Positions 1-64,000 of a stretch of DNA of 64,000 bases are shown here, piece after piece (the stretch's first letter is position 1; every line of letters starts with the position of its first letter). The translations under genes and the position numbers were made by a program. The DNA comes from Tricharina praecox. Its lineage: Eukaryota. The DNA lies in assembly GCF_024521635.1 (NCBI RefSeq), contig NW_026250423.1, positions 186,001 through 250,000 on the forward strand. Direction: 5' to 3'. The notes beneath the pieces were generated by a model that saw nothing but the letters and a program-made list of their open reading frames with translations, was not told where the DNA came from and did no database searches.

Positions 1-2770
1 CTCTTCCTCTGCCGCGCCGGCTCACGACTGTCCGGCTGGAATCCGGACGGAAACGCCGAGGAGGAGGGCGTGTCGCCTGCAAACTGTAGCTCTCTGGCGT
101 CGAGCGAGGTCAGTACGCGGCGCTTTCTGCATGGGGGGTCCGGTTGCAGCGGAAGCGATGCGGACCGGTCACCGATACTGGTAGCACCAATATCACCCGT
201 TGCGGAACGCGAGTTCGGCTGAGACGACGGAAGGCGTGTGCGGAAGCCAGACGGTGAAGATGGAGGCGGCGGCTCCGAGTGTGGATTGTGGCGTTGTGGG
301 GACGATTGCTGCGATGGTCGGGGTGATGTAGGGGCCGGCGAGCTCCCCGGGGTGTCTAAGTCCACCACATTTCGCAAGTGTCCTGGTGACGGCGATGAAG
401 ATGAGGTGCATGAATACGGGGTCCGGAAAGAGCGCGAAGACTGTTGTAGCGGCTTCTCGGCGGGTCGCTCGCCCGTAACCTCAACATCCGAATCAACCCA
501 TTCGTCTATGTCGATAAACTGCGGTGGCGGTGGTACACTTTCGCGTGAAGGGGTTTTAGCAGGCGTTCTACCGGTAATCGGAAGCTCCGAGTCTGAAGAA
601 TCCCATTCGTCTATATCAATGAATTGGGGCGCTGCCGTCTCAAATAGAGGGTTTTCAGTACCCCACATATCCATAAAAGAATCCGTATCCGAGTCATCCA
701 GTTCGTCGATATCGATAAACTGAGACAGTGGAGGGGTTTCACTGCTCTCCTCGGCATCCTTCCTATCCGATTCCTCCAGTACCCTCAAAACCTCACGCAT
801 CAGGATCTTCCCCATGCGCGGTGGCACAGCATTCCCAATCTGTCGCTTCACGTTGGTCGTCCCGCCAACGAAATCGTAATTCTCCGGGAAAGTCTGGATG
901 CATGCAATCTCGCGCAACGTAAATCGGCGGAGACCAGAGGGGTGGACTCCATTGTGGTTCCCGCCAGCCATGATCGTGCGCATGAATGGTAGATTCATTA
1001 CATTCTTGGTGTCTAGTCGCATGTTGTCGGGAAACCGCAAGGCCGGGTCGTTTGGGTTGTGAGCACTGATGCCAGGTTGAAGATTGCCTATGGCATCCCC
1101 AAGTGTGCGAGCGGGCTTCAGTCGGGTAGGCTCTGGTGGCGGCTTTGGGTACCAATGTGTCGGTTCGGGAAATTTGGGCGGTTGTTCCCCTGGACTGCGA
1201 GTTTGTTAGAATTGTAACAGCAGAAATCGAATACAAAAACTTACCAAGAAGCCATGATAATCAGCCGCTGCCTGGTCTGGGGGACGCCATATTTTACACA
1301 TGGCAAAATACTCCACCGGACGGAATATCCTGCCGACGTGAACTGATTGATTACAGCCCTGAACCACACCGGCCTGTGTGTCAATCCGAAGGTCTGCTCC
1401 AGTGTTGCAAACCGAGGCTTGACCTTCTTCAAGCAGTCACAGATGCAGAGCGAAGATGCTTCATTATCTTCATCGAACTGTCCAGGTGTCGTGTGGGCTG
1501 GTGAATGTGGCTGGCAAGGAGGGGACAGGTGCATGACATCCACATGGTAGTCCCCGGGTAGAGCGATGAACTGATCCGCCGAGAGATGGAATGCCTGAGC
1601 TTCGGGATATCGCTTTCTAAATGTCGCGATTGCATCCGTATCATGGTCGAACCCCCACGAATTGATGAATTTCGCCTGACTGGCGCCGCAAGACATGCCA
1701 CCGGCTCCGCAAAAGGCGTCCCCGAATGTGTACTTGTAATCCTTTTGTTGCTCTTCGGAATCGTTCGACGAACACTCCCTGGTAGTAACGTAAGGTTTCT
1801 TCAAGATACGTTCCCGAACCCGGAACATGGCGTCCGCCTCATCTTCCCTCAGCCGGCGGATTAGGCCAGTACCCCCGGGTTTCCGATTCTCGGGGCGTAC
1901 GTGGAGCGAGGTCGTGCCGTTAGTTTCCATATACCATCTGCAAACCAATCTACCAAGCTGCTCGGTCAAGCGGTCGCTACCCACGCGAAGTCTGTGGTTC
2001 GGGAAGTTGGCATTCGTCAGGATGATTTTGCGTCCTCTCAGGAGCTGGTCGCACTCAACTTGCTCGTCGGCAGAGATCATAACCAATTCGTTTAGTCTGC
2101 AATGAAGATACCCCAAAAGATTTCGAGTACGCAGGAATTTTTTCCCCTTCAATACAATACGTGCGCCATGATTGAGGCAGAGCTGTTTGATGGAGTTTAT
2201 TCGGATAAAGCTGCCATCCTTCAGCTCTACGTTGCTGCCAATACGTATTTTCGCGGGAAGCGTATGAATACGCATTTCCCCGCGAGGCTCTTGAAGTTCG
2301 ATCGTCCGGTATTCACAACAAATAGGAGAGCTGCATGAAGTTGACACTGGTTTCTGAGAAGTGGGTTGAACACCTGCGTCGGCCTTCAGAACTGGCGGAA
2401 TATCAGCAATCACCGATGAGGACATAACACGTTGCTGCAGCCTCTCTCTCTTCCCGTCCAAACCATGAAGAAACGGTCATACCTTGGTCCTCGACTTGCG
2501 ATTCATCGTCGGAAATTTCGAACAACTCTACGAGTACGGTCAGTATTGCCAGTCCTCACTGTCAACGTTTCGCCCTTTGATCCCACCTATGCCTTTGACT
2601 TCGCCGCTCAGATCAATGTAACCTTTCTGGAGGTACTCTGCCTCCAGTTCGATCCTTTTCCGCAATTCGGGATCGACGTTCTGATGACCATGCTGTGCCA
2701 CAAGCATGTCGATACCGATGCTTTCTCCGTTGAGCCTGAATGCTGGAAGCGGCGGCTGAAGCGACACCAT
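1..2770 (-). CDS. rid: Masc1/RID-family cytosine-5 DNA methyltransferase (3' end beyond window start; 5' exon boundaries approximate)
   Basis: Motif I DAFCGAGG, catalytic motif IV HLSPPCQ and motif VI EQT (the Masc1/RID variant of ENV), plus GVPQTRQR in ORF 1241-2461. An intron at 1244-1195 (GTAAGT..TCGCAG) joins an exon with HPSGLRRFTLREIACIQTFP and KRQIGNAVPP (motifs IX-X). That frame stays open to position 1. Short N-terminal exons are inferred from splice signals at about 2586-2528 and 2482-2391. Confidence 0.9.
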
Positions 2771-4786
2771 CGAGGTCGGCCGAGGGATGCGGGGGACGGT
2801 TTGATGATGCGATATTGGCGCAGAATTTTCTGAAGGACTCGTCAGATGTGGGACGTGTTATATGTTGTAGAGATGGAGGGAGCAGAAAGTGGGATGCGGA
2901 CGCAGTAACCGGTGGCTATGATTGGTAGAGGTGGAGTATTCTACCCTTCACAAAGAAGCAAACATAGTCGACAAAGACGGAACCATCAAACTGGACTGGA
3001 GCCCCTTGTGAAAAGAAGGGCACGGAAGCATCCGGGGGAGCCCATCTGGAGGACAGCCTTGTTGCTGAGCAGAGGCCGACAGAGCATGTTTGATGTGTGA
3101 AATCCAGGGAGCCAGAGAACGGACCAGGCCCTTCGGCGTAGGTACTCAAGCGGATAGCTCATTGGTGAGTCCACAGCGTGGAGGTAGACAGTGGCAATGG
3201 GGTCTGAGTGCGTATAGCGGATAAAGAAGCGGGCATGCCGCGACTGGAAGGCAGGCGGTAGTGTTTAGTAAGACTCGTGTTGATCCGAGAAGGCGGTAAC
3301 GTTTCACAGTGGTGTGTGGCGGTCGGCTTAGAACCGTCAGATGGACGACCCGCAGCCGTGGCATCCTCCCGGGCGTGTGAGATGCGATATGCAGGCACCC
3401 ATCCAATCATGGTACTGGTATTCGATGTGAGGTATTTTGCCATGCGCCAGACGAGATGGCCTATAGACATAGGGCGAGACTACTGGTAGTTATCTCAGCC
3501 TACCATCACGGCCATTGGGCACTCTGTTATGCATAAATCGAGATGTAAACAGGCGATGCGAAACGGATATCCCGCACGATGAGACTATAAATACTTTCTT
3601 GGTTCTAACTTCTACTCGTCTAAAGTCTTCCATGCTTCCTTCGCCGATGTCACCAAATGGCTTGGCTTGGCTTGGTATCAATGTCGACGACTCTTTGCCG
3701 CCATCGAAGAAAGTCCTTTGCAGCCTTGCTGGCGGGCCGTCAGTGTGGATTACTCTCTGTGCGCATGATGCTGATCGCTTCCGCCGTGGATTTAAATCTG
3801 TGGTTCCGAAGGAAAACACAGTTCGGACCATAAAGTCTGAAGATACCTAGTTTTTCCGGTATTCGCACAGGTCAGGAGTGCAAATCCCGGGCGTCCACTC
3901 GCGCACTGGAGATAAATCGTTCTAGGCTTTCTTCGTCTGGGACGCTAAGCTTGACTAGCGCACAGATCATCCATCATGTAGATCCCGCGACGGCCGAGTA
4001 TAAAAATGTAGGTAGCAAGGGGACCTCTGTGGCGAATTTTGCTGACGAATACCTAAGAGTCCGTGGTCCGCCACCGGTGCTGCCAAACCAGTATGAGGTA
4101 CCGTAAAACACCAAAACCCCCCACTGTCACCAGCATCAAAAAGCGAGTGGATGACTTGTTTTCGGACAGCTACCCTCGGTACATACATCACTTTTGCCCT
4201 TTGCAGAGGTCTGAAGCATACCTATGTCGACTTTGGTCGGCCTTGATCATCTTCGTTCTGGTATGTAACTCGGACCGGTTACCTCAGCACTGTCCGCACA
4301 CAACCTGTAAGACTGTACTAACGAACAACAGTATGATATTATTGACTCTTTTCGAATACGAGCTTCACATATACGCTGTTGCAAATGTACACTGGAAGTA
4401 AGTGAGCTCAGATATTCTCTCATACATAAAGGCAGACTTGGCTAACCAATGCATCGCTGAATAGGCTCGCCGGCAGACACTGGTGACTGCTTATACCATA
4501 TCAAGCAGACACAACCACTTCAATGCGACTTTACAAACGTTGAAGGCCTGCTGCACACAACCGGATCAGGAACAACCATAGAAACATGGCACTACCGTTT
4601 CCCTTTTGAATTTCCTTCCTGTTGTCACCTACATCCCCGTCATCTTTTCATCCTCCTTCTCTCCCTCTTTCTCTACCTCCCATCCATTCCTCGACCATCA
4701 TCCTCCACAGTCTACACACGAATCTAATACAAACTTTAACCTTCCTCCCATCTTTTCTTCATCGCCAAACTATAATCCTTTCATCA

Positions 4787-7489
4787 ATGTCTGACTCCGA
4801 ACATCCCTTTCCGCTTTCACATGAGAAGGAACTCAAGGAGCCCCGGGAAGAAGGCGGAGTTTCTGCTTCACTGATGACATCTTTGTACGCGGCTGCATCC
4901 AGGATGGGACCCAGTGTCCCGAGAGTCGATGACGAAGTCAATAACGAGAGCGGAATCATTAACGAGAACGGTTCGGTCGACGGATTTGTTGATTCCTCAG
5001 CTGAAGTTGACGAGGCTGATAACGACGACAACGTTGGCTCATCATCATCTAGTCTCGTTGGTCAAACGACGTCCGTCAAGATTCGCATCAGGTTCCGGAC
5101 CGGCCTAGCTGCGAACACTGGTCTCGGCAACCCACAGAGCTCTTCTATTTCCGTCGCTGGAAAAGCAGGCGCACACTCAGACGTTTCTAACCTTCACCCA
5201 CCTTTGGGATTCCAAACTTCCCTTCCATCCTCCATCCCATCCCCCATCTCATCCTCCATCCCATCCTCCATCCCATCCACTATCTCATCCTCTTTCCCGA
5301 CTCCTTTCCCTTCTGCAGGCGTATCGGCTGCCACCTCCTCTACAGAGGTTAATCAGACCGAGGTAGCCAGCGATGTCATCATTGCCTCCTCCTCTTCCTC
5401 CTCCTCCCTCGTTGCAGCTGTCGCGACTGCAGCCAAGAAGACGCCACGCGTGAAAGCCAGCTTTGGCACATCACCGTGGCCAGAACTGGAGCACCCCACT
5501 CCAGAAGAGTGTGCTGAGCTCCAGCAACTCTTGACCAAGGCACACGGCCCTTCGGAACGCCCGGACAAACTTATCGGTATGTATCTCCCTTTCTAGAGCT
5601 TTCAGATAGCGCTAACTTCTGTTCTAGTTAATAACGAAGTTTCTGGTTGCGGCGAAGTGCCGTGTGTCTTGGATGCACTTTTGAGGACAATCATGTCCTT
5701 GAATACAACGACCAAAAACTCGGGTAAGTTCGCCGGAAAGCATACTTCACCCTTGGATACTGAGTATATACTGACTTGAACTCCAGCGAAGGCCTTTCAG
5801 GACCTGTTGGCCCATTTTGGGACCGTTACTGTCGAGAAATTTCTCGACCCCTCGAAGAAGGGAAGATACACCAAGGGGAGTGTAGATAGCGTCGACTGGG
5901 ACGCTATCAGGACCAGCAGGGTCGAAGATGTCGAGGAAGCTCTGAAGGTTGGGGGCCTTCAGAACAAGAAGGCGAGGGTGATCCAAGCCATCCTCCGCCA
6001 AGTGTGGAACGAGGGGAAAGAGCGCCGCAGTCAGAAGTGGTTCGAGAAGTACCGCGAGAGAGCCGCGGCTCGCAGTTCCCGGCCTATGGCCGCTGACGAG
6101 GACTCGGGCTCCGAACTTTCGGACCCCGAGGATGATGACGATGGAGAGTTGTCGTTGGACCATTTCCATGAGATGGACAACATCACACTCATGAAGAATC
6201 TTACTGCCTTCGATGGCATCGGCCCGAAGGCCGCCGCGTGTGTGATGCTATTCTGTGAGTATTCCGTCCTACTGGCAACCGATTAGTGACTAATTAAATG
6301 TGATTCAGCGCTTCACCGCGATGTCTTTCCTGTCGACACTCATGTGCACAGGCTGACCAAATTCCTCGGATGGGTGCCACCCAACGCTACCGAGGTCACG
6401 GGCTTCTACCATTTAGATGTCCGAATTCCTGACGAGTACAAGTACTCGTTGCACAACCTGCTGATCCGCCATGGGCGGTCATGTAAGAAGTGTGCCGGGC
6501 GTGCCGAAGCCACGACCCCGAAGAAAGTCAAGACTGAACTTGACGAGGATGGCAACCCTATCAAGGCCAAGAAGATGAAGGTCGTCTGGGAAGGCAATGG
6601 CCTGATGAAGGAGAGGATGGTGGAGCTCGGAACGGACGATGAGGATGCGAACGATGACTGCGTCATCAACCATCTCGTCAACCGTGTCCGCAAGCCGCGC
6701 CGGAAGCCGAAGTCGAAGGGGATCAAGGAGGAGGAAGCCGATTCCCAGGATGGGGTCAATGTCGATGGCGACAATGGGGGCCCATCGGACGTGGCGGTCA
6801 CGAAAGTGACCATCGCCATCAAAGATGAGCCCTCTGAGCCTCAAGGGCTTGATCCCTCCATCCCCGCCGTTGCACAGCAACATGGGTCGGGCGAGAAGTC
6901 GAAGAGGAAGCGCCGGAAGGCGGTCAAAGAGGAGGCCTCTGAGCCTCAGGGACTTGATCCCTCCATCCCCACGGTTGCACAGCAACATAAGGTGGGCGAC
7001 AAGCCCAAGAGGCAGCGCAAGAAGACTATTGAAGAAGTCCTAGAACATCAGGACGACATCGAGGTCTACGATCTTGCGAGTGACGAGGATAGCGACTACA
7101 TGCCGCACAAAGTGCGTGTCGCCAAGCGTCACCCCGCGGGTCGCAAGCCGGCGACAAAGAAGGGCAAGGAGATCCCTAAGCCCGAGGACATCGCCGCTGG
7201 AGAACACGTTCTCCATAACTCACCGAGCGCCGACACCGATGTGCCGGACCTTGTCGCCGATTCCGGAAGCGACGACCATATGGGCGACAGCCCCGACGAT
7301 GGCTCCCCTTCCTCCGGCTCGAAATCGACCAGCCGCAAGCGTGCGCAGTCGATGCGGCCACCGGCCAGGACTTCGAAGCGTGCGAAGTCCGATGCGAGGG
7401 CTACGGCTCCGCAGGGCGGGATCAATGACGAAAACTTCGTCGTCCATGACCAGTTGGCAGAGGCCAAGGAGGTCGAGGAGAAGGATTGA
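4787..7489 (+). CDS. HhH-GPD (endonuclease III superfamily) DNA glycosylase/lyase, DEMETER/ROS1-related clade
   Basis: Exons 4787-5576, 5628-5723, 5787-6254 and 6309-7489 splice in frame. They give GCGEVPCVLDALLRTIMSLNTT, DSVDWDAIR, HhH motif FDGIGPKAAACV (catalytic Lys), FPVDTHVHRL..LGWVP (catalytic Asp), HGRSCKKC..C, and a long basic/acidic tail. Confidence 0.88.
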
Positions 7490-7677
7490 GAGATGTTCCG
7501 CATCTTGCAGCACAGTCTGTAGATGGACAGGATTTGGCAATACTTTGCCCGCGTCTCTTTTTCTTTTCTTTTCGCCTTCTTTTATGGTCTGGGCGTTCTG
7601 ATGAGCCGATCATGATCTTTTTCTCTTCCTTTTAATTTCCCCACTACAGATGGGTAGCGTCCGGTGTTACCGGACGA

Positions 7678-7870
7678 TGTTTGTTGTTTTTGCATCTGTT
7701 TTTGTTTTTTTCGGATTTTTTCGGATTTTTCGGGGAGTTGGATTGGTTATCCGGATATTTCTTTGTTGATTTTGTTTTCTGTTTTTTTGTTTTGTTTTGA
7801 TTTTTACTGTTTTTTCTGTTTTGTTTTCTAATTTTTCTAATTTTTCTGTTTTTTCTGTTTTTTTTCTGAT
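7678..7870. repeat. T-rich low-complexity tract
   Basis: Runs of T broken by G/C, with sub-repeats such as TTTTTTCGGA and TTTTTCTAA/TTTTTCTG. Confidence 0.7.
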
Positions 7871-9167
7871 GGCGTTTGGCGTATTTGTACTTGGGAATGG
7901 ATAAATGCTTTTTGCGCTTGAAGTGTGATATTCAGTGTTTACAGTGTTTTCAACCTACGGTATCCCACTCCTCCCAGTACGGCTTCTTTCGGGGGTTAGA
8001 GTACTTCCGCGTTGGCCCGTTTCTCTCGATACGTCTCGGCCGATGCCTCGCTGAGCGGATTCCCCATCGGCGGTGGTAGACTTGTGGAATTGAACCCAAG
8101 ACGACAATACCTAGGTAGGCAGTGGTGGTCCCGGACTCCTGGGCACGAGTTACTGGATGCTCAACTGCATGGGTAAGTAATCTGACCTTGACGTTATGTA
8201 TGTGGAATCATTAACTAAGGGTGAGTGTAGGTACTCGGCGGTGAACGATTGATGATGACTGACATGATTTTCCTGGTTAGGATGATGACGACGGATCGGA
8301 TATGTAGGTAGGTACGAGGGTTGTGTGGAAAGGACGGACCGGCACAGGGCTTGCAGTGACCAGCCAGCTACAGCATGCCGCTACGAGAGCCGTGAGAAGC
8401 CATCCAACCGTGTCGGTCCCGGTCTCGGGAACGCCGGGGCGATAGTTATCACCGCGGGCCAAGATTGGGGCTGGATACTCTACACCTCTCTCAGGAGTTA
8501 GGACATAGTTACACTGTGGCATACCTACCTGTGAGGTTGCGGCACTCACCGCTCCCGAACCGCCCAATTCTTGCCGCCAGAAGGAGAAGGGAACCGGCAA
8601 TACACACCTTGTATGTGCCTACTCCGATCAGGCCTTGTGGCTAGTTATGTATCATAAATCCCATGGTCCACGGTCCATTCCCTGCGGAAGTCCATCGTGG
8701 AAGCCAGAGCAATCCATGGAATTATTCCACTTGTCCGTCACTGGCTCTGGCATCTCGAGGGTATAACGGGTACCGGTACTACCGTTATACCACCGCTCCG
8801 CTCCTAGTCCAGTCTGGAAAGGAAAGGAAACTTGGGAAAGGCGTTCGGTCGGATTCCGGATTCCTTTGCCTTGTTCAAGATTCAAGACGCTCTGGTAGGT
8901 TCGGCGGCGGTGGATCATGGATGGGAGCGTTGGTAAGCCGTAGGTATTTCTTTGTCTTGATTCTTGCTGCTTTGGCTTCGGTCTGCTGGTAGATTTGCTG
9001 ATTGATGGACGATGGGACGATGAGATCATGGGATCATGGGATCATGGGCCGATGAGATCATGGGCCGATGGGCAAGGATAATGACTGATCACTGGCGAGT
9101 ATGATTGCCAGGTTTGACTCTTGAGTGGCTTGATCCGAACTAAACTGAACGAATATCTACCCGAACT

Positions 9168-9281
9168 GACCGAATAACCAAACCGACCGAATAACCAAAC
9201 CGACCGAACAACCAAACCGACCGAATAACCAAACCGACCGAATAACCGATCTGACCGAATAGCTCAGTTATTCGGTCAGAT
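9168..9281. repeat. 17-bp tandem array (GACCGAATAACCAAACC, about 5.5 copies) ending in a 13-bp hairpin
   Basis: Copies start at 9168, 9185, 9202, 9219 and 9236, with a partial copy at 9253. ATCTGACCGAATA (9249-9261) is the exact reverse complement of TATTCGGTCAGAT (9269-9281). Confidence 0.9.
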
Positions 9282-9776
9282 TCTGAGTTTACGGGAGTTT
9301 CTTTCACTATTCGGACTCTTCCTGTCTTCCCGTCGTCTCTTGAGTCTGTCTACGAGTAGGTGGTATATCACTCGCCCACATACCCAGAACACTCCTTAGG
9401 TACTTCCACTGTGGCCATCCCGAAGCCATCCGTAAAACATGAGTTATTTGCCAACCGTAACGTCCCATTCTACTCTACTCTACTTTAGAGTAATGTATCG
9501 TATACCTACTCGTCCCATCATCCATGGTCTCCGACGAACACCCCGCCAATCCACCTATTTATCCACTGCTGCGACCCCGAAGAAGAAGAAGAAGAAGAAG
9601 AAGAAGCCGCCACACGATGCAAAGAAAATTAGAAAAAGCGTACAAACGTCAAAGGGACAAACATTCAAGGGTACTACAGTAGAAATGACCAAACAACGCC
9701 CGACCTCCAGCCAGCCAGCCAACTCAAAGCAAACATCCACAGCGAACTCGAAAAGGTGATCATGCCCGCGTAACTA

Positions 9777-11618
9777 TCAAGTTTCACTCCTGCCCCCCCT
9801 ATCCTCAGCGCCCAGCAGTGCCGTAGCCTCCTCTCCGTCTTCTCCTTCCAGCTCCTTCCATCGCAACGCAAAGCTCAGCCCCAATCCCACAGCCGCAATG
9901 CCGCCAAAAGTTCCCCACGCCAGCCACTCGCCTCCCTTCTTTTGAAACCCGGCCGTGAACAGAGCACCGGAGGCGAACGGTCCGATGGCGCGGCCGGCAG
10001 CACTGACGGTCTGCAGGAAGCCATTGAGCGTGCCGAGAGTACTAGGTTTCGGACTAGCATTGGTAACGAGCAGCATGGCGCAGGTGAGGCCCGTGACCGC
10101 GGCGATGGACTTGACCAGCAGTGCGCCGCCGAGTTGCGTCCAGATCAGAGCCTTGGGCGAGGATGCATTTACGCCGACGAGTGGCATCGCAAAGAAGGCG
10201 AGAACGAACCCGAGGAATGCAAGGCGGTAGCACCATACGTTGCCCACCCGCCGCTCAATCGGCGTGAAGAGGAAGGCTTGGAAGACGATACCCGCGGCGC
10301 CAGAGAGCGAGAGGAGGAGTCCTATCTCCTTCGGGCTCAGTTCGCGGCCGCTGGGGCGGGGACCGGAGGCGTAGATCGGGTATAGTGAGTTGAAGGCGAT
10401 GTTATTCAGGTTGAAGAGGGTGTAAGTTATCAACAGGTAGACTGGTAATCGGTCAGTAATGGTTTTAAATAGGGATATTGATCGAGGCAGCTTACCGATC
10501 TGCGGGACCAGAATCTCCCGGTAAGAAACCTCCTCGCCACGCTCCGGCATGAAGACGGGACACGCTTCAGCCAATGTTTCCCGGCTACTGCCGTCAATCT
10601 CTCCGTCCGCCGACCGTCCCACGCGCAAGTACGAAGGCCAGTAAGAGGCGGAAAACTGCCAGAGCCAGGTAAACAGGCACCTGACTCTCTCACCCAGAGG
10701 CGGCAGATCCTGCGCTTCGGCCAGACTCTCGTCGAGCATGAAGAGGCTCATCACCAAGTCCACCAGGAGCAGCCCGAATGCGACGATGTTCGGAAGTAGG
10801 TATGGATACTTGTGAAACAGGTGTGAGATTGGCCCACTGGGATTAGGAGCCGGATCGACGAGCAATCCGCCGACGATCGGTCCCGTGATTGCGCCGAGAC
10901 CGTAGATGATGGGTAGCCACGCGAAGGCTGACGTTTGATTGGACTTGTCCGTGATCTCGCCGAGGACAGTGGACACGACGCCTATTCTGCGTCAGCATCA
11001 ACACCTCACACATACAACGGTCTCGCCCATGAAATACGCACCAGCATTTGCATTTACCAAACCCATCAAGACCTGCACCGTGATAGCCTGAGTGAGGGTA
11101 CGACAGAAGCCGAACGCCAAAAAGCACAGACTCGTCAAGAACGTGCCCATCAGGATCACCGGCTTGCGTCCGATCCTATCGCTGAGCCTGCCCCAGAAGA
11201 CGTTCGTCGCGAACTGTGCCGCGGCAAAGCTGCTCGCGATGATGCCCACGTACAGTCCCACCCTGCCCTCATCAACCTCCGGGAATGTCGCGGCCATCTC
11301 CGGCAGGTACGGCGAGATCGAGTTCAGCGCCGTCTGCTCGGCAAGACTAATCACCGCGAGAATGATCAGCTGCCGCCGCGGGATCGGGGTGCCGGATGAG
11401 TTTTCGCTGCCTCCACCGCCGCCGCCGCCGTTGTTGCCGTCGTTGCGCATCGATCGAAGAGATGAGGAACCGGAGCCGATGCCTATTGCGTCTGGGGAAC
11501 CGCTGTTGAGCTTCGAGTGAGGCGGGGGACGGCCTCTGTTTGACGGGGGAACGACGCCGGGGAAGGTCTGGTAGTGGTAGGACGACTGTCGTCGCTGCAG
11601 AAGCGTGCGGCCTGTCAT
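9777..11618 (-). CDS. Major facilitator superfamily transporter (YCR023C/ZIF1-like)
   Basis: MFS motif A WGRLSDRIGRKPV, many hydrophobic helices, and GTLNG..AAGRAIGP. Introns at 11041-10982 and 10495-10442. Confidence 0.88.
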
Positions 11619-12986
11619 TGATTCGGATTACGAAGCGTGGTAACTAGTGGTGGTAACGGTGGTGGTAATCGCGCGTCAAGACTGGTGTATCCCTCTCTCT
11701 CGCTTTCTTTCTCTCGTGCCCGACGACGAACTTGAAGTGAAAAGGCTCCTTCTCTTCTCCCGTGTACTGCTCGCGTTTCTGCGGAGTTCGGTGGTGACAA
11801 AGTTAACCGGGAACATGCTACCGTACCTACGTTCTTTATGCTACTCCTCTCCTATGACGCAAACAAGTCCGGCTGTACTATGCGGTACTCTACCCACTAA
11901 CGATGTACTGACTGGGTTTAGTGCCATGGACGGCCCCCATGGAAGCGGACGGTGGGCGATCGCCCATCCACCCACCCCAGATGGAGATGGGCCGCCCGGT
12001 TGCACGTCCCTATCCCTGCCCCCTTTGTTGACCAGTGACCACGACGAATCGACAACGACAACGGCTGGAAGCATCACGACAACAGAGGTGGCTGGTAGGC
12101 TATCTGCACGGGCATTCGAGATCGATACTGACAGGACTAAATAGTTAACTTAGCCCGAAAGAGAGCCAGCACAGCCTCCGAACCGACCAAGGAGTTCTCA
12201 CTTCTCAGAGACCACCGAGTCCCGATTTGCACTATTCGGTCCGACTCATCAATGATCGTGATGAAGGTTTTCGGGTTTCGCCTTCAAGAATCAAGCCTCC
12301 GAGGCGTAACCCCGCAGTCCGGTATCTCATCCACCGCTGCCCAGAGCCATCGCGGCGAATTCCAAATCCGCGTGACGGCAGAAACGAGCTGCTCAACCGG
12401 TCGCCGGGCCAATCATCCGCAATGCAAGCGCTAGGAGGCATGTCAAGTGCACCTATGATGACCGAGTGTTTCTACCACGAGCTATCGCCGCGTCTTTTGT
12501 CGTCTTCTGGCCACAGCTATCGCGAGTCCGCAACTCCCACCCGCGATGTCTACCGGCTCCAGTCCATGGAAAATGACATCGGCGTGCGCCTCTGCGGTCG
12601 CTTTCAATCCGGCGGCAGTCTTGAAGATACCTATATGGACATGGTGGATATTATACCTATTTTTACACGATTACCTTGAGCTTCATCACAGCCCTGGGAA
12701 TACACCGCGGGAAATATAACATCCACTTCGTTCTGGCGAGACACTCGCAAACGCCCGATTACTGCACCATCTCATGTGACCTCGCCCGATGATCTCCAAT
12801 CCGCCTGCGTAAAGCTGACCGACTATCACTCACTGAACCATGCATCTCATGTACGGGCTGGTATGGTAGGTATGCAGGTACTACCCCGCACCGTCTTTGC
12901 ACTTCACACGATTAGCTGTTCCTGCACGTTCGACATCCCCATCCCGCCATCGACATCCCCACTTCCACCCGCCAACACCACGCACG

Positions 12987-13921
12987 ATGCCCCCACCCCC
13001 TCCCCCTCCCCCTCCGCCACAAAAGCAAGCCCAAAAGACTTTAACAATCCTGCTCACCGGCTTCGGCCCCTTCGTACGAATAAGCGACAACCCGTCATGG
13101 TCCATCGTGGAGACGCTCTTATCCAGCGGACCACTTACCATCCGCACTCCTTCCACACTCTACACAATCCACCTCCTCCCCCACCCCTCCGCCATAAAAG
13201 TCAGCTACGCGACTATCGATGCGCTCGTCCCCAGCCTGTGGGAGACAGGGACGCGTGCTTGGGACTACGTGCTGCATATTGGCGTTGGCCGCGAGGGTGG
13301 GTTCAAGCTTGAGCGAAGGGCGTGGGTAGACGGGTATGTGCTCAGGGATGTGGATGGGCGGTTTCCGGGGGATGGAGGGGTGGGGGACGGGGTGGGTAAG
13401 GGGGAGGGGAAGGGGAAGGGGAAGGGGGAGGGGGAGGGGAAGGGGGAAGAGAAGGGCGTCGAGATGAAGGGCGTGCATGGCGGCGAGCAGGCGCTGCCGC
13501 TAGACGAGCGCCCTGGAAGACAGCTGTACACCGCACTGGACGTTGAGGCGATCGCGAAGTTCGTCGGCGAGAGCGTTACTGTGCGTTCCCCTCCCCATCC
13601 CCCCCCTCCCCCACTTCCCTTCCCCTCCCCGCCCCCGCCCCCCGGCCCCCAGGTCGCCAGGCTGACTCTACACAGGCCAAAGAGGACGCCACACTAGTCG
13701 ACATCGTCGCCAGCGGCGATCCGGGTATGTTCCTGTGCGGGTATACGTTCCGCGCGTCACTGCTGGAGGCGGAGAAGCGTGGCGAGGAGGAGAGGGCGCG
13801 CGTGCTGTTTCTGCATGTGCCGCCGAAGGGGAAGAGGTATGGTGTTGATACTGGGGTGGACGTGGTGCTCAAGGTGGTGGAGGGGATGGTTAGATGTGGG
13901 GAGGGGGCGGGGTTTACGTAG
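12987..13921 (+). CDS. Pyroglutamyl-peptidase I (peptidase C15)
   Basis: ILLTGFGPF, DNPSWSIV, LHIGV, LERRA (Glu), DPGMFLCG (Cys) and LFLHVP (His). Intron at 13581-13675. Confidence 0.85.
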
Positions 13922-14128
13922 AGTCTTAGAAGGGCTGTAGGAATATGGGACTCGGGTGTATAGGATAGAACGGGATAGTGAATGACTCCACAGTCTGGCG
14001 CCTGGAGTTGTATGGTACTTGTAGATTCTCAATTTTGCGTCTATATACACCCCCTCCCTTCACTGTACAACCAGCCAGCCAACGGTTCGTTCACCAGCAA
14101 CCTATCCCCGCAAGTGACAATCTATGCA

Positions 14129-16048
14129 TCAAAAGGCTTCGTCCTGTCAGCAATCACTCGTCTTCCAGGAGCACGACCAGGAGCACAATCAGACTTACTA
14201 TGTTCAGTACTATCCTTCCCGACGGCACTAGTAGCCGAGGAGTTCGCAATGCTCTGGAGGATTCCATCGACGTAATTTGCGCCGCTCCACTTCTGATGGG
14301 TGAGGACATCGCATCCGAGCTCCTTCTCCTTCTTCTGGACGAGCTCTACATACGCGAGCATTCCGTCTGTCTTGAACCTGCGGGAGAGCTCGCACGTGGC
14401 GGCAGCGCCCGAGTGCAGTCCGGCGAGCGAGATTAGCTGCAGCACGAACCCCTCCTTCGCCATGTCCCAGACGAAGCTCTTCAGCCCGGCCTCGTCGAAG
14501 CCCTCGTTGAGCCAGTTGAAGCTGGGCGAGAGGTTGTAGACGAGCCACTTCCCTTCGCCGGGGGAGCCGGGGGCGCGGATCTCGCGCGCGAAGCTGCGCG
14601 CCTGCGCGATCGACGGCTTTTTGGTCTCGAGCCAGAGAAGGTCGGCGTAGGGCGCGAAGGCCTGCGCGCGCTTGGTGGCCGCCGCCATGCCCGCTTTGAA
14701 GTGGTAGTAGCCTTCGCGCGTGCGCGGCACGTCCCACGAGAAGAAGATGTCGCGGCCGAGGGCGGATTTGGCGGCGGCTCGCGCATCGCTGTTGCTGCGT
14801 GTGCTGGCGTTGGTGAGGTACTCGTCGATTTTGGATTGCGGCGCGGAGGAGGCCTGAAGGGCTTCGACTACCGCTTCGTCGAAGGTCACCAGCTTGTGCT
14901 TGGATACCCACTCGGCTTCCACCTCGGCGATCTTCTCGCCGCTGACGCCGGACCGCTCCATCTCGTAGAGGACTTCGCTGAGGGGCTTGACGTCCTCAGT
15001 CACTCCGAGGATGTATTGCTGATCGCGGGCATCGACGGAGCTGCTGATGAGCTTGCCGGTCTCCGAGTCGGTGCGGGCGATGAGGAGGTTCTCGGTGCCC
15101 ATCAGGTCCCATTGGAAGCGGGTGGCGATCAGGCGGTTGATGTGCTCGCCCGTGGGGACGAGGACCTTGCCGGACAAGTGCCCGCATTTCTTGCCGCCGT
15201 GCATCTGGTCCTCCATGTGGATTGCCGCAGCGCCGTTCTCGGCGAAGAGTTTGGCGAGCTTCATCACCGCCGAAAGTCCACCGTGTCTGGCCATCGTCAG
15301 CACCGAAGGACACCTGATCCATTGGGGGGTGGGAGCCTACCCAGTATCCGCATCGGCAATGATGGGCCGGAGGTAGTCGATGTACGGTGTCTTCTTCTTG
15401 TCCTCGAGCGACAGGGCTATTCTCTGATCCCAATGCCGCTTATCGTGCAACTGCTGGGCCTTGAACAATCGCTGCACCTGATTCGGCACCGTGTTGTACG
15501 GATAGTCTCCCAAGTCCGGCGAGACCTCATTGGTAGTGGTCAAGATACTCGAAGCTGCCCATCCGCTGACATACAGGACCTCCTGGTTCTCCGCCTGCTG
15601 CGTCATCTGCACGGGATCGATAGCACCCACTTCGCACTTCCGTTAGCACATCCCACCCCGCCTCCGCCAATCCCTCAGCACAGTAGGAAAGAAACGCACT
15701 CGTGTGCACCGGCAACCCCTCCTTCGCCCTCGTTTCCAGCAGACTGTACAACTTCCTCGCCATGGTTGAGCTGGGATAATCCTGCTTCAGGGTGCCGCGC
15801 TTTGTCGCGACCTCCCGCGCACTGTAGGGTCGCTTTATCCCCTTCCACCGCGGACTCTTCCACCACTCCTCGATGGCCTCAATCTCGCTCCGCAACAGCG
15901 CATCCTCCTGTTCCGGTGTGGGAGCGACGTGTAGGGCAGTGGAGGACATGCGTGTGGTGACGACCGTGAACGCCGATTGTGCATGCGAGGTCGTGGAGAG
16001 GATGCGCGGGAGCTGCGGGACGCGGACTCGCGGGAGCTGGCGGAGCAT
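14129..16048 (-). CDS. ICL2: Mitochondrial 2-methylisocitrate lyase (isocitrate lyase family)
   Basis: [26 protein letters not shown] and [17 protein letters not shown] is the methylisocitrate-type motif rather than FITLAG. Arg-rich presequence [10 protein letters not shown] tiny last exon after an AAG acceptor gives ..STEHTF*. Confidence 0.88.
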
Positions 16049-18109
16049 GGTGTGTGTTCGGTACGTGCGTAGTGGTGGTGGGAACAGTAGGCGGCCGGCG
16101 GTGTGGTGGGGCAGAAGCGTGGGCTTTGGTGTTCCCCACGATGACCATATACCTACTCCACCTACCTGGGTAAGTACTCTAGCACCCGCCCCCGCAGGTT
16201 GGTTACCCAGGGCTTCCCGAGGTAGGCCGAACGGAGCTGAGAGTCCCTGCGGTCGATCGATATGCACAGTACGGCGCATCATAGAGTAACGAAACGGTTA
16301 TGTGTGGAGAAATGCATTGAGAGACTACAAGTTGCCCACGGGAGCATCTTTGGAGCTTCGTCGCTGTATTGTACTATCATAGACAACCGCGATCACATGC
16401 TAACCAGCAGCTAACTATCGGCAACTACACGCGTAGCTTACTCCACCTCCACCTCTCACTCCGAGGCGTCCAGCAGCAATACATCTACCCAAGTGCCAGG
16501 TAGTATGTACAGACATCGAAGCCTTGCAGTCGACTGCACAAATAATAGCTCGACTTATTCTTCTGTTTTTCTGTTTTCCTGTTTTCCTGAGATACGGACT
16601 TCTGGGGAAGAAGCCACGTGATTTTATACCGCACCGCCGGTCAACAGAGCTTCTCCACGCAAAACCACCCTTCATTATATCATACTCTTACCGAGTCAAG
16701 TCGCACGGTTGCATGTAGTCCAGAGTATCCTCGGTATACGATATACACAGACGAAACAGTGCTAATTCGAGAAGCGCAGCATCATCTCGTGCCAGTCTGC
16801 CCGACCGAACATCGTGAGGACCCAGCAGTGCCACCTCCCTAGGTATCCGGCGCATATCGAATAATCTGGTGTGATTCCCCCCAAACGCTCAAGGAGCCTC
16901 CGCATTGTATTGTACATAAATATGTACCCTCCAACATACATGCCCAGTATTACCTTGCGAGCAAGGGCTGTCCTGTCCTGTCCGGTCAGGCACCGCTCGA
17001 GGGTTTCTGGGTACTCTCGATAGGTACCCGTATTCTCATGCATGCCCATGTACTGTAGGTACATACCGGTAGGTACTCTAAGTGCTTGTTTCATTCTGCG
17101 GTGTCCTTTCCGGGGGAAAATTCGGCGCCAGCTTGCTAGAGGAGAATCAGAGATGGGGCCGCACACGGATGGGAAGTAAATACTTACCTACCTGGTGCTT
17201 GTTGCTATCATAGCATGAAACTTGCTGACACTGGGAGAACGGTCGGTCGCGAAGGATAGGTGGGCTCGGTGAGTTCTGGTGTGATCGGTGGTTGCTTGGC
17301 TCTGGAAATATAGAATCCTTGATCGTGGGGAGAAGGTTGGGGGTTTTCGTTGGACTGGATTCGGAATACACTCCGTAGTACCATGGAGACTGTATGTGTT
17401 GTGCTGGTACATAGAAGGTTCGGCTTGGCGTGCATGAAGCAACTCGACTGTAGCCACGCTCGTGTGGCGGGGTGGCTAGGGTGAATGGTGTCTGTTAGTA
17501 AGGGAGAGGGGCGAACCTAAGCTGGGATTGAGATTCAAGAGCGAGCTTCTTCCCTCTCTCACTAACCTCTACTGAACACAGAATCACGAGAATCGCAGCT
17601 AACTCCACCTTCTTCTGAGGATAGACTTCTGCCCTTTTTCGATGATTCGAGGCGCAGCTCACCCACATCGCTAATCTACCACACACGGCTAAAGCCCGGT
17701 CAGCACCCCACACGACTACCTAGTATTAATACCTGGCGCATTCACGTAGGCACAATCATATATGCCCTCCAGCTTCTGGATTTCTGCCTCCACATGCCCC
17801 ATTGGCTGACATGCTGATCTCGTCGTCGGTCGGTTGGTCTGCGGCTGAGCCACGATGGTACGGTACCTAGTCTTCAGCAGGTCTCACCTGGCGAGTGTGC
17901 AGTGCAGCAGTAGTAGTACAGGGGGGCGCGAGTGGTCACGACGGAGACAAGAAGGGAGGAGTCTGGACTGCCGTGGAGCGCTGCGAAATGTATATATCCT
18001 CGAGAGCCCAGCCGAGAAATTCGCATCGGTCTCATCCAAGTCCCTGGGTACATACATCATATCCAGTCGTCACGAAATATCACCCGCCCCGCCGATCCCC
18101 TCCAAAAAT

Positions 18110-18682
18110 ATGCAATCCTACACCAGCACCGTCGCCCACCACCACCGCCGCCCCACCCTTCTCCTCCTCCTCTTGGGTCTCCTCGCCACCGTCTCAGCCC
18201 GGCCATTGACAGCCGTCAAACCCGCCTCCTCGACGGCAGGCAACGACAACAGTGCGCGCGCACGACAAAACCGCACGATCGCTTTAGTCTGCGGACTCAT
18301 CGGCGGCACGCTGTTTTTGGGGGTAGTCACGTATGCGGTCTACCTGTTCTGCTTCAAGAAGCGGCGTGCGGGGGGAGACCTAAAGGCGGAGGATGGGGAC
18401 AAGAGTGGGGAAATGCAGGAGGCTAGGGAGTCCAGGAGGAGGAGCATCTTTGCTGGACAGTCGATTGCTGTGAGGGTGCCGACTTTGATAGTCAATGAGG
18501 AGAGGAAGGAGGGCGAGGGAAGACCGTTTCTGGAGAAGGGGCTGGTGTCCAGGGCGGGCACGCCGGAGCTGGAGTTGGAGAGGGTGCAGTCGCCAACGGT
18601 GTACTGCGATGAGCTGGAGGAGAGCAAAGGGCACGGGGTTGCTGCGGTAAAAAATACGCCGATGGCAGAGCGTGGTGCTTGA
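18110..18682 (+). CDS. Small single-pass membrane protein with signal peptide, function unknown
   Basis: Hydrophobic N-terminus LLLLLLGLLATVSA, one TM helix IALVCGLIGGTLFLGVVTYAVYLF followed by CFKKRR. TATA-like TATATAT at about 17991. Confidence 0.65.
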   Translation: MQSYTSTVAHHHRRPTLLLLLLGLLATVSARPLTAVKPASSTAGNDNSARARQNRTIALVCGLIGGTLFLGVVTYAVYLFCFKKRRAGGDLKAEDGDKSGEMQEARESRRRSIFAGQSIAVRVPTLIVNEERKEGEGRPFLEKGLVSRAGTPELELERVQSPTVYCDELEESKGHGVAAVKNTPMAERGA

Positions 18683-20097
18683 TTTCTTTTCTACGCTGTA
18701 AATATACCGTACGGGCTTGGTGTTCGGAGTTATCCATGGGTCGTTTTTCTTCTATCACCTCATTCTGAGGAGTTCACGGGATAGGTTTCATGGATGGCGT
18801 GCAAACATCGGCAATTGGGTATAACGGATCAAGTTCTTCGGTCAAACGTGTGTACTCGCACATCATGATCATGGCCAAAGTGCGTGAGAAGGAATTGATG
18901 CCAGCATGTATGTACATCCATGACTGCGCAGAACGCGGTACCAGTCCCGCCAGTCCCGCCAGCTCTCGTCCTTCAGGTGAGGACATCTCCACATGCAAAC
19001 GTTGGATTATATGTACCTCTCGTCCCAATCCGAAGAGATCCGGACCCTCACTGAGAAGCGCCTCAAGGTCACACACGCACTTATCTGCGGGAAGAATGTT
19101 GGGTGGCTGATTACACCGACCTCCTGCGGGGCCTGACGGACGCCTGAACTCCAGCCGCGTGTAAGCGAATTCAAGATGTTCGGCCTGAACTTTGAAGCAC
19201 TGGAGTCGATGTTGGATGCATGTGTCTGCAAGTACATACTGGAACCGCAGTCAGTGAATCGTAAAGACCCGTACTTTACTTATCCCTCTCTTCCCTACCA
19301 TCACTACCCCAATCAAATATGACCGCTGGCCGACAGAGATCTAGGCTTGTCGAGAGGGGAACTCCCATGGTAGATATAGTGATGGATACGAGGAGCGGGC
19401 ACTAGTATACCTACCCCAGTCGTCGGCGGGTTCCTATCGAAAAGGTTGTTTCTTGGTGGGTTCGGCTGTTGCTACTGTTCTCTCCGGTGTGCAGAGTTGA
19501 TCGAGGAGGCACTTCTTGACCGCATGTTCGAGACTCAAGCTCCCGTTAAGGCCTGCAACAGCCAAGCAACTAGCGCATGTCCCTGCCTTAGTCAGTGTAG
19601 TACGGAGCTAGTTAACTTTGATGCGATTTCACTAGCCTTTCAAGGAAGCTAGTGTGAGAGTTAGTGAATGGTAGTTAATTTCATAATGTATGTACCGTAT
19701 ATACGACCTACACGAGCCATCAATTGAAGGTGAGCGGCACAGAGCGGATGTCCCTTCATCCATACAATTGTATCCTACGGAGCCTTCAACCTCGAATGGA
19801 GTACACAGCCATGATGTCATGAAACGATACGATGCATGGGGTTTTGTTTGGTTCACACTTCCTCAACACATCCTCGACGACAGGTTGCCTCAGAGCCAAA
19901 AACAACATAGGTTCTGCTGGAAAGTACAAGTCTTACGGCTAGCAATTCGCTCTTTCACTGCTTGCTCTCTGGACCCTTTGTCGCTCGCTTCACGCACACA
20001 TTCTTCTGTTGCGGCTGAATCCGAACGATTCCGTCCTTACAATTATCACCAATACTCACACCTTAACCCACAAACATCGCCACAAACACTGCTCAAC

Positions 20098-21797
20098 ATG
20101 CGGTTCCTTCGCACCATTGAGCGGTTGACCGTGGCCATGTTACATCTGCTCGCAGTGACGGCGTATGACCTGGACCCCACCAACAAGGGTGAGCTCACCG
20201 CATCACCATTCATCACTGACTTCTCGCCGCCTTGCATTCCTAACTATCCAATTTCCTCATAGAATCGGTCTCATGGTCTCGGAGAGAGTAGCATACAAGA
20301 TGATGCAGTATTATCCGGGCAATCGGACCGGTGGCACCCCCGGAATCTTCGGCGTGCCCATCTTCTGGGTCCGTGTTCGACCCTCCTCTTGCACGGAATG
20401 CGCTTCGGGAACGGTACATACTGATACCTAGAACATAGTGGGAGTCCGGCGCAATCTTCGGAAGCTTGATTGACTACTGGTACTACACTGGCAACAGTGG
20501 GTACAACGATGTCGTCTCCGAGGCCATCCGGTGCCAGGTCGGCGAAGAGCAGAACTTCATGCCGTCCAATCAATCGCACACAATGGTTTGCTTCTCGGGA
20601 ACTAGTTGGTTGAAACTTGACTACGGGTGCTGATGAATGAAATCTACCATTAGGGAAACGACGACCAGTGCTTCTGGGCATTGACCGCCATGGCCGCCGC
20701 GGAGAGGAACTTTGCCAACCCCCGCCGACAAGCCGCAGTGGCTGGCACTCGCCCAGGCTGTCTTCAACACTCAGGCGACACGGTGGGACCCGAGGACGTG
20801 TGGTGGCGGTCTCCGCTGGCAGACAGTCGCGATCGCAGACGGATATAACTACAAAAACACAATTTCTAATGGATGCTTCTTCAATATCGCTGTGAGGCTT
20901 GCTAGATATACCGGAAACGATCCCTATGCCGTCTGGGCTGAGAAGACGTACGACTGGCTCGGGGATGTCAAATTGATAAACGCCACAACTTGGGACGTCC
21001 ACGATGACCACCAGACCGCCACGGACTGCTCCGACAATAGAGAAGGCCTCGACGATAACCGCTGGAGTTACAATCTTGGGATACTGTTATCGGGCTCTGT
21101 CTACCTCTACAACTACGCAAGGCACACTCACCCAATCTTGACAAAGTTCCTGGCTGATTTTGTGACCAGACCAACGGCGAGTCGAAATGGAAGCACCGTG
21201 TCGACGGCTTCCTGAACGCCACAGACTTCTTCTTCAAGGCGCAACCCCACTACGGCATCGACGGCGTTCTCTGGGAGCCCCAGTGCGAGCGGTGGGGCGT
21301 ATGCGACATCGACCAAAAGTCGTTCAAGGTCAGTTTCACCAGCTCATTCTCACTCCCTCGCCAGCAACTAACGTCCTCAGGCGTATATGTCGCGCTTCCT
21401 CGCCCTCGCCGCCAAGATGGCGCCCTTCACCGACCGCATCATGTCCAAGCTGCGCAGCAGCGCCATCGCCGCGGCAAAGCACTGGTCGGGGTACACAGAC
21501 GGCAACACCTGCGGGATGAAATGGACGCTGGACGGAGAATGGGATGGCACCGGCGATGTCGGCCACCAGCTGTCCGCGCTCGAAACTATCCAGAGCAACC
21601 TGATATTCCACGTGCAGCCCCCGCTCACTCATGTCTCCCCCGGTGCGAATAGGGGAAGTCCGGGTGCGGGAGGAGCGGCCGCGGATGAGGCTGTGCATTG
21701 GAAGGCCACCATGGCGGATGAGGCTGGAGCGTGGATACTGACCGCGGTGGTTTCGGCGGCGGTTGCGGGTACGGCGTGGTGGATGGCGATGAATTGA
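20098..21797 (+). pseudogene. GH76 alpha-1,6-mannanase (DCW1/DFG5-like) with two apparent frameshifts
   Basis: [27 protein letters not shown], catalytic GNDDQ, CGGGLRWQ, YKNTISNG and DQKSFK, plus a GPI-like hydrophobic C-terminus. The frame breaks at about 20270 and in the C5 run at 20719-20723. Confidence 0.75.
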
Positions 21798-23629
21798 TGG
21801 TCTTGCATCTGTTGATGTGCGAGTCCGTGGCACTTGGGATAACGGCTTGTGGGCGCTTTTCAAGATGCTTGATCAACGTGGATCGCTGACCTCGTGGATT
21901 TTCTGGAAGTATATAACTGTTACTATTCTGCACCGTTACTCTCCTTCCCCTCAGCTTCGCCATCGGCATGGCTATCGGCGCACTCGAACGGCAAACCATG
22001 GCCAATGATTGTTGTTGGGACATAGTCAATACGAATCACTCGTAATTCCCCTGGCTTTCAAACTCGGCCAGGGATAGGATGGAGGGGCGTGGATTGCCAT
22101 GATCTGGCTAGGTCACAGGCGATAGGTGATTAAACAAACGAACAAACTCAGCTCATGGGATATATTATCTCGTGAGATGAGAGCTTGAATTGTGCCAAAC
22201 AATATGCTCGCCCTCCCTGTGTGCTTGACGGTCGATCCATCCGAAGTTTTGGGATCTCCCCTGGCACTGGTGGCCCTGTGCTCTGCCGAGATGGCACTGG
22301 TCGGTCCCGTATTCCCCAGCCTCAGACGGGTCTTCCGGCATCGGGTAGCCCCACGCGGCCCCGCTATCTCCTCCCAACTCACCGCTCCAGCACGGGCTCC
22401 TCCAAGCAGATTTTGCGGGCCTAACTAGCGCCGGTGTCTGCCGAGTGATGTTCACGTTCCTCGGACGACACCTGTTATCTCGGTGGTCGGTGGGGAGTAT
22501 TCGAGAATGTAGAGTAACCGGCTTCCCACAGGTGACAAAGGCCACCAGTATCCCCATCACCGTCGCTTGGGACAGCTACGCAAATAGGGGTCGATTCTTT
22601 CATCCAGAAAAAGGATCCCGAACAGTAGCGTGCATCACGAGGCCATTAATGCGGATGTAGGGGGCCCAGCAACGGCGAACAAGCGCAGCTCCTATGGTTG
22701 TGCGGACAGTGAGCCGCCTGCCACCGCCGACTTAGGTGTACGAGTAACTGCTGGGGACTTCGTGTGGTGGGACTTCGACGATGTTGTGATATACATCACC
22801 CGGTTTTACGGACGGCACTGCTACTCGGTTAGAGGTCTGGTTACTTTGATGTCATCTGGTAGAAGAGAAATAAACAGGTGCGGTGATGACGACTCGCCTT
22901 CTGCCTTCTTGCACAGCGAATGCAGTCGAAGCCGGATGCTATGGGTTCTTTCATGATGAATCTCCAGGATAAATAGGTAGATGAGTACTCGCTTGGCCTC
23001 ACTACGAATGATTCTCACGTGTTCTTCCACTCCGCCGTTGGTCAGTGGCTTGGCTACATCCACAGCCACTTCTCCGGCTTAGCCCACGTGATCAGCGAGC
23101 ACTGCCACTACATACCGGAAGCATTGCAGTCGTCAGCTCCACCGAAGCAGTGTTACTTTAGGTAGAAGGGCAGCCCACCATCTTGAACGGAACTGAGTTC
23201 AAAACAAACGAACCGCCCATCTGCTACTCTGCTTTTTCCTCTTCTCTTTCATCCTCCTCTTCTTCCGCTCACTTGAATATCATTCTCACTTGAATACATT
23301 CAAAGGTTGTTTGGAACAAGACCTCAAACCTCAAACCTGCCTAATCTCCTGTTGCCATAATAATCCCTGTGACCGAGCGCAACCTTCCACCCAAACTCTC
23401 TCACACCTGCCTGGCCTGTGCTTACTTGCTTCATCGACACACCCACCCCCCCAAAACCTACCAACAATCACTCCGCCAGCTTCTCTTTCTACAACCCCCT
23501 CACGAACACTCCACCACCTCCGCCAAGTAACGACTGAACGAATCTAACGGCTCCGAACCGTCGTCGACTCTTCGCCTCTATACCCCCTTCGCTACTTATC
23601 CCAAACCGCCTCGCGTACCAATCTAAACA

Positions 23630-24578
23630 ATGGCCGATCAGCCTTACGACCCGTACATTCCCAGCGGCAACGCCGGTGCTGGCAACCCTCAGGGCCAGCC
23701 AGGCAACCAGCGGACTGCGGCTATTCAGCAGGTTCGTTTCCGCTCCACCTTTTGTTTCCGTCGCTTCCGGTTGTGCTTTTCGAGGTCATGATGGCGGAGA
23801 GGGGGGGAGGGGGGTGTGGGTTTGCTCGGGTTGCGATGTGCTATTCGCCCCCTTTGCTCTCGTCGGCTACGGGCGCGCAATCTATGCTCGTCACTTTACG
23901 ACACAGCGACCGATGGGCGTCGTGCCGACTTCGACGATCAACCACGAGAGAGCTTCATCATCTGCTCTGTGGAAATTTTGCGCTCGGTGAAGCTACGTCG
24001 TCACAGTTGCAACATGTGAGGTTGCGGCTGGGCTGAGGATAGATAGCGCCCGCCCGCGCAGAACACAGCCATCATGACTTCGAAACACCATTAGAACTTG
24101 AGCTCGCTGAGGAGTTTATTTTTGGAAGGAACCCTTGCTGACGCGGAACGTCGCCATCATGTAGCAAATTGATGACACCGTCGGTATTATGCGCGAGAAC
24201 ATCAACAAGGTCGCGGACCGCGGCGCCAGACTCGACAGTCTCCAGGACAAGACCGGTACGTAGGAGGACCGGTTGTACGGCTACAGCCGCCTGTTCGCGA
24301 GTGCGGGTTTTTTTTCTTCGAGATGGTTGCTGAACATTCCGCTTGCAGATAACTTGGCTGTCTCTGCCCAGGGATTCCGTCGCGGCGCCAACAGGGTCCG
24401 AAAGCAGATGTGGTGGAAGGACATGAAGATGCGCATGTGGATAGCCGTTGGTATCATCATCCTGCTGGTGATCATCATCGTTCCGGTGGTTTTACACACG
24501 TAAGTCGGCTGTAGCCCTCCGTTTCCCCAAACCGAGCACCCCGTATTGATATTGGTTGGCCACAGGACGGGCAAGTAA
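23630..24578 (+). CDS. SNC1: Synaptobrevin/VAMP v-SNARE
   Basis: Spliced product [74 protein letters not shown] followed by a C-terminal TM helix. Four exons. Confidence 0.95.
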
Positions 24579-25741
24579 AGTGTTCCGTGAACTGGGAAGG
24601 GAGGGGTATACACTGTTAAACCCATCAAAAACAATTCACGAGACCACGCAACGCCTTGTTTTGGTAGCATCGAGGGGTAGATAATGGTGGGGAAGGCGGA
24701 GCGGTGAACTTTCTGGGTTTCCCCTGGTGTACCTTTTATGTTTGATGTTTTTCTTTTTGCGTATGACTTTCCTTTTTGTTCCATTGCACGGCTGCTTTGC
24801 CGCGTGAAGGCGTCTTTTGCTCTTCCGGTCTCCTCGGCCTGCGCATCGTAGATCAATGTGCCTCGCGGCCAGGTTTCCCGGCAAAGGACCACTTTCACGA
24901 TGAAGCAGTTGGGGGAGGGCGGGGAGTTGATGAGGTTAAGTGTTTTTTCTTTCTTTTGTCTTGTTTCTTCTCTAACGACCTGCCATGGGCTTCAATTGAT
25001 ATGTTTGCGAAATGCTGTGTATTCTTATGGGGTGGTATTGTTTTGTCCGTCTATCCATCGTGTCTCTGGAGATATATACAGGTGTCCCTACATCACGGGC
25101 CATAGGCCCGCCCTCGCGCGCGGGGCACCCTGCCACCTGTCGGAGCTCCTCATGAGAACCGCGACCTCCCCGGGCCTTGAACTCATGTCATAGCGCGCCA
25201 CAGCTTTGATTTGGTGTCATAATTCCCTTTGTCGTCTGTTTCCCTCTGGGCTCGGTTTCACGTCATCGCAGATCGGTCGGACTTGTGGGGTGGAGAAACG
25301 CATGGCAGAATTTTTTTGAGAGATCCCTGCAAAACCTTGCACTCTGTCCGCGGATATTCATTTTTTTCGTTGCTGTTGAAAATTCTGATATCCACGGTCA
25401 CGATCACGAGAGTCAGAGAAGACAGATAATCGTACGAACAATTCGCGTACACTGCTTCGAGATATCCAACCACTTCTCGGGATTCAGAGAGCACCACTGC
25501 CGCTGCTTCGGAGGTGTCAGAATTGAGCGGCCCTTTCGGTTCTCCGGCTGCTTTTAGCTTGCGGTTTGCGTCTACCTTGACTGGGGGTGAGATCTACCAG
25601 CCCGGCCCGTTCCCCGTTGTCGTCCCCGCCCCGCCGCCCTCCAGCTCCTGCCCGCTTTTCCTGCTACCCTCCCTCCCCCTCATTCTCGTGCCTTCTGCCG
25701 GGCCCATCTGATTTCTTGCCCCGGATTGACTAGCTACCTAG

Positions 25742-28550
<2,809 letters not shown>

Positions 28551-30849
28551 ATATCGGGCATCATCATCTTCATCAATCATGTACACGTGCGTGCAGGCCT
28601 AGGGTGTGGTAGATGCATCGATCGATCTAATATGAATGCGGGTTTTTATTATCAATCTCTTTCTTTCTTTCTTTTGTTCATGGTTTTTGGTTGTGTTTCG
28701 GTCGGGTGTTTCGATTTTTTGTTTTGCTGCGTGTGCGCGTGCTTGTGCTTTGATTTTGATTTGCTTTTACGATTATATTCCCGTGTGCTGCTTGAAGGAC
28801 TTTCTTCGGTCGTTCGTTCGTTCGCTGTGTAGCTGTGTGCATATAGGCTGGATGTAGGCTGGCTGTAGGCTGTAGGCTGGCCAGCTTGGTGAAGCAGATG
28901 TGATGAGGATGTGATTCCTGCGGCCTGCTGCGAGGCTTGTTGACTTGCGGTGCTGGTGGCAATTGGAGTGGGTGAATGAGAGATTGTGAGAGACTGGGAG
29001 GGCGTTTGGATCGAAGGGCTGGTCCGGAGAGGGCGAGTGCGAGTGACATATGGGGATAAGGTTCAGTACTGCTACGAAGTATCTTCATATTGAATTACCT
29101 ACTTCAGACGGCGTTCTTTGAACCTATCAAGCTCTAGGATCACCAGCTGAATTCCCCGTGAACATACCATCCAGACTCCAGAGTAGAGTAGAGTAATTTG
29201 GAAGCCTCTATGTACAAAAGCTTCAAAACCCTTTCTGATGGCTCCGAAGTTCTAACTTGGTACCGGCAAAGGATGAAGCCGAGGCCATCCCGAGCTCAAG
29301 GTCTTGTTGCCTCCTCCTCGCCATCATTCGCCCTCTACCCCCACCCCCACCCCCACTATAAAGATGGCCAGGACACTCGGAGACTGGAATGCGGAAGTTT
29401 GTGGGGTTGTGGTCTGGATAGGATAGGCATTGGATCGGCCCCGCCCAGATCTCAGATCTGGCATACAGTACGGTACGCGGATCGTATGTAGGTGCTCAGC
29501 CGACCACCTTGATGCCTATCAATGTCGCCACTTGGGATTGCTCTCGTTCACTCCAGGTTACCCAAGGCACCGAGCCACAAAAGCCACAAAAGCCCAGCCA
29601 ACAGCCAAGATTGAAGGTTGGAGACGGCGGGGTAGGCTCCGCCGGAAAAAATAACTACCGGTACCATTGCCGTTGCTCGTGCTGACATGATACTTGTTCT
29701 TGTTCTTATTCTCTGCTGTGCTCGACTCCATTAGTTATGCGTGTATTGATGGCGAGCAGCGAGCTTACTTTCCCGCTAGCGTGAGTCTCAGAATCCCATC
29801 CGCCACATCAGTGGCGCAGCGATACCTACTCTTGGTAACGGGGTGCAGCCATCACATACCTGTGTAGAAACTCCACCGAATCCACCAAATCCTGTCCAGC
29901 AACCACACCCCACACCATAGCGCGAAAGCCACGCAACCAAAGGCTTCCTGCGAAGCCGCTACCGTGGCTGTATCATACCACCCATCCAGAGCGTGTGGCG
30001 CTCCGTTAGTCTCACTGACTCTCAGCCACAAGTAAGAGTGGCATCACGTGATAAAATGTGGCTGAAAGGTCACGTGTCGCAAAATAATCGATCCTGTATA
30101 CGTGCCAAAGTTGTGTCTGGGAGTCTGGAAGGAAAAGTCAGAACTCTAAAAACCCGAGCACCCAAATAAACTTCCGATGCCCAAAAAACAAAAAAAAACA
30201 AATAGGTTTTCCAGCCATTAATGTAGAACAGCAGAAAAAATGCATAAAACTCATGAGATTCGCTTTGGGAGAAAATAGCGCAAACCTCCCGATGACGGCC
30301 AGGCCTCGGAGGTTAGGAACAACAGAAAAATTGCATAAACCCATGAACAACTGAGCTCGGAAAAATAACGCGACCATCAAATAATATCTTTACGCGCTTC
30401 GCGAGAAAAAAGCTTAACTCCCGATGACCGCCAGGCTCGGACTTAGCTAGACTTGCGGCGGTGGCTCACTTTGGTGTAGGCGTCGTGATCTACTCAGGTC
30501 TATACTGGCTACGGCCGCTGCAGGCAGGATACACTCGATGATACTGCTCTGGAAACATCAGTACTGCTCCCGCCGCATTGCCTATGCTGCTCCGGATTCT
30601 GCTCGGTAAACAGCAGTACTGCTCGGAAAAAAGCAGTTTTGCTTGGTAGACAGCGGTACTGCTCTCGCCACATCGCCGCATCATCTGTACTGCTTCGGAT
30701 ACTGATCGGCAAACAGCAGTACTGTTATCACCGCACTGCCTGTACTGCTCCAGATCCATCAGTGCCGCTCTGGAACCATCAGTGCTGCTCGGAGAACAGC
30801 AGTGCTCTCCGCCGAGCCCCTCCCGGGGGTAAAACCTCCGCACTCAACC

Positions 30850-31236
30850 TCCCGTTCAAATATCGCCGCTCAACTCTCCCGGCGCAAGCCCCGCACAACC
30901 CGGCAGGCAGACAGAAGGAAAGAGAGAAAGACAGACAGCGAAAAAGAAGAAGACTAAATGAAGGTACTAGTCCCGCCCTTTCCAACCTCCTGTGAGCTGC
31001 TCTAAGACAGCTTCCCTAGCTCTCGTTTCTTCCGCCCTCGACGCTCTTTCCGCTGCCGCCATTCTTCCTCCTACTTTCTCCGGCCCTGCTAGGGGAAATA
31101 CGGGGTCTGCCTCTGCCACTGCTAGGTCAGAAGTTTGACTCGGAGAATCTTGATTGTCTTGAACGCCGAGCGGTGGGACTCATCGTCCAACATCTGTGGT
31201 GACTAGGAACTTTAGGATCGCCTCGCTGCAGTCCTG
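30850..31236 (-). mobile_element. Possible 5'-truncated non-LTR retrotransposon (LINE) 3' fragment
   Basis: Minus-strand translation QDCSEAILKFLVTTDVGR*VPP...EEEWRQRKERRGRKKRE resembles, from recollection only, the extreme C-terminus of fungal LINE ORF2 proteins. It is followed by a T/C-rich tract. Confidence 0.35.
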
Positions 31237-32394
31237 GCTAGGTTAGGGCGTGTCAAGCCTTTACCGCCGATGGTACTAGAACGTACACGCTGTAGCTGTG
31301 GGCGCCAGGCCGCAGTGAGGACACATGTTGATGGTAGTGCAGTGTAGGAGACGTACGCTCAATGTATCATGCCTGTTGCGGCTCCAGCCAGTACGGGACA
31401 TTATTGCGTCTGGCGATGCAACGATAGCAGTACTGCTCTTTACCGAGCAGTACTGATGGTTCCGGAGCTGTAACGCCCAGTATCCCGTGCCCGCATCGGC
31501 TGTAGCCAGTATGCGTCAGTATCCGAAGCAGTACAGATGATGCGGTGATGCATTGATAGCGGTACGGCTGTTTTCCGAGCAAAACTGCTGTTTTCCGAGT
31601 AGTATCCAGAGCAAAACTACTATTTTCCAAGCAGTACTGCTATTTTCCGAGCAGTATCAGGAGCAGTACTGGCAATGCGGCGCGAGCAGTACTGCTGTTT
31701 ACCGAGCAAAACTGCTTTTTCCGAGCTGTACTGCTGTATACCGAGCAGTGCAGGCGATGCAGCGAGAGCAGTACCGCCGTCTACCGAGCAGTACTGATGG
31801 TCCCGGAGCTGTACCGCCCAGCGTATCCTGCCTGCCTCGGCCGCAGGTAATACGCAGGTAATACGCGGCGGTAGTCTGTTACTGCGTGTCCAGTAGGTAC
31901 CAGACAGTACGGTTGCCTAGCAGTAAAAGGCCTCCGGTACTGGTAGGTAGTCTGCATTACAGATCAGTAGAGCGCAGTCTGTGCTGGGCGCGCCCTGGCT
32001 GGTTACGGCCCGATAAGGTGCAAGGTGCGTGTCCGCGCTCCACTCCTCCGGTGCGCCTTCGGTGTGCTACAAGCACACACATCCAGACTAACGCAGAGAT
32101 GCCTTTGCAATTCTCAGACAGCTGCCAGACAGGTTGGATCTCGGGATTTAGTCATAAAATGTCTGAAGCGGTGCTTGGTTCACGCGATTTAGTTGTAAAG
32201 ATTTCTGAGGTGGTGTTTTGTTCACGGGATTTAATGATAAAATGTCTGAGGTGGTGTTTTGTTCTCGCGATGTAGTCAATTTTTTTTTTCTGAAGTCGTG
32301 TTTGGGCGTCGGGGGTTGCGTTTAGGGGTCGTTTGGGGGTGGTCTCGGGGTTTGGGGTTATCGGGGAATTTGAATGTATAGTCTAAAGAGGACT

Positions 32395-33177
32395 AGAGGT
32401 CCTCAAGCCTTGCCGGGTGATCTAGCCAGCCGGAAACCCATCAAGACAGATTGACCAATAACAATGTCCAGCCATGAAATCCGGGTTTGAGGACCTTGCC
32501 CTGCGGGACTGGCTGGCCAGGTGAGTAGCTTCGAGTACATCCAGGGTACATCCCTGACTTCTAAGCGCTTTCTACACCACCCATCCTCCTACCCGCTGAC
32601 TAGAGTCAATCCTGCTCGGTGACTAGAGTCAATCCTGCTCGGTGACTAGAGTCATTACTTTAATGACTCCAACTGTGGGAGTTGATTGACTCTTGCAATG
32701 CTTCCTGGGTAACTACCAATAGTTTAAGGCCAATGGTATCTGTACTAATACTAATGTATTTCCGTGTGTATGAGGAGGTATGTCGCCAGCTTGCTGGGCG
32801 TAACACTCCGCCGCGTGCTGAGTTGCACATCCACTTCGCCATCATCAGGTTCGAAAATGGAGTCGACTGTCGTTTGCGCGTGGATGTTGAAGTCGAGCAA
32901 CTGGAGCACAAATTTTCTTGTAGATACATGAGGCATTCTTTACAGGATGGAGAATATCAGAGTCTAGTTCTCGATCCCTGAAACTACTCACAACCCACCT
33001 ACCCTTCACGGCGAACTAAAGGCGAGCTAGAGGCGAGCTAGAGTTCCTGAAGTCACCCAGACGACTTTTTCTGAGCTGGAGGAATTAGCGGTGCCGGGAA
33101 CCTGAAAGATCCCCAAACCAATAGAAATGCCTAATCACCTAACCGGCCAGGTCACCCAGCAAGGTTTGAGGACGTCT
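32395..33177. mobile_element. 783-bp MITE-like element with 35-bp TIRs and a 3-bp TSD (ACT)
   Basis: TIRs AGAGGTCCTCAAGCCTTGCCGGGTGATCTAGCCAG and AGACGTCCTCAAACCTTGCTGGGTGACCTGGCCGG (reverse complement) match at 29/35. ACT flanks the element at 32392-32394 and 33178-33180. Confidence 0.75.
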
Positions 33178-35241
33178 ACTTTTCCTTCCAGACCCTTGCA
33201 CAGAAAAAAATATTCAATAGAATTTAGCGTAAGCGAGGCTGAGCACGCTATACTTTCTTGGCAAGGGTCGAGCGAGACTAGCGCTCCGTCTACTCTGGGG
33301 GAGAGAAAAGGCAGTCGTCAATAATGTGGGGAGGATGGCGTGACGTGTTGGGAACTTAGGATTTCCTCCAGACCACAGAGCTGGTGAGCACGGTAAGGTA
33401 AGGTGATCTCACTACCACCTAGAGTACATACCGGTAGGTACACGGCAAGCGTGGTGTTCAACGAGACCGCGAGATTCCTCAAACAGCATCCCTCAGTACT
33501 AAGAAACTGAGAAACGGACATGTCGAGAGGCGCTCGCGGAGAGGATACCATAAGGGTCGGACTCGGGCAGCAGTTCATGTGGAGGAAGGGCGGTCGAGCG
33601 TCACTTGGTATCACTCGCTACTTCTTTTGTTTTTCTTCTTCTCCTTCTTCTTTGGAGTTGGGAGTTGGGAGTTATTGGAGTAGCTTCACTTCGATTAACG
33701 ATTAACTTTGTACTTGTACCCGAATCCTAACCTCAAGCGTCGTGCTTGTGTTGAACGACTGGTTTGGTTTGGTGATGGTGTTGGTGATGGTGGCGAGACG
33801 TGTACAGTAATCGTAGCGCTGTCTGAGTGTATGTAGCTAGACAATTCGCTTACCGATTCAACGCCTCTCAGCTTTCCCCAAAGTCCCAAAGCCCCCCTCA
33901 CTCGTCTCAAGATCTTCTGAATCATGATTTACCATGGGCACTGACGAAGTCAGACTTTAGACTTTAGACTTCTGAGACAGGCGCCAGGGCCGTGCGAACG
34001 CGCGAGCGAGCGAAAGATCACCAGCCGGTCCGAACACTAGAGTACTTACATACACGGGCTAACTTGCCTGGCGGCGACGTTGCGTTTGCGTTTGCCCTCC
34101 GATGTCAGGTTCGGTGGATCTTTGGCGGATCTTTGGCGGAGGCGACCGCTCACTTCACGGTGGATGGCAAATCGCGTATATTGGCAGGTTCCGAAGTGTC
34201 CGGAGAGTGAGTGAGTGAGTGAGTCGAAGGCTCTGGCTCCTGGTGTGGTTGTGGTGGATAAGACTGTGGTCTGCGGGGAGTGGGTTCTCTAACGACGGTA
34301 CCGGTATGTACCACCGGGCAGCTGGTCGGCAACCCAGTTTCGGTGCTCACTTAGCCCCTCTTTGTCTAGCGCACCGTCACAACTTTGGAGTCAAAACGAC
34401 CTCAGTGCAATGTGCTACGATAGTTCGCCGCCGCGCGGGAACCCGTGGCTTACACTGTAGGACCCGTGGCGTACTCTAGAGGAAAGCTCGGTTGAATACC
34501 TACAGCTGGATACCGGTATCCGTGACAGTCTCCAGCATCGCGAGATAGATTTTCAGGTAGAGCGCTCTGCATGTGCAGCCGTCTGTAATTACAGTATCCA
34601 AGATCTTCGGCGCAATCTATGGCCGTTGCAATTTACGGGGCAGAGTGGTTCCCTTATCATCCAGCTTCTGCTCGAAGGTGCGACAGCAGTCGCGCGTCGT
34701 CCAGACAGGACTATTTGCTCGACGGGTCGAGTGCCCGCAGGTACAATCTCGATTCGCGCCGGCCTCGGCATGTAGGTACGTCACATACCGACTGGACGTA
34801 TCATGATGTCTCGCAAGAATCTTTTTTTCTTTGCTGCACGGTGATGGGGGTCGGTCACAGCAGACGTCGCTTGACGATGGGAGGGTGGGTGCTCGAATCT
34901 CCCATGTGATGGATAGAGTGCACACTCTACTTTTATTCCAGGGACCGCCAATCGCCTGCTTGCGCTTGCTACCTGACGTCATCGCTACCTCATCCTTCGA
35001 GCTGCTCCCTGCGCTTCAAAGAAACTTTGTGCAACCACGCGGTAGCCAAAGCAAGGAAGGGATCACCAACTTTGAAAGCGGCTTCCAGGATTCGACCCGG
35101 ACGTCATTGCGAGGTGAGGGCAGAACTTCCTTTATATTCTTTCGTTCCACCCCGTCTTTCAACATCCACATCAACAATCAAAACCACCCACTCACACCAC
35201 AACACTACACTACAACATCTTCCAACCAACAAACAACACCT

Positions 35242-35330
35242 CCTCCACCAACCAAAACCACCACCACCAACCAAAACTACCACCACCAACCAAAACTACC
35301 ACCACCAACCAAAACTACCACCACCAACCA
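35242..35330. repeat. 19-bp tandem repeat (CCACCACCAACCAAAACTA, about 4.7 copies) in a probable 5' UTR
   Basis: Copies start at 35242, 35261, 35280 and 35299, with a partial copy at 35318. Confidence 0.85.
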
Positions 35331-35346
35331 CCAAATTCAATTCACA

Positions 35347-35692
35347 ATGGGCGCCGTCGTCTCTTGCGTATGCTTCTCCTTCTCTGTCGTCGCCGGCCTC
35401 TCGCATTACTCCTACTAACAACCAAATAGATCAAGTCCGTCTTCCGTGCCATCGGAAACGCTCTCAGCGCCATCATCAACGGCATTGCCGGTATCCTCAA
35501 GGCCATCATCAACGGTTCGCACTCCTTCTGCTACTTCCCTTCCTCCCTCATTCTTACTGACAAACCCTCGCAGGAATCACCAATGTTCTGAACATCATCA
35601 TTTCGTTCCTGACCTGCGGCCGCGCCGGTTCCCGTCGCTCCAGAATGTCGAACCGTACCAGCCACCATGGTAGAACCACGCGGGCCATATAA
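35347..35692 (+). CDS. 74-aa microprotein with predicted N-myristoylation/palmitoylation and amphipathic helices
   Basis: Exons 35347-35367, 35430-35514 and 35574-35692 with GT..CTAAC/CTGAC..AG introns. Kozak-like CACAATGG. Product MGAVVSCIKSVFRAIGNALSAIINGIAGILKAIINGITNVLNIIISFLTCGRAGSRRSRMSNRTSHHGRTTRAI. Confidence 0.8.
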
Positions 35693-36841
35693 TCCGGGGT
35701 CGACATGACATGTCTGTCTACTGTCTACTACTGCCTGCCTACTTCGCTCGCGCACCGTAGATGATGATGACCACCAACTCACAACAACCACCACTTGACG
35801 AATTTCATTTTCCTTTTCAAAACTCTTAATGTGTGGCCTCTTTTTTTTCTTTCTTTTTCTTTCTGTCTCGCGATTTGTTCACTTGTGTTCGGGACGGGTG
35901 TAAGCGGAGTTTGTGTTTTTTGTATACTTTTCTCTGGCTGAGCGGGTTCGGGATGGGTTTGGGTGGAAATACTACGGCTACGGCTACTGCAATGTTCGAT
36001 ATGTTTCTTTTGTTGGGTGCGTAGAGATGAGAAATATACCATGGCTGCTTTTACTCATTGCTCCTTCCATCGATTGTGCCTTCGCGTGGGAGCCTTCATC
36101 GCTTTCCATCTCGTTTTTTGCATACAGTGACCGGGTGAGATCTCGTGCGACGGGATGCGATAAGATCTTCGTTATCTAAACGAAAGACACGAAGATAAGC
36201 ACTCGCCCTATCTACCAGCGCCCGTGCTGAATTCTGTTGAAGACCGGAAACAGAGCGTGCAGAAAGAAGCGCGATAAGCACATGCGGATGTGCATAAGTG
36301 AAAGTGACTACTACACGGTATATACAGCACCCCATGGTCTCGTTACGAGGTCATAGACTCACCGTAGAGTACTCATATGTACTTGTGAAGCTTGCGTATG
36401 ATGGGAGGGGCATGCTCGCTGTCGCACCAGACATGTAGCCGGTCATGAAACCGCGTTGCTTTTTCCCCATGACAGACAGGCAGGCAGGCCGCAGAAGCAC
36501 CACCACTGCCATTCCCGCCTGCACTTCTGTCCAGTCCAGTGTCCACCTTCACTTCTCCCTCCACCGTCGACCATCCACCACCACCATCCACCACCACCAC
36601 CATCCACCGACTCTCGCTCGCTCTCTTCGTGTTTTTATTTGCATGTCGACGTCTTTATGAAGAGAATTGAAATTTAAAAATAAACCCATATCTAAACCGG
36701 GGGTCTGTTAGTTGCCGACGCCGACGCCGTTACATACATACGTTCCCTGCCTTCGGCGCGACACTCCAGACACGCCCAAAAACCACAGCTCCAGCGGGCC
36801 CAGGACACCACCTCCCTCTTCCCGCACAGCTCCTCATCACG

Positions 36842-38306
36842 ATGACCTCCACCCCCTCCCCCTCGCCCTTACCGTCGAGTCCGCACGCAGTGCACGCAGC
36901 GTTCCTACCGCCGATCCCGCCATCGCCGCCACGGTCCTTCGCGTCGACCAGCTTCCCCGCGGGGGGGTCGATAAACCTTCCTGCGCCGCCGCTGCCGCCG
37001 CTGCCGGGACACTTCCTGACGCAGACGGATGTCAAAGCGTCGATTTCGGCGTACGAGATGCTCGCGGACGCGGCGAAGGCTTACCGGAAGGCACTCGCCG
37101 TCCTCGCCCAGTCCGCATCCGCGTTCGGCGCGGCGCTGGAAATTTGCGCGAGATGTAGGTTCCCGTTTGGTTACGCTGAGGGGCAGCAGCAGGAGAAGGA
37201 GGAGGGTTGCTGATGTGTGGGGTACATAGGTAAGGGCGCGGGCGATAATGCAGACGGAATGATGGGTGCTGGGGGGCTGCAGTACCTCGTCGCCAGCAAT
37301 ATGCACATCCTCTCGGAAAGTGTGTATCGAGGCTTTGAGGTGCCGCTGCTGCACGAGCTGGATAGCTACAAGGAGAAGAATGCCGAGAATGAGGATCGGT
37401 ACAAGAAGGAAGCTGAGGCTAAGAGTCGCGAGCTCAGGAAGAGGGAGCAGCAACATCTTAAGCTTGCGCGGCAGAAGAAGAGGAGTATGTGTGCACGGTT
37501 TACGCTGTGTGAGTTGGCTTTTCCGGCGGCTGGCTGACTTGGAGGGGATAGATCTGTCCGCGTTCCGAAGTGCTCTTGTGGATCTAACGTATCAGATCGA
37601 CGAGTTGGAGAACCTCAAATACGGCCACTACCGAACGGCGCTGGACCTCTCCCAGGAGACCTCACTCAAGATCCTCGACTACTCCGCACTCGTCGTCCGC
37701 GCCGAAATCGAGGTGTTCGAGAAGATCGCACAGAAGGGCTGGGACTCGTCCGGGGGTCTCGAGGAGTTGATGACCCGCGCCGCAGACCCCTTCAATACCG
37801 GCTACGGCAACAATCCGGGCGACAACGGTGAGATATTCTCGATCCTCCCAACGGAGAGTATCCTGCCTAGCCCACACGGCGCGCTTTCCCGCGCCGGATC
37901 CATCTCCGGCACCAGTGGGAACACCGCGACCGAGGGGAAGTATCAGAGCTTGAGTGCGGCGCTGAGCCAGAATGGGGACTTTGAAGATTATGACGATGAA
38001 GATGCGAATAGCATCTTTTCCGGCGGATTCACCGCTAATCATCCAGGGCCGAGCCATAGTAAGAGCGGCGGTGGTGGCGGCGGCGGCGGCATCGGTGGCG
38101 GTGGAAAGTTGGGACTGCCCGGGTTCTCGCCCACCAGTAGTGCCGGCTGGGGGAATATCGACCAGACGTCGTCCAATAATTCAGTTGCGGCACCACCATC
38201 TACCGTCGACGAGCGGACGGAACCGAGGGATGGAGATGCATGGCAAGAGTCGTCGGAAAGTGAAGATGGAGAGAACCGGACACTGAGAAATCATTCCACG
38301 GATTGA
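36842..38306 (+). CDS. IVY1: IVY1-like I-BAR/IMD phospholipid-binding protein
   Basis: LTQTDVKASISAYEMLADAAKAYRKAL..ASAFGAALE.CARCKG, GLQYLVASNMHILSESVYRGFEVPLLHELD, and coiled-coil DLSAFRSALVDL. Two introns. Confidence 0.7.
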
Positions 38307-38779
38307 TTATTTTGGCTGGGCGAGGCGAGGCGAGGGAGGAGGTTTTCTTGTATCTTTTGGGCGATGGGGATGGGGATGGGGATGGGAGCTTCAGTTGGAG
38401 TCTGCACTGCAATTTTACTGGCGTTTTGGGGGGCCTTTTCTTCTTTCTTTCTCTATGTTCTTTCCTTTTCGCTCTCCAAGTTGAGCCCTTCTTAAGAGCT
38501 TGGTATCACCACCCGTATATATCGTTCGTTGGCTCTGTGTTTATGTTCGCTTTATTACATATCATTTGGAGGCATTTACAAAATAGGCTGGATGGATCAC
38601 AAACATGTGGAATACGGTACATCATTGCTCCGCCGCCGGGTGGGTGACTCGGGAGTCGGGCCGGCAGCTCTTTCTTGGCGGCCCGCGACGTCACGTTTCC
38701 AGCAAGCAAGCTCCAGGTAGATATTACAACTCTACGCGTCAAGCTGCGCTCTGAGGAGCGCATCGTACACGACACTCTA

Positions 38780-41700
38780 ATGGCCTCGACCACCACATCG
38801 GCCTTAGAGCCAGCACCCGCATCTTCACCAGCCGTGAAAATCTCCCTCCCACTGGTACTTCCCCCTCCCCCTCCTCCGCCTGTCGACTCATCACTGACCT
38901 AGTTACCACTCAGCCCTACCAGCAAGAACTCTTCACATCACTGCTCACATCCGACGCGCTCCTGATCCTTGCGCGCGGCCTGGGCCTGCTGCGCATAGTC
39001 ACGAACCTGCTGCACGCGTACGACGTCGCGGGCGAGAACCTGGTGCTGCTCGTCAACGCGAGCGAGGATGAGACCGACTGGGTTGGCGAGGCGATGGCCG
39101 AGACGGGCGGGGTGGGCTGCGCAAAGGGGTTGAGAGTAATCAATACTGAGGCTATGGGTGTGGCCGGGAGGAGGAAGACTTATGAAAGGGGGGGAGTCAT
39201 GGCGGTTACTAGTAGGATACTGGTGGTGGATTTGTTGACCGGTGAGTATGGCAAGGGATGGCGAGGGGGTGGGGGATGCGGGGTGCGGGAGGGGGCTGAT
39301 AAGGAGGGGCAGATAATATTCCGTCGGATAGGATTACGGGGGTGGTGGTGTTGCACGCGGACCGGTAGGTTGCAGCAGATCTGACGGTGGGGGGGGGGGG
39401 GGGGGGGGAGTGGCAGCCAGGCAGGCAGCTGACAGCCCGAACGTAGGGTGACTGCGACCTCCCTCGAGGCGTTTATCCTCCGCGTGTACCGCCGCAAGAA
39501 CAAGTCCGGGTTCATCAAGGCGTTCTCGGACAACCCATCGGGGTTCGCGTCCGGCTTCTCTCCGCTGTCGACGATGCTCAAGAACCTGCACCTGCGCACG
39601 CCGACGCTGTACCCGCGCTTCCACGTTGCCGTCGCCGAGTCGCTCGAGAGCAAGACCGCGGAGGTAATCGAGCTCGACGTCCCGCTCAGCCCGGCCATGC
39701 TGGATATCCAGAACGCAATCCTGCAGTGCATCGAGTCCTCGCTGTCGGAGCTGCGCAAGGGCGGGAACTCCCGCGAGATAGATATGGAGGACTGGAACGT
39801 GGAGGCGGCGCTGCACCGTGCGTTCGATGTCACGCTGCGCCGCCAGCTGGATCCCGTCTGGCACAGGGTGAGCTGGAAGACGAGGCAGATCGTGGGCGAC
39901 CTCAAGGAGCTAAGGGATATGCTTTCGTACCTGGTGACGTACGACGCCGTGAGCTTCCACCAGTATCTCGAAGGCATCCTGGCTACGCAGAGCTCGGGCG
40001 CCACAAGCATGGGAATGGGGAGGATGAACCAGTCCCCGTGGCTGTACCTCGACGCTGCGCAGACGATCTTTGAAACCGCGAAAAGAAGGGCGTATGTGGG
40101 CACTCTGCCGAAGAATGGGGGTAGTGGAGCAACAATCCCCGCCACATTACACCCGGTGCTTGAGGAGCTGCCGAAGTGGGCGACGCTTTCGGGGATCCTC
40201 GATGAGATCGAGCGCGAGGCGGTAATGAATCCGCAGCTTGATCATGGGACCAACGGGACTGTGCTCGTCATGTGCTCGGACGCAAAGGAGTGTCGCCAGC
40301 TGAGGGAGTACCTGCAGACTGTCAATCGGCCAGTCGAGGATGAGGAGGATGGGGAGGACGATGCGGAGGACGATGATGGGGAGGAGAAAGAGGGCGGGAG
40401 GGTCACGCATTCAGCAAACTACATGATGCGGCGGAGACTCCGCGGGTATCTAGCGTGGAAACAGGATCTTTCGAAGTTCAAGGCGGCGTATAACGAGATG
40501 AACCGAGGCACCGGCGGGGGGGGTACTGGGGGTGCGCAGATGCAGAAACGGATGCAGGAGCCCCAGAGTTTCCGCGGGAGAGCACCAGCCAATAAACGCC
40601 GGCGAATGCGCGGTAGTGGGAATGTCGGCTCTTCTTCTAAAGCTACGGCGGGTGCACAGCCCTCGGATGAACAGGCTGTCAATGTGGCAGCGCTGTGGCA
40701 GAGTCTCCAACCGACTGAAGAGGAGGCGGCGGCGAAACAGGAGATTGCCGTCGATCCGTTGGAACACATGGAGGACTTCTATGAGCTCTTCGAGCTGAAG
40801 AATCTGGTGGTTGTCCACCCGTTCAGTGGGGATATGGATGATCGACTGCTTGAGGAGCTGCGACCCAGGTGGATAGTCATGTATAATCCCGACACGGCGT
40901 TTGTACGGCGGGTTGAGGTTAGTATTATGGCTGGTTGGCGATGGGTGACGGGTGACGAGTGGTGACTGGTGACGAATGGTGACTGATATGGCGTGGACAG
41001 GTGTATCGAAGCTCCCACAATGACCGCCAGGTAAAGGTCTATTTCCTCTACTACGGTGACTCGGTGGAGGAGCAGCGATTCCTGAGCGCCGTACGACGGG
41101 AGAAGGACGCCTTCTCCAAACTGATCAAAGAGAAAGGCGTACGTCTCCACCCTATCCCCAGTAGTCGCACCCACTGACCTCCATATGTAGTCCATGGCCG
41201 TAACCCTGACCACCGACGCCCACACCGACATCGACCAAGCTGAGCTCCTGCGGACAATAACCAACACGCGACTCGGGGGCGGGGGCAAACTCTCGGCCAC
41301 AGCCGAACCACCACGGGTAATCGTGGACATCCGGGAATTCCGCTCGTCGCTGCCCTCACTGCTGGACGCGCGCGGCACCTCACCAGTCCCCGTCACGCTC
41401 ACGGTGGGCGACTACATCCTGACGCCCACGATCTGCGTGGAGCGCAAGTCGATCAAGGACCTGATCGCCTCCTTCCGCAACGGGCGGCTATACACGCAGT
41501 GCGAGGCGATGAGCGCATCCTACGCGCAGCCGATGGTACTAATCGAGTTCGAGAAAGACCAATCGTTCAGCCTGGAGCCGTTTGCGGGCGCAGATACCTC
41601 CTCCTCCTCCACCGCCGCGCCGGGGGGCGACGATATCCAGGCCAAGCTTGTCCTGCTAACCATCGCGTTCCCGAGGATGTCGTTTATCTGGAGCAGCAGT

Positions 41701-41997
41701 CCGCACCAGACCGCGGAGATATTTGCGGAGCTCAAGAGCGGCCATCCAGAGCCGGACGTGGACGCGGCGGTCGTCGTCGGGCTCGAGGCCGGCGAGGACC
41801 CAAATAGTAGCTATAACAATGCGCCGCAGGAGATGCTGCGCGTCATCCCGGGCATCAGCGGTAAGAACGCTAGGCTCGTCATGCAGGATGTCGAGAATCT
41901 CACTGAGCTCAGCAATATGGACGAGGCGGACATCGCGAAGCTTGTGGGGAAGGAGGCCGCGAAGAAGGTTTGGAGGTTTTTTAATAAGACGTTTTGA
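38780..41997 (+). CDS. RAD1: XPF/ERCC4 structure-specific endonuclease (Rad1/Rad16/MEI-9)
   Basis: LLILARGLGL, VTSRILVVDLL, FIKAFSD and LEELPKW. Nuclease motifs VDIREF, GDYILTP and CVERKS. C-terminal HhH IPGISGKN. Multi-exon. Confidence 0.95.
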
Positions 41998-42434
41998 ACC
42001 CAGGGGGAAGCGTGTATGATATGATGTATGATAGCGACCTTTCGATTTCTGCGTGCGGCATTCACATGTTGAATGAAAACCCAACGCAGCCACCCGCCAA
42101 ACTACAACAGCTACTACAACTACAAGTTCATGACTTCATCCATCGAGCCAACCTACAAGATCAAAAAATAATACAGAAACAAACAAAGCCGGCCCACCAC
42201 CGCCCAGACCTCAGTCCAGTCCAATCAAGTTAAGTAACCGTGTGCTAAGGGGGAGGTATAATTATATGTACATTACAGCAAAAGCAAAGTCAAGTTCAGT
42301 CCAGTCAAGTCAGATCGTTCAAAGCAGTCAAGTCAAGTCGTGGCAAGAAAAAGAAAAAAGGAAAAAGAAAAAAGGAAAAAATGAACCGCCACTGCAACGC
42401 CAAAAGCACCCCAGTAATCCAGTAATCCTTGAAT

Positions 42435-44375
42435 CTATAGCGGTACAGGAATGGTACTCGCGACGCCCTCGCGCTCCTCCCTGCTGCGGAACGTCCTCTT
42501 TCCACGGGCGACCCAGTAGATCGCAATGATGGCGAACGTGACGGCGTACACGACCGAGACGTAGTTCATGCTGCCGGCGGTCACGGGCTTCGCGTACGGG
42601 AACGAGTACATGACGAGCGTAAAGGCGGTCCAGATGAGGAGGACGTAGTTACAGAAGTGGCCGAAGCCGCCGAGCCAGAACGGGCCGTGTTTGATGTTGT
42701 TGCGGCCCTTCTTCAGCAGCAGGATCACCGGAATGCTGTACGAGATGTACAGCAGCACAATGCACGCTGTCACCATGCTGTTGAAGGCAGTTGTAGATCC
42801 TATGTACAACAGCCCCAAGATGCCGACGACGACGCAGGACATGGTGTGCGCGTAAAAGGGAATTCCCATCTTCGGGTGGACTTGCGCCCAGTACCGGGAG
42901 CCGGGGAGGCCGCGGTCGCGCGCGAAGGACCAGCAGAGGCGCGCCTGCCAGGTGTGGCATGCGATCTGGCAACCGAGTCCGGTGAAGCAGATGAGGAACT
43001 CGAGGAAGGTGGTGAGGCGGATCGAGTTGGTGGCTTGGAGGTAGAGCGCCATGATCGGGGTCCAGGTGGGAGTGTTGACCAGCTCGTCGAGGTCCTGCAT
43101 GGAGAAGAACATGGCGATCGCGTAGGAGAATGAGGTGACGAAGCCTATGGCGATGGTGCCCATGATGGCAAAGGGTATGTTGCGCTCGGGCTTGGGGACT
43201 TCTTCGGCCAGATGAGTGGCGGAATCCAGGCACGAGAAGGACCAGTTGGGGTTGATCAATCCGACGATGAAGGCGATACCGCCAGACTCCCATCCGGTGT
43301 TGTTGACAAAGTTGGCGAACACGAACTTGGGCTCCCGCTTCGGCGACGCCTTAGCCAGCACCGTGATGGTGATGGTAACAAACGAAACGAGTGACACGTA
43401 GAGGAAAAAGTTTCCGACAGCCGGCAGGGTCTTTCCATAGCAGTTGAAGAGGTATGCGACAAAGTTGAAAAGCTGATAGGCGATGAACACCATCCATCTC
43501 TCGATCGTCCTGAATTCCCCCGTTAGCCGTCCATTACCCTCATTCGTCGTCCGCTCACAAAACAAGTCGGTTCTTACAATTCCGGGTTGTTGATCTGGAT
43601 CATTCCCATCAATGAGGTACCGATGGACACAGCCACACTGGCACAGGTGAAGATGCTGCCGGCATAACCGATGAAGCCGGTGTAGTAGGCCAGCACGTTC
43701 GACCACTCAGCCGGGGCCAAAACACTGGCCCAGAAGTACTGACCACCGGAGTTCGGGAACGCCGAGATCAACTCGGCGAGCGAGACGGCCACACAACCGT
43801 TAATAAGCGTGACGATGATGATACCGTAGACGGTGACGATCGGGCCGCCGGAGCTGATACCGGTGACCAGCGACGCCGAGATTCCGAACCACGAGTTGGT
43901 CAGGGCGAAGCAGATACCGAGAAGCGACCATTTGCTGAAGTTTCTCTCCAGTTCCTGGCTGTAGCCCATTTCTACACGGCGAACCGAAATGGCGCTCGGT
44001 CAGCAACAAGTCCCTGCCGGATCGCGCACACCCATGCGCAATATCGATCTCCCTCTGCGATGCGATGACGCCCCGCACGTGCCCCCACCGCCGCCGCCGC
44101 CCCCAACCCCCCGGAGAAATCTTATCACGACGACGATCAAAGATCAAAGATCTCACGGGCCAAATGGGTTCCTTGGTGTGGCACGACTCACGGCAGAAGC
44201 AGACAGGGGACGCAACGAAAGGGAAAGGGCAATTCTAACCTGCCAGTTTAGCGGCGTCCACATCGATGGACGACAGCTCCGGGTCGTGCAGTGCCAGATG
44301 TTTCTTATCCATTGACTTGCGCACGATGTCCGTGCTGGTGCCGGTGTCGGTGCCGGTGGCTGTTGCTTCGGCCAT
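42435..44375 (-). CDS. HNM1: APC-superfamily amino acid/choline permease (HNM1-like)
   Basis: DAAKLAEMGYSQELERNFS, SLAELISAFPNSGGQYFW, DSATHLAEEVPKPERNIP, ARLCWSFARDRGLP and GSTTAFNS. Two introns. Confidence 0.8.
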
Positions 44376-47300
44376 GATGACACGCCGGGTTGGGTTCGGT
44401 TCGTGTATGCGATGTGAAGATCTGAGTTGGGGTGCTGCTCACACGAGTCGAGTTGGTCGAGTTCGAGTCGGTCGAGAAGTGCAATGTTTGCAAAGGAGAG
44501 TCGGGGGTCGGGAGCGGGAGCGAGATATGTGCTTAATGTAAAGGAATCGAAGGCAGCTTGGCGCAGAAGGAGGGAGGGCGCTTTTCCTTTCCACTTCCCA
44601 CTTTACAACGAATGTGTGTGTATGTTTGAAAGTAGGTAGGGGAGAGAGAGGGTAGCGATAGATACGGGGTCCGATCTACGTGACACCAGTTTTTGCAGCG
44701 GCCAGCCCAGGTTTTATCGATGCTGCTTGCCGCGTGCGAGGGTGCTGTGTGTTTTTTTTTCTGCTCCCGGGGGTGGTCGGGGAGGCGTTGTTTGGGGGGA
44801 GCGAAAGCACTACTATGCATACTAGTAAGCGTCTCCCTCTACTTAGGTAACCCATGCCCATGGTCCGAAAGTAAGCAAGCAAGCAAAGCAAGCAAAGCAA
44901 GCAAAGCAAGCAAAGCACCTGCCCGACGCCGAGTCGTGGGGCATCGTACCTAGATAGCTTCCGAGTTTCTTCGTGGTTGTGTCGAAGAGTCTTGTCCGAC
45001 CAGGGCAAGTGAGGTCTGAACTGGGGTCGCTTCTCGCAGTTGTCTGGAGCTAGGCTAACTTACTAGCAGAGGAACGAAAAGCGATGACCATGGGGAATTC
45101 ACGGGTTCCCGGTTTCGAACAGGGTCTTGCTTGCGGATCAATCCGTGGAGAGTGCAAGTGGTTATCGAGGCCACTCCACGTACATCATATCTGGAGATGT
45201 TTTCCATTGTGGGGGGATACGAGCGGTGAGCGCGTGAGGATATGTAACATGTACCAACTGGCCATACCCACCGCCGTCACCTCGGCCATCGCGAGCGCGA
45301 TAACAGCGGCTCGCAGTCTTACCTCTCCACCGCTCCACCCATCCAACCTAGGTATCCCGGCCGGGTCCACCGCTGGCATCCACTCCTCTTCGCCGGGCCT
45401 GCGTTATATAATGAAATCTGGAGGCAGATCCGAATCAGGGATGGAAACCACACTCGGAGCCGGCAAAAGCCTGCTGTGTACCTAGGTACTCTGTTCTAGC
45501 ACGGGCTCGACGGAAAAACTCACTTCCATATGATACGGTATGGCCAGAGGTTTTTATGTACCCACAAAACCCTCCTCTACTGCCGACTAGAATAGGTAGT
45601 AGACTCGCGGCTGATGTTTGACGGTTACATAGATAACTACGGTACTCCGGTAGAGCAGATCGAGCAGCCCCACAGATCATGGATACGGTAGATACGGTAC
45701 TATAGATGCTATCTATACCGCCCGCCCGCCGCCGTGCCGAAATCTCACGACTTGGCACCCAAAAGCGATCATTGGCGAACCGAAGCACGAAGCACAGTTG
45801 CAGTTCCATCCTGCAGAAATCAGGTTCACCGCTGCAAGCCCCGAAGGCAGACATCGCTGCGTTACATTTGACCTGCCAGAATCGGGCCGTGGCAGGTGGC
45901 TGCGCTATGCAGGCTCTTCTTGTGCGTGCGTGCGGTGTGGTGCGGTGCGCGTCTGCAGCGCCAGAACGTAGAATCTAGATCTCGCGACGGCGACGGGGAC
46001 GGGGAAGTCATGTCATGTGGCGGCGGCGGCGGAGATGTAGATGTAGATGGAGACAGAGATGGAGTGTCCGCGGTACCGGGAGGTAGTCCTGAAGGAACAA
46101 ATATCAAGATCTTGCACTTTAACTACCACCTACCGTCTACCTACTATGCACGATTAGGCAGTCCCAGAATGCCGAGTTATCGGTCGACTTCTCTGTCCTT
46201 GAGTGCTTGACTCCTTCACTCCTTGAGTGCTGAGGGGTCTGCCGGACTGTCACGCGAACACCACGCGTGTAACCTCCCTCCCCTCCCCTCCCCTCATCTC
46301 GACCTCGTGGTATGTAGCGAATCAAAAATCTGATGCGACAATAGATTATCTAGGTGCTTTTGGTATTCTCCCTCTCCCCCTCGAATCGAAAATCCGCAAG
46401 ATCTCGGCCCCCCCGCCCCTCGCCCCACCTAGCGCAACCATCCATCTACTTTCACATGCAGAGGTCCCTTGTCGCGTTTTATGTGCTCCGAGTCCACGCA
46501 GAGTCCATGTAAGATCCAGCTCGCCGTTAGAACGAAATAACGGCGTGCTTACCGTCTTCGGACCCCGGGGATTCGGGGAACACCGGTGTCTGCCTGCTCC
46601 AGTTAAAAAGTTTGGGGGCGGCCGGTAAGTGGCGTCACTGGCGTGGCGTGGATTTTCTATCGATGTGCTCTAGTTAGCGAGAGGAGGAGGAGGAGGCGGA
46701 GCAGGGTCGGAGGGTTGTGCGATCATCGATGGATGGCTATCAATCCACCACCACCACCACCGCCGCCGCCGCCGCCGCCACAGGAGATACCGTATGTATG
46801 TAGGAGATATGATGGGATCATACATAGGATCATATATAGGATCATATAGGATCATACATAGGAAACCCTGCTTTATGTAACTAAACGGCGAGCGCAACTT
46901 GCAAGTGGATACACACCTACATATCGGTAATACTATGTATAGGCATGAAGACTATGAAGACGCGTGGAATCGAGTTCCCAAGTACCAGGTACCTGCTCTG
47001 CTTCGCTCCCTGTAGATACATACAGCGAGGCGTTCGAACGTCATGAAGAAGATTCAAGAAAGTCTCCGTCGTGGGTCGGATCGGGGCGGGGCGGGGCGGG
47101 AGACGGCAGATGGAGGTCAATCATGTCAGTGCAACGGGAGCTAGAGTAGATATTCGAACACGCGGAGAGTGTGTGGGGGAAGAGGGGTATATAATATGAT
47201 ACCTTCCGCACGGAGGGTATCATTATTCATGGACGATCACTCATCGTCGATTGTTTTCACTCGTCGTGATTGGCTGGAATGGACTGGGAATCTTTGTCGA

Positions 47301-48046
47301 TACTCGAACAGGCCGAAATGGAGTTATGGAGGTCACTCGGGCTCTGGATCTGGCTTGCGGGGGAGGGGGAGGAGTTGTCTGAGGCACAGCACTGAGGAAA
47401 GGATAGATAATTGTGGGCTTGGGCTGTGGGTATTTACTCTAATGAAGCCCGAGCTTTACTACTATATACAGAAGCGTGTTCTTGAATCCACTGGAAGTCT
47501 GAAAGGTCTTTCTTTCACTTGGTGATTGATCATTCATTCATTCTCACGGCCGCTGGTGCTGCCAGCCGGTTCCTACTCCCCTTCCACCGCTTCCGCTTCT
47601 TCCTCTTGTTGCTTCTCCTGCTGATGTTGCTGCTTCTTCTCGTAGGGCCTGTTCGGTTGCCAGCAGGATTTTCAAAATTCGCGGTTTTGAGGAGTTGAAC
47701 ATTACCAAAGCTGCAGCTACAAACCATCAACTTCCCTGATGACCTGTTCGACAACCCAGATATTCAACAGCATGCCACACTCTTTATATATGTATTGTGG
47801 CTCAGTTGACATCACGCAGTTTCTCAAATTATTAACTTGGGGTGGTCACTGGTGTGCCGAACGGTCACCTAGCGCCCGGGAACTGAGGGTTTCAAAATGT
47901 ATCTCAATTTTGTGTGGTATCTATTTTCAAAAAGCAGCTAATAACCGAGAAGGCCCTTATTCTTCCTCCTCCTTCTGCATCTCCTCCTCGTCTTCTTCTT
48001 CCATCTCATTCTGATCTTGATCCTCGTTTTCTTCCTCCGTCTCATT

Positions 48047-48649
48047 CTAGTTTTGATCCTGACCCTCGTCTTCTTCTTTCATCTCATTCTGGTCTTGACC
48101 CTCGTCTTCTTCTTCCATCTCATTCTGGTCGTGATCCTGGCCCTCGTCTTCGTCTTCCATCTCATTCTGGTCGTGATCCTGATCCTCGTCTTCCATTTCC
48201 TCGTCGTCTTCTTCCATCTCGAATTCCTGCTGCTGCGCCTCCCCCCTGACCGCCTCCCAGTCCATCTCCTCGAAGTCCAGCTCCACCGGCCACTGGGCGT
48301 CGACCCCAGCGGGCGTGGTGATGACCATGGACACCACGCCGCTTGGGATGCGCTTCCTACCTCCAGGCTGGAGGTAGAAACGCGCACCCTCCACGAGCGT
48401 GGTGTGCACGTCGAACTCCATGTCCGCGAGCCGCGCCATGGTGCTGGCCTTGAGGGCATAGATGTACTTCTTGGCGCGCCCGGACTTGGAGATGCCGCTG
48501 GCGGCCTTGGTGATCTGTGAGAGCCGTGTCAGATGCAGTGCGATAGAAGTGCGGGTCGTGCTTACCTTGGGGGCGTTGCGGGCAGGCTTCACGGCGGCAG
48601 CAGCGGGCCTCGGAGCCCGCTTGCGGATGTCGTATCTTTTCGGAGACAT
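48047..48649 (-). CDS. Hypothetical protein with basic N-terminus and acidic tandem repeats (EEDEGQDQNEM-type)
   Basis: ORF with a likely intron (GTAAGC..CTGAC..CACAG) and 33-39 bp coding repeats. The repeats continue in frame past the TAG to 47957. Confidence 0.5.
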   Translation of the reverse strand: MSPKRYDIRKRAPRPAAAAVKPARNAPKVSTTRTSIALHLTRLSQITKAASGISKSGRAKKYIYALKASTMARLADMEFDVHTTLVEGARFYLQPGGRKRIPSGVVSMVITTPAGVDAQWPVELDFEEMDWEAVRGEAQQQEFEMEEDDEEMEDEDQDHDQNEMEDEDEGQDHDQNEMEEEDEGQDQNEMKEEDEGQDQN

Positions 48650-49362
48650 CTCTGGTAGATATCGTGTTAGCATTCATTGTTGCGAGTGAGTTTGTGTGAT
48701 AAGACGGATTCACTTACTGAAAGTTTGGTTTTCGAATGGCGTTGGGGTTGGCTCAGAGAGTTGTGTCAACTTGCGATGTGTGTGGTGAAGAGAAGAAGAG
48801 AAGAAGAAGAGAAGTCGGTAGGCGTGGGGTTTTGTAGGTGTGGTGGTGAAGCTTCAACATCTGAGGCTGACGAGACACAATCGCAGATGGTGAGGGGAGG
48901 TCTAGTAGTAGCCTCGCGGGGCTATTGAACCTCACCGAGCGGCGATACCGCTTGCGCCGTCTGGACCTCTGATCAGATCTCGCGCTTTGCCCGGTTGCCC
49001 GCTTGCTTGCTTCGCCGCCCATCATCCGTGTTCACTGCACTGGCATGTTGGTTCCCTTGGTTCTGAAGTACTCTTGATTATAACCCTTTCCCTCAGTATG
49101 GATAGCAATGCCGGAAAGATACGTGTACAATCTACTTGAAGTACAATCAAAACGATAAAAAAAAACATACAAAACACTTGACCGAGGTAGTCACTAGCTT
49201 CACCCAGAAGAAGCCACAGTCGTCTACCACAGAAGCGTCCGGCCCCGTGTCCTACCACGATACACTGCTGAGGAAACCGCCTATAAAAGCCGACATTCAT
49301 CAGTCTCTGCCTTTCTACAGCTTCAGAAGGATGGGTAGGTAAGCTGAAAACTAACCGCTCTT

Positions 49363-49908
49363 TCACTGCATATACCGCTTTGACTCCGCCGCACGGAGCA
49401 GGAGGTGAAAACGATCCACCTGCTCTGCGCTCGCATGCGGGCCCGATTCGGAATCGATTCTCTGCTGCTTGGAGCTCGAAGCCGAGGTCGAGAATGAGGC
49501 TTCCGAGCGTGACCTCTTGGCCTTTCCGCTCGGCGGCCTATTGTCGTCTTCGTCACCCCCGAGATACCCCTCGTCCTCTTCTTCCTCTTTTTCCTCCTCT
49601 TCCTTTGTCTCCTCACCATCCTCCTCTTTCTCCTCTTCCGTCTCCTCGCCATCCTCCTCTTTCTTCTCTTCCTCTTTCTCTTCTTCCTCCGTCTCCTCGC
49701 CATTCTCGCCATCCTTCTTATCAACCATCTCCGCCGCCAGCAGCAGTAGCTGCACCATCTTCAACATCCCCATGTCCAACTTATCTTCACTCGAACGTTC
49801 GAGGCCACATGCAAAGTGGTTCCACCCCAACCCCGGGTTCTTGGGAGGACTATCAATTTCACTCTCACTCGTGAACCCCGAGCTGTAGTAGTATCCATGG
49901 GACGACAT
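49363..49908 (-). CDS. Hypothetical Glu-rich low-complexity protein
   Basis: 181-aa ORF with ACAATGT start context and an upstream pyrimidine-rich leader. No family recognised. Confidence 0.4.
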   Translation of the reverse strand: MSSHGYYYSSGFTSESEIDSPPKNPGLGWNHFACGLERSSEDKLDMGMLKMVQLLLLAAEMVDKKDGENGEETEEEEKEEEKKEEDGEETEEEKEEDGEETKEEEEKEEEEDEGYLGGDEDDNRPPSGKAKRSRSEASFSTSASSSKQQRIDSESGPHASAEQVDRFHLLLRAAESKRYMQ

Positions 49909-50820
49909 TGTGGTTGCTACTTATTGAATTAGTACATGATCACTGTGACTGTGACTGTGAGACTTGGGTTGAACGGCTTACCTGCTTGGGTTAATATTGG
50001 AAGTTGAGAGAAGGGTAGTGTATAGGTGGTATCGGGAAGGGCTGGAGGAGATGGTGAGCCTTGGTGTGCTGAAGATGGAGATGGGATAGGGTAGCATACC
50101 TGCGTATATAGAGCTTGAGTTGGTAGGTGGGGTTGCTGTTCCGAGTTGCTGTATGTTTCGATGGGAAATTTGGGGGAGACGGGAGAGGCGGCTGGTATTT
50201 GTATGGGAGGGAGATGTCTGATGTCCGATGCAGAGCAGGATACCCTTGGGACATTGACTTTAGAATTGTCATATGTACATGTGTAAATAAGCATTGGAAG
50301 AGATCGTGGCCTCCTTGATTGAAGTTTCTTAGTGCATGTTCTTCTAGATCGTGTATATACGACTTTTTACTTTTTCGTCTACAAGGCTGTACCCCGAAAC
50401 TCACGATGCAGCTTTACCTAGGTACTGTATAGTGAAGGGGGGGTAAAAAAAATACGATATTTGACCGTACTGGTACAGGGAAAAAAAGTGTATTTTTTAC
50501 CCCCCCCCCCTTCACTATACAGTATGTACATACTTGCTCGTGCTCAGTGAAGAGTGAGTTTGCCAGCCGTATCGTTGAATGCTTGTGCGCGGCTGTGGGG
50601 AGTTTCGTCTCGTGGCGGTTCACTCGGCTCACTCTCTCTCCACCCGCTTGTTGCCAGCAAGGCTGTATTCCGGGTAAGCAACCAGGCACCACACGATGGA
50701 CGACTCCCTTCGCCGTCCGAGTACCACTTACTTCTTACTCCTGACCATTTTCCGCTAGATATCTAAGTTCTCAAGTGTCATGCCCTGATCCGGGAAATAC
50801 GTGCTCAAATACACAGATGG

Positions 50821-51190
50821 AAACTATCGCCGTTGTCAGATGACCCTCTTCCAGTGTTCCAGCCCTCTGTGGCTCGTAGCTTGAATACTTACGACTTTTT
50901 ATACTTTGCAGAGGCATAACTGTGGCTCGAGCTTAACTATCAGGAGCTGTGCACCGTACGGCTTAAGCCTTACTATCAGGAGCTGCGCACCATACGGCTT
51001 GATCTTAACTACCGGCGTTGTCCGATGACCCACTTCCAGTGTTCCAGCCCTCCGTGGCTCGCAGCTTGAATACTTCGGTCGTTTTATCCTTTGGGGAGGT
51101 GTAACTGTGGCTTGAGCTTAACTATCAGGAGCTGCGCACCGTACGGCTTGATCTTAACTATCGGGAGCTGCGCACCGTACGGCTTTCGCC
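50821..51190. repeat. 185-bp tandem duplication, each copy containing two ~33-bp sub-repeats
   Basis: GTTGTC(A/C)GATGACCC..TTCCAGTGTTCCAGCCCTC at 50832 and 51017. The sub-repeat TTAACTATCAGGAGCTGCGCACCGTACGGCTT occurs four times with variants. Confidence 0.9.
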
Positions 51191-53774
51191 CCGATTCCAT
51201 GGTTCTGCCTTACTTTGTGTAGAAACTGTCGATGAAGGAAGGTAGGCCCAGCCCATCAGGTCTCGCGAGTGACAGATAATGAGGGGCTGTGTATTAACCT
51301 AGATTAGGGAAGTGGGGCTATCCCCTGCACAGGGCTGTGATTGGCATGGTCGTTCTTCGCGATCATAGCCCATCACTCACAGATAATTCTGTGTGGAAAA
51401 CCCACGATGGGAATCCATTGGGCACAAGTCTTGCATAGCAGAGCTTCCTTCGCCACAACTGAAGCAGTGCCGATAAGCCCCACAGGACAACCAGAAAAAG
51501 AAAGAAACTCTCCATGCGTGAGAAGAGTCCTGGAAAGAAGAAGAAGACTGCCATAGAGTTCATTGCCGACAGAAGCCGCTCTCCACCCACTCGAAGCTCT
51601 CGTGGAGTCATAGACGTCGTCTCTGGTGAGCATCTCATTGCAGTGGACGCACAGAGCACCGGGTTTTCGAGGTAGCTCCGCAATTTCCGCTCCTATCAGA
51701 ATACACGGACCAAACACGGCTTGCGGTCAAGTGCGGTATTTGCGTTAGTGAGCCGAGCTCCTCAGGTCGCGGTCATTCGTGCTCAACAAGTCGCTTCCTG
51801 TGTTGACACGAACGGAAGGTCGGCTACGGACCGGTAATTGGGAGATACCAGCAGCTTTTCTACCGGTATCCTACACTACCGGCCCGCGGATATCACTTTA
51901 TACGTGCGGTCTGGAGGAGGAGGGAAAGGATTTGCTGTCGACCAACCGCAACAAGGCTGGAACTGCACTTCCCTTTGGGCGCTACGTAGCCTAGAACGCC
52001 ATTCGGCCGCGGGCCCGTTTGTAGCTGTTGCTGGGTACGAAGTACATATCATGATTCACCGAGGGCTGAAGGAACGGAGTGGCCATCCGCCAGTCGGTGG
52101 TCCCGATACGGTCCGCGAGAGCTTTCGTCTCGATGACTGGACGGACCCAAGGGTTTTCCGGACAGCTGCAGTAACCTGCTGACTACTAGCATGCCCAGGT
52201 AAAAACCTAGAGTACGGTTCCGATCACTCGTCGCTTTTGGGAGGTCCATCCCTTTGCAGCCAATCCGGTGGGCTGTCATTGTTTGTGTCACGACTTCCCC
52301 CGTTACCACTGCTGAAGGAATTCGCGGCGACCACGTGTTCTCCATCTGGCCATTGATCTGGGCACGACCGCTGCGTGTATAAGGGAGCGGAAACATCCAA
52401 TGTGCGTCGCGTCTACTGGTATGTTACCCACATTGTACATTGCACCGTTAGCATGCGCTCACCGCGGGGAAGCTATCTGCCGGCCTGTCCCCAAAGCTTG
52501 CCGCAGCTGAGGGGCGATCGCAAATGCCGCGTCGTGTGCACTGAAGCGATCAGGTTACACCCCGTGCATCTCTGCAAGACATCAAGCACCATCTCGGCAT
52601 TCTTATGAGAGATGCGAATGTCGGCAGTTGTTGCTCGGTGATCATGCGGGGAATGCACGTCCCCGGTAGCGTTGGATCCGCAGTCCGCAGTCCGCAGGTC
52701 CACAATCCGCAGGTCCACAGTCCACAGTCCACAGTCCGCGATCCGCGGTCAGTAGTCCGGCTATCGTTCCCAATGCAGGCATAGAGACACCGATGCGAAT
52801 CGAACCTTACTGGTGACTCTTCTGAAGCGTGGCAACGTGGGCGAAGATGCTGCCCAATGGACGGCTAACGCATTGCATAAGTTGTTACTCGGATGAAGCC
52901 CATTTGATCGAGGCTTCCCTCTGTCGACCCCCTGTTGAGCGTCGGAAGGCTGCGCAGAGGATGCCAATATCGCCTCGTATCTGCCATTTCAACAGTCGGC
53001 TACTCGAATGTGCTGTGCAATTTGCGGTTTAGAAGCCCTCCTCACCGCCTTACAAAGTTCCGACGAATCTCGCATACGTGCGTCTTTACGTACGTATTTC
53101 TCTCGATCCCAACAATCTATCCGCATGGAAAGAAACTTCATGCCACGATCCGGTTGGCTTAGGTGCTTCTTAGAGTTCCGTCGGGCTGTCTCCTGGTCGG
53201 TGTTGACTTCTGGCTCACAACGCCCGGCTCCACTTAGAGCCCCTCGCTGCACCATGTTAGGTTTCAGCTGGTCAAGATCCAACAGCCCGCACTGTAGTCC
53301 CAAGGATAGTCCGACGGCTTCCTACCTACCTGTTGTCGGCTTCGGCGGCCGTCTGGACGTCCATGCAATCACCAGATGTGCGTGCTCCAGTCTCTCGAGG
53401 CTTTGGGGGGTTCCCATCATGTATTGGCCCTATTTTCGCTCAACAGGGCGAGCAGGATAGCTCTACGCAAGAAAGGCCGAAGTAATTGTGATCGATGGAC
53501 TCGCCGTACTGCTTGCTCACTGCTGCCCCGGGGAATATAAAGACCTTATGTTGATGGTTCTTTCGGACGGATCAGGGCATAACCATCGCCAGCTTCCTGT
53601 CTCCAGAACGGTCCGAACTTCTTAACCGTACTATACTTGATCGTTTTCGAGTGGCATATTTCAAGGTGTATAACGTCCGAGTTTACTGCGGTATGTCGTA
53701 CTGATATCTTGGGGGGCTGGGTCGTGGACGGACAAACTAACAGGACGCGGGTGAGAAGGCCGTCTTTATCACGG

Positions 53775-55373
53775 ATGGCTTTCGTTCATCATAGTGCAGC
53801 AAGTGTTGCACGGATCGAAGATATACCTATGTCCCGTGTACCCAGACACCAGGACAAGAGCAGCAGCTCGGAACAGCCCAACCTCCTCTTCCTCCTCACA
53901 CCACCGTCATCACCTCGCATCGGCTCGCCACCCTCACTCCCAGTCACTTCGCAGGCGGCAGGGGCAGTAGGACGACAGAGCGATCCGACACCTCCTCCTA
54001 TCAATGACAGCTGCGTTGCCGTTCTAAACACCGACAGAAATCTAGAGCTGTCTACGGTGCAGTATCACAGGCTCGACCTTAACCAGCCACCCCAGCCAAT
54101 CCGTAACGTTCGTGACTTCCACTTTCTGCCGGACTGTACGGCCAAGTTTCTGCAGAATGACTTCTATGCGCCGTGTGCGAAGGCCGCATTCAAGAATTAC
54201 AAGGCGTTGCATAGGATGTTTTCGTTTTTTTCCGGGGCTGATGCCGCGGCAGCGGTTGGCTGCTCTGCCTTTGTCGAGCGTACGGAAGTATTCTCGCGGG
54301 GTTCAAGCCAGCCAGCCGCTGAACATAATCAAGGTGAAGAAGGAGGGCAAGCCACTCTCAACATCAAGCCCTTCACCGAAGCCATCTTCGGCCCAGCCGG
54401 TCCTACCAGAAGCCACTTGTTCTTCTCAACCCGCGGCTGTTCCACGCTCAAGGCCAGCCACAAGCTCACAGACTTCACCTCGATCCACATCGTCAGTGGA
54501 ATCTGCCTCTTCTCACAGCGACATCTCGGCACTGAACATGGCGAGATCAGTGATCAGTGTCCACCGCTACCGTACGACACAAAACCCACAATGTACGAGC
54601 TGGAAACTCTTCTCCGCCTCAGCTCTGCCATAGCGGACACCGTCTCGCTCCTCCCCGCTTCGGTGCCACCTCCAACAGTCACGTTGGATGTACCGCGGAT
54701 TCAATACTACGCACCGATCCTGGCCGCTTTCTCGTCCGGCCACTGTACCCGCCGCGAGATGGAAGCCTGGCTGGCAGCAATCGATACCCGACACGACCAG
54801 CTGGCCACTATATTTCCGGCCGTAGTGCATGCTTTCCTTTCATCCCGCGGCATCCACAACATTCGTGTGGAAGTATCTTCAACCCTTGACGTGCTCCTCC
54901 CGTACATCCGCGACCACCTTTCCTCGTCCACGCCACTCCACATCACGGGCATCCTCAAAGAGCTCGTCCGCGTCGATCCACTATGGGCATCCTACCTCCC
55001 TAACCCGCCACCAGCAGACCTAACAGCCCTCAGCAAATCCTCGTACTCCTACACGCTCGTCCGACCTGCGCTCTCCAGCACCCCGAGCGACAAAGTCCTC
55101 CTGCTGCATATCGATAACCCGGCGGAATGGCGCATCTTCTTGGAGGCACAGAAGGCGCTTGGCGAACGGCCCGGGATGCTGCTGGGACTCTACCCGCTCG
55201 AACGAGTATTCACAGGGGAGAGCACCGGACGATCCAGTCTGTATCTGCAGGATCCCGGGCAGATGCTGTGGGATTGTGAGAGCGGGGAGGTGGGATTGAG
55301 AGACGTGCTGGAGACGATTTATGGAACGAAGACAGTGCTGGCTTACGGTGGAGCGAATGTATTATACGGGTGA
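53775..55373 (+). CDS. AnkA/AvaA-like arginine-containing cyclodipeptide synthase (RCDPS, tRNA-dependent), putative
   Basis: 532-aa uninterrupted ORF with blocks I associate with fungal RCDPSs: IVSGIC, KPTMYELETLLRLSSAIAD, TLDVPRIQYY, WLAAIDTRHDQL, LLHIDNPAEWRI (DDxxE-like) and RSSLYLQDPG. TATA-like ATATAAA at about 53535 and a probable 5' UTR intron at 53691-53742. Confidence 0.65.
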   Translation: MAFVHHSAASVARIEDIPMSRVPRHQDKSSSSEQPNLLFLLTPPSSPRIGSPPSLPVTSQAAGAVGRQSDPTPPPINDSCVAVLNTDRNLELSTVQYHRLDLNQPPQPIRNVRDFHFLPDCTAKFLQNDFYAPCAKAAFKNYKALHRMFSFFSGADAAAAVGCSAFVERTEVFSRGSSQPAAEHNQGEEGGQATLNIKPFTEAIFGPAGPTRSHLFFSTRGCSTLKASHKLTDFTSIHIVSGICLFSQRHLGTEHGEISDQCPPLPYDTKPTMYELETLLRLSSAIADTVSLLPASVPPPTVTLDVPRIQYYAPILAAFSSGHCTRREMEAWLAAIDTRHDQLATIFPAVVHAFLSSRGIHNIRVEVSSTLDVLLPYIRDHLSSSTPLHITGILKELVRVDPLWASYLPNPPPADLTALSKSSYSYTLVRPALSSTPSDKVLLLHIDNPAEWRIFLEAQKALGERPGMLLGLYPLERVFTGESTGRSSLYLQDPGQMLWDCESGEVGLRDVLETIYGTKTVLAYGGANVLYG

Positions 55374-55678
55374 TTATGCTGGAATTATGCCAGAATGTAT
55401 CTATCGAGCGGATCTCTTTGGCTGTTGCTTCAGAATGTTTCTTCACAGCACCAATCGTGACCTATCCTACGGCCTATTTATCTGCAACCTTCCCTGTTCC
55501 CTTCCCACTCAACTCACACTATGTGATCCTTGGTCCTCTTGGTGAAATGTAATCATCCGAGTGATAATGCCGCGAAACACCCCTGCAAGCTCCTTCGCGC
55601 GCTTAATTACCAATTCAACCCACCACGCGTCTTCCATCCGTCGCGTCTTACCCAACAACACTCCGCATTACAACCACA

Positions 55679-57010
55679 ATGAACAAATCACTCGAGCCCA
55701 ACCTGCACAACCTCCTACCGTCGCTGGCGGGGCCTATACCGTCGGAGCTCCTCGATCTCGCGACTTCACTCCTCGCGCAGTCGCACACGCGCATTAGCAA
55801 CCTCAAGGCGAACGAGGAGATCGCGCGATCGTACGTGTGTGCGCATCTTGCATGTGAACGGTATGTAGCTACCCCCCGTAAATGAAGGAAGGAACGTAGA
55901 GCTTGGCTGTGGTGGTAGCGGCACTGACAGACCCGGGTTACTTGCAGGCTGAAGAATAAAATCGATATCCCGAGCATCGAGCCGAATCCCCCCCTGCCGC
56001 CGAAGGAGTATAATAAGCTCCTGGCGTACTTCAAGACCTCGCTCGCGCCAGCTGCCCGGGCGTCGACTCGGACTCGGAATGCTCCCGTACCTGCACCCAC
56101 ACCCGCAGCTGCACCTCCGCCACCACCAGTAACCGCAACCGCACCCGCATCTACATCCGCCCCCGCACGAGCCTCGGACGCACTCGACCCCACCCTCGCC
56201 GCCAACCTCAAAGCACTATGCACACGGCTCAACGCGCCGAACGCGTACACATACGTGTACAACGGGGTGCACGCGGTGCTCACGGCGGCCGAGAACCGCA
56301 CTGTGCGCGGCAAGGCGATCGAAGCGATCTCTGTGGCGGTGGGAATACTCGTGATTGAGCGGCTGTCGGCGCACGACACGGAGATACCGATTGGCAATAT
56401 CAAGTGGAAGCGTGGAACGGGGTATAAGACCAAGCAGAGGGAGGTTATGGCCGTGCTGGCTGAGGTCGCCAGGACCAAGGCTCCCCTGAAACATGCTGTC
56501 GATGATTGGGTCCAGAAACTTAGTCAGCAGGGGTTTAGGAAGTGGCCTTGGATGCAGGCGGTGCCGGATGGCGTTGGTGCCGGGGGGAACGGCGTGCTGG
56601 GGAGGGTGGGCGAAGTAGGGGAGAGTGTGGAAGCTGTGGAGGTGAAGGGGACGAATATTAGGAAGCGCAAGGCGGAGGTGCAGCCGCCCCAGCCGGAAGC
56701 GAAGACTAGGAAGGTGAAGGCTGAGAGCAGTGCTACTGGTGCCAAAGTACCTGCCGCCCCTGCCGCGAAGAAGAAGGCAGCCACTAAAAAAGCCGCAGCT
56801 GTCCCAAAGACGATCAAGGCGGTCCCCAAGTCTAGGCCGAAGCCGAAACCCAAGACAAGTTCCACCAAGACTGCTTCCTCTGGCGATGCCGGTGGCGGAG
56901 GAACAATGTTGCAGGATCGAGTGGACTATTTGACCGAGAAGAAGAAGAACTCGTTTCAGATATGGAAGCTACAGATTTTGGAGAAGTGTGCTGAGGTTGA
57001 AGCTTTGTAA
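55679..57010 (+). CDS. ORC6: Origin recognition complex subunit 6
   Basis: LLAQS..LKANEEIARSYVCAHLACERLK..PPLPPKEYNKL (ORC6 N-terminus) and C-terminal GTMLQDRVDYLTEKK..FQIWK. Intron at about 55861-55947. Confidence 0.88.
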
Positions 57011-57236
57011 TTGTACTTGTTTCTAATACTGTTTCTTTCATGCATTCTTATTCCCAGATTTTCGTTTACATATCCAGATATCCAAATTTTCATTACAGCA
57101 ACTTCAGATGATACGAAACAACTGGTAGGTAGTGCACGGCATTCGCATTTTTCTGATTAGTGAATGCCACAAAACAAAAATGATCGTACATCAACATCTA
57201 GTTTACTCCCCACATGTCCCGGGACTCCGCAGAAAA

Positions 57237-57989
57237 TTATGCGTCGCTGTCCCCCTCCTCGCTCTTCTCTCTATCGGGTGCCGGCCCCTCTCCAGCAACC
57301 CCCTCCAACAGCACCCCCCTCTTCGCCCCCTCCTTCGTCCATTGGATCGCCCTCCTCGCCCACGGAATCCACACCCGGAGCCACTTCTCAACCCTCTTAC
57401 AGCGCTCATCCATCTCGGGCGTTGGAAGGTTCCAACTATGCAGGAGGCACCTGACTACTTTCATCAAGTCCTCGAGCTCCCTGACCAGCACCGCGGTGCG
57501 GCGAATGAGGGCGGCCATACCGTACTGCTTAAAGATACGGTACGCCATCGGCACGGCGTGCAGGAAGCTCGCCAGTTCCTGGGGCGTCGGCCGCAGGAAC
57601 AGCGTCCGTATCACCTCGTGGATGATGTCGCCCGGGAGCAAGTCGAGCGAAGGTGCTGACCGCTGTGCTAGCAAGTCGCTGAAAAGTGACAGCGGAGGCT
57701 GGTGAGGTACCGGGGCCGCTACGGCGGGTTCCGCGGTGGGCGAGGGGACCACTGGTCCCGGCGGCATGGCCTGCAGTGCCTCCGGCGCTGCGGCGGGTGC
57801 CGAGGTGTTCTTGATGGTTGGGAGGGTCGAAACCTCCACCTCAGCCGCTGAGGATGGTTCGGCGGTGGGGAGGGCCGAAGGCTTCGTCTCCGTCGCTGCT
57901 CGAGGCATTGAGGTGTTCTTGGTGCGGGGGAGGGTCGAAAACTGCTGGGATTTGTCTCTCTGGCCGCAGCATAAAAATTGCAAAGGCAT
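57237..57989 (-). CDS. Hypothetical protein with F-box-like motif
   Basis: SLDLLPGDIIHEVIRTL..LASFLHAVP resembles an F-box. N-terminal MPLQFLCCG and an internal STLPxxKNTS duplication. Confidence 0.45.
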   Translation of the reverse strand: MPLQFLCCGQRDKSQQFSTLPRTKNTSMPRAATETKPSALPTAEPSSAAEVEVSTLPTIKNTSAPAAAPEALQAMPPGPVVPSPTAEPAVAAPVPHQPPLSLFSDLLAQRSAPSLDLLPGDIIHEVIRTLFLRPTPQELASFLHAVPMAYRIFKQYGMAALIRRTAVLVRELEDLMKVVRCLLHSWNLPTPEMDERCKRVEKWLRVWIPWARRAIQWTKEGAKRGVLLEGVAGEGPAPDREKSEEGDSDA

Positions 57990-59198
57990 GGTGAAGTATC
58001 GACTTTCTGGGGTCGGTGCAAATTGTGCAGTCTGTTGTGTTGTGTTGTGGTGATATGGTCTGTGGTTGTTGTCGATGTTGTGGGTGAAGAATTGTGGCGA
58101 AGAAGTGTGGTGAAGAAGTGTGGTGCGCACAAAACTTATCTAGGAGGTCGGCTTGGTCAACTTTCAATGACCAGCTGGCTTGAAGTCAAACTTGAGGGTT
58201 GTGGATTAAACCCTATTCGTGTGGGTGATGGGGTTTGGTGAGACTGAAGTGTCGACGCTGACTCGTGATTGAGTTTGGAGTGAATAGATGCCTAAGCGCG
58301 AGTGCGCGCGCACATGTATCTCCAACAATTCAGTCTTGTCTTCTTCACGCATTAGTGATTTCTCTTGACGCACCCACACCATTGAAATCCACCGCCTAGC
58401 CTCACGCACCGAGAGCCAGCGTAGCGTTCCAATGGGCAGAAAACAATGCCGTTGCATTTGACGATTCTAAGACCGAGCTGATGCACTTCCACACGGCGAG
58501 GAACAACACCATAACCTACGATGAGAGAGTCACCCTCTAGGTATCAGCAGTACTACTAGTACCTCGATGATCCAACAAAAATTGAGGCCGCAGTGGGGGT
58601 GCGGGTGAATGCGAGTGACTTTCCTTACCAAAAGACTAGTTCTAAATCCAAATAGAGTGATGGTACATGTTTAGCTTTTCCGGTTAGGTTTTAACACAAA
58701 AGCCTCGACCATTCGATACTGCAGCAGTAGCTAGGAGGAAGACGGTTCATGTTTCGCTAGTACTTGGGCACATCATTGCCTTCCCGTCAGATCCACAGGA
58801 ATTCAGGGTCCACCCTAATCAGCTATAGCTGATACGTGTATCCAGTCTGTTGGTTGGTTACCGGGTCGAAGGAAACTCCCGTTGTCTCTCAGCGGATGCG
58901 TCATAACGGATCGCTTGACTTCGCGCTTCGGAACAGCAGAATCTAGTCCATGTCAGACCCTAGAGGGTCCGATTTGCCGAGTGTCAGTCTGTGGCTAGAG
59001 CAAAATGACAAATTATAAGGTTAAAAAGCCTCTCGATCCCTGGATGTGAGACCCCTGGGCTCAAATGCACCAGTAGAGCTTAATCGAAAATCGGCTGTTC
59101 TACATCACGAAGACTTGTAACTTTTTTTGGTAACCGTAAACTTTTCATTTTCGATACCTTTCCACAAATTCCGTCCCGAGCCCAAAACCAACCAAAGC

Positions 59199-60015
59199 CT
59201 AAACGCTCAGGGCCATGATGGAGTTGACAATGTCGTTATCGTTCTCCTTAAGAGCTTTGACGGCCTTCTTTCGGGAGACACCCGCCTGTAGTAATGATTC
59301 ATGTCAGCTTCCTGCATGCGCCTAGGTGATTGACGTAAGTTAGGGAGATCCAACCTGTGCCATAACGAGCTCAATGTCCTTGCTCTCGAGACCAGAGTCG
59401 TCGACCTCCTCGCCGTCGTCCTCCTCCTCCTCCTCAACCTTCTTGGCCTCGATTCCCTTACCCTTCTCGGCAGCGGCAGCAGCAAGGTCATCCTCGATGC
59501 TGGACTTCTCGGCCTCACGGAGCTGGTGGGCGGCGTTCGCCTGAGCCTGAGAGTTGAGGTCCTCGATCTTGGCCTCACCAAAGATGCTGCACACACACTT
59601 GTCAGCAAACTGCTGCTACTGAAGCTCCGAGCACAATCGCGCCATGCTGCTTACATCCAAGTGTTGCTGGTAGGGGACTTGTAAACATCGGGCGAGTTGA
59701 TAACAAACAGGATCTAAGGCGAACCATCACACATCAACATCACAGTTCCCCTCCACATCCAATACGGTACGAACATACGTTCTTGGGTCGTCGGAGGGTG
59801 ACGCGAGTGATGCCAGGAACATGCTTCAAGCCCAACTTGGCAATCTGCTTGCGGGCCTTCTTCTCGTTTCTCGAGTGGACCGTGACAGCCGATCCGGCGG
59901 GGAGCTCATCACCCTCGACGTCACCGGCCTCGGACTCCTCGGAGGACACGTGGTCCTCGAGCTCGACCTTGCGGGCCTGCTCGTCGGTGAGTTCTTCGAT
60001 GCGGGAGTCGGACAT
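59199..60015 (-). CDS. EGD2: Nascent polypeptide-associated complex alpha subunit
   Basis: [42 protein letters not shown], and UBA domain [36 protein letters not shown]. Three introns. Confidence 0.95.
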
Positions 60016-60685
60016 GGTAGATGCCTATTCGGTTGTTGTTCTTGTTAGCTGGGAAAATAGCGGGCCGATCGAGTAGTGGTATTTGGAGCCGGGAGTCAGG
60101 GGAATTCTGGGGGAGGTGATTGCGTACGGAGTAGTGAATTATTTGGTTTACCGGACACGTAAATCGGGAGGTGAATTGTTCGGAGAGGTGTGGTAGTAGT
60201 GGAGGTTGAGAGGAATTGGAATTAGTGCCAAGACTTTCGCTGGAGTGGGGCACGTCGGTCTAACCTCGACCCCTCCCTCGTCCACGCCCCTCCCCTCGCC
60301 ATTTCTCACTGTGCGCAGTCACATTTTGCACCATTCCACAAAGCGGCGGTGAACCACCTAGCCAAACAGAGAAAGAATCGCGTGTGTGCTGCCACAATCA
60401 CTCGCCCTAACCCCGCCTCACCCCCCTCCATCGTTCTGCCCGATAATTAACAGAAATTGATTTTCCCCCGCGAAGAAAAAAAGGCGGCTGAAGTGAAGTG
60501 AGTTACCTCTGGTCCCTCCCGCCCGTCTTCTCCCACACCCAAACTACACCACTCAACCCACCCCCTCCACCCCAACCTCGAGTTCTCCTTGGTACCGCCC
60601 ACGATTCCCGCTCCCGCCGACACAGACAGAGAGATCTCTTGCTAACTCCCTATCCGACCGTTAAGCGAACCTTACATCATCAATC
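60016..60685. promoter_or_regulatory. Shared divergent promoter of NAC-alpha and NAC-beta with a Homol-D-like box
   Basis: The start codons are 670 bp apart. CAGTCACA at 60316-60323 matches the Homol-D ribosomal-protein promoter element. GCCCTAACCC at about 60404 is Homol-E-like. Confidence 0.55.
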
Positions 60686-61540
60686 ATGGATCACGCAAAG
60701 CTCGCGAAGATGCAGGCGTCCGTCCGTATCGGTACGTGTCAAATAAACCCTCGGACCACACCTACACTATAGCTTGACCGGAGAACCCTGGTGGTGCTGG
60801 GGATTATTCCTTCAGGGCGGCGGGGTTGGACATTCATTGGGGCGGGGCATGGTGGAAGGTTGCGATTGATGTTGGGATATGGTTTACTGACATTCTCCTG
60901 CTGCTTAGGGTAAATACTCCTCCTCCGTCCTCCTCCATCCAACCCCTCGAGCAATGCCTCCGACCGGGACCTTCCTCATTCCAGCAACGGCTGACCGTCG
61001 GACTGTGGCTGGAGAATGTAAGGCTAATGATGGAGGGTTGATACAGCGGAAAGGGAACCCCACGGAGAAAGGTCAAGAAGGTGCACAAGAGCGCCGGAAC
61101 CGATGACAAGAAGCTTCAGGCTGCTCTCAAGAAGTTGAACGTGCAGCCCATCCAGGCTATTGAGGAGGTCAACATGTTCAAGGAGGACGGAAACGTCATC
61201 CACTTCGCCGCTCCCAAGGGTTCGTTTGTGCGATCCAGGTGGGGGAGGAATAGTGATCGCTTGAGCTTCGTACTGATTGATCCGTGTGTGTGCAGTTCAC
61301 GCGTCGGTCCCTTCCAACACCTTCGCCATCTACGGAAACGGCGAGGACAAGGAGTTGACCGAGCTCGTCCCCGGTATCCTTAACCAGCTTGGCCCCGACT
61401 CGCTCGCGTCGCTGCGAAAGCTCGCAGAGAGCTACCAGAGCCTTCAGAAGAAGGAGGGCGATGACGACAAGAAGGACGACTCCGATGACGATGACATCCC
61501 CGACCTTGTCGAGGGCAAGGACTTCGAGAACAAGGAGTAA
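60686..61540 (+). CDS. EGD1: Nascent polypeptide-associated complex beta subunit (BTF3)
   Basis: [90 protein letters not shown]. The reading frame requires a 1-nt exon at 60909. Confidence 0.95.
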
Positions 61541-64000
61541 ACCGAAACCCCAATCGGACAAAAAAAATCTCACTTCGGAGTTTCCTTTTCGATGGTTTCG
61601 TGTTGCTGTTGTGATTGTTGGCCGTCGTTGTGGGTGCTGGTTTCGCGAGTTCGGGAGAAGAGTAACGTCTCATCTGTGCCGTTTTTCTCTTGTCTTTCCA
61701 CCACCAGATTTGTGCGTCTTTAAAACGGCAATATAAGGCGACTATGAATCAAACCAGTGAGCATGCTTTCGGAGTGCGGCATCTGAACGCCCGTATTTGA
61801 ACGAAACCAGAGTATTACTACAGGTCAGAAATCAATGGTGTGTGTTCCTGGCACGTCGCAAAGCATCATTCGTGCAGACGCAGCAGACAGCGATATGGTG
61901 CGAGCATTCTGCCCATTCAGCTGGCAGGAAAGGTCGGGTATGAGGTCGCCGTAGTCTAGACAGCCCGTACGCGACGATGGATTGATGTTCTTTCTGTCAC
62001 TCGCCCATCCCTGGCTAATCATCAATAGGAATAACACCCTATCATGGTTAATTCTCCTGAAATGACAATTGAGCTACAGACTACCAAGCAACAGGCTATC
62101 CTCGTCCTCTGCAGGATAAGTCACAGGCTTCTTAAGCTGTCCCAGCTTCTCACTTGGTCCATGCCTCGGTTTACCGACCCTAGACTTCGTCCTGTCCCAA
62201 CCATCACCCTTACACCAACCGCACGCACACAGCGCAAAGAAGATCCTCTCGAACCTCCCTTTCTCGAACCCCCTCACCTCCTGCGCATACATATCCCCTC
62301 CACCGTATCAACCACTGGACAGCGCTTGCACCGTCTCCCTGCTCGGGCCTGTGCCGGCTGGGGGAGTGCAAGAGAGCTTCAGCTCCGTGTTGGCGGAGTA
62401 TTGGCCGCCTTGAAAAGGTGTCCACGGTTGAGTCAGACCTGTATACCTAAGTAAGGACTTATTGACGACAACGCGTTGATGCATGCGCAAGGAGGCAGTC
62501 GGTATACCGCCTTGTCTGGCATCGTCCAGTTTATTTGTAGCACGTACGGAATACATGCAGCACCTAATTGATGGCTGTAGGTATTTTCCTCAGCTGTTGT
62601 CTCATAATCTATGTTGCTCTCCACTCCGTTGGGAGAACTCCATCCAAATTCCGCGGACCTTTAGGGGCAGAGCCCCCTTTGATATCTTGGCCTGCAGAAA
62701 TATGCAATGTTCGCACTACGGAAAACCCGGAAACCCTTAGATAAACGGTACATACGCGATGTACATGCTTAAGTACACTGCCTCTTACTATCCTAGTCGA
62801 AAACCCCCCTTTAGAACTCCTAGCCACGCTATGGTGTACATAGTAGAAAAGACAACCACCAATTGGACGGAACCGCCATCATTGCGCGAGTGTTGGCATA
62901 TGTCGCTGGCGTTGGGATGAAGTGATGGAGAGGAAAAGGCACCGGTATATCTAGTAAGCTGAACAAGGAACGAAGCGAGGCTTGAGCATCTTGCGAAAGA
63001 AACAGGCCGGTGCATGCGAGTGGCAGTGGGCACCATAGCTTAAATGGTCCGTGATTGTTATTGAGAGTGAGTTCGGTGGCTGATGCGGCCCGTCCGGTCA
63101 GTCTTTTGCCTCGCATCAGACTGCCTACCTAAACCAGAATGTTAATCCGTCTGGTGAAAGTAGTCAGGTTACCGGTATCCTTTCGGTCGACAGGCTAGAC
63201 GGACCGAGGCCAACCATTAACGGCTGCTGCAAAAAATAATGAGCAAGATCGAAGGACCAATCAATCCAATCGAATCCTAGGAAGGATTGGAAGTTTTTGG
63301 ACCGACTGGAGTTTGGCCGGCTGCGATCCTGAAATATATCTACGCTGCGTCTGGTGGTGAGGTTGGGATAAGCGCGTGGAACTTGCCGGTCGCTTGTTTG
63401 CTACGCCGCGACTAGGCGTCGGAGAAGAGTCTTGGTGATGTTAGTTCTTACTTCTGGGATGCTAGGATAAATTGGGCCATAACCGCAAGCTCATCGCCGC
63501 GCGTCTGTGCACGAGCACGTACCGTCGTTTACTACCCAGGTGCATCTGTATGTGAGTACACCTTCCCCTCCGTCCCTCAACGGTTGCTAATACCTAGGTA
63601 CAGCGATAGGAGAACATCCGCAGGCTAGAGACATAACTAATCAACGGGAAAACGTCCCATGCTCAGCGATCCTTGAGGTCAGGGGCAAATTCATCATATG
63701 TACCTGCACCATGCTTTGTCCTCCGCTTGCATTCCCTCAACATCCGTTGCGATATCTACCGCACATACCTCGCCCCCACTACCGCCACCACGTTCTAGTG
63801 GCTTCCTAAGCGGTTTTCTACCGGAGATGAAATCGAACGGACAGTCCTCGTCATGTAGACAAAGAATTATCATGGCTTTCTGACAGAGTTGACATCAGCT
63901 TTCAGCTTTCCCGTTTTGTCTGTGTATTCATCATGCTCGCATACATTTCAGCCTTCAGCCTTCAGCCTCAGTTCCAACCACTCACCTCTCAAAGTACTCT

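Follow-up and report, generated by a model that had tools for sequence, protein, structure and literature searches.

The first 7,489 bases of the window (the whole 64,000-nucleotide stretch of Tricharina praecox DNA that was analysed) hold two divergent genes arranged head to head, a cytosine-5 DNA methyltransferase (DNMT) gene on the minus strand and a predicted HhH-GPD DNA glycosylase gene on the plus strand, with start codons 2,016 bp apart. Their features are as follows.

1..1194, minus strand: DNMT last exon; PF00145 match (3.6e-12), splice joint 1194/1245, motif IX at 929-909, motif X at 836-819
1195..1244, minus strand: DNMT intron, 50 nt, GT..AG; RNA-contig joint in run X1
1245..2391, minus strand: DNMT main exon; PF00145 match (2.4e-24), conserved N-terminal region
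2392..2482, minus strand: DNMT intron, 91 nt; joint in runs X1 and X2; holds ATG 2425, the plain-ORF start
2483..2527, minus strand: DNMT 45-nt exon encoding LFEISDDESQVEDQ; joints on both sides in X1 and X2
2528..2586, minus strand: DNMT intron, 59 nt; joint in X1 and X2
2587..2770, minus strand: DNMT first coding exon; RNA cover; taken from the first in-frame ATG (putative start)
3342..4600, no strand: gap between transcribed regions, about 1.3 kb, with little or no RNA-contig cover
4787..5576, plus strand: glycosylase exon 1; N-terminus of low complexity, rich in Ser, then the beginning of the conserved core (SPWPELEHPTPEEC...)
5628..5723, plus strand: glycosylase exon 2; upstream intron inferred, downstream joint in RNA contigs
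5787..6254, plus strand: glycosylase exon 3; DSVDWDAIR at 5885-5911, acidic variable insert, helix-hairpin-helix (HhH)
6309..7489, plus strand: glycosylase exon 4; FPVDTHV with D461 (6335-6337), stop codon 7487-7489

Both genes are transcribed, as RNA-type contigs of the same two runs (X1 and X2) carry each of them, and the exons agree letter for letter with an NCBI protein entered under the name Tricharina praecox. Contig cover extends to about 3341 on the DNMT side and resumes at about 4601 on the glycosylase side; RNA depth was zero across bins 3342-4369 in both runs and 0.44 in bin 4370-4626 (X2 only). The interval 3342..4600 is presumed to be a shared promoter region, and none of the eight intergenic ORFs scanned had a Pfam match. 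The initial annotation had placed two real, diverging genes here, separated by about 2 kb without a convincing gene, and the Pfam matches, the splice joints and the empty spacer all agree with it.

The DNMT gene comprises four exons. Two of its three introns lie close to the 5′ end of the coding sequence, and all three were read from spliced RNA-type contigs. These joints place the ATG at 2425 within an intron (2392-2482), and after splicing the reading frame has its first ATG at 2770, the probable start codon. Upstream of it RNA cover runs on to about 3341, representing either 5′ UTR or more 5′ exons. The 5′ exons are kept in an alignment with the Sphaerosporella homologue, where the LFEISDDESQVEDQ exon aligns to IELF..IEISDDEDE. 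The main exon carries motifs I (1726-1697), IV (PPCQ, 1525-1511), VI (TLEQT, 1405-1391) and VIII (1279-1262), while the last exon ends in a long Ser/Pro/acidic tail; no stop codon is reached by window base 1, and the C-terminus is therefore missing.

By every sequence criterion tried, this DNMT is a Masc1/RID-class enzyme, as had been proposed. A passage in PMC6709928 gives as hallmarks of the class EQT or EET replacing ENV in motif VI and a remarkably short target-recognition region (TRD) of about 80 amino acids. Motif VI of the window protein is EQT, as in 97 of 120 homologues (another 17 have EET, making 114 of 120 together), and its TRD, between motifs VIII and IX, is 89 amino acids long. 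Neither BAH, RFTS, CXXC nor PWWP was found in the exons scanned, the two large ones, as far as window base 1, matching PF00145 only (Pfam E ≤ 0.1) and the first coding exon giving no Pfam match at E ≤ 0.001. With Masc1 (Ascobolus immersus), RID (Neurospora crassa), DmtA and PaRid it thus shares a single PF00145 domain with motifs I, IV, VI, VIII, IX and X, the EQT motif, the short TRD, the lack of BAH, RFTS and CXXC, and variable N- and C-terminal extensions. It differs from these enzymes in its length (at least 856 amino acids), in three QFIDIDE[LW] repeats within the C-terminal tail and in its three introns. By homology it would belong to the enzymes of premeiotic repeat silencing and sexual development.

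The glycosylase gene has four exons (ATG 4787) encoding 844 amino acids. Introns 5724-5786 and 6255-6308 are backed by RNA joints, and intron 5577-5627 is inferred from the sequence and NCBI model P0001 (PF00730 match, 1.5e-08); bases 6002-6100 are retained in the RNA contigs but spliced out in the NCBI model. The core in exon 1 matches P0001, P0002 and P0003. Exon 2 encodes GCGEVP with the invariant C271 (5648-5650) and the RT..S..T...N helix (S287, N294), and exon 3 contributes the helix-hairpin-helix FDGIGPK with the predicted catalytic K443 (6227-6229). Exon 4 supplies C510 and C513 (6482-6493), a 55-residue Lys-rich spacer and C569 (6659-6661), followed by a disordered tail rich in Lys and Asp, in which a repeat occurs twice (6827-6883, 6935-6988). 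The DSVDWDAIR and FPVDTHV segments and the catalytic Lys and Asp noted in the initial annotation are all in place, as K443 and D461 for the latter pair: K443 occurs in 257 of 257 family-alignment sequences, D461 in all 255 that have a residue there, and S287 in 256 of 257. The four invariant cysteines (C271, C510, C513, C569) probably hold a metal, in place of the C-terminal 4Fe-4S motif of related enzymes.

As judged from its sequence, the glycosylase is a member of a large, uncharacterised Pezizomycotina HhH-GPD family separate from DEMETER/ROS1. A profile search recovered 580 cluster representatives at E ≤ 1e-30, with relatives at E values from 1e-72 to 1e-231, and the window protein carries every listed family invariant. 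Members are named in databases as DNA glycosylase or HhH-GPD family base excision DNA repair protein, and come from Pezizomycetes, Eurotiales, Dothideomycetes, lichen-formers and one Sordariomycete, with an abundance in Aspergillus. The insert between the VDW helix region and the HhH ranges from six to 147 amino acids in the family (48 in the window protein). None of 141 members with a VDT[HN] core, the window protein included, has the C-x6-C-x2-C-x5-C iron-sulfur motif. A near look-alike cluster is mostly from Basidiomycota, an observation that serves as a lead only.

Among solved structures, the closest relatives are Deinococcus EndoIII-1 and Arabidopsis ROS1, about equally. ROS1 came out on top with phmmer (4.5e-15, EndoIII-1 next at 1.2e-14), while EndoIII-1 led in the profile search (6.7e-24, ROS1 1.4e-22) and in Foldseek with the predicted model (pLDDT 85; 2.4e-10, ROS1 2.1e-09). 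With ROS1/DEMETER (PDB 7yho, 7yhp, 7yhq) the protein shares the HhH-GPD core, the aligned catalytic Lys and Asp, the segments D.VDW.AIR and FPVDT.V.R....LGWVP, a top or near-top match in sequence and fold, and a Lys-rich disordered region, which is C-terminal in the window glycosylase. Identity over the fold is nonetheless only about 24–25%. Membership of DEMETER/ROS1 was rejected, as both the four-Cys iron-sulfur motif and the DME C-terminal domains are missing; in exon 4 neither the RRM-fold nor the permuted CXXC domain was found at Pfam E ≤ 0.1, only a weak HhH-GPD match, in keeping with the earlier remark that no DME-type C-terminal region could be recognized. We take Pfam to contain models for these domains. 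At what we presume to be the DME split site, the window glycosylase seemingly reads without a long linker. The description ‘DEMETER/ROS1-like’ therefore survives as far as ROS1 is among the closest solved relatives, but not as a family assignment, given a separate fungal family without 4Fe-4S and an EndoIII-1 that is just as close.

Deinococcus radiodurans Endonuclease III-1 and III-3 (PDB 4unf, 8a5c, 4uob) gave the best profile and Foldseek matches, the EndoIII-1 alignment spanning the VDW helix, HhH, VDTHV and HGR up to the first cluster cysteine. Bacterial EndoIII is a protein of about 240 amino acids with the canonical iron-sulfur motif, whereas the fungal family has the N-terminal GCGEVP Cys with C-x2-C-x(~14)-C, the acidic insert and long tails. 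Endonuclease III/Nth membership was likewise rejected: the fold agrees, but the C-terminal four-Cys motif is absent. A name-level likeness also exists to Arabidopsis At3g47830, the fifth DME paralogue, after which an Aspergillus lentulus family member was automatically named; a 2023 review describes At3g47830, in the part that treats it, as lacking several DME functional domains and uncharacterised (PMC10573277).

The linkage of the two genes proved old but patchy, and we regard it as a lead, not proof, of joint action. In Sphaerosporella the DNMT and glycosylase accessions (...955 and ...957) are two apart on one 134,810-bp contig. Nine fungal metagenome contigs had enough upstream flank, and three of them (L002, L004 and L008, one Eurotiales-like) have, 1 to 5 kb upstream of the glycosylase, a RID-type DNMT gene in divergent orientation. 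The outer flanks of the window, of L002 and of the L004/L008 pair differ from one another. Among eight named genomes, with the DNMT and glycosylase hits taken as putative orthologues, linkage is lost in five and absent or loose in seven; the loose cases are Tirmania and Pycnora, where the two genes share a contig at distances of 40 and 97 genes, which is more linkage than chance placement predicts. Most Pezizomycetes checked have the genes on different contigs. The initial annotation had called for such a synteny survey and had counted absence of linkage in related genomes against a writer/processor module: the pair does recur, in Sphaerosporella and three of nine metagenome contigs, but the named genomes fall largely on the other side. 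Our literature search found no paper reporting a RID-type DNMT–glycosylase linkage.

A purine gene (amidophosphoribosyltransferase) complicates the arrangement. On the Eurotiales-like contig it lies between DNMT and glycosylase, so a bidirectional promoter common to the two is not what has been conserved; in L004 it, not the glycosylase, is the divergent partner of the DNMT, and L009, the contig closest to the window, has it upstream without a DNMT. Adjacency of amidophosphoribosyltransferase and glycosylase is also kept (L004, L009 and eight fused Aspergillus models), which serves as a control for neutral retention, and the position of the purine gene between the pair in one lineage leaves room for the neutral survival of an old block.

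The data establish the gene models of two separate transcribed genes, their family assignments and the recurrence of the neighbourhood, whereas the enzymology of both proteins and the metal site are deduced. On balance we favour inherited synteny over a functional module, and hold it the more probable account, if by no means a secure one, that the glycosylase is a general base-excision enzyme. The head-to-head pair would go back to an old Pezizomycotina gene order in which the DNMT was followed, in some cases after an amidophosphoribosyltransferase gene, by the glycosylase; scattered lineages still have this order, and in most it has been broken. The protein would be a bifunctional-type HhH-GPD glycosylase/AP lyase flanked by disordered tails, which may flip a base into an EndoIII/ROS1-like pocket using Lys443 and Asp461; its substrates are most likely damaged or mismatched pyrimidines, with any tie to RID products optional. 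Adjacency by chance, peculiar to this genome and without history or meaning, agrees with the separate contigs of most Pezizomycetes but is very improbable, since the same arrangement occurs in Sphaerosporella and three distant metagenome contigs, and by our own estimate two given genes among some ten thousand should adjoin in well under one in 1,000 genomes. A same-orientation pair in at least three distant groups, despite reshuffled outer flanks, could reflect selection for proximity, i.e. function. Such a module, with the glycosylase acting on RID-type products in premeiotic nuclei (excising off-target 5mC or processing T:G or U:G intermediates) and proximity kept for co-expression, would fit that shared neighbourhood in the window, Sphaerosporella, L002, L004 and L008, the loose linkage in Tirmania and Pycnora, the presence of ROS1, a true 5mC glycosylase, among the top solved relatives, and the two RNA-type runs that each contain both genes. 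A fungal 5mC glycosylase is absent from the reviews searched, and the word ‘glycosylase’ has no occurrence in the text of a 2026 review (PMC13297926). We nevertheless consider a module unlikely, as linkage is lost in five of eight named genomes and six of nine metagenome contigs, the L004 and L009 arrangements favour the purine gene, and the protein lacks the DME C-terminal domain and iron-sulfur motif. The look-alike cluster would point the same way, as Basidiomycota are not known to carry RID. The family is moreover abundant in Aspergillus, yet 5mC went undetected in A. nidulans in the work reported in PMC2432034, as far as the portion cited here goes.

A different alternative, which we rate as distinctly improbable, is a catalytically altered family that kept the AP-lyase Lys/Asp pair but lost efficient base excision, serving mainly as an AP lyase, or binding DNA or chromatin by means of the Lys-rich tail, and having no particular connection with the DNMT. 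Of the T606/D611-type residues that ROS1 needs for base excision, S287 is conserved in the family, but the position that we tentatively match with D611 is variable (G, N, M, A or S; T in the window), so the Asp required for base excision (ROS1 D611, EndoIII D44) is seemingly not conserved; if that is true, the reading as a general EndoIII-like enzyme becomes shaky. OGG-type HhH-GPD enzymes function without that Asp. The long, disordered tails would suit an altered role, but strong purifying conservation of many pocket-region residues over 257 sequences fits an active enzyme. In the relevant part of PMC3045615, ROS1 D611V abolishes glycosylase activity and retains the lyase, as such a family would require.

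It has long been asked by what route RID-type enzymes bring about C-to-T mutation or transient methylation, and why sexual development depends on them even where 5mC goes undetected. The recurrent, ancient neighbourhood of a RID-type gene and a ROS1/EndoIII-1-like glycosylase offers a concrete candidate: the Pezizomycotina-wide family might, as a rather doubtful but explicit proposal, be the missing base-excision partner of RID/Masc1-type enzymes, excising 5mC or processing the deaminated intermediate premeiotically. If true, this would explain why the two genes have remained neighbours from a time preceding the Pezizomycetes–Eurotiomycetes split, the lack of stable 5mC in fungi that need DmtA or PaRid for sex, and the means by which RIP outcomes become fixed or off-target marks are removed, and the four differently placed cysteines would represent a metal site of new design within the EndoIII/DME lineage. 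If the synteny is inherited only, both gene models are corrected, a large glycosylase family, unusual in its cysteine layout, is defined, and the label ‘DEMETER-like’ is still revealed as too strong. The family also occurs in model fungi (Aspergillus, Penicillium and a Sordariomycete) that are amenable to knockout and assay.

Our preferred reading, for which we would claim somewhat better than even odds, is that the window opens with two ordinary genes of known classes, that their adjacency was inherited, and that the glycosylase is a base-excision enzyme. The two genes and the assigned genes just past them are laid out as follows.

Features at the start of the window
3-1205, minus strand: methyltransferase (DNMT) reading frame matching PF00145 at 3.6e-12 (Pfam)
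1195-1244, minus strand: DNMT intron
1241-2476, minus strand: DNMT reading frame matching PF00145 at 2.4e-24 (Pfam)
2392-2482, minus strand: DNMT intron
2483-2527, minus strand: 45-nt DNMT coding exon
2528-2586, minus strand: DNMT intron
2587-2770, minus strand: DNMT coding sequence with the first in-frame ATG
4787-7489, plus strand: glycosylase gene, from start to stop
5577-5627, plus strand: glycosylase intron
5724-5786, plus strand: glycosylase intron
6255-6308, plus strand: glycosylase intron
9780-11627, minus strand: MFS transporter gene
14125-16297, minus strand: isocitrate lyase gene

The three DNMT introns are skipped by RNA-type contigs, and their CT..AC ends are GT..AG on the minus strand. 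These joints come from contigs of two public runs with at least 99% likeness to the exons; the runs are labelled only 'RNA?' and were judged RNA-type solely from the spliced joints and adapter ends, and their contigs give no expression ranking. Two soil metatranscriptome runs yielded no contig matching the region. Because the contigs skip 2392-2482, the ATG at 2425 is intronic and was ruled out as the DNMT start. The 5' exons are real coding sequence, since they have a counterpart segment in the Sphaerosporella brunnea homologue, where LSGE..DIELF..IEISDDEDE aligned with LSGEVKGIELFEISDDESQ of the window DNMT. The encoded protein measures 856 aa or more, its C-terminal part lying beyond the window start.

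Masc1/RID enzymes are marked by EQT (or EET) in place of ENV in motif VI and by a remarkably short target-recognition region of ~80 aa, while BAH, RFTS, CXXC and PWWP are accessory domains of other methyltransferase classes (main text in part and figure legends of PMC6709928). The window DNMT has TLEQT in motif VI and 89 aa from motif VIII to IX, and a Pfam scan of its two large exons and its first coding exon found no family other than PF00145. The 120 top-ranking homologues with a length of 689 aa or more all contain PF00145, and their motif VI reads EQT in 97, EET in 17 and ENT in three, with one mixed match and two without a match. Judged by these sequence features (motif VI, target-recognition region and domain content), the Masc1/RID label given in the initial annotation is the right one.

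The tail of the DNMT carries three copies of QFIDIDE[LW].DSD (722-492, minus strand), accompanied by an N-terminal ELFEISDDE (2587-2502) and by VVDLDT (368-351), and motifs of VDLT or IDLT type stand at comparable positions in the Pezizomycete homologues. Such hydrophobic cores with acidic residues resemble SUMO-interacting motifs, a likeness that suggests possible SUMO-dependent recruitment. Separately, a RID-type DNMT model from a lichen fungus (P0115, 1,378 aa) has additional 3'-5' exonuclease, HRDC and PMC2NT domains, Rrp6-like, and is probably another merged model of neighbouring genes.

The start codons of the two genes are 2,016 bp apart. RNA-type cover reaches ~3341 on the DNMT side and resumes at ~4601 on the glycosylase side, with zero depth in bins 3342-4369 in both runs, and none of the eight intergenic ORFs scanned has a Pfam match, which confirms the earlier description of two genes diverging over ~2 kb with no convincing gene between them. 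In the glycosylase, the second and third introns are supported by RNA-type contig joints, and the first, inferred from sequence, is spliced identically in the NCBI model P0001 ('DNA glycosylase, partial [Tricharina praecox]'). That model, truncated at both ends, is letter-identical to the window exons save for the removal of 6002-6100, and this identity makes it very probable that the window derives from T. praecox or a close strain. P0001 treats the 99-nt stretch as an intron, yet two RNA-type contigs leave it unspliced and Peziza echinospora conserves its beginning (VWDEAQERK); the public model is thus probably wrong here. One X2 contig, of depth 2 and with 30 nt on its shorter side, leaves out 157 nt within 5618-5776 with CT..AC ends, a minus-strand-type splice inside the glycosylase gene that may reflect antisense transcription or an artefact of assembly. 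A two-copy repeat, [EA]SEPQGLDPSIP[AT]VAQQH followed by a basic K/R run (6827-6883 and 6935-6988), lies in the glycosylase's disordered C-terminal tail.

Single exons of the glycosylase gave no significant Pfam match; P0001 matches Pfam HhH-GPD at 1.5e-08. A family profile built from three Pezizomycete sequences and run against 1.84 billion proteins retrieved 4,609 cluster representatives at E<=0.001, of which 580 reach E<=1e-30; the 150 highest-ranking all lie below 1e-72. The named members span Pezizomycetes, Aspergillus, Penicillium and Dothideomycetes, together with many lichen-formers and the Sordariomycete Thyridium; as a lead only, a cluster of language-model look-alikes is mostly Basidiomycota. 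The catalytic lysine and aspartate, noted from the start as kept, are K443 (helix-hairpin-helix) and D461 (VDTHV), which are invariant or nearly so in a 257-sequence family alignment, as are R283, T284, S287, T290, N294, C447, H463, W473, H486, H500, H506 and G507.

Four further cysteines, C271 (GCGEVP; 5648-5650), C510 and C513 (6482-6493) and C569 (6659-6661), are each kept in 255-256 of the 257 members. The C-x6-C-x2-C-x5-C cluster motif of EndoIII and DME occurs in none of the 141 family members having a VDT[HN] core; the common layout is C-x2-C-x14-C plus the N-terminal Cys, with a 55-aa Lys-rich spacer in the window protein compared with a family median of 14. A CCCH site (C-x2-C...C-x3-H) was ruled out, its His being found in only 174 of 257 members whereas C271 is invariant. 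We infer that C271, C510, C513 and C569 form a putative metal site of new topology.

How close is this enzyme to DEMETER and ROS1? Kinship was judged by ranks in a PDB profile search, phmmer and Foldseek rather than by a tree. The profile found Deinococcus EndoIII-1 (6.7e-24), ROS1 (1.4e-22), E. coli EndoIII (4.1e-10) and human NTHL1 (4.4e-07), and phmmer from P0001 gave ROS1 at 4.5e-15 and EndoIII-1 at 1.2e-14. An AlphaFold model (pLDDT 85.2, pTM 0.83) ranked its Foldseek matches in the same order as the profile (EndoIII-1, 2.4e-10; ROS1, 2.1e-09; EndoIII-3, 2.2e-09; NTHL1, 8.7e-07). The glycosylase is therefore equally close to a bacterial EndoIII paralogue and to ROS1 by these ranks. The conserved segments for which it had been called 'DEMETER/ROS1-like' are really common to it and the plant enzymes, but the label is too strong: EndoIII-1 is as close, and the cluster motif and C-terminal domain of DEMETER are both absent (motif search and Pfam scan), the latter as the initial annotation had said. 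One Aspergillus member is automatically named after Arabidopsis At3g47830, a fifth, uncharacterised DME paralogue that is missing several functional domains (2023 review, PMC10573277, in part).

Base excision by ROS1 requires T606 and D611 (PMC3045615, in part). S287 of the glycosylase matches T606. The putative counterpart of D611 is a variable position in the family. We regard altered catalysis as improbable; on the preferred reading the protein would be a bifunctional-type base-excision enzyme, with an unusual four-cysteine site, for some pyrimidine lesion or mismatch.

Eight named genomes had homologues of both genes among the matches listed, and were compared as homologues. Linkage was close in one, loose in two and absent in five.

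Linkage of the two genes in named genomes
Sphaerosporella brunnea: one 134,810-bp contig, KAA8904955.1 and KAA8904957.1, at most one annotated protein between
Tirmania nivea: shared 1.4-Mb contig, accessions 97 apart
Pycnora praestabilis: shared 585-kb contig, locus tags 40 apart
Rhizina undulata, Choiromyces venosus, Morchella conica, M. snyderi, Kalaharituber pfeilii: the two genes on contigs of unequal size (accessions also widely apart in Rhizina and Choiromyces)

Beyond these genomes the single further lead is P0049 with P0251, whose contigs are both 26,225.

Fungal metagenome contigs were scanned with the glycosylase profile only, and 80 of 581 confirmed loci were kept. Twenty of the 80 match the window glycosylase at about E<=5e-30, and nine of these (L001, L002, L004, L005, L006, L008, L009, L013 and L018) extend at least 9 kb upstream. 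The window DNMT matched only L002, L004 and L008 of the nine by tblastn, in each case upstream and on the opposite strand.

Gene order and outer flanks of the pair
L002: 569-aa PF00145 ORF (2.4e-44; motif VI, EEA) and glycosylase ORF ~1 kb apart, in the head-to-head arrangement of the window; DNMT side, unassigned ORFs, then acyltransferase; past glycosylase, Edc3-like gene and PIF1
L004: DNMT (EET), amidophosphoribosyltransferase on the other strand, glycosylase; DNMT side, PrpD; past glycosylase, aldehyde dehydrogenase
L008: DNMT (EQT), 372-aa ORF without assignment, glycosylase; DNMT side, BRCT protein; past glycosylase, aldehyde dehydrogenase
Window: DNMT side, beyond the window end; past glycosylase, MFS and isocitrate lyase

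L004 is Eurotiales-like, for the glycosylase it carries shares 75% identity with the Thermoascus thermophilus protein, and L004 and L008 may not be independent, since they have the aldehyde dehydrogenase in common. The synteny survey proposed in the initial annotation came out mixed: the pair does recur, in Sphaerosporella, L002, L004 and L008, but five of the eight named genomes show no linkage and six of the nine contigs no upstream DNMT. Since Pyronemataceae, the L004/L008 group and L002, three distant groups at the least, retain the pair, we hold adjacency by pure chance to be very improbable indeed.

The closest contig to the window among the loci kept is L009 (54-68% identity), which is a fairly close relative, since the MFS and isocitrate lyase genes lie past its glycosylase (13750-14832 and 16127-17257) in the same order and on the same strand. 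Its upstream genes are amidophosphoribosyltransferase and MRS2, and a DNMT is missing there. In distant fungi the gene immediately before the glycosylase, read in the same direction, encodes amidophosphoribosyltransferase (L004, 6895-8914; L009, 7080-8997), and the two are merged in eight Aspergillus models of 1027-1042 aa among 120 matches listed, which are probably annotation fusions of neighbours. This adjacency is itself old, so that a housekeeping purine gene has been the glycosylase's neighbour equally long. The conserved feature is not a shared bidirectional promoter, and neutral retention of an ancestral block must be taken seriously as an explanation; the head-to-head pair would then descend from an old Pezizomycotina block.

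Could the glycosylase nonetheless be functionally coupled to the RID-type enzyme? In favour, the pair survives selectively while its flanks, which differ among the window, L002 and the L004/L008 group, are reshuffled, and the glycosylase is kin to ROS1; yet L009 lacks the upstream DNMT, and the purine gene has been beside the glycosylase just as long. We think coupling unlikely, and the proposed 5mC writer/processor module a reasonable but unproven lead resting on real, ancient and patchy synteny. In searches that stopped short of subscription journals and supplements, we found no paper joining repeat-induced point mutation, DNA glycosylase, RID and synteny, and none on HhH-GPD with Neurospora, 5-methylcytosine and fungi. 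Nor did we find a relevant one on Tuber methylation, glycosylase and demethylation, and DEMETER with Pezizomycetes and glycosylase brought up only plant and method papers among the best 15 matches. The accessible part of the dmtA paper (PMC2432034) does not mention neighbouring genes; a 2026 review of fungal DNA methylation (PMC13297926), searched by term, has no mention of 'glycosylase', 'DEMETER' or 'ROS1', and the only characterised demethylases it names are Dmt1 and CcTet.

Just past the glycosylase stop, 7501-8000 (GC 0.38, AT skew -0.56) has minus-strand ORFs made of K/N/R-rich simple repeats and looks like low-complexity DNA, not a gene. Other genes with Pfam assignments in the window encode an Arg5,6-type acetylglutamate kinase/reductase (25742-27835, plus strand), an ERCC4-domain nuclease (41191-41994, plus strand) and an amino-acid permease (42438-43706, minus strand), none obviously tied to methylation.

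What the first reader, a model, noticed from the sequence alone, without database searches (positions are those of the whole stretch)
53775..55373. Stand-alone RCDPS-like (AnkA/AvaA family) tRNA-dependent cyclodipeptide synthase with a DNxxE variant motif
Seen: a 532-aa ORF with SGIC (Cys codon 54504-54506), PTMYELE..LRLSSAIAD, LDVPRIQYY, IDNPAEWRI (55113-55127 encodes DNPAE) and SLYLQDPG. Established: fungal RCDPSs such as AnkA (cyclo-Arg-Tyr) and AvaA (cyclo-Arg-Trp) use aminoacyl-tRNAs, share a DDxxE motif and typically sit in clusters with tailoring enzymes. Here the second Asp is Asn, and no tailoring gene is visible (the neighbours are ORC6 and a gene-poor, repeat-containing stretch). 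Inference: a divergent enzyme making an unmodified or new cyclodipeptide. The family assignment is from motif recollection and needs confirming.
Basis: partly seen in the sequence, partly recalled or inferred. Interest (0 to 1): 0.78.

Follow-up and report, generated by a model that had tools for sequence, protein, structure and literature searches.

The report
Fungal RCDPS-family cyclodipeptide synthase gene
This intron-less fungal gene is a genuine but divergent relative of the recently discovered enzymes that make arginine-containing cyclic dipeptides from charged tRNAs, and its odd-looking motif is a common variant in that family.

Summary
The 532-aa ORF at 53775-55373(+) and every quoted motif are real. 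Pfam, NCBIfam and PDB sequence searches give nothing. A profile search finds 460 relatives. One of them led to the UniRef entries 'Arginine-containing cyclodipeptide synthase avaA' and 'anoA'. Direct BLASTP to AvaA gives 31% identity, E 9e-34. C244, Y424, D447-N-P-A-E451 and Y516 align with AvaA's published key residues C193, Y392, DDIAE(428-432) and Y515. The family assignment is therefore confirmed.

The 'DNxxE variant' is not special. Asn sits there in 56 of 154 family representatives, including the whole query clade and an Orbilia clade. The position changed at least 11 times between D and N on the tree. No tailoring-enzyme domain was found between 28 and 64 kb. ORC6 is the downstream neighbour.

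dN/dS is 0.27 over the folded part, and 34 of 36 family-conserved columns are kept, so the gene looks functional. The product cannot be predicted.

The AlphaFold model (pLDDT 84.6) has a TrpRS/TyrRS-like class-I synthetase fold (Z up to 13.2) and also matches bacterial CDPSs (Z 6-8).

In passing: actinomycetes carry homologues next to cyclodipeptide-oxidase genes, although the papers I could read describe RCDPSs as fungal only.

Verdict: a new member of a known kind.

The parts
53775..55373 (+). Intron-less ORF of 532 aa (P0001), an RCDPS-family protein. The end coordinate includes the stop codon.
   Evidence: Searches give the ORF. BLASTP to AvaA is 31% identical, E 9e-34, and to AnoA E 9e-36. 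It is the only copy in the window. dN/dS is 0.33.
53775..54008 (+). N-terminal residues 1-78, Pro/Ser-rich and predicted disordered. Shared with the two closest orthologues only.
   Evidence: pLDDT is below 50 for residues 1-75. In alignment A1 this region is present in P0002 and P0003 and absent from P0004-P0008. dN/dS is 0.76 for the first 78 codons.
54504..54506 (+). Codon of Cys244 in the G242-I-C244 loop, right after the strand at residues 236-242. Inferred acyl-enzyme nucleophile.
   Evidence: Aligns with AvaA C193. AvaA C193 is listed as a key catalytic residue in the review PMC11610942. Cys is present in 143 of 154 representatives. The strand position comes from DSSP on the model.
55044..55046 (+). 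Codon of Tyr424.
   Evidence: Aligns with AvaA Y392. Tyr is present in 142 of 154 representatives.
55113..55127 (+). D447-N448-P-A-E451, the counterpart of AvaA's DDIAE (428-432).
   Evidence: Searches give the alignment. Family counts: position 447 is D in 116, E in 30 and N in 4; position 448 is D in 83, N in 56 and S in 9; position 451 is E in 146, each of 154.
55320..55322 (+). Codon of Tyr516.
   Evidence: Aligns with AvaA Y515. Tyr is present in 126 of 154 representatives.

Best explanation
The ORF encodes a functional member of the RCDPS family (AnkA/AvaA type), from a separate, early-branching fungal clade. By homology it should take two aminoacyl-tRNAs, one probably Arg-tRNA, and release a cyclodipeptide (2,5-diketopiperazine).

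Inferred mechanism, by analogy with AvaA's key residues and with the ping-pong mechanism of bacterial CDPSs: Cys244, in a G-x-C loop just after the first strand of a class-I-synthetase-like Rossmann core, takes the first aminoacyl group as a thioester. Tyr424, Asp447/Glu451 and Tyr516 then position and activate the second aminoacyl-tRNA and the dipeptidyl intermediate for cyclisation.

The protein has no HIGH or KMSKS signature, so it should not activate amino acids with ATP itself. No tailoring gene is nearby, so the product is probably released unmodified or modified by unlinked genes.

Shown here: homology, residue conservation, fold class, purifying selection and gene context. Inferred: tRNA dependence, the role of each residue, and the product.
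For: - Named link: the family profile hits P0019 at E 1.2e-86. P0019 is 68% identical to UniRef 'Arginine-containing cyclodipeptide synthase avaA' (P0167) and 'anoA' (P0168).
- P0167 carries C193, Y392, Y515 and a single DDxxE at 428-432, exactly as the review gives for AvaA (whole text read).
- Direct BLASTP of P0001 against AvaA gives E 9e-34 and 31% identity over query residues 237-519, with C244, Y424, DNPAE and Y516 in register. Against AnoA it gives E 9e-36.
- P0001 keeps the consensus residue at 34 of 36 columns that are at least 70% conserved in the 140 sequences outside its clade. The two differences are I for V and L for P.
- dN/dS is 0.27 for the folded part.
- Model: pLDDT 84.6, pTM 0.83.
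- An all-against-48,161-chain VIA search puts only TrpRS and TyrRS at Z>=8 among the first 13 rows (best 3hzr: Z 11.6, 259 residues aligned, rmsd 5.0). Bacterial CDPSs follow: 2x9q Z 8.1 with 188 of 222 residues, 4q24 Z 7.8 with 176 of 224 at rmsd 3.3, and also 9j61, 6ztu, 6y4b, 5mlq, 5ocd and 9gun. The second look at Foldseek's own hits gives TrpRS 3tze at Z 13.2.
- Two runs whose ORC6 contigs are spliced, and so hold RNA, also hold colinear, 100% identical contigs over 53764-54200 and 54354-55420, with no joints. This is a weak hint of transcription.
Against: - The second Asp of AvaA's DDxxE is Asn here. I could not find out whether any Asn-type enzyme has been assayed, because the primary paper is not held.
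- Identity to characterised enzymes is only 31% and covers residues 237-519. The N-terminal 236 residues do not align to AvaA by BLASTP.
- The query clade is separate from the AvaA/AnoA clade (SH-like support 95-100 for the nested sets holding the query). Arg specificity therefore cannot be carried over safely.
- No profile-profile similarity to bacterial CDPSs was found (hhalign probability 0.15%). The CDPS-style mechanism rests on fold class and analogy only.
- The residue-level superposition (C244 on CDPS Ser37) could not be made, because no coordinates were available to me.
- The RNA evidence is from assembled contigs of runs whose RNA label is a guess.
Confidence: 0.75

Rival explanations
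1. A true homologue of RCDPSs whose substrates or chemistry have drifted. It might make a cyclodipeptide without arginine, or transfer an aminoacyl group from tRNA to another acceptor, instead of making cyclo-Arg-Xaa.
For: - It belongs to a clade distinct from the only named, characterised members I could retrieve.
- Identity to them is only 31%.
- There are no cluster partners that might hint at the product.
- The Glu that follows the conserved Tyr in AvaA and the bacterial homologues (Y-x-x-E) is Thr427 here. That column is E in only 76 of 154 representatives.
Against: All four published key sites and 34 of 36 family-conserved columns are kept. Nothing in the data points to another acceptor.
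Confidence: 0.18
2. A decaying or catalytically dead relic. It stands alone beside housekeeping genes, has lost its cluster, and carries a damaged DDxxE motif.
For: No tailoring genes lie nearby. D429 of AvaA is replaced by Asn. Only short contigs of the RNA-like runs lie on the ORF.
Against: - The frame is open for 532 codons, and dN/dS is 0.27 for the folded part.
- Asn at this site is the state of the whole clade and of 56 of 154 family representatives.
- Asn-type bacterial homologues sit next to intact cyclodipeptide-oxidase gene pairs.
Confidence: 0.05

Closest known systems
AvaA (Aspergillus versicolor) and AnoA (A. nomiae), arginine-containing cyclodipeptide synthases (RCDPS), retrieved as P0167 and P0168
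   Same: Homologous over the catalytic two-thirds (E 9e-34 and 9e-36, 31% identity). Cys, Tyr, the acidic motif and the C-terminal Tyr are in register. Length is similar (532 against 541 and 535 aa). None of them has a Pfam family (the Pfam column).
   Different: - The motif is DNPAE, not DDIAE.
- It lies in a different clade.
- Its N-terminal 236 residues do not align by BLASTP.
- It has an extra disordered Pro/Ser-rich head of 78 residues.
- It is not in a visible gene cluster, whereas the ank cluster holds several tailoring genes (review).
AnkA (Aspergillus thermomutatus), the founding RCDPS of the NK13650 pathway
   Same: Same family, according to the review.
   Different: AnkA sits in a cluster with NIS synthetase, PLP enzyme, FMO, methyltransferase, ATP-grasp and ABC transporter genes. 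None of these domains is found in 28-64 kb here.
Bacterial cyclodipeptide synthases (CDPS, Pfam PF16715; AlbC 4q24, Rv2275 2x9q)
   Same: Same fold class: Z 7.8 with 176 of 224 residues at rmsd 3.3, and Z 8.1 with 188 of 222 residues. Foldseek gives probabilities of 0.77-0.95 for YvmC, 5ocd and 6ez3. Both use aminoacyl-tRNAs (literature). A G-x-Ser nucleophile motif in CDPSs (alignment A5; S37) parallels G-x-Cys here.
   Different: No sequence similarity: no Pfam hit and hhalign probability 0.15%. The protein is about twice as long. The nucleophile is Cys rather than Ser. The Y178/E182/Y202 constellation could not be mapped.
Class Ic aminoacyl-tRNA synthetases (TrpRS, TyrRS)
   Same: They are the best structural matches, and they cover most of the catalytic domain: 3tze Z 13.2 with 252 residues aligned, 3hzr Z 11.6 with 259 residues aligned.
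   Different: No HIGH or KMSKS motif. No Pfam tRNA-synt_1b hit. Sequence identity in the structural alignments is 5-11%.

Membership tests
RCDPS (AnkA/AvaA family) | Significant sequence similarity to an experimentally characterised RCDPS | tested here: met
   BLASTP to AvaA (P0167) gives E 9e-34 and 31% identity over 335 columns. To AnoA (P0168) it gives E 9e-36. The identity of P0167 as AvaA rests on its UniRef name and on C193, Y392, Y515 and DDxxE matching the review.
RCDPS (AnkA/AvaA family) | Catalytic Cys (AvaA C193) | tested here: met
   C244 aligns with C193. Cys is present in 143 of 154 representatives.
RCDPS (AnkA/AvaA family) | DDxxE motif (AvaA 428-432) | tested here: inconclusive
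   - The aligned pentapeptide is D447-N448-P-A-E451. The first Asp and the Glu are kept, and the second Asp is Asn.
- Across 154 representatives this position is D in 83, N in 56 and S in 9, so a strict second Asp does not define the homologous family.
- Whether Asn supports catalysis is not known to me. The primary paper is not held.
RCDPS (AnkA/AvaA family) | Two conserved Tyr (AvaA Y392, Y515) | tested here: met
   Y424 and Y516 align with them. They are present in 142 and 126 of 154 representatives.
RCDPS (AnkA/AvaA family) | Aminoacyl-tRNA dependence and an Arg-containing cyclodipeptide product | not testable with these tools
   Needs expression or an in vitro assay. Only fold-level support is available: a class-I synthetase/CDPS-like core.
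RCDPS (AnkA/AvaA family) | Fungal gene, usually inside a cluster of tailoring genes. This is typical of the family, not strictly defining. | tested here: not met
   The context is eukaryotic: the neighbouring ORC6 has a spliced GT..AG intron. Pfam scans of 166 ORFs of 65 aa or more over 28-64 kb found only semialdehyde dehydrogenase, ERCC4, amino-acid permease and NAC domains. The window ends 8.6 kb downstream of the gene.
Bacterial CDPS (PF16715) | Match to the CDPS sequence profile | tested here: not met
   No Pfam family at E<=10. hhalign of the 120-sequence family alignment against 7 Streptomyces/Actinosynnema CDPSs gives probability 0.15%.
Bacterial CDPS (PF16715) | CDPS/class-Ic synthetase fold | tested here: met
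   2x9q Z 8.1 (188 aligned), 4q24 Z 7.8 (176 aligned, rmsd 3.3), 9j61 Z 7.5, 6ztu Z 7.3.
Class Ic aminoacyl-tRNA synthetase | HIGH and KMSKS signatures, and the tRNA-synt_1b profile | tested here: not met
   The regular expressions H[IVLM]GH and K[MIVLF]S[KR]S find nothing in P0001. No Pfam hit. Only the fold matches.

The most novel reading that the evidence does not exclude
This early-branching, Asn-type, unclustered enzyme makes a free cyclodipeptide, possibly without arginine, that acts as a signal and not as a precursor for a larger natural product.

More broadly, RCDPSs are not a fungus-only invention unrelated to CDPSs. They would be a second lineage of cyclodipeptide synthase built on the TyrRS/TrpRS-type fold. 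That lineage is also present in actinomycetes, where it pairs with cyclodipeptide oxidases, so the fungal genes may trace back to a bacterial donor, or the reverse.
Probability: 0.3. Interest if true: 0.65.

Novelty: new member of a known kind. Interest (0 to 1): 0.4.

Why it matters
For this locus the result is modest. It adds a divergent RCDPS, probably expressed and standing alone, from a poorly sampled fungal lineage. It also shows that the second Asp of the 'DDxxE' motif is not a family constant. That is useful when RCDPSs are mined by motif, and it gives an obvious site for mutagenesis.

Two by-products may matter more to the field.

- The family model has a class-Ic synthetase/CDPS-like fold. 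Papers I could read call RCDPSs evolutionarily unrelated or distinct from CDPSs.
- Homologues with all the motifs occur in Streptomyces, Saccharothrix and Actinosynnema, directly beside CDOA/CDOB cyclodipeptide-oxidase genes. The same papers describe RCDPSs as confined to fungi. One of them reports that 88% of CDO operons lack a CDPS.

Tried and rejected
- Sequence libraries gave nothing. Pfam at E<=10 on P0001 gave 0 families. NCBIfam on P0001, AvaA and P0051 gave nothing meaningful. PDB by phmmer gave 0 hits. PDB by the family profile gave only a de-novo design at E 0.57.
- The ESM Atlas gave no usable hit.
- The word-indexed searches with P0001 and with alignment A1 reached only 7-8 proteins and no named one.
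- The primary RCDPS paper (PMC10159913) is not held. I therefore could not check which RCDPSs were assayed, whether any carries Asn in the motif, or what its AlphaFold analysis says about the fold.
- No whole genome is held for the window, so paralogues and unlinked partner genes could not be sought.
- hhalign of the family against bacterial CDPSs found no similarity.
- The metagenome scan gave one orthologue contig, L001 (3.7 kb). It has no ORC6 downstream and no Pfam hit in 12 flanking ORFs. Synteny is therefore not informative. L002 is a weak 86-residue match and was not pursued.
- The look-up of sequencing runs listed no holder on record as RNA. X2 and X4 are RNA by guess only.
- Parts of the ORF have no contig cover in X2 or X4: about 53633-53763, 54201-54353 and others. 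Nothing is concluded from these gaps.
- Earlier findings of this scan hold nothing on this locus or family. The eight CDPS notes listed concern classical bacterial CDPSs and were not used.
A smaller alignment, A4, was used instead.
Full report
**Observation.** The window holds an ATG-to-stop ORF at 53775..55373 on the + strand, 532 aa. All five quoted motifs are in its translation. The quoted codon positions are right: C244 = 54504-54506 and D447-E451 = 55113-55127. The residue numbers were checked. The stretch codes for a real protein. Two unnamed proteins are 69% and 66% identical over 98% of its length. The orthologue on metagenome contig L001 is 74.6% identical in DNA over the gene only. 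dN/dS against it is 0.33 overall, 0.27 for codons 79 to the end and 0.76 for the first 78 codons.

**No library knows the protein.** Pfam gives no family at E<=10. NCBIfam gives none. The PDB gives nothing by phmmer and nothing useful with a family profile (one de-novo design at E 0.57). The ESM Atlas gives no usable hit.

**The family.**
- A profile of the first eight sequences (A1), run against 1.84 billion representatives, found 460 proteins at E<=1e-3, 357 at E<=1e-10 and 195 at E<=1e-30.
- Named members include Geopyxis carbonaria, Pochonia, Penicillium, Aspergillus, Arthroderma, Oculimacula, a lichen-fungus MAG, Orbilia oligospora, Dactylellina haptotyla and one Streptomyces. All are labelled hypothetical.
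- In a MAFFT alignment of 154 sequences (the 150 listed hits plus the earlier ones), the conserved positions are G242 (137), C244 (143), E275 (149), R281 (139), D305 (141), P307 (151), Y311 (152), W332 (147), R339 (151), W404 (147), Y424 (142), E451 (146) and Y516 (126).

**The named link.**
- The review PMC11610942, which I read in full, states that RCDPSs had been annotated as hypothetical proteins without a conserved domain. It gives the key residues of AvaA as C193, DDXXE, Y392 and Y515.
- Representative P0019 (Penicillium pancosmium, profile E 1.2e-86) had its conserved Cys and Tyr at 195 and 394, so I used it for my last word-indexed search.
- That search returned UniRef 'Arginine-containing cyclodipeptide synthase avaA' of Aspergillus versicolor (P0167, 541 aa) and 'anoA' of A. 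nomiae (P0168, 535 aa), each 68% identical to P0019.
- P0167 has C at 193, Y at 392, Y at 515 and one DDxxE at 428-432, which matches the review.
- BLASTP of the window protein against AvaA gives 31% identity and E 9e-34 over query residues 237-519. Against AnoA it gives E 9e-36.
- In these alignments C244, Y424, D447-N-P-A-E451 and Y516 lie opposite C193, Y392, D428-D-I-A-E432 and Y515.

**The 'variant' motif.**
- Across the 154 sequences, the first motif position is D in 116, E in 30 and N in 4. The second is D in 83, N in 56 and S in 9. The last is E in 146.
- I built a FastTree tree of 143 rows, using representatives of 340-660 aa plus AvaA, AnoA, P0175 and P0177; fragments and multi-domain proteins were left out.
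- In that tree the query sits in nested sets of 3, 7 and 11 rows with SH-like support 100, 99 and 95.
- Motifs in those sets: P0001/P0002/P0003 have DNPAE, P0005 (Geopyxis) DNQAE, P0004 and P0011 DNPAE, P0014 DNKNE, P0006 and P0013 ENPLE, and P0018 DSHYN.
- AvaA and AnoA lie in another clade with DDIAE. The Orbilia/Dactylellina clade has DNIVE.
- The second position needs at least 11 D<->N changes on this tree, and 22 changes counting all states.
- So Asn is the normal state of this lineage and a frequent state of the family. It is not a sign of a special enzyme.
- P0001 keeps the consensus at 34 of 36 columns that are at least 70% conserved outside its clade.

**Structure.**
- AlphaFold2 with the 120-sequence alignment A2 gives mean pLDDT 84.6 and pTM 0.83. 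Residues 1-75 are disordered.
- Foldseek against the PDB ranks TyrRS first (E 1.2e-4) and also lists the CDPSs YvmC, 5ocd and 6ez3 (E 4e-3 to 2e-2).
- VIA-align on Foldseek's list gives TrpRS 3tze at Z 13.2 (252 aligned, rmsd 4.5). All 50 rows shown are TrpRS or TyrRS at Z>=10.
- The independent search of 48,161 chains gives 13 chains at Z>=8, all TrpRS or TyrRS. Next come Rv2275 CDPS (Z 8.1, 188 of 222 residues) and AlbC (Z 7.8, 176 of 224 residues, rmsd 3.3), then further CDPSs and other class-I synthetases.
- The tool warns that Z of 7-8 is common background. The synthetase matches stand above that, while the CDPS matches are at its edge but cover about 80% of those small proteins.
- There is no HIGH or KMSKS motif, and there is no profile similarity to CDPSs (hhalign probability 0.15%). 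That agrees with the 'no sequence homology' statement in NAR 2026 (passage).
- C244 follows directly on the strand at residues 236-242, in a G-x-C loop. CDPSs have an invariant G-x-S at the corresponding early position of their sequences (A5), and Ser37 is their acyl-enzyme residue (passage). I could not make the residue-level superposition.

**Context.**
- Pfam scans of stop-to-stop ORFs over 28-64 kb (15 + 65 ORFs of 110 aa or more; 86 ORFs of 65-109 aa in 44.3-53.7 kb and 57-64 kb) found only the following: semialdehyde dehydrogenase (27.9 kb), ERCC4 (41.2 kb), an amino-acid permease (42.4-44.0 kb, minus strand) and two NAC-domain exons (59.7-60.0 kb minus, 61.0-61.4 kb plus).
- No P450, methyltransferase, prenyltransferase, oxidase, PLP enzyme, ATP-grasp or transporter lies next to the gene.
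- ORC6 lies 306 bp downstream, with exon 1 at 55679-55859, an intron at 55860-55946 and exon 2 running to 57010.
- Upstream there are tandem repeats at 50822-51185, 52677-52759 and elsewhere.
- 'Stand-alone' therefore holds within the window, which ends 8.6 kb downstream. No whole genome is held.

**Expression.** No holder run is on record as RNA. Contigs of runs X2 and X4 carry the ORC6 gene with its intron removed, whereas the DNA-type run X1 is colinear there. X2 and X4 also hold 100% identical, colinear contigs on 53764-54200 and 54354-55420 of the ORF, without joints. This is a weak hint that the ORF is transcribed and intron-less in those parts. Contig depth cannot rank expression.

**Mechanism.**
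- Shown: homology to tRNA-dependent RCDPSs, conservation of their four key sites with one D-to-N change, a class-I synthetase/CDPS-like core without ATP-binding signatures, and purifying selection.
- Inferred: the enzyme takes aminoacyl groups from two charged tRNAs, carries the first as a thioester on C244, and cyclises the dipeptidyl intermediate with the help of Y424, D447/E451 and Y516.
- The identity of the two amino acids is open. The review says that each subclade has its own second amino acid, and this clade has no characterised member that I could find.

**Comparison and novelty.** This is a new, divergent member of a known family, not a new kind of system. What differs from AvaA and AnkA is the clade, the Asn in the motif, the disordered 78-residue head and the lack of a visible cluster.

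**By-products outside the window.**
- A scan of one genome per prokaryote species with alignment A4 (one pattern, [ILV]D[VI]PRVQYY) gave 16 loci. Thirteen are from Streptomyces, and one each from Saccharothrix deserti, Actinosynnema sp. and a 'Candidatus Saccharibacteria' MAG.
- Their proteins are 342-375 aa. They carry G-x-C, YE, DxPRVQYY, SY and [DE]-[NSRTD]-x-x-E, and most carry the C-terminal Tyr.
- The Streptomyces protein P0051 matches the window ORF as well as AvaA does (32% identity, E 8.6e-38).
- In the three loci scanned fully (L003, L007, L009), a nitroreductase-family gene (PF00881) lies beside the homologue.
- By tblastn, 11 of 16 loci have such a gene within about 4 kb. There is none in L004, L006, L016, L017 or L018.
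- In 6 of 7 loci examined (L005 is the exception), a DUF6092/PF19585 ORF lies beside or close to it.
- PF00881 plus PF19585 are the CDOA and CDOB subunits of cyclodipeptide oxidase, according to bioRxiv 10.1101/2023.09.25.559410 (section 5 read). [quoted passage not shown] PMC11749224 says the same about fungi (passage).
- My two literature searches (24 papers hold 'RCDPS' or the full name) turned up no description of bacterial RCDPS homologues or of the synthetase-like fold. The primary paper and most subscription journals are not in the library, so this is not proof that either point is unpublished.

Noticed in passing
L003-L018 (prokaryote genome loci); the RCDPS-like ORF is at 8001 to about 9090 in most of them: Actinomycetes (13 Streptomyces, Saccharothrix deserti, Actinosynnema sp.) and one 'Ca. 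Saccharibacteria' MAG encode 342-375-aa homologues of fungal RCDPSs with all the family motifs. Papers I read describe RCDPSs as confined to fungi.
   Followed up: partly
L003:6178-7198, L007:6702-7623, L008:6869-7673, L010:6767-7562, L009:6113-7418, L013:9152-9953: A nitroreductase-family gene (PF00881, CDOA) and a DUF6092 ORF (PF19585, CDOB), together the two subunits of cyclodipeptide oxidase, lie next to the bacterial RCDPS-like gene. Counts: PF00881 homologue in 11 of 16 loci by tblastn, DUF6092 in 6 of 7 loci examined. This may explain some of the CDO operons reported to lack a CDPS.
   Followed up: partly
L009:13704-15392 (+): An additional class-I Trp/Tyr-type tRNA synthetase gene (PF00579, E 1.3e-58) lies about 4.6 kb downstream of the RCDPS-like gene of Streptomyces rimosus. 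It could be a resistance or supply copy, or a coincidence.
   Followed up: no
Model of P0001 (window 53775-55370): The family model has a TrpRS/TyrRS-like class-I synthetase fold and also matches bacterial CDPSs. Held papers call RCDPSs evolutionarily unrelated or distinct from CDPSs. There is no sequence-level signal.
   Followed up: partly
Proteins P0021 (2103 aa, Arthroderma sp.), P0117 (1328 aa), P0139 (1014 aa), P0150 (697 aa), P0174 (799 aa, Paecilomyces variotii): Some family members are much longer than the usual 500-580 aa, so the RCDPS domain may be fused to other domains. The extra parts were not analysed.
   Followed up: no
window 55679-57010 (+): ORC6 gene with one 87-nt GT..AG intron (55860-55946), confirmed by spliced contigs in two runs. 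One run also shows a second 52-nt GT..AG joint at 56747-56798, which would shift the frame.
   Followed up: partly
window 59743-60024 (-) and 61042-61380 (+): Two separate NAC-domain exons lie on opposite strands about 1 kb apart. They may be the alpha and beta subunits of the nascent-polypeptide-associated complex as divergent neighbours.
   Followed up: no
window 54591-55370 (protein P0009): The protein collection holds a 260-aa version of this gene that starts at Met273 (MYELE...), and a 256-aa version (P0010) for a relative. Automatic gene calls have cut off the N-terminal half, including the catalytic Cys.
   Followed up: yes
window 47945-49920: Tandem repeats of 36-78 bp and 9-51 bp (TCCTCTTCT-type) lie inside long ORFs on both strands. 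They probably encode an acidic low-complexity protein on the minus strand. No Pfam family matches.
   Followed up: no

Follow-up and report, generated by a model that had tools for sequence, protein, structure and literature searches.

Introduction

One-nucleotide exons have been described in the plant genes APC11 and VPS55 (Guo and Liu 2015, PMC4674806; Yu et al. 2022, PMC8831610), the Arabidopsis APC11 exon being the case of Guo and Liu (2015, PMC4674806). The authors of these studies argue for intron definition, combined with the sequential or recursive removal of the introns (PMC4674806, PMC8831610). Among fungi, a one-nucleotide exon was reported in the CYP621A P450 genes of Fusarium (Nelson and Syed 2026, PMC12940212). 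That report covers 24 genes, 20 of which are Fusarium orthologues, and presents the exon as the first fungal case (PMC12940212). In addition, a long-read annotation of Coprinopsis cinerea includes thirteen 1-nt exons (PMC12230235). An earlier interpretation of the locus studied here, made without database searches and referred to below as the sequence-only reading, had called one-base exons very rarely documented. This is a fair description, although the kind was already known from plants, from Fusarium CYP621A and from Coprinopsis.

A ratchet point is a zero-length exon of the form AG-GTAAGT (hyphens mark splice borders here and below), found in long introns of Drosophila and vertebrates, and nothing of it stays in the mRNA. 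Recursive splicing at ratchet points is named as a model in the Discussion of PMC4674806. Pezizomycotina are also known to carry stwintrons, in which one intron interrupts a splice signal of another and the whole is removed; they include an alternative [D1,2]/[A2,3] form, in which the two internal introns have one G in common (PMC5587772).

Here we describe a one-base exon in the gene for the fungal NAC-beta subunit. The exon is real, supported by RNA and deeply conserved. It was found in the window, a stretch of 64,000 nucleotides from Tricharina praecox, where it consists of the single G at position 60909, between two introns that we call A and B. Our literature search, which covered one-base exons as well as stwintrons or microexons together with NAC, returned no one-base exon in NAC-beta. 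Similarly, neither the abstract nor the Discussion of PMC12940212 mentions NAC-beta. The NAC-beta exon is thus not previously described in the literature found, while one-base exons as such are already known.

A close likeness is to CYP621A as it is portrayed in PMC12940212. Both cases are fungal and spliceosomal, both have an AGGGT core whose exon G forms the second base of a conserved Gly codon, both have a phase-1 boundary that cannot be joined to a phase-2 boundary, and both draw on orthologue comparison together with public RNA support. The two genes differ in kind and in spread: NAC-beta is a housekeeping gene for a ribosome-associated chaperone subunit, whereas CYP621A is a P450 of unknown role, and the NAC-beta layout occurs in loci near seven classes of Pezizomycotina, whereas that of CYP621A occurs mostly in Fusarium (PMC12940212). 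Within the literature found, NAC-beta is the second fungal gene family with a described one-base exon, and its spread is far wider than that of Fusarium CYP621A, which amounts to one genus-level group. It also places the AG-G-GT device in a housekeeping gene, unlike Fusarium CYP621A, the only fungal case in that literature with a dedicated paper. The likeness to Coprinopsis (PMC12230235) is that of fungal nuclear genes with 1-nt exons found through transcript evidence; Coprinopsis, however, is a basidiomycete, and the passages of that report on these exons give a genome-wide count without a description of cases.

With plant APC11 and VPS55, the NAC-beta gene shares a constitutive 1-nt exon that lies between two GT-AG introns and has long been conserved (PMC4674806, PMC8831610). 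In the plant cases, too, the exon is missing from reference annotations, which leads to wrong N-termini (PMC4674806, PMC8831610). For the plant APC11 exon, tests with reporter constructs and base substitutions have been made, whereas the NAC-beta exon is known from contigs and comparison. Some plant lineages, as portrayed in the same reports, have lost both introns or show isoforms that lack the exon, whereas none of the 76 intron-bearing NAC-beta loci is without it.

Like a ratchet point, the NAC-beta junction has an acceptor directly before a strong donor, such that a 5' splice site would be regenerated after the first ligation and removal would be stepwise. In contrast to a ratchet point, where AG abuts GT and nothing is kept, the G between AG and GT is retained in the mRNA; the introns are short (177 and 137 nt), and the likeness applies only if intron A is removed first. 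With the stwintrons (PMC5587772), the locus shares its Pezizomycotina setting, two U2 introns in contact, consecutive removal and a one-nucleotide relation of the borders. Introns A and B, however, are neither nested nor overlapping, and the mRNA keeps the G that separates them.

Results

Gene structure and product

The NAC-beta gene (EGD1/BTF3-type) occupies positions 60686-61540 of the + strand, from the start ATG at 60686 to the stop TAA at 61538-61540. A match to the Pfam NAC family (PF01849) covers the exon at 61048-61218, with an E value of 7.5e-16 and a score of 58.2 bits, against a cut-off of 21.3; the last exon, searched alone against Pfam, matched no family. A protein search with the NAC-domain exon recovered 1287 relatives at E <= 0.001, and the named proteins among the best 120 of the 1287 (P0001-P0120) are fungal NAC-beta. 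The spliced product, as computed, is 97% identical to NAC-beta of Wilcoxina mikolae (P0047) and 96% identical to NAC-beta of Pyronema omphalodes (P0001). Both proteins carry the name NAC subunit beta, and the likeness extends over the full length, including the basic N-terminal RRK..KK stretch. This stretch of NAC-beta has a role in ribosome binding. By homology, the gene is that of the beta subunit of the nascent polypeptide-associated complex. Since Wilcoxina belongs to the Pyronemataceae (Pezizomycetes), these identities place the window in a Pyronemataceae-like fungus; among the public DNA runs, its best match is a soil metagenome.

The transcript begins with a 5' untranslated exon at 60536..60591 (+ strand). 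Its 5' limit is a minimum, set by the spliced contig of run X4, which begins at 60536, and its 3' border is given by the joints of runs X4 and X5, which lead from 60590/60591 to 60665/60666. This exon is followed by a 5' UTR intron of 74 nt at 60592..60665 (+), with GT at 60592 and AG at 60664-60665; the joint in X5 and X4 skips 74 (cut +1). The intron ends 20 nt upstream of the ATG and is removed in the X4 and X5 contigs.

The start-codon exon, which we call exon 1, covers 60666..60731 (+). Its coding part, 60686-60731, ends with the G that opens a Gly codon. Contigs of X3 and X4 reach up to 60731. Downstream of the junction described in the next section, the exon with the first part of the NAC domain lies at 61047..61219 (+), with the Pfam PF01849 match on 61048-61218 and cover by RNA contigs. 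Intron C (76 nt, GT..AG) follows at 61220..61295 (+), where the joint skips 76 (cut +1) in X3, X5 and X4, and the last coding exon, with an open frame up to the stop TAA, occupies 61296..61540 (+). The 3' UTR extends beyond 61700, since the RNA contigs reach 61700, which is the end of the compared stretch.

Sequence of the junction

We re-read the sequence at 60731-61047, and the coordinates and sequence description given by the sequence-only reading hold throughout. The last bases of exon 1, up to 60731, are CGT ATC G, and GTACGT comes next. Downstream of TACTGAC, CTGCTTAG ends at 60908, the next base is G60909, and GTAAAT begins at 60910; the stretch 60880-60915 reads TGGTTTACTGACATTCTCCTGCTGCTTAG G GTAAAT, in which the isolated G is position 60909. 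A second intron, GCTAAT..ATACAG in its final part, ends at 61046, and the next exon begins with C GGA AAG GGA ACC at 61047. Direct joining of 60731 to 61047 had been said to shift the frame. This was confirmed, with a stop after 45 residues, and the frame is restored by G60909, as had also been claimed, yielding the open frame of 154 residues.

The layout thus read consists of three features on the + strand. Intron A (177 nt) covers 60732..60908, with donor GTACGT, a CTGAC at 60887-60891 and acceptor TTAG; it is missing from the spliced contigs, and its parts recur in the orthologues. The branch-site match lies at A60890 within CTGAC, 18 nt before the end of the intron. The one-nucleotide exon, 60909..60909, supplies the middle base of Gly16 (G-G-C), represented by an extra G in the mRNA contigs and by AG-G-GT in the orthologues. 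Intron B (137 nt) covers 60910..61046, with donor GTAAAT, a CTAAT at 61024-61028, 19 nt before the intron end, as its branch-site match, and acceptor ATACAG; it is missing from the spliced contigs and retained in one low-depth contig of X3. Within its context TTAG-G-GTAAAT (60905-60915), G60909 therefore separates two introns that each have their own donor, branch site, acceptor and a workable length. In ATC G-G-C GGA, which is read I-G-G, this G is the second base of a Gly codon that is conserved.

Only two AG-N-GT sites occur between the two exons. Since the second (61034) would leave an intron of 10 nt, G60909 is the only usable one. The sequence-only reading had found no alternative AG in the right phase nearby. 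It needs one correction: an in-frame canonical donor, GTGTCA at 60736, does exist together with the acceptor ending at 61046, and this pair would give VRIGTGKG. We also enumerated single introns with canonical or semi-canonical ends (GT, GC or AT with AG or AC). Among the 35 combinations that keep the frame, none restores VRIGGKGT, and single introns with such ends were rejected. An Rfam search of 60400-61800 at E values up to 1 returned nothing, and so no known intron-hosted RNA that would explain the length of intron B.

RNA and DNA contigs over the locus

Parts of the stretch are present in 14 public runs, four of which (X2, X3, X4 and X5) were compared in detail. The RNA evidence consists of Logan contigs rather than reads, and its RNA nature is a guess, with X4 labelled 'DNA?'. 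We took the contigs of X3, X4 and X5 as RNA because the introns and the upstream DNA are uncovered while exon depths are in the thousands.

In spliced contigs of X3 (depth 2503), X5 and X4, representing three runs from three studies, position 60731 is joined to 61046. The joint skips 314 nucleotides with the ends GT..CA (or TA..AG), an ambiguity of 1 and no letters in between. As 315 would be skipped if the two exons were joined directly, the mRNA has one additional G. At the joint it reads CGTATCGGCGGAAAG, that is, CGTATCG-G-CGGAAAG, so the cDNA predicted by the sequence-only reading was recovered in all three runs, with exactly one extra G. The same contigs splice intron C, those of X4 and X5 also splice the 5' UTR intron, and all of these introns are GT..AG. 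The first base of intron A and the last base of intron B are both G, so that alignment cannot assign the origin of the extra G.

Taken literally, the joint could also represent a single intron of 314 nt with non-canonical ends, either GT..CA at 60732-61045 or TA..AG at 60733-61046, where the kept G would be 61046 or 60732. This is how the aligner itself reports the joint (314 skipped, GT..CA, both 1). It would also fit the composition of the contigs, among which we found neither 60731 joined to 60909 with B retained nor 60909 joined to 61047 with A retained, although contigs drop rare forms. On the other hand, the spliceosome would have to choose a CA (or TA) boundary almost every time, although a perfect AG (or GT) lies immediately next to it. 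The remaining evidence on this reading comes from the orthologues, considered in the next section.

Spliced contigs might instead derive from an intronless retrocopy elsewhere, in which case this locus would not be expressed as proposed, and it is true that X4, labelled 'DNA?', carries the joined form. However, the spliced contigs of X3, X5 and X4 match the exons and UTRs of the window with 0 other letters, their depths run into the thousands with introns and upstream DNA at none, and the 64-kb window does not contain the 30-mer of the mature junction. Moreover, the layout is kept in 76 of 76 orthologous loci, for which a dead parent gene offers no explanation. We consider a retrocopy extremely improbable.

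Another possibility is an assembly error, whereby the genome would truly have an extra G, as the last base of exon 1 or the first base of the next exon, and a single ordinary intron in between. A DNA contig of X2, which comes from another sample and carries four substitutions and one deletion relative to the window, is unbroken over 60730-61188 and shows no difference at 60905-60912 or at 61044-61048, which speaks against such an error. As the contig starts at 60730, its agreement bears on the start of the next exon and not on the exon 1 end. The same one-base mismatch, however, occurs in 76 of 76 intron-bearing loci from many assemblies, and an assembly error, to which we give hardly any credence, is close to refuted.

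The VRIGTGKG joint from the donor GTGTCA at 60736 was not present in the X3, X5 or X4 contigs. One further contig of X3, of 161 nt, spans 60898-61058 at a depth of 59, compared with 2503 for the mRNA contig of that run. It contains intron B with exactly 12 nt on each side, and the remainder of intron A as well as intron C are uncovered in X3. We considered this contig as a splicing intermediate and rejected it as such, given that it still carries 11 nt of intron A; our guess is that it may be one amplified pre-mRNA fragment.

In X2, the second soil DNA run, the region 61126-61354 is represented by short contigs at depths of 20-170 with 2-8 differences. They cover conserved coding parts only, and beyond the exon borders their sequence no longer resembles the window. 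These are probably NAC-beta genes of other fungi in the sample.

Conservation in orthologous loci

We scanned metagenome contigs with the NAC-beta protein alignment, which gave 409 confirmed matches, and kept the best 80 of the 409 (L001-L080). Four of the 80 loci are intronless and cDNA-like, with a single open frame that reads VRIGGKGT. The other 76 are intron-bearing, and every one of them ends exon 1 with ATH G-GT and starts the next exon with AG-N GGN. The one-base phase mismatch and an internal AG-G-GT were likewise found in all 76 intron-bearing loci, L062, L070 and L080 included. Among the 80 loci, no cDNA-like contig could be paired with a genomic locus at an identity of at least 93%, and the direct comparison of cDNA with genome is therefore limited to the species of the window.

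From the 76 metagenome loci and the window, we obtained 61 distinct intervening sequences. They form 38 clusters, between which the introns show no detectable similarity. The sequence-only reading had proposed to look for AG-G-GT in EGD1 orthologues, and the motif is present in 61/61 distinct sequences and in 38/38 clusters. The density of AGGGT in the window is 0.79 per kb, and a single AGGGT within 315 nt is not rare in itself. Its recurrence across orthologues is another matter: AGGGT occurs in all 61 sequences, compared with 9.1 on average and 18 at most over 500 shuffles, and it is the only 5-mer that all 61 have in common. An AGGGT that also matches the donor consensus, has a CTRAY branch site 8-40 nt upstream and leaves at least 45 nt on either side is rare, with a shuffle mean of 0.12 sequences out of 61, and yet 59 of the 61 sequences contain one.

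Position by position, all 38 cluster representatives have a pyrimidine at -3, A at -2, G at -1, the exon G, G at +1 and T at +2, followed by A at +3 in 37/38 and G at +5 in 34/38. At the third position of the codon, directly after intron B, the orthologues vary among A, C, T and G, whereas the middle G is invariant, because a Gly codon requires G there.

Intron A measures 54-475 nt in the orthologues (median 98.5; 77 nt in L013), intron B 82-190 nt (median 135) and the neighbouring intron C 52-224 nt (median 95). The total intervening sequence is never shorter than 162 nt, so that two introns, one of 54 nt or more and the other of 82 nt or more, would always fit.

It is this comparison of orthologues that decides in favour of two introns over one. 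A single intron of 314 nt leaves unexplained both the internal YAG-G-GTA.G with its upstream branch site, found in 61/61 sequences and 38/38 clusters, and an intervening length of at least 162 nt, with room for 54 + 82 nt. We regard the single non-canonical intron as very unlikely. What is observed is a mature mRNA with exactly one extra G and a genomic layout that is kept in every orthologue examined. We are strongly confident that G60909 is a genuine, constitutively included one-nucleotide exon of NAC-beta, lying between two complete U2-type GT-AG introns.

Two minor observations concern the same loci. First, L016, L017, L070 and L080 have 3-residue insertions in exon 1 (MQQAAQSVRI, MQQSKQESVRI, MQESKQDGVRI), and despite these insertions they retain both the exon end ATH G-GT and the internal AG-G-GT. 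Second, intron B has a minimum of 82 nt, and the great majority of its 60 distinct sequences fall within 113-162 nt, while intron C goes down to 52 nt. As to whether introns A and B are unusually long, only the 82-nt minimum of B and its narrow spread stand out, and they do so weakly. Beyond the splice signals, no conserved motif was found in intron B.

Taxonomic spread

Each locus was placed by its nearest named protein, and only matches of at least 90% were used to assign a class; such placement is blurred, as many public models contain translated intron. Within these bounds, the intron-bearing loci have as their nearest genera Wilcoxina (Pezizomycetes, Pyronemataceae), Dactylellina (Orbiliomycetes), Didymella, Ophiobolus and Lizonia (Dothideomycetes), Rhinocladiella and Microsporum (Eurotiomycetes), Alectoria (Lecanoromycetes), Halenospora (Leotiomycetes) and Sarea (Sareomycetes). 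No Sordariomycete occurs among the best 120 of the 1287 proteins or the best 80 of the 409 loci. The one-base exon layout is hence found in loci nearest to seven classes of Pezizomycotina, and this distribution, drawn from unnamed contigs, points to an origin of the exon at or before the base of the Pezizomycotina.

Proposed order of intron removal

Intron definition is usual for the short introns of fungi. We infer that introns A and B would likewise each be recognised as a unit, and that they would be removed one after the other rather than together, since only ~20 nt at most separate the donor of B from the acceptor and branch site of A, which is too close for two spliceosomes acting simultaneously. 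If A were removed first, exon 1 would be ligated to G60909, and the resulting joint, TCGG-GTAAAT, would serve as the 5' splice site for B; this route would resemble recursive splicing with one base left behind. If B were removed first, A would then be removed to the same acceptor. Either order would produce the same mRNA and avoid the frame-shifting joint of exon 1 to 61047, as in neither would the exon 1 donor pair with the branch site of B, a pairing that would skip the G. Ordered or recursive-like splicing, as put forward by the sequence-only reading, is in this light a reasonable inference, though the contigs include no intermediate with one intron removed.

The sequence-only reading had also suggested that skipping of the exon would offer a regulatory switch based on NMD. 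This received no support, as the skipped joint of 60731 to 61047 does not occur in the contigs, though contigs drop rare forms; the idea of an NMD switch is speculation. In its fullest form, it would hold that the one-base exon became fixed before the Pezizomycotina diverged from their common ancestor, and that all sampled lineages have retained it because it is used as an NMD-coupled switch of NAC-beta dosage. The exon 1 donor would then occasionally pair with the branch site of intron B, the G would be skipped, and the outcome would be a frame-shifted transcript targeted by NMD. NAC-beta output would thereby be tuned by splicing kinetics, and the exon would not merely have been retained because its loss needs two exact intron deletions. 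We think this unlikely. If true, it would represent splicing-coupled dosage control built on the smallest possible exon in a highly expressed housekeeping gene.

Under the reading that we prefer, a constitutively included one-base exon between two complete introns, the locus offers a natural test system, as it would provide a highly expressed, constitutive one-base exon in tractable filamentous fungi. Such a system could reveal how the spliceosome handles abutting introns, including the order of their removal, recursion and the avoidance of skipping.

Public gene models at the junction

We examined how public proteins read the junction. Among the best 120 of the 1287 relatives, 24 read VRIG-GKG. 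When only the 64 organism-named models within these best 120 of 1287 are considered, 13 read VRIG-GKG; of the remaining 51, 16 add one to three residues, five are without one Gly, 19 translate intron and 11 are without exon 1.

The 16 organism-named models (of 64, in the best 120 of 1287) that read VRIG plus 1-3 extra residues raise the question of whether the main mRNA might use the donor GTGTCA at 60736 with the acceptor at 61046, to give VRIGTGKG with one extra Thr, as many public models have it. This intron would be in frame and GT-AG. However, X3, X5 and X4 all join 60731 to 61046, and the four cDNA-like contigs of other species read VRIGGKGT. As the main form, the GTGTCA donor is refuted, and its chance of being right after all is negligible. 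Compared with the reading in which G60909 forms an exon of its own, the public models of Pezizomycotina NAC-beta are, to judge from their sequences, mostly wrong at the one-base-exon junction. A fixed rule for this junction would repair the conserved N-terminus that adjoins the basic RRK..KK stretch.
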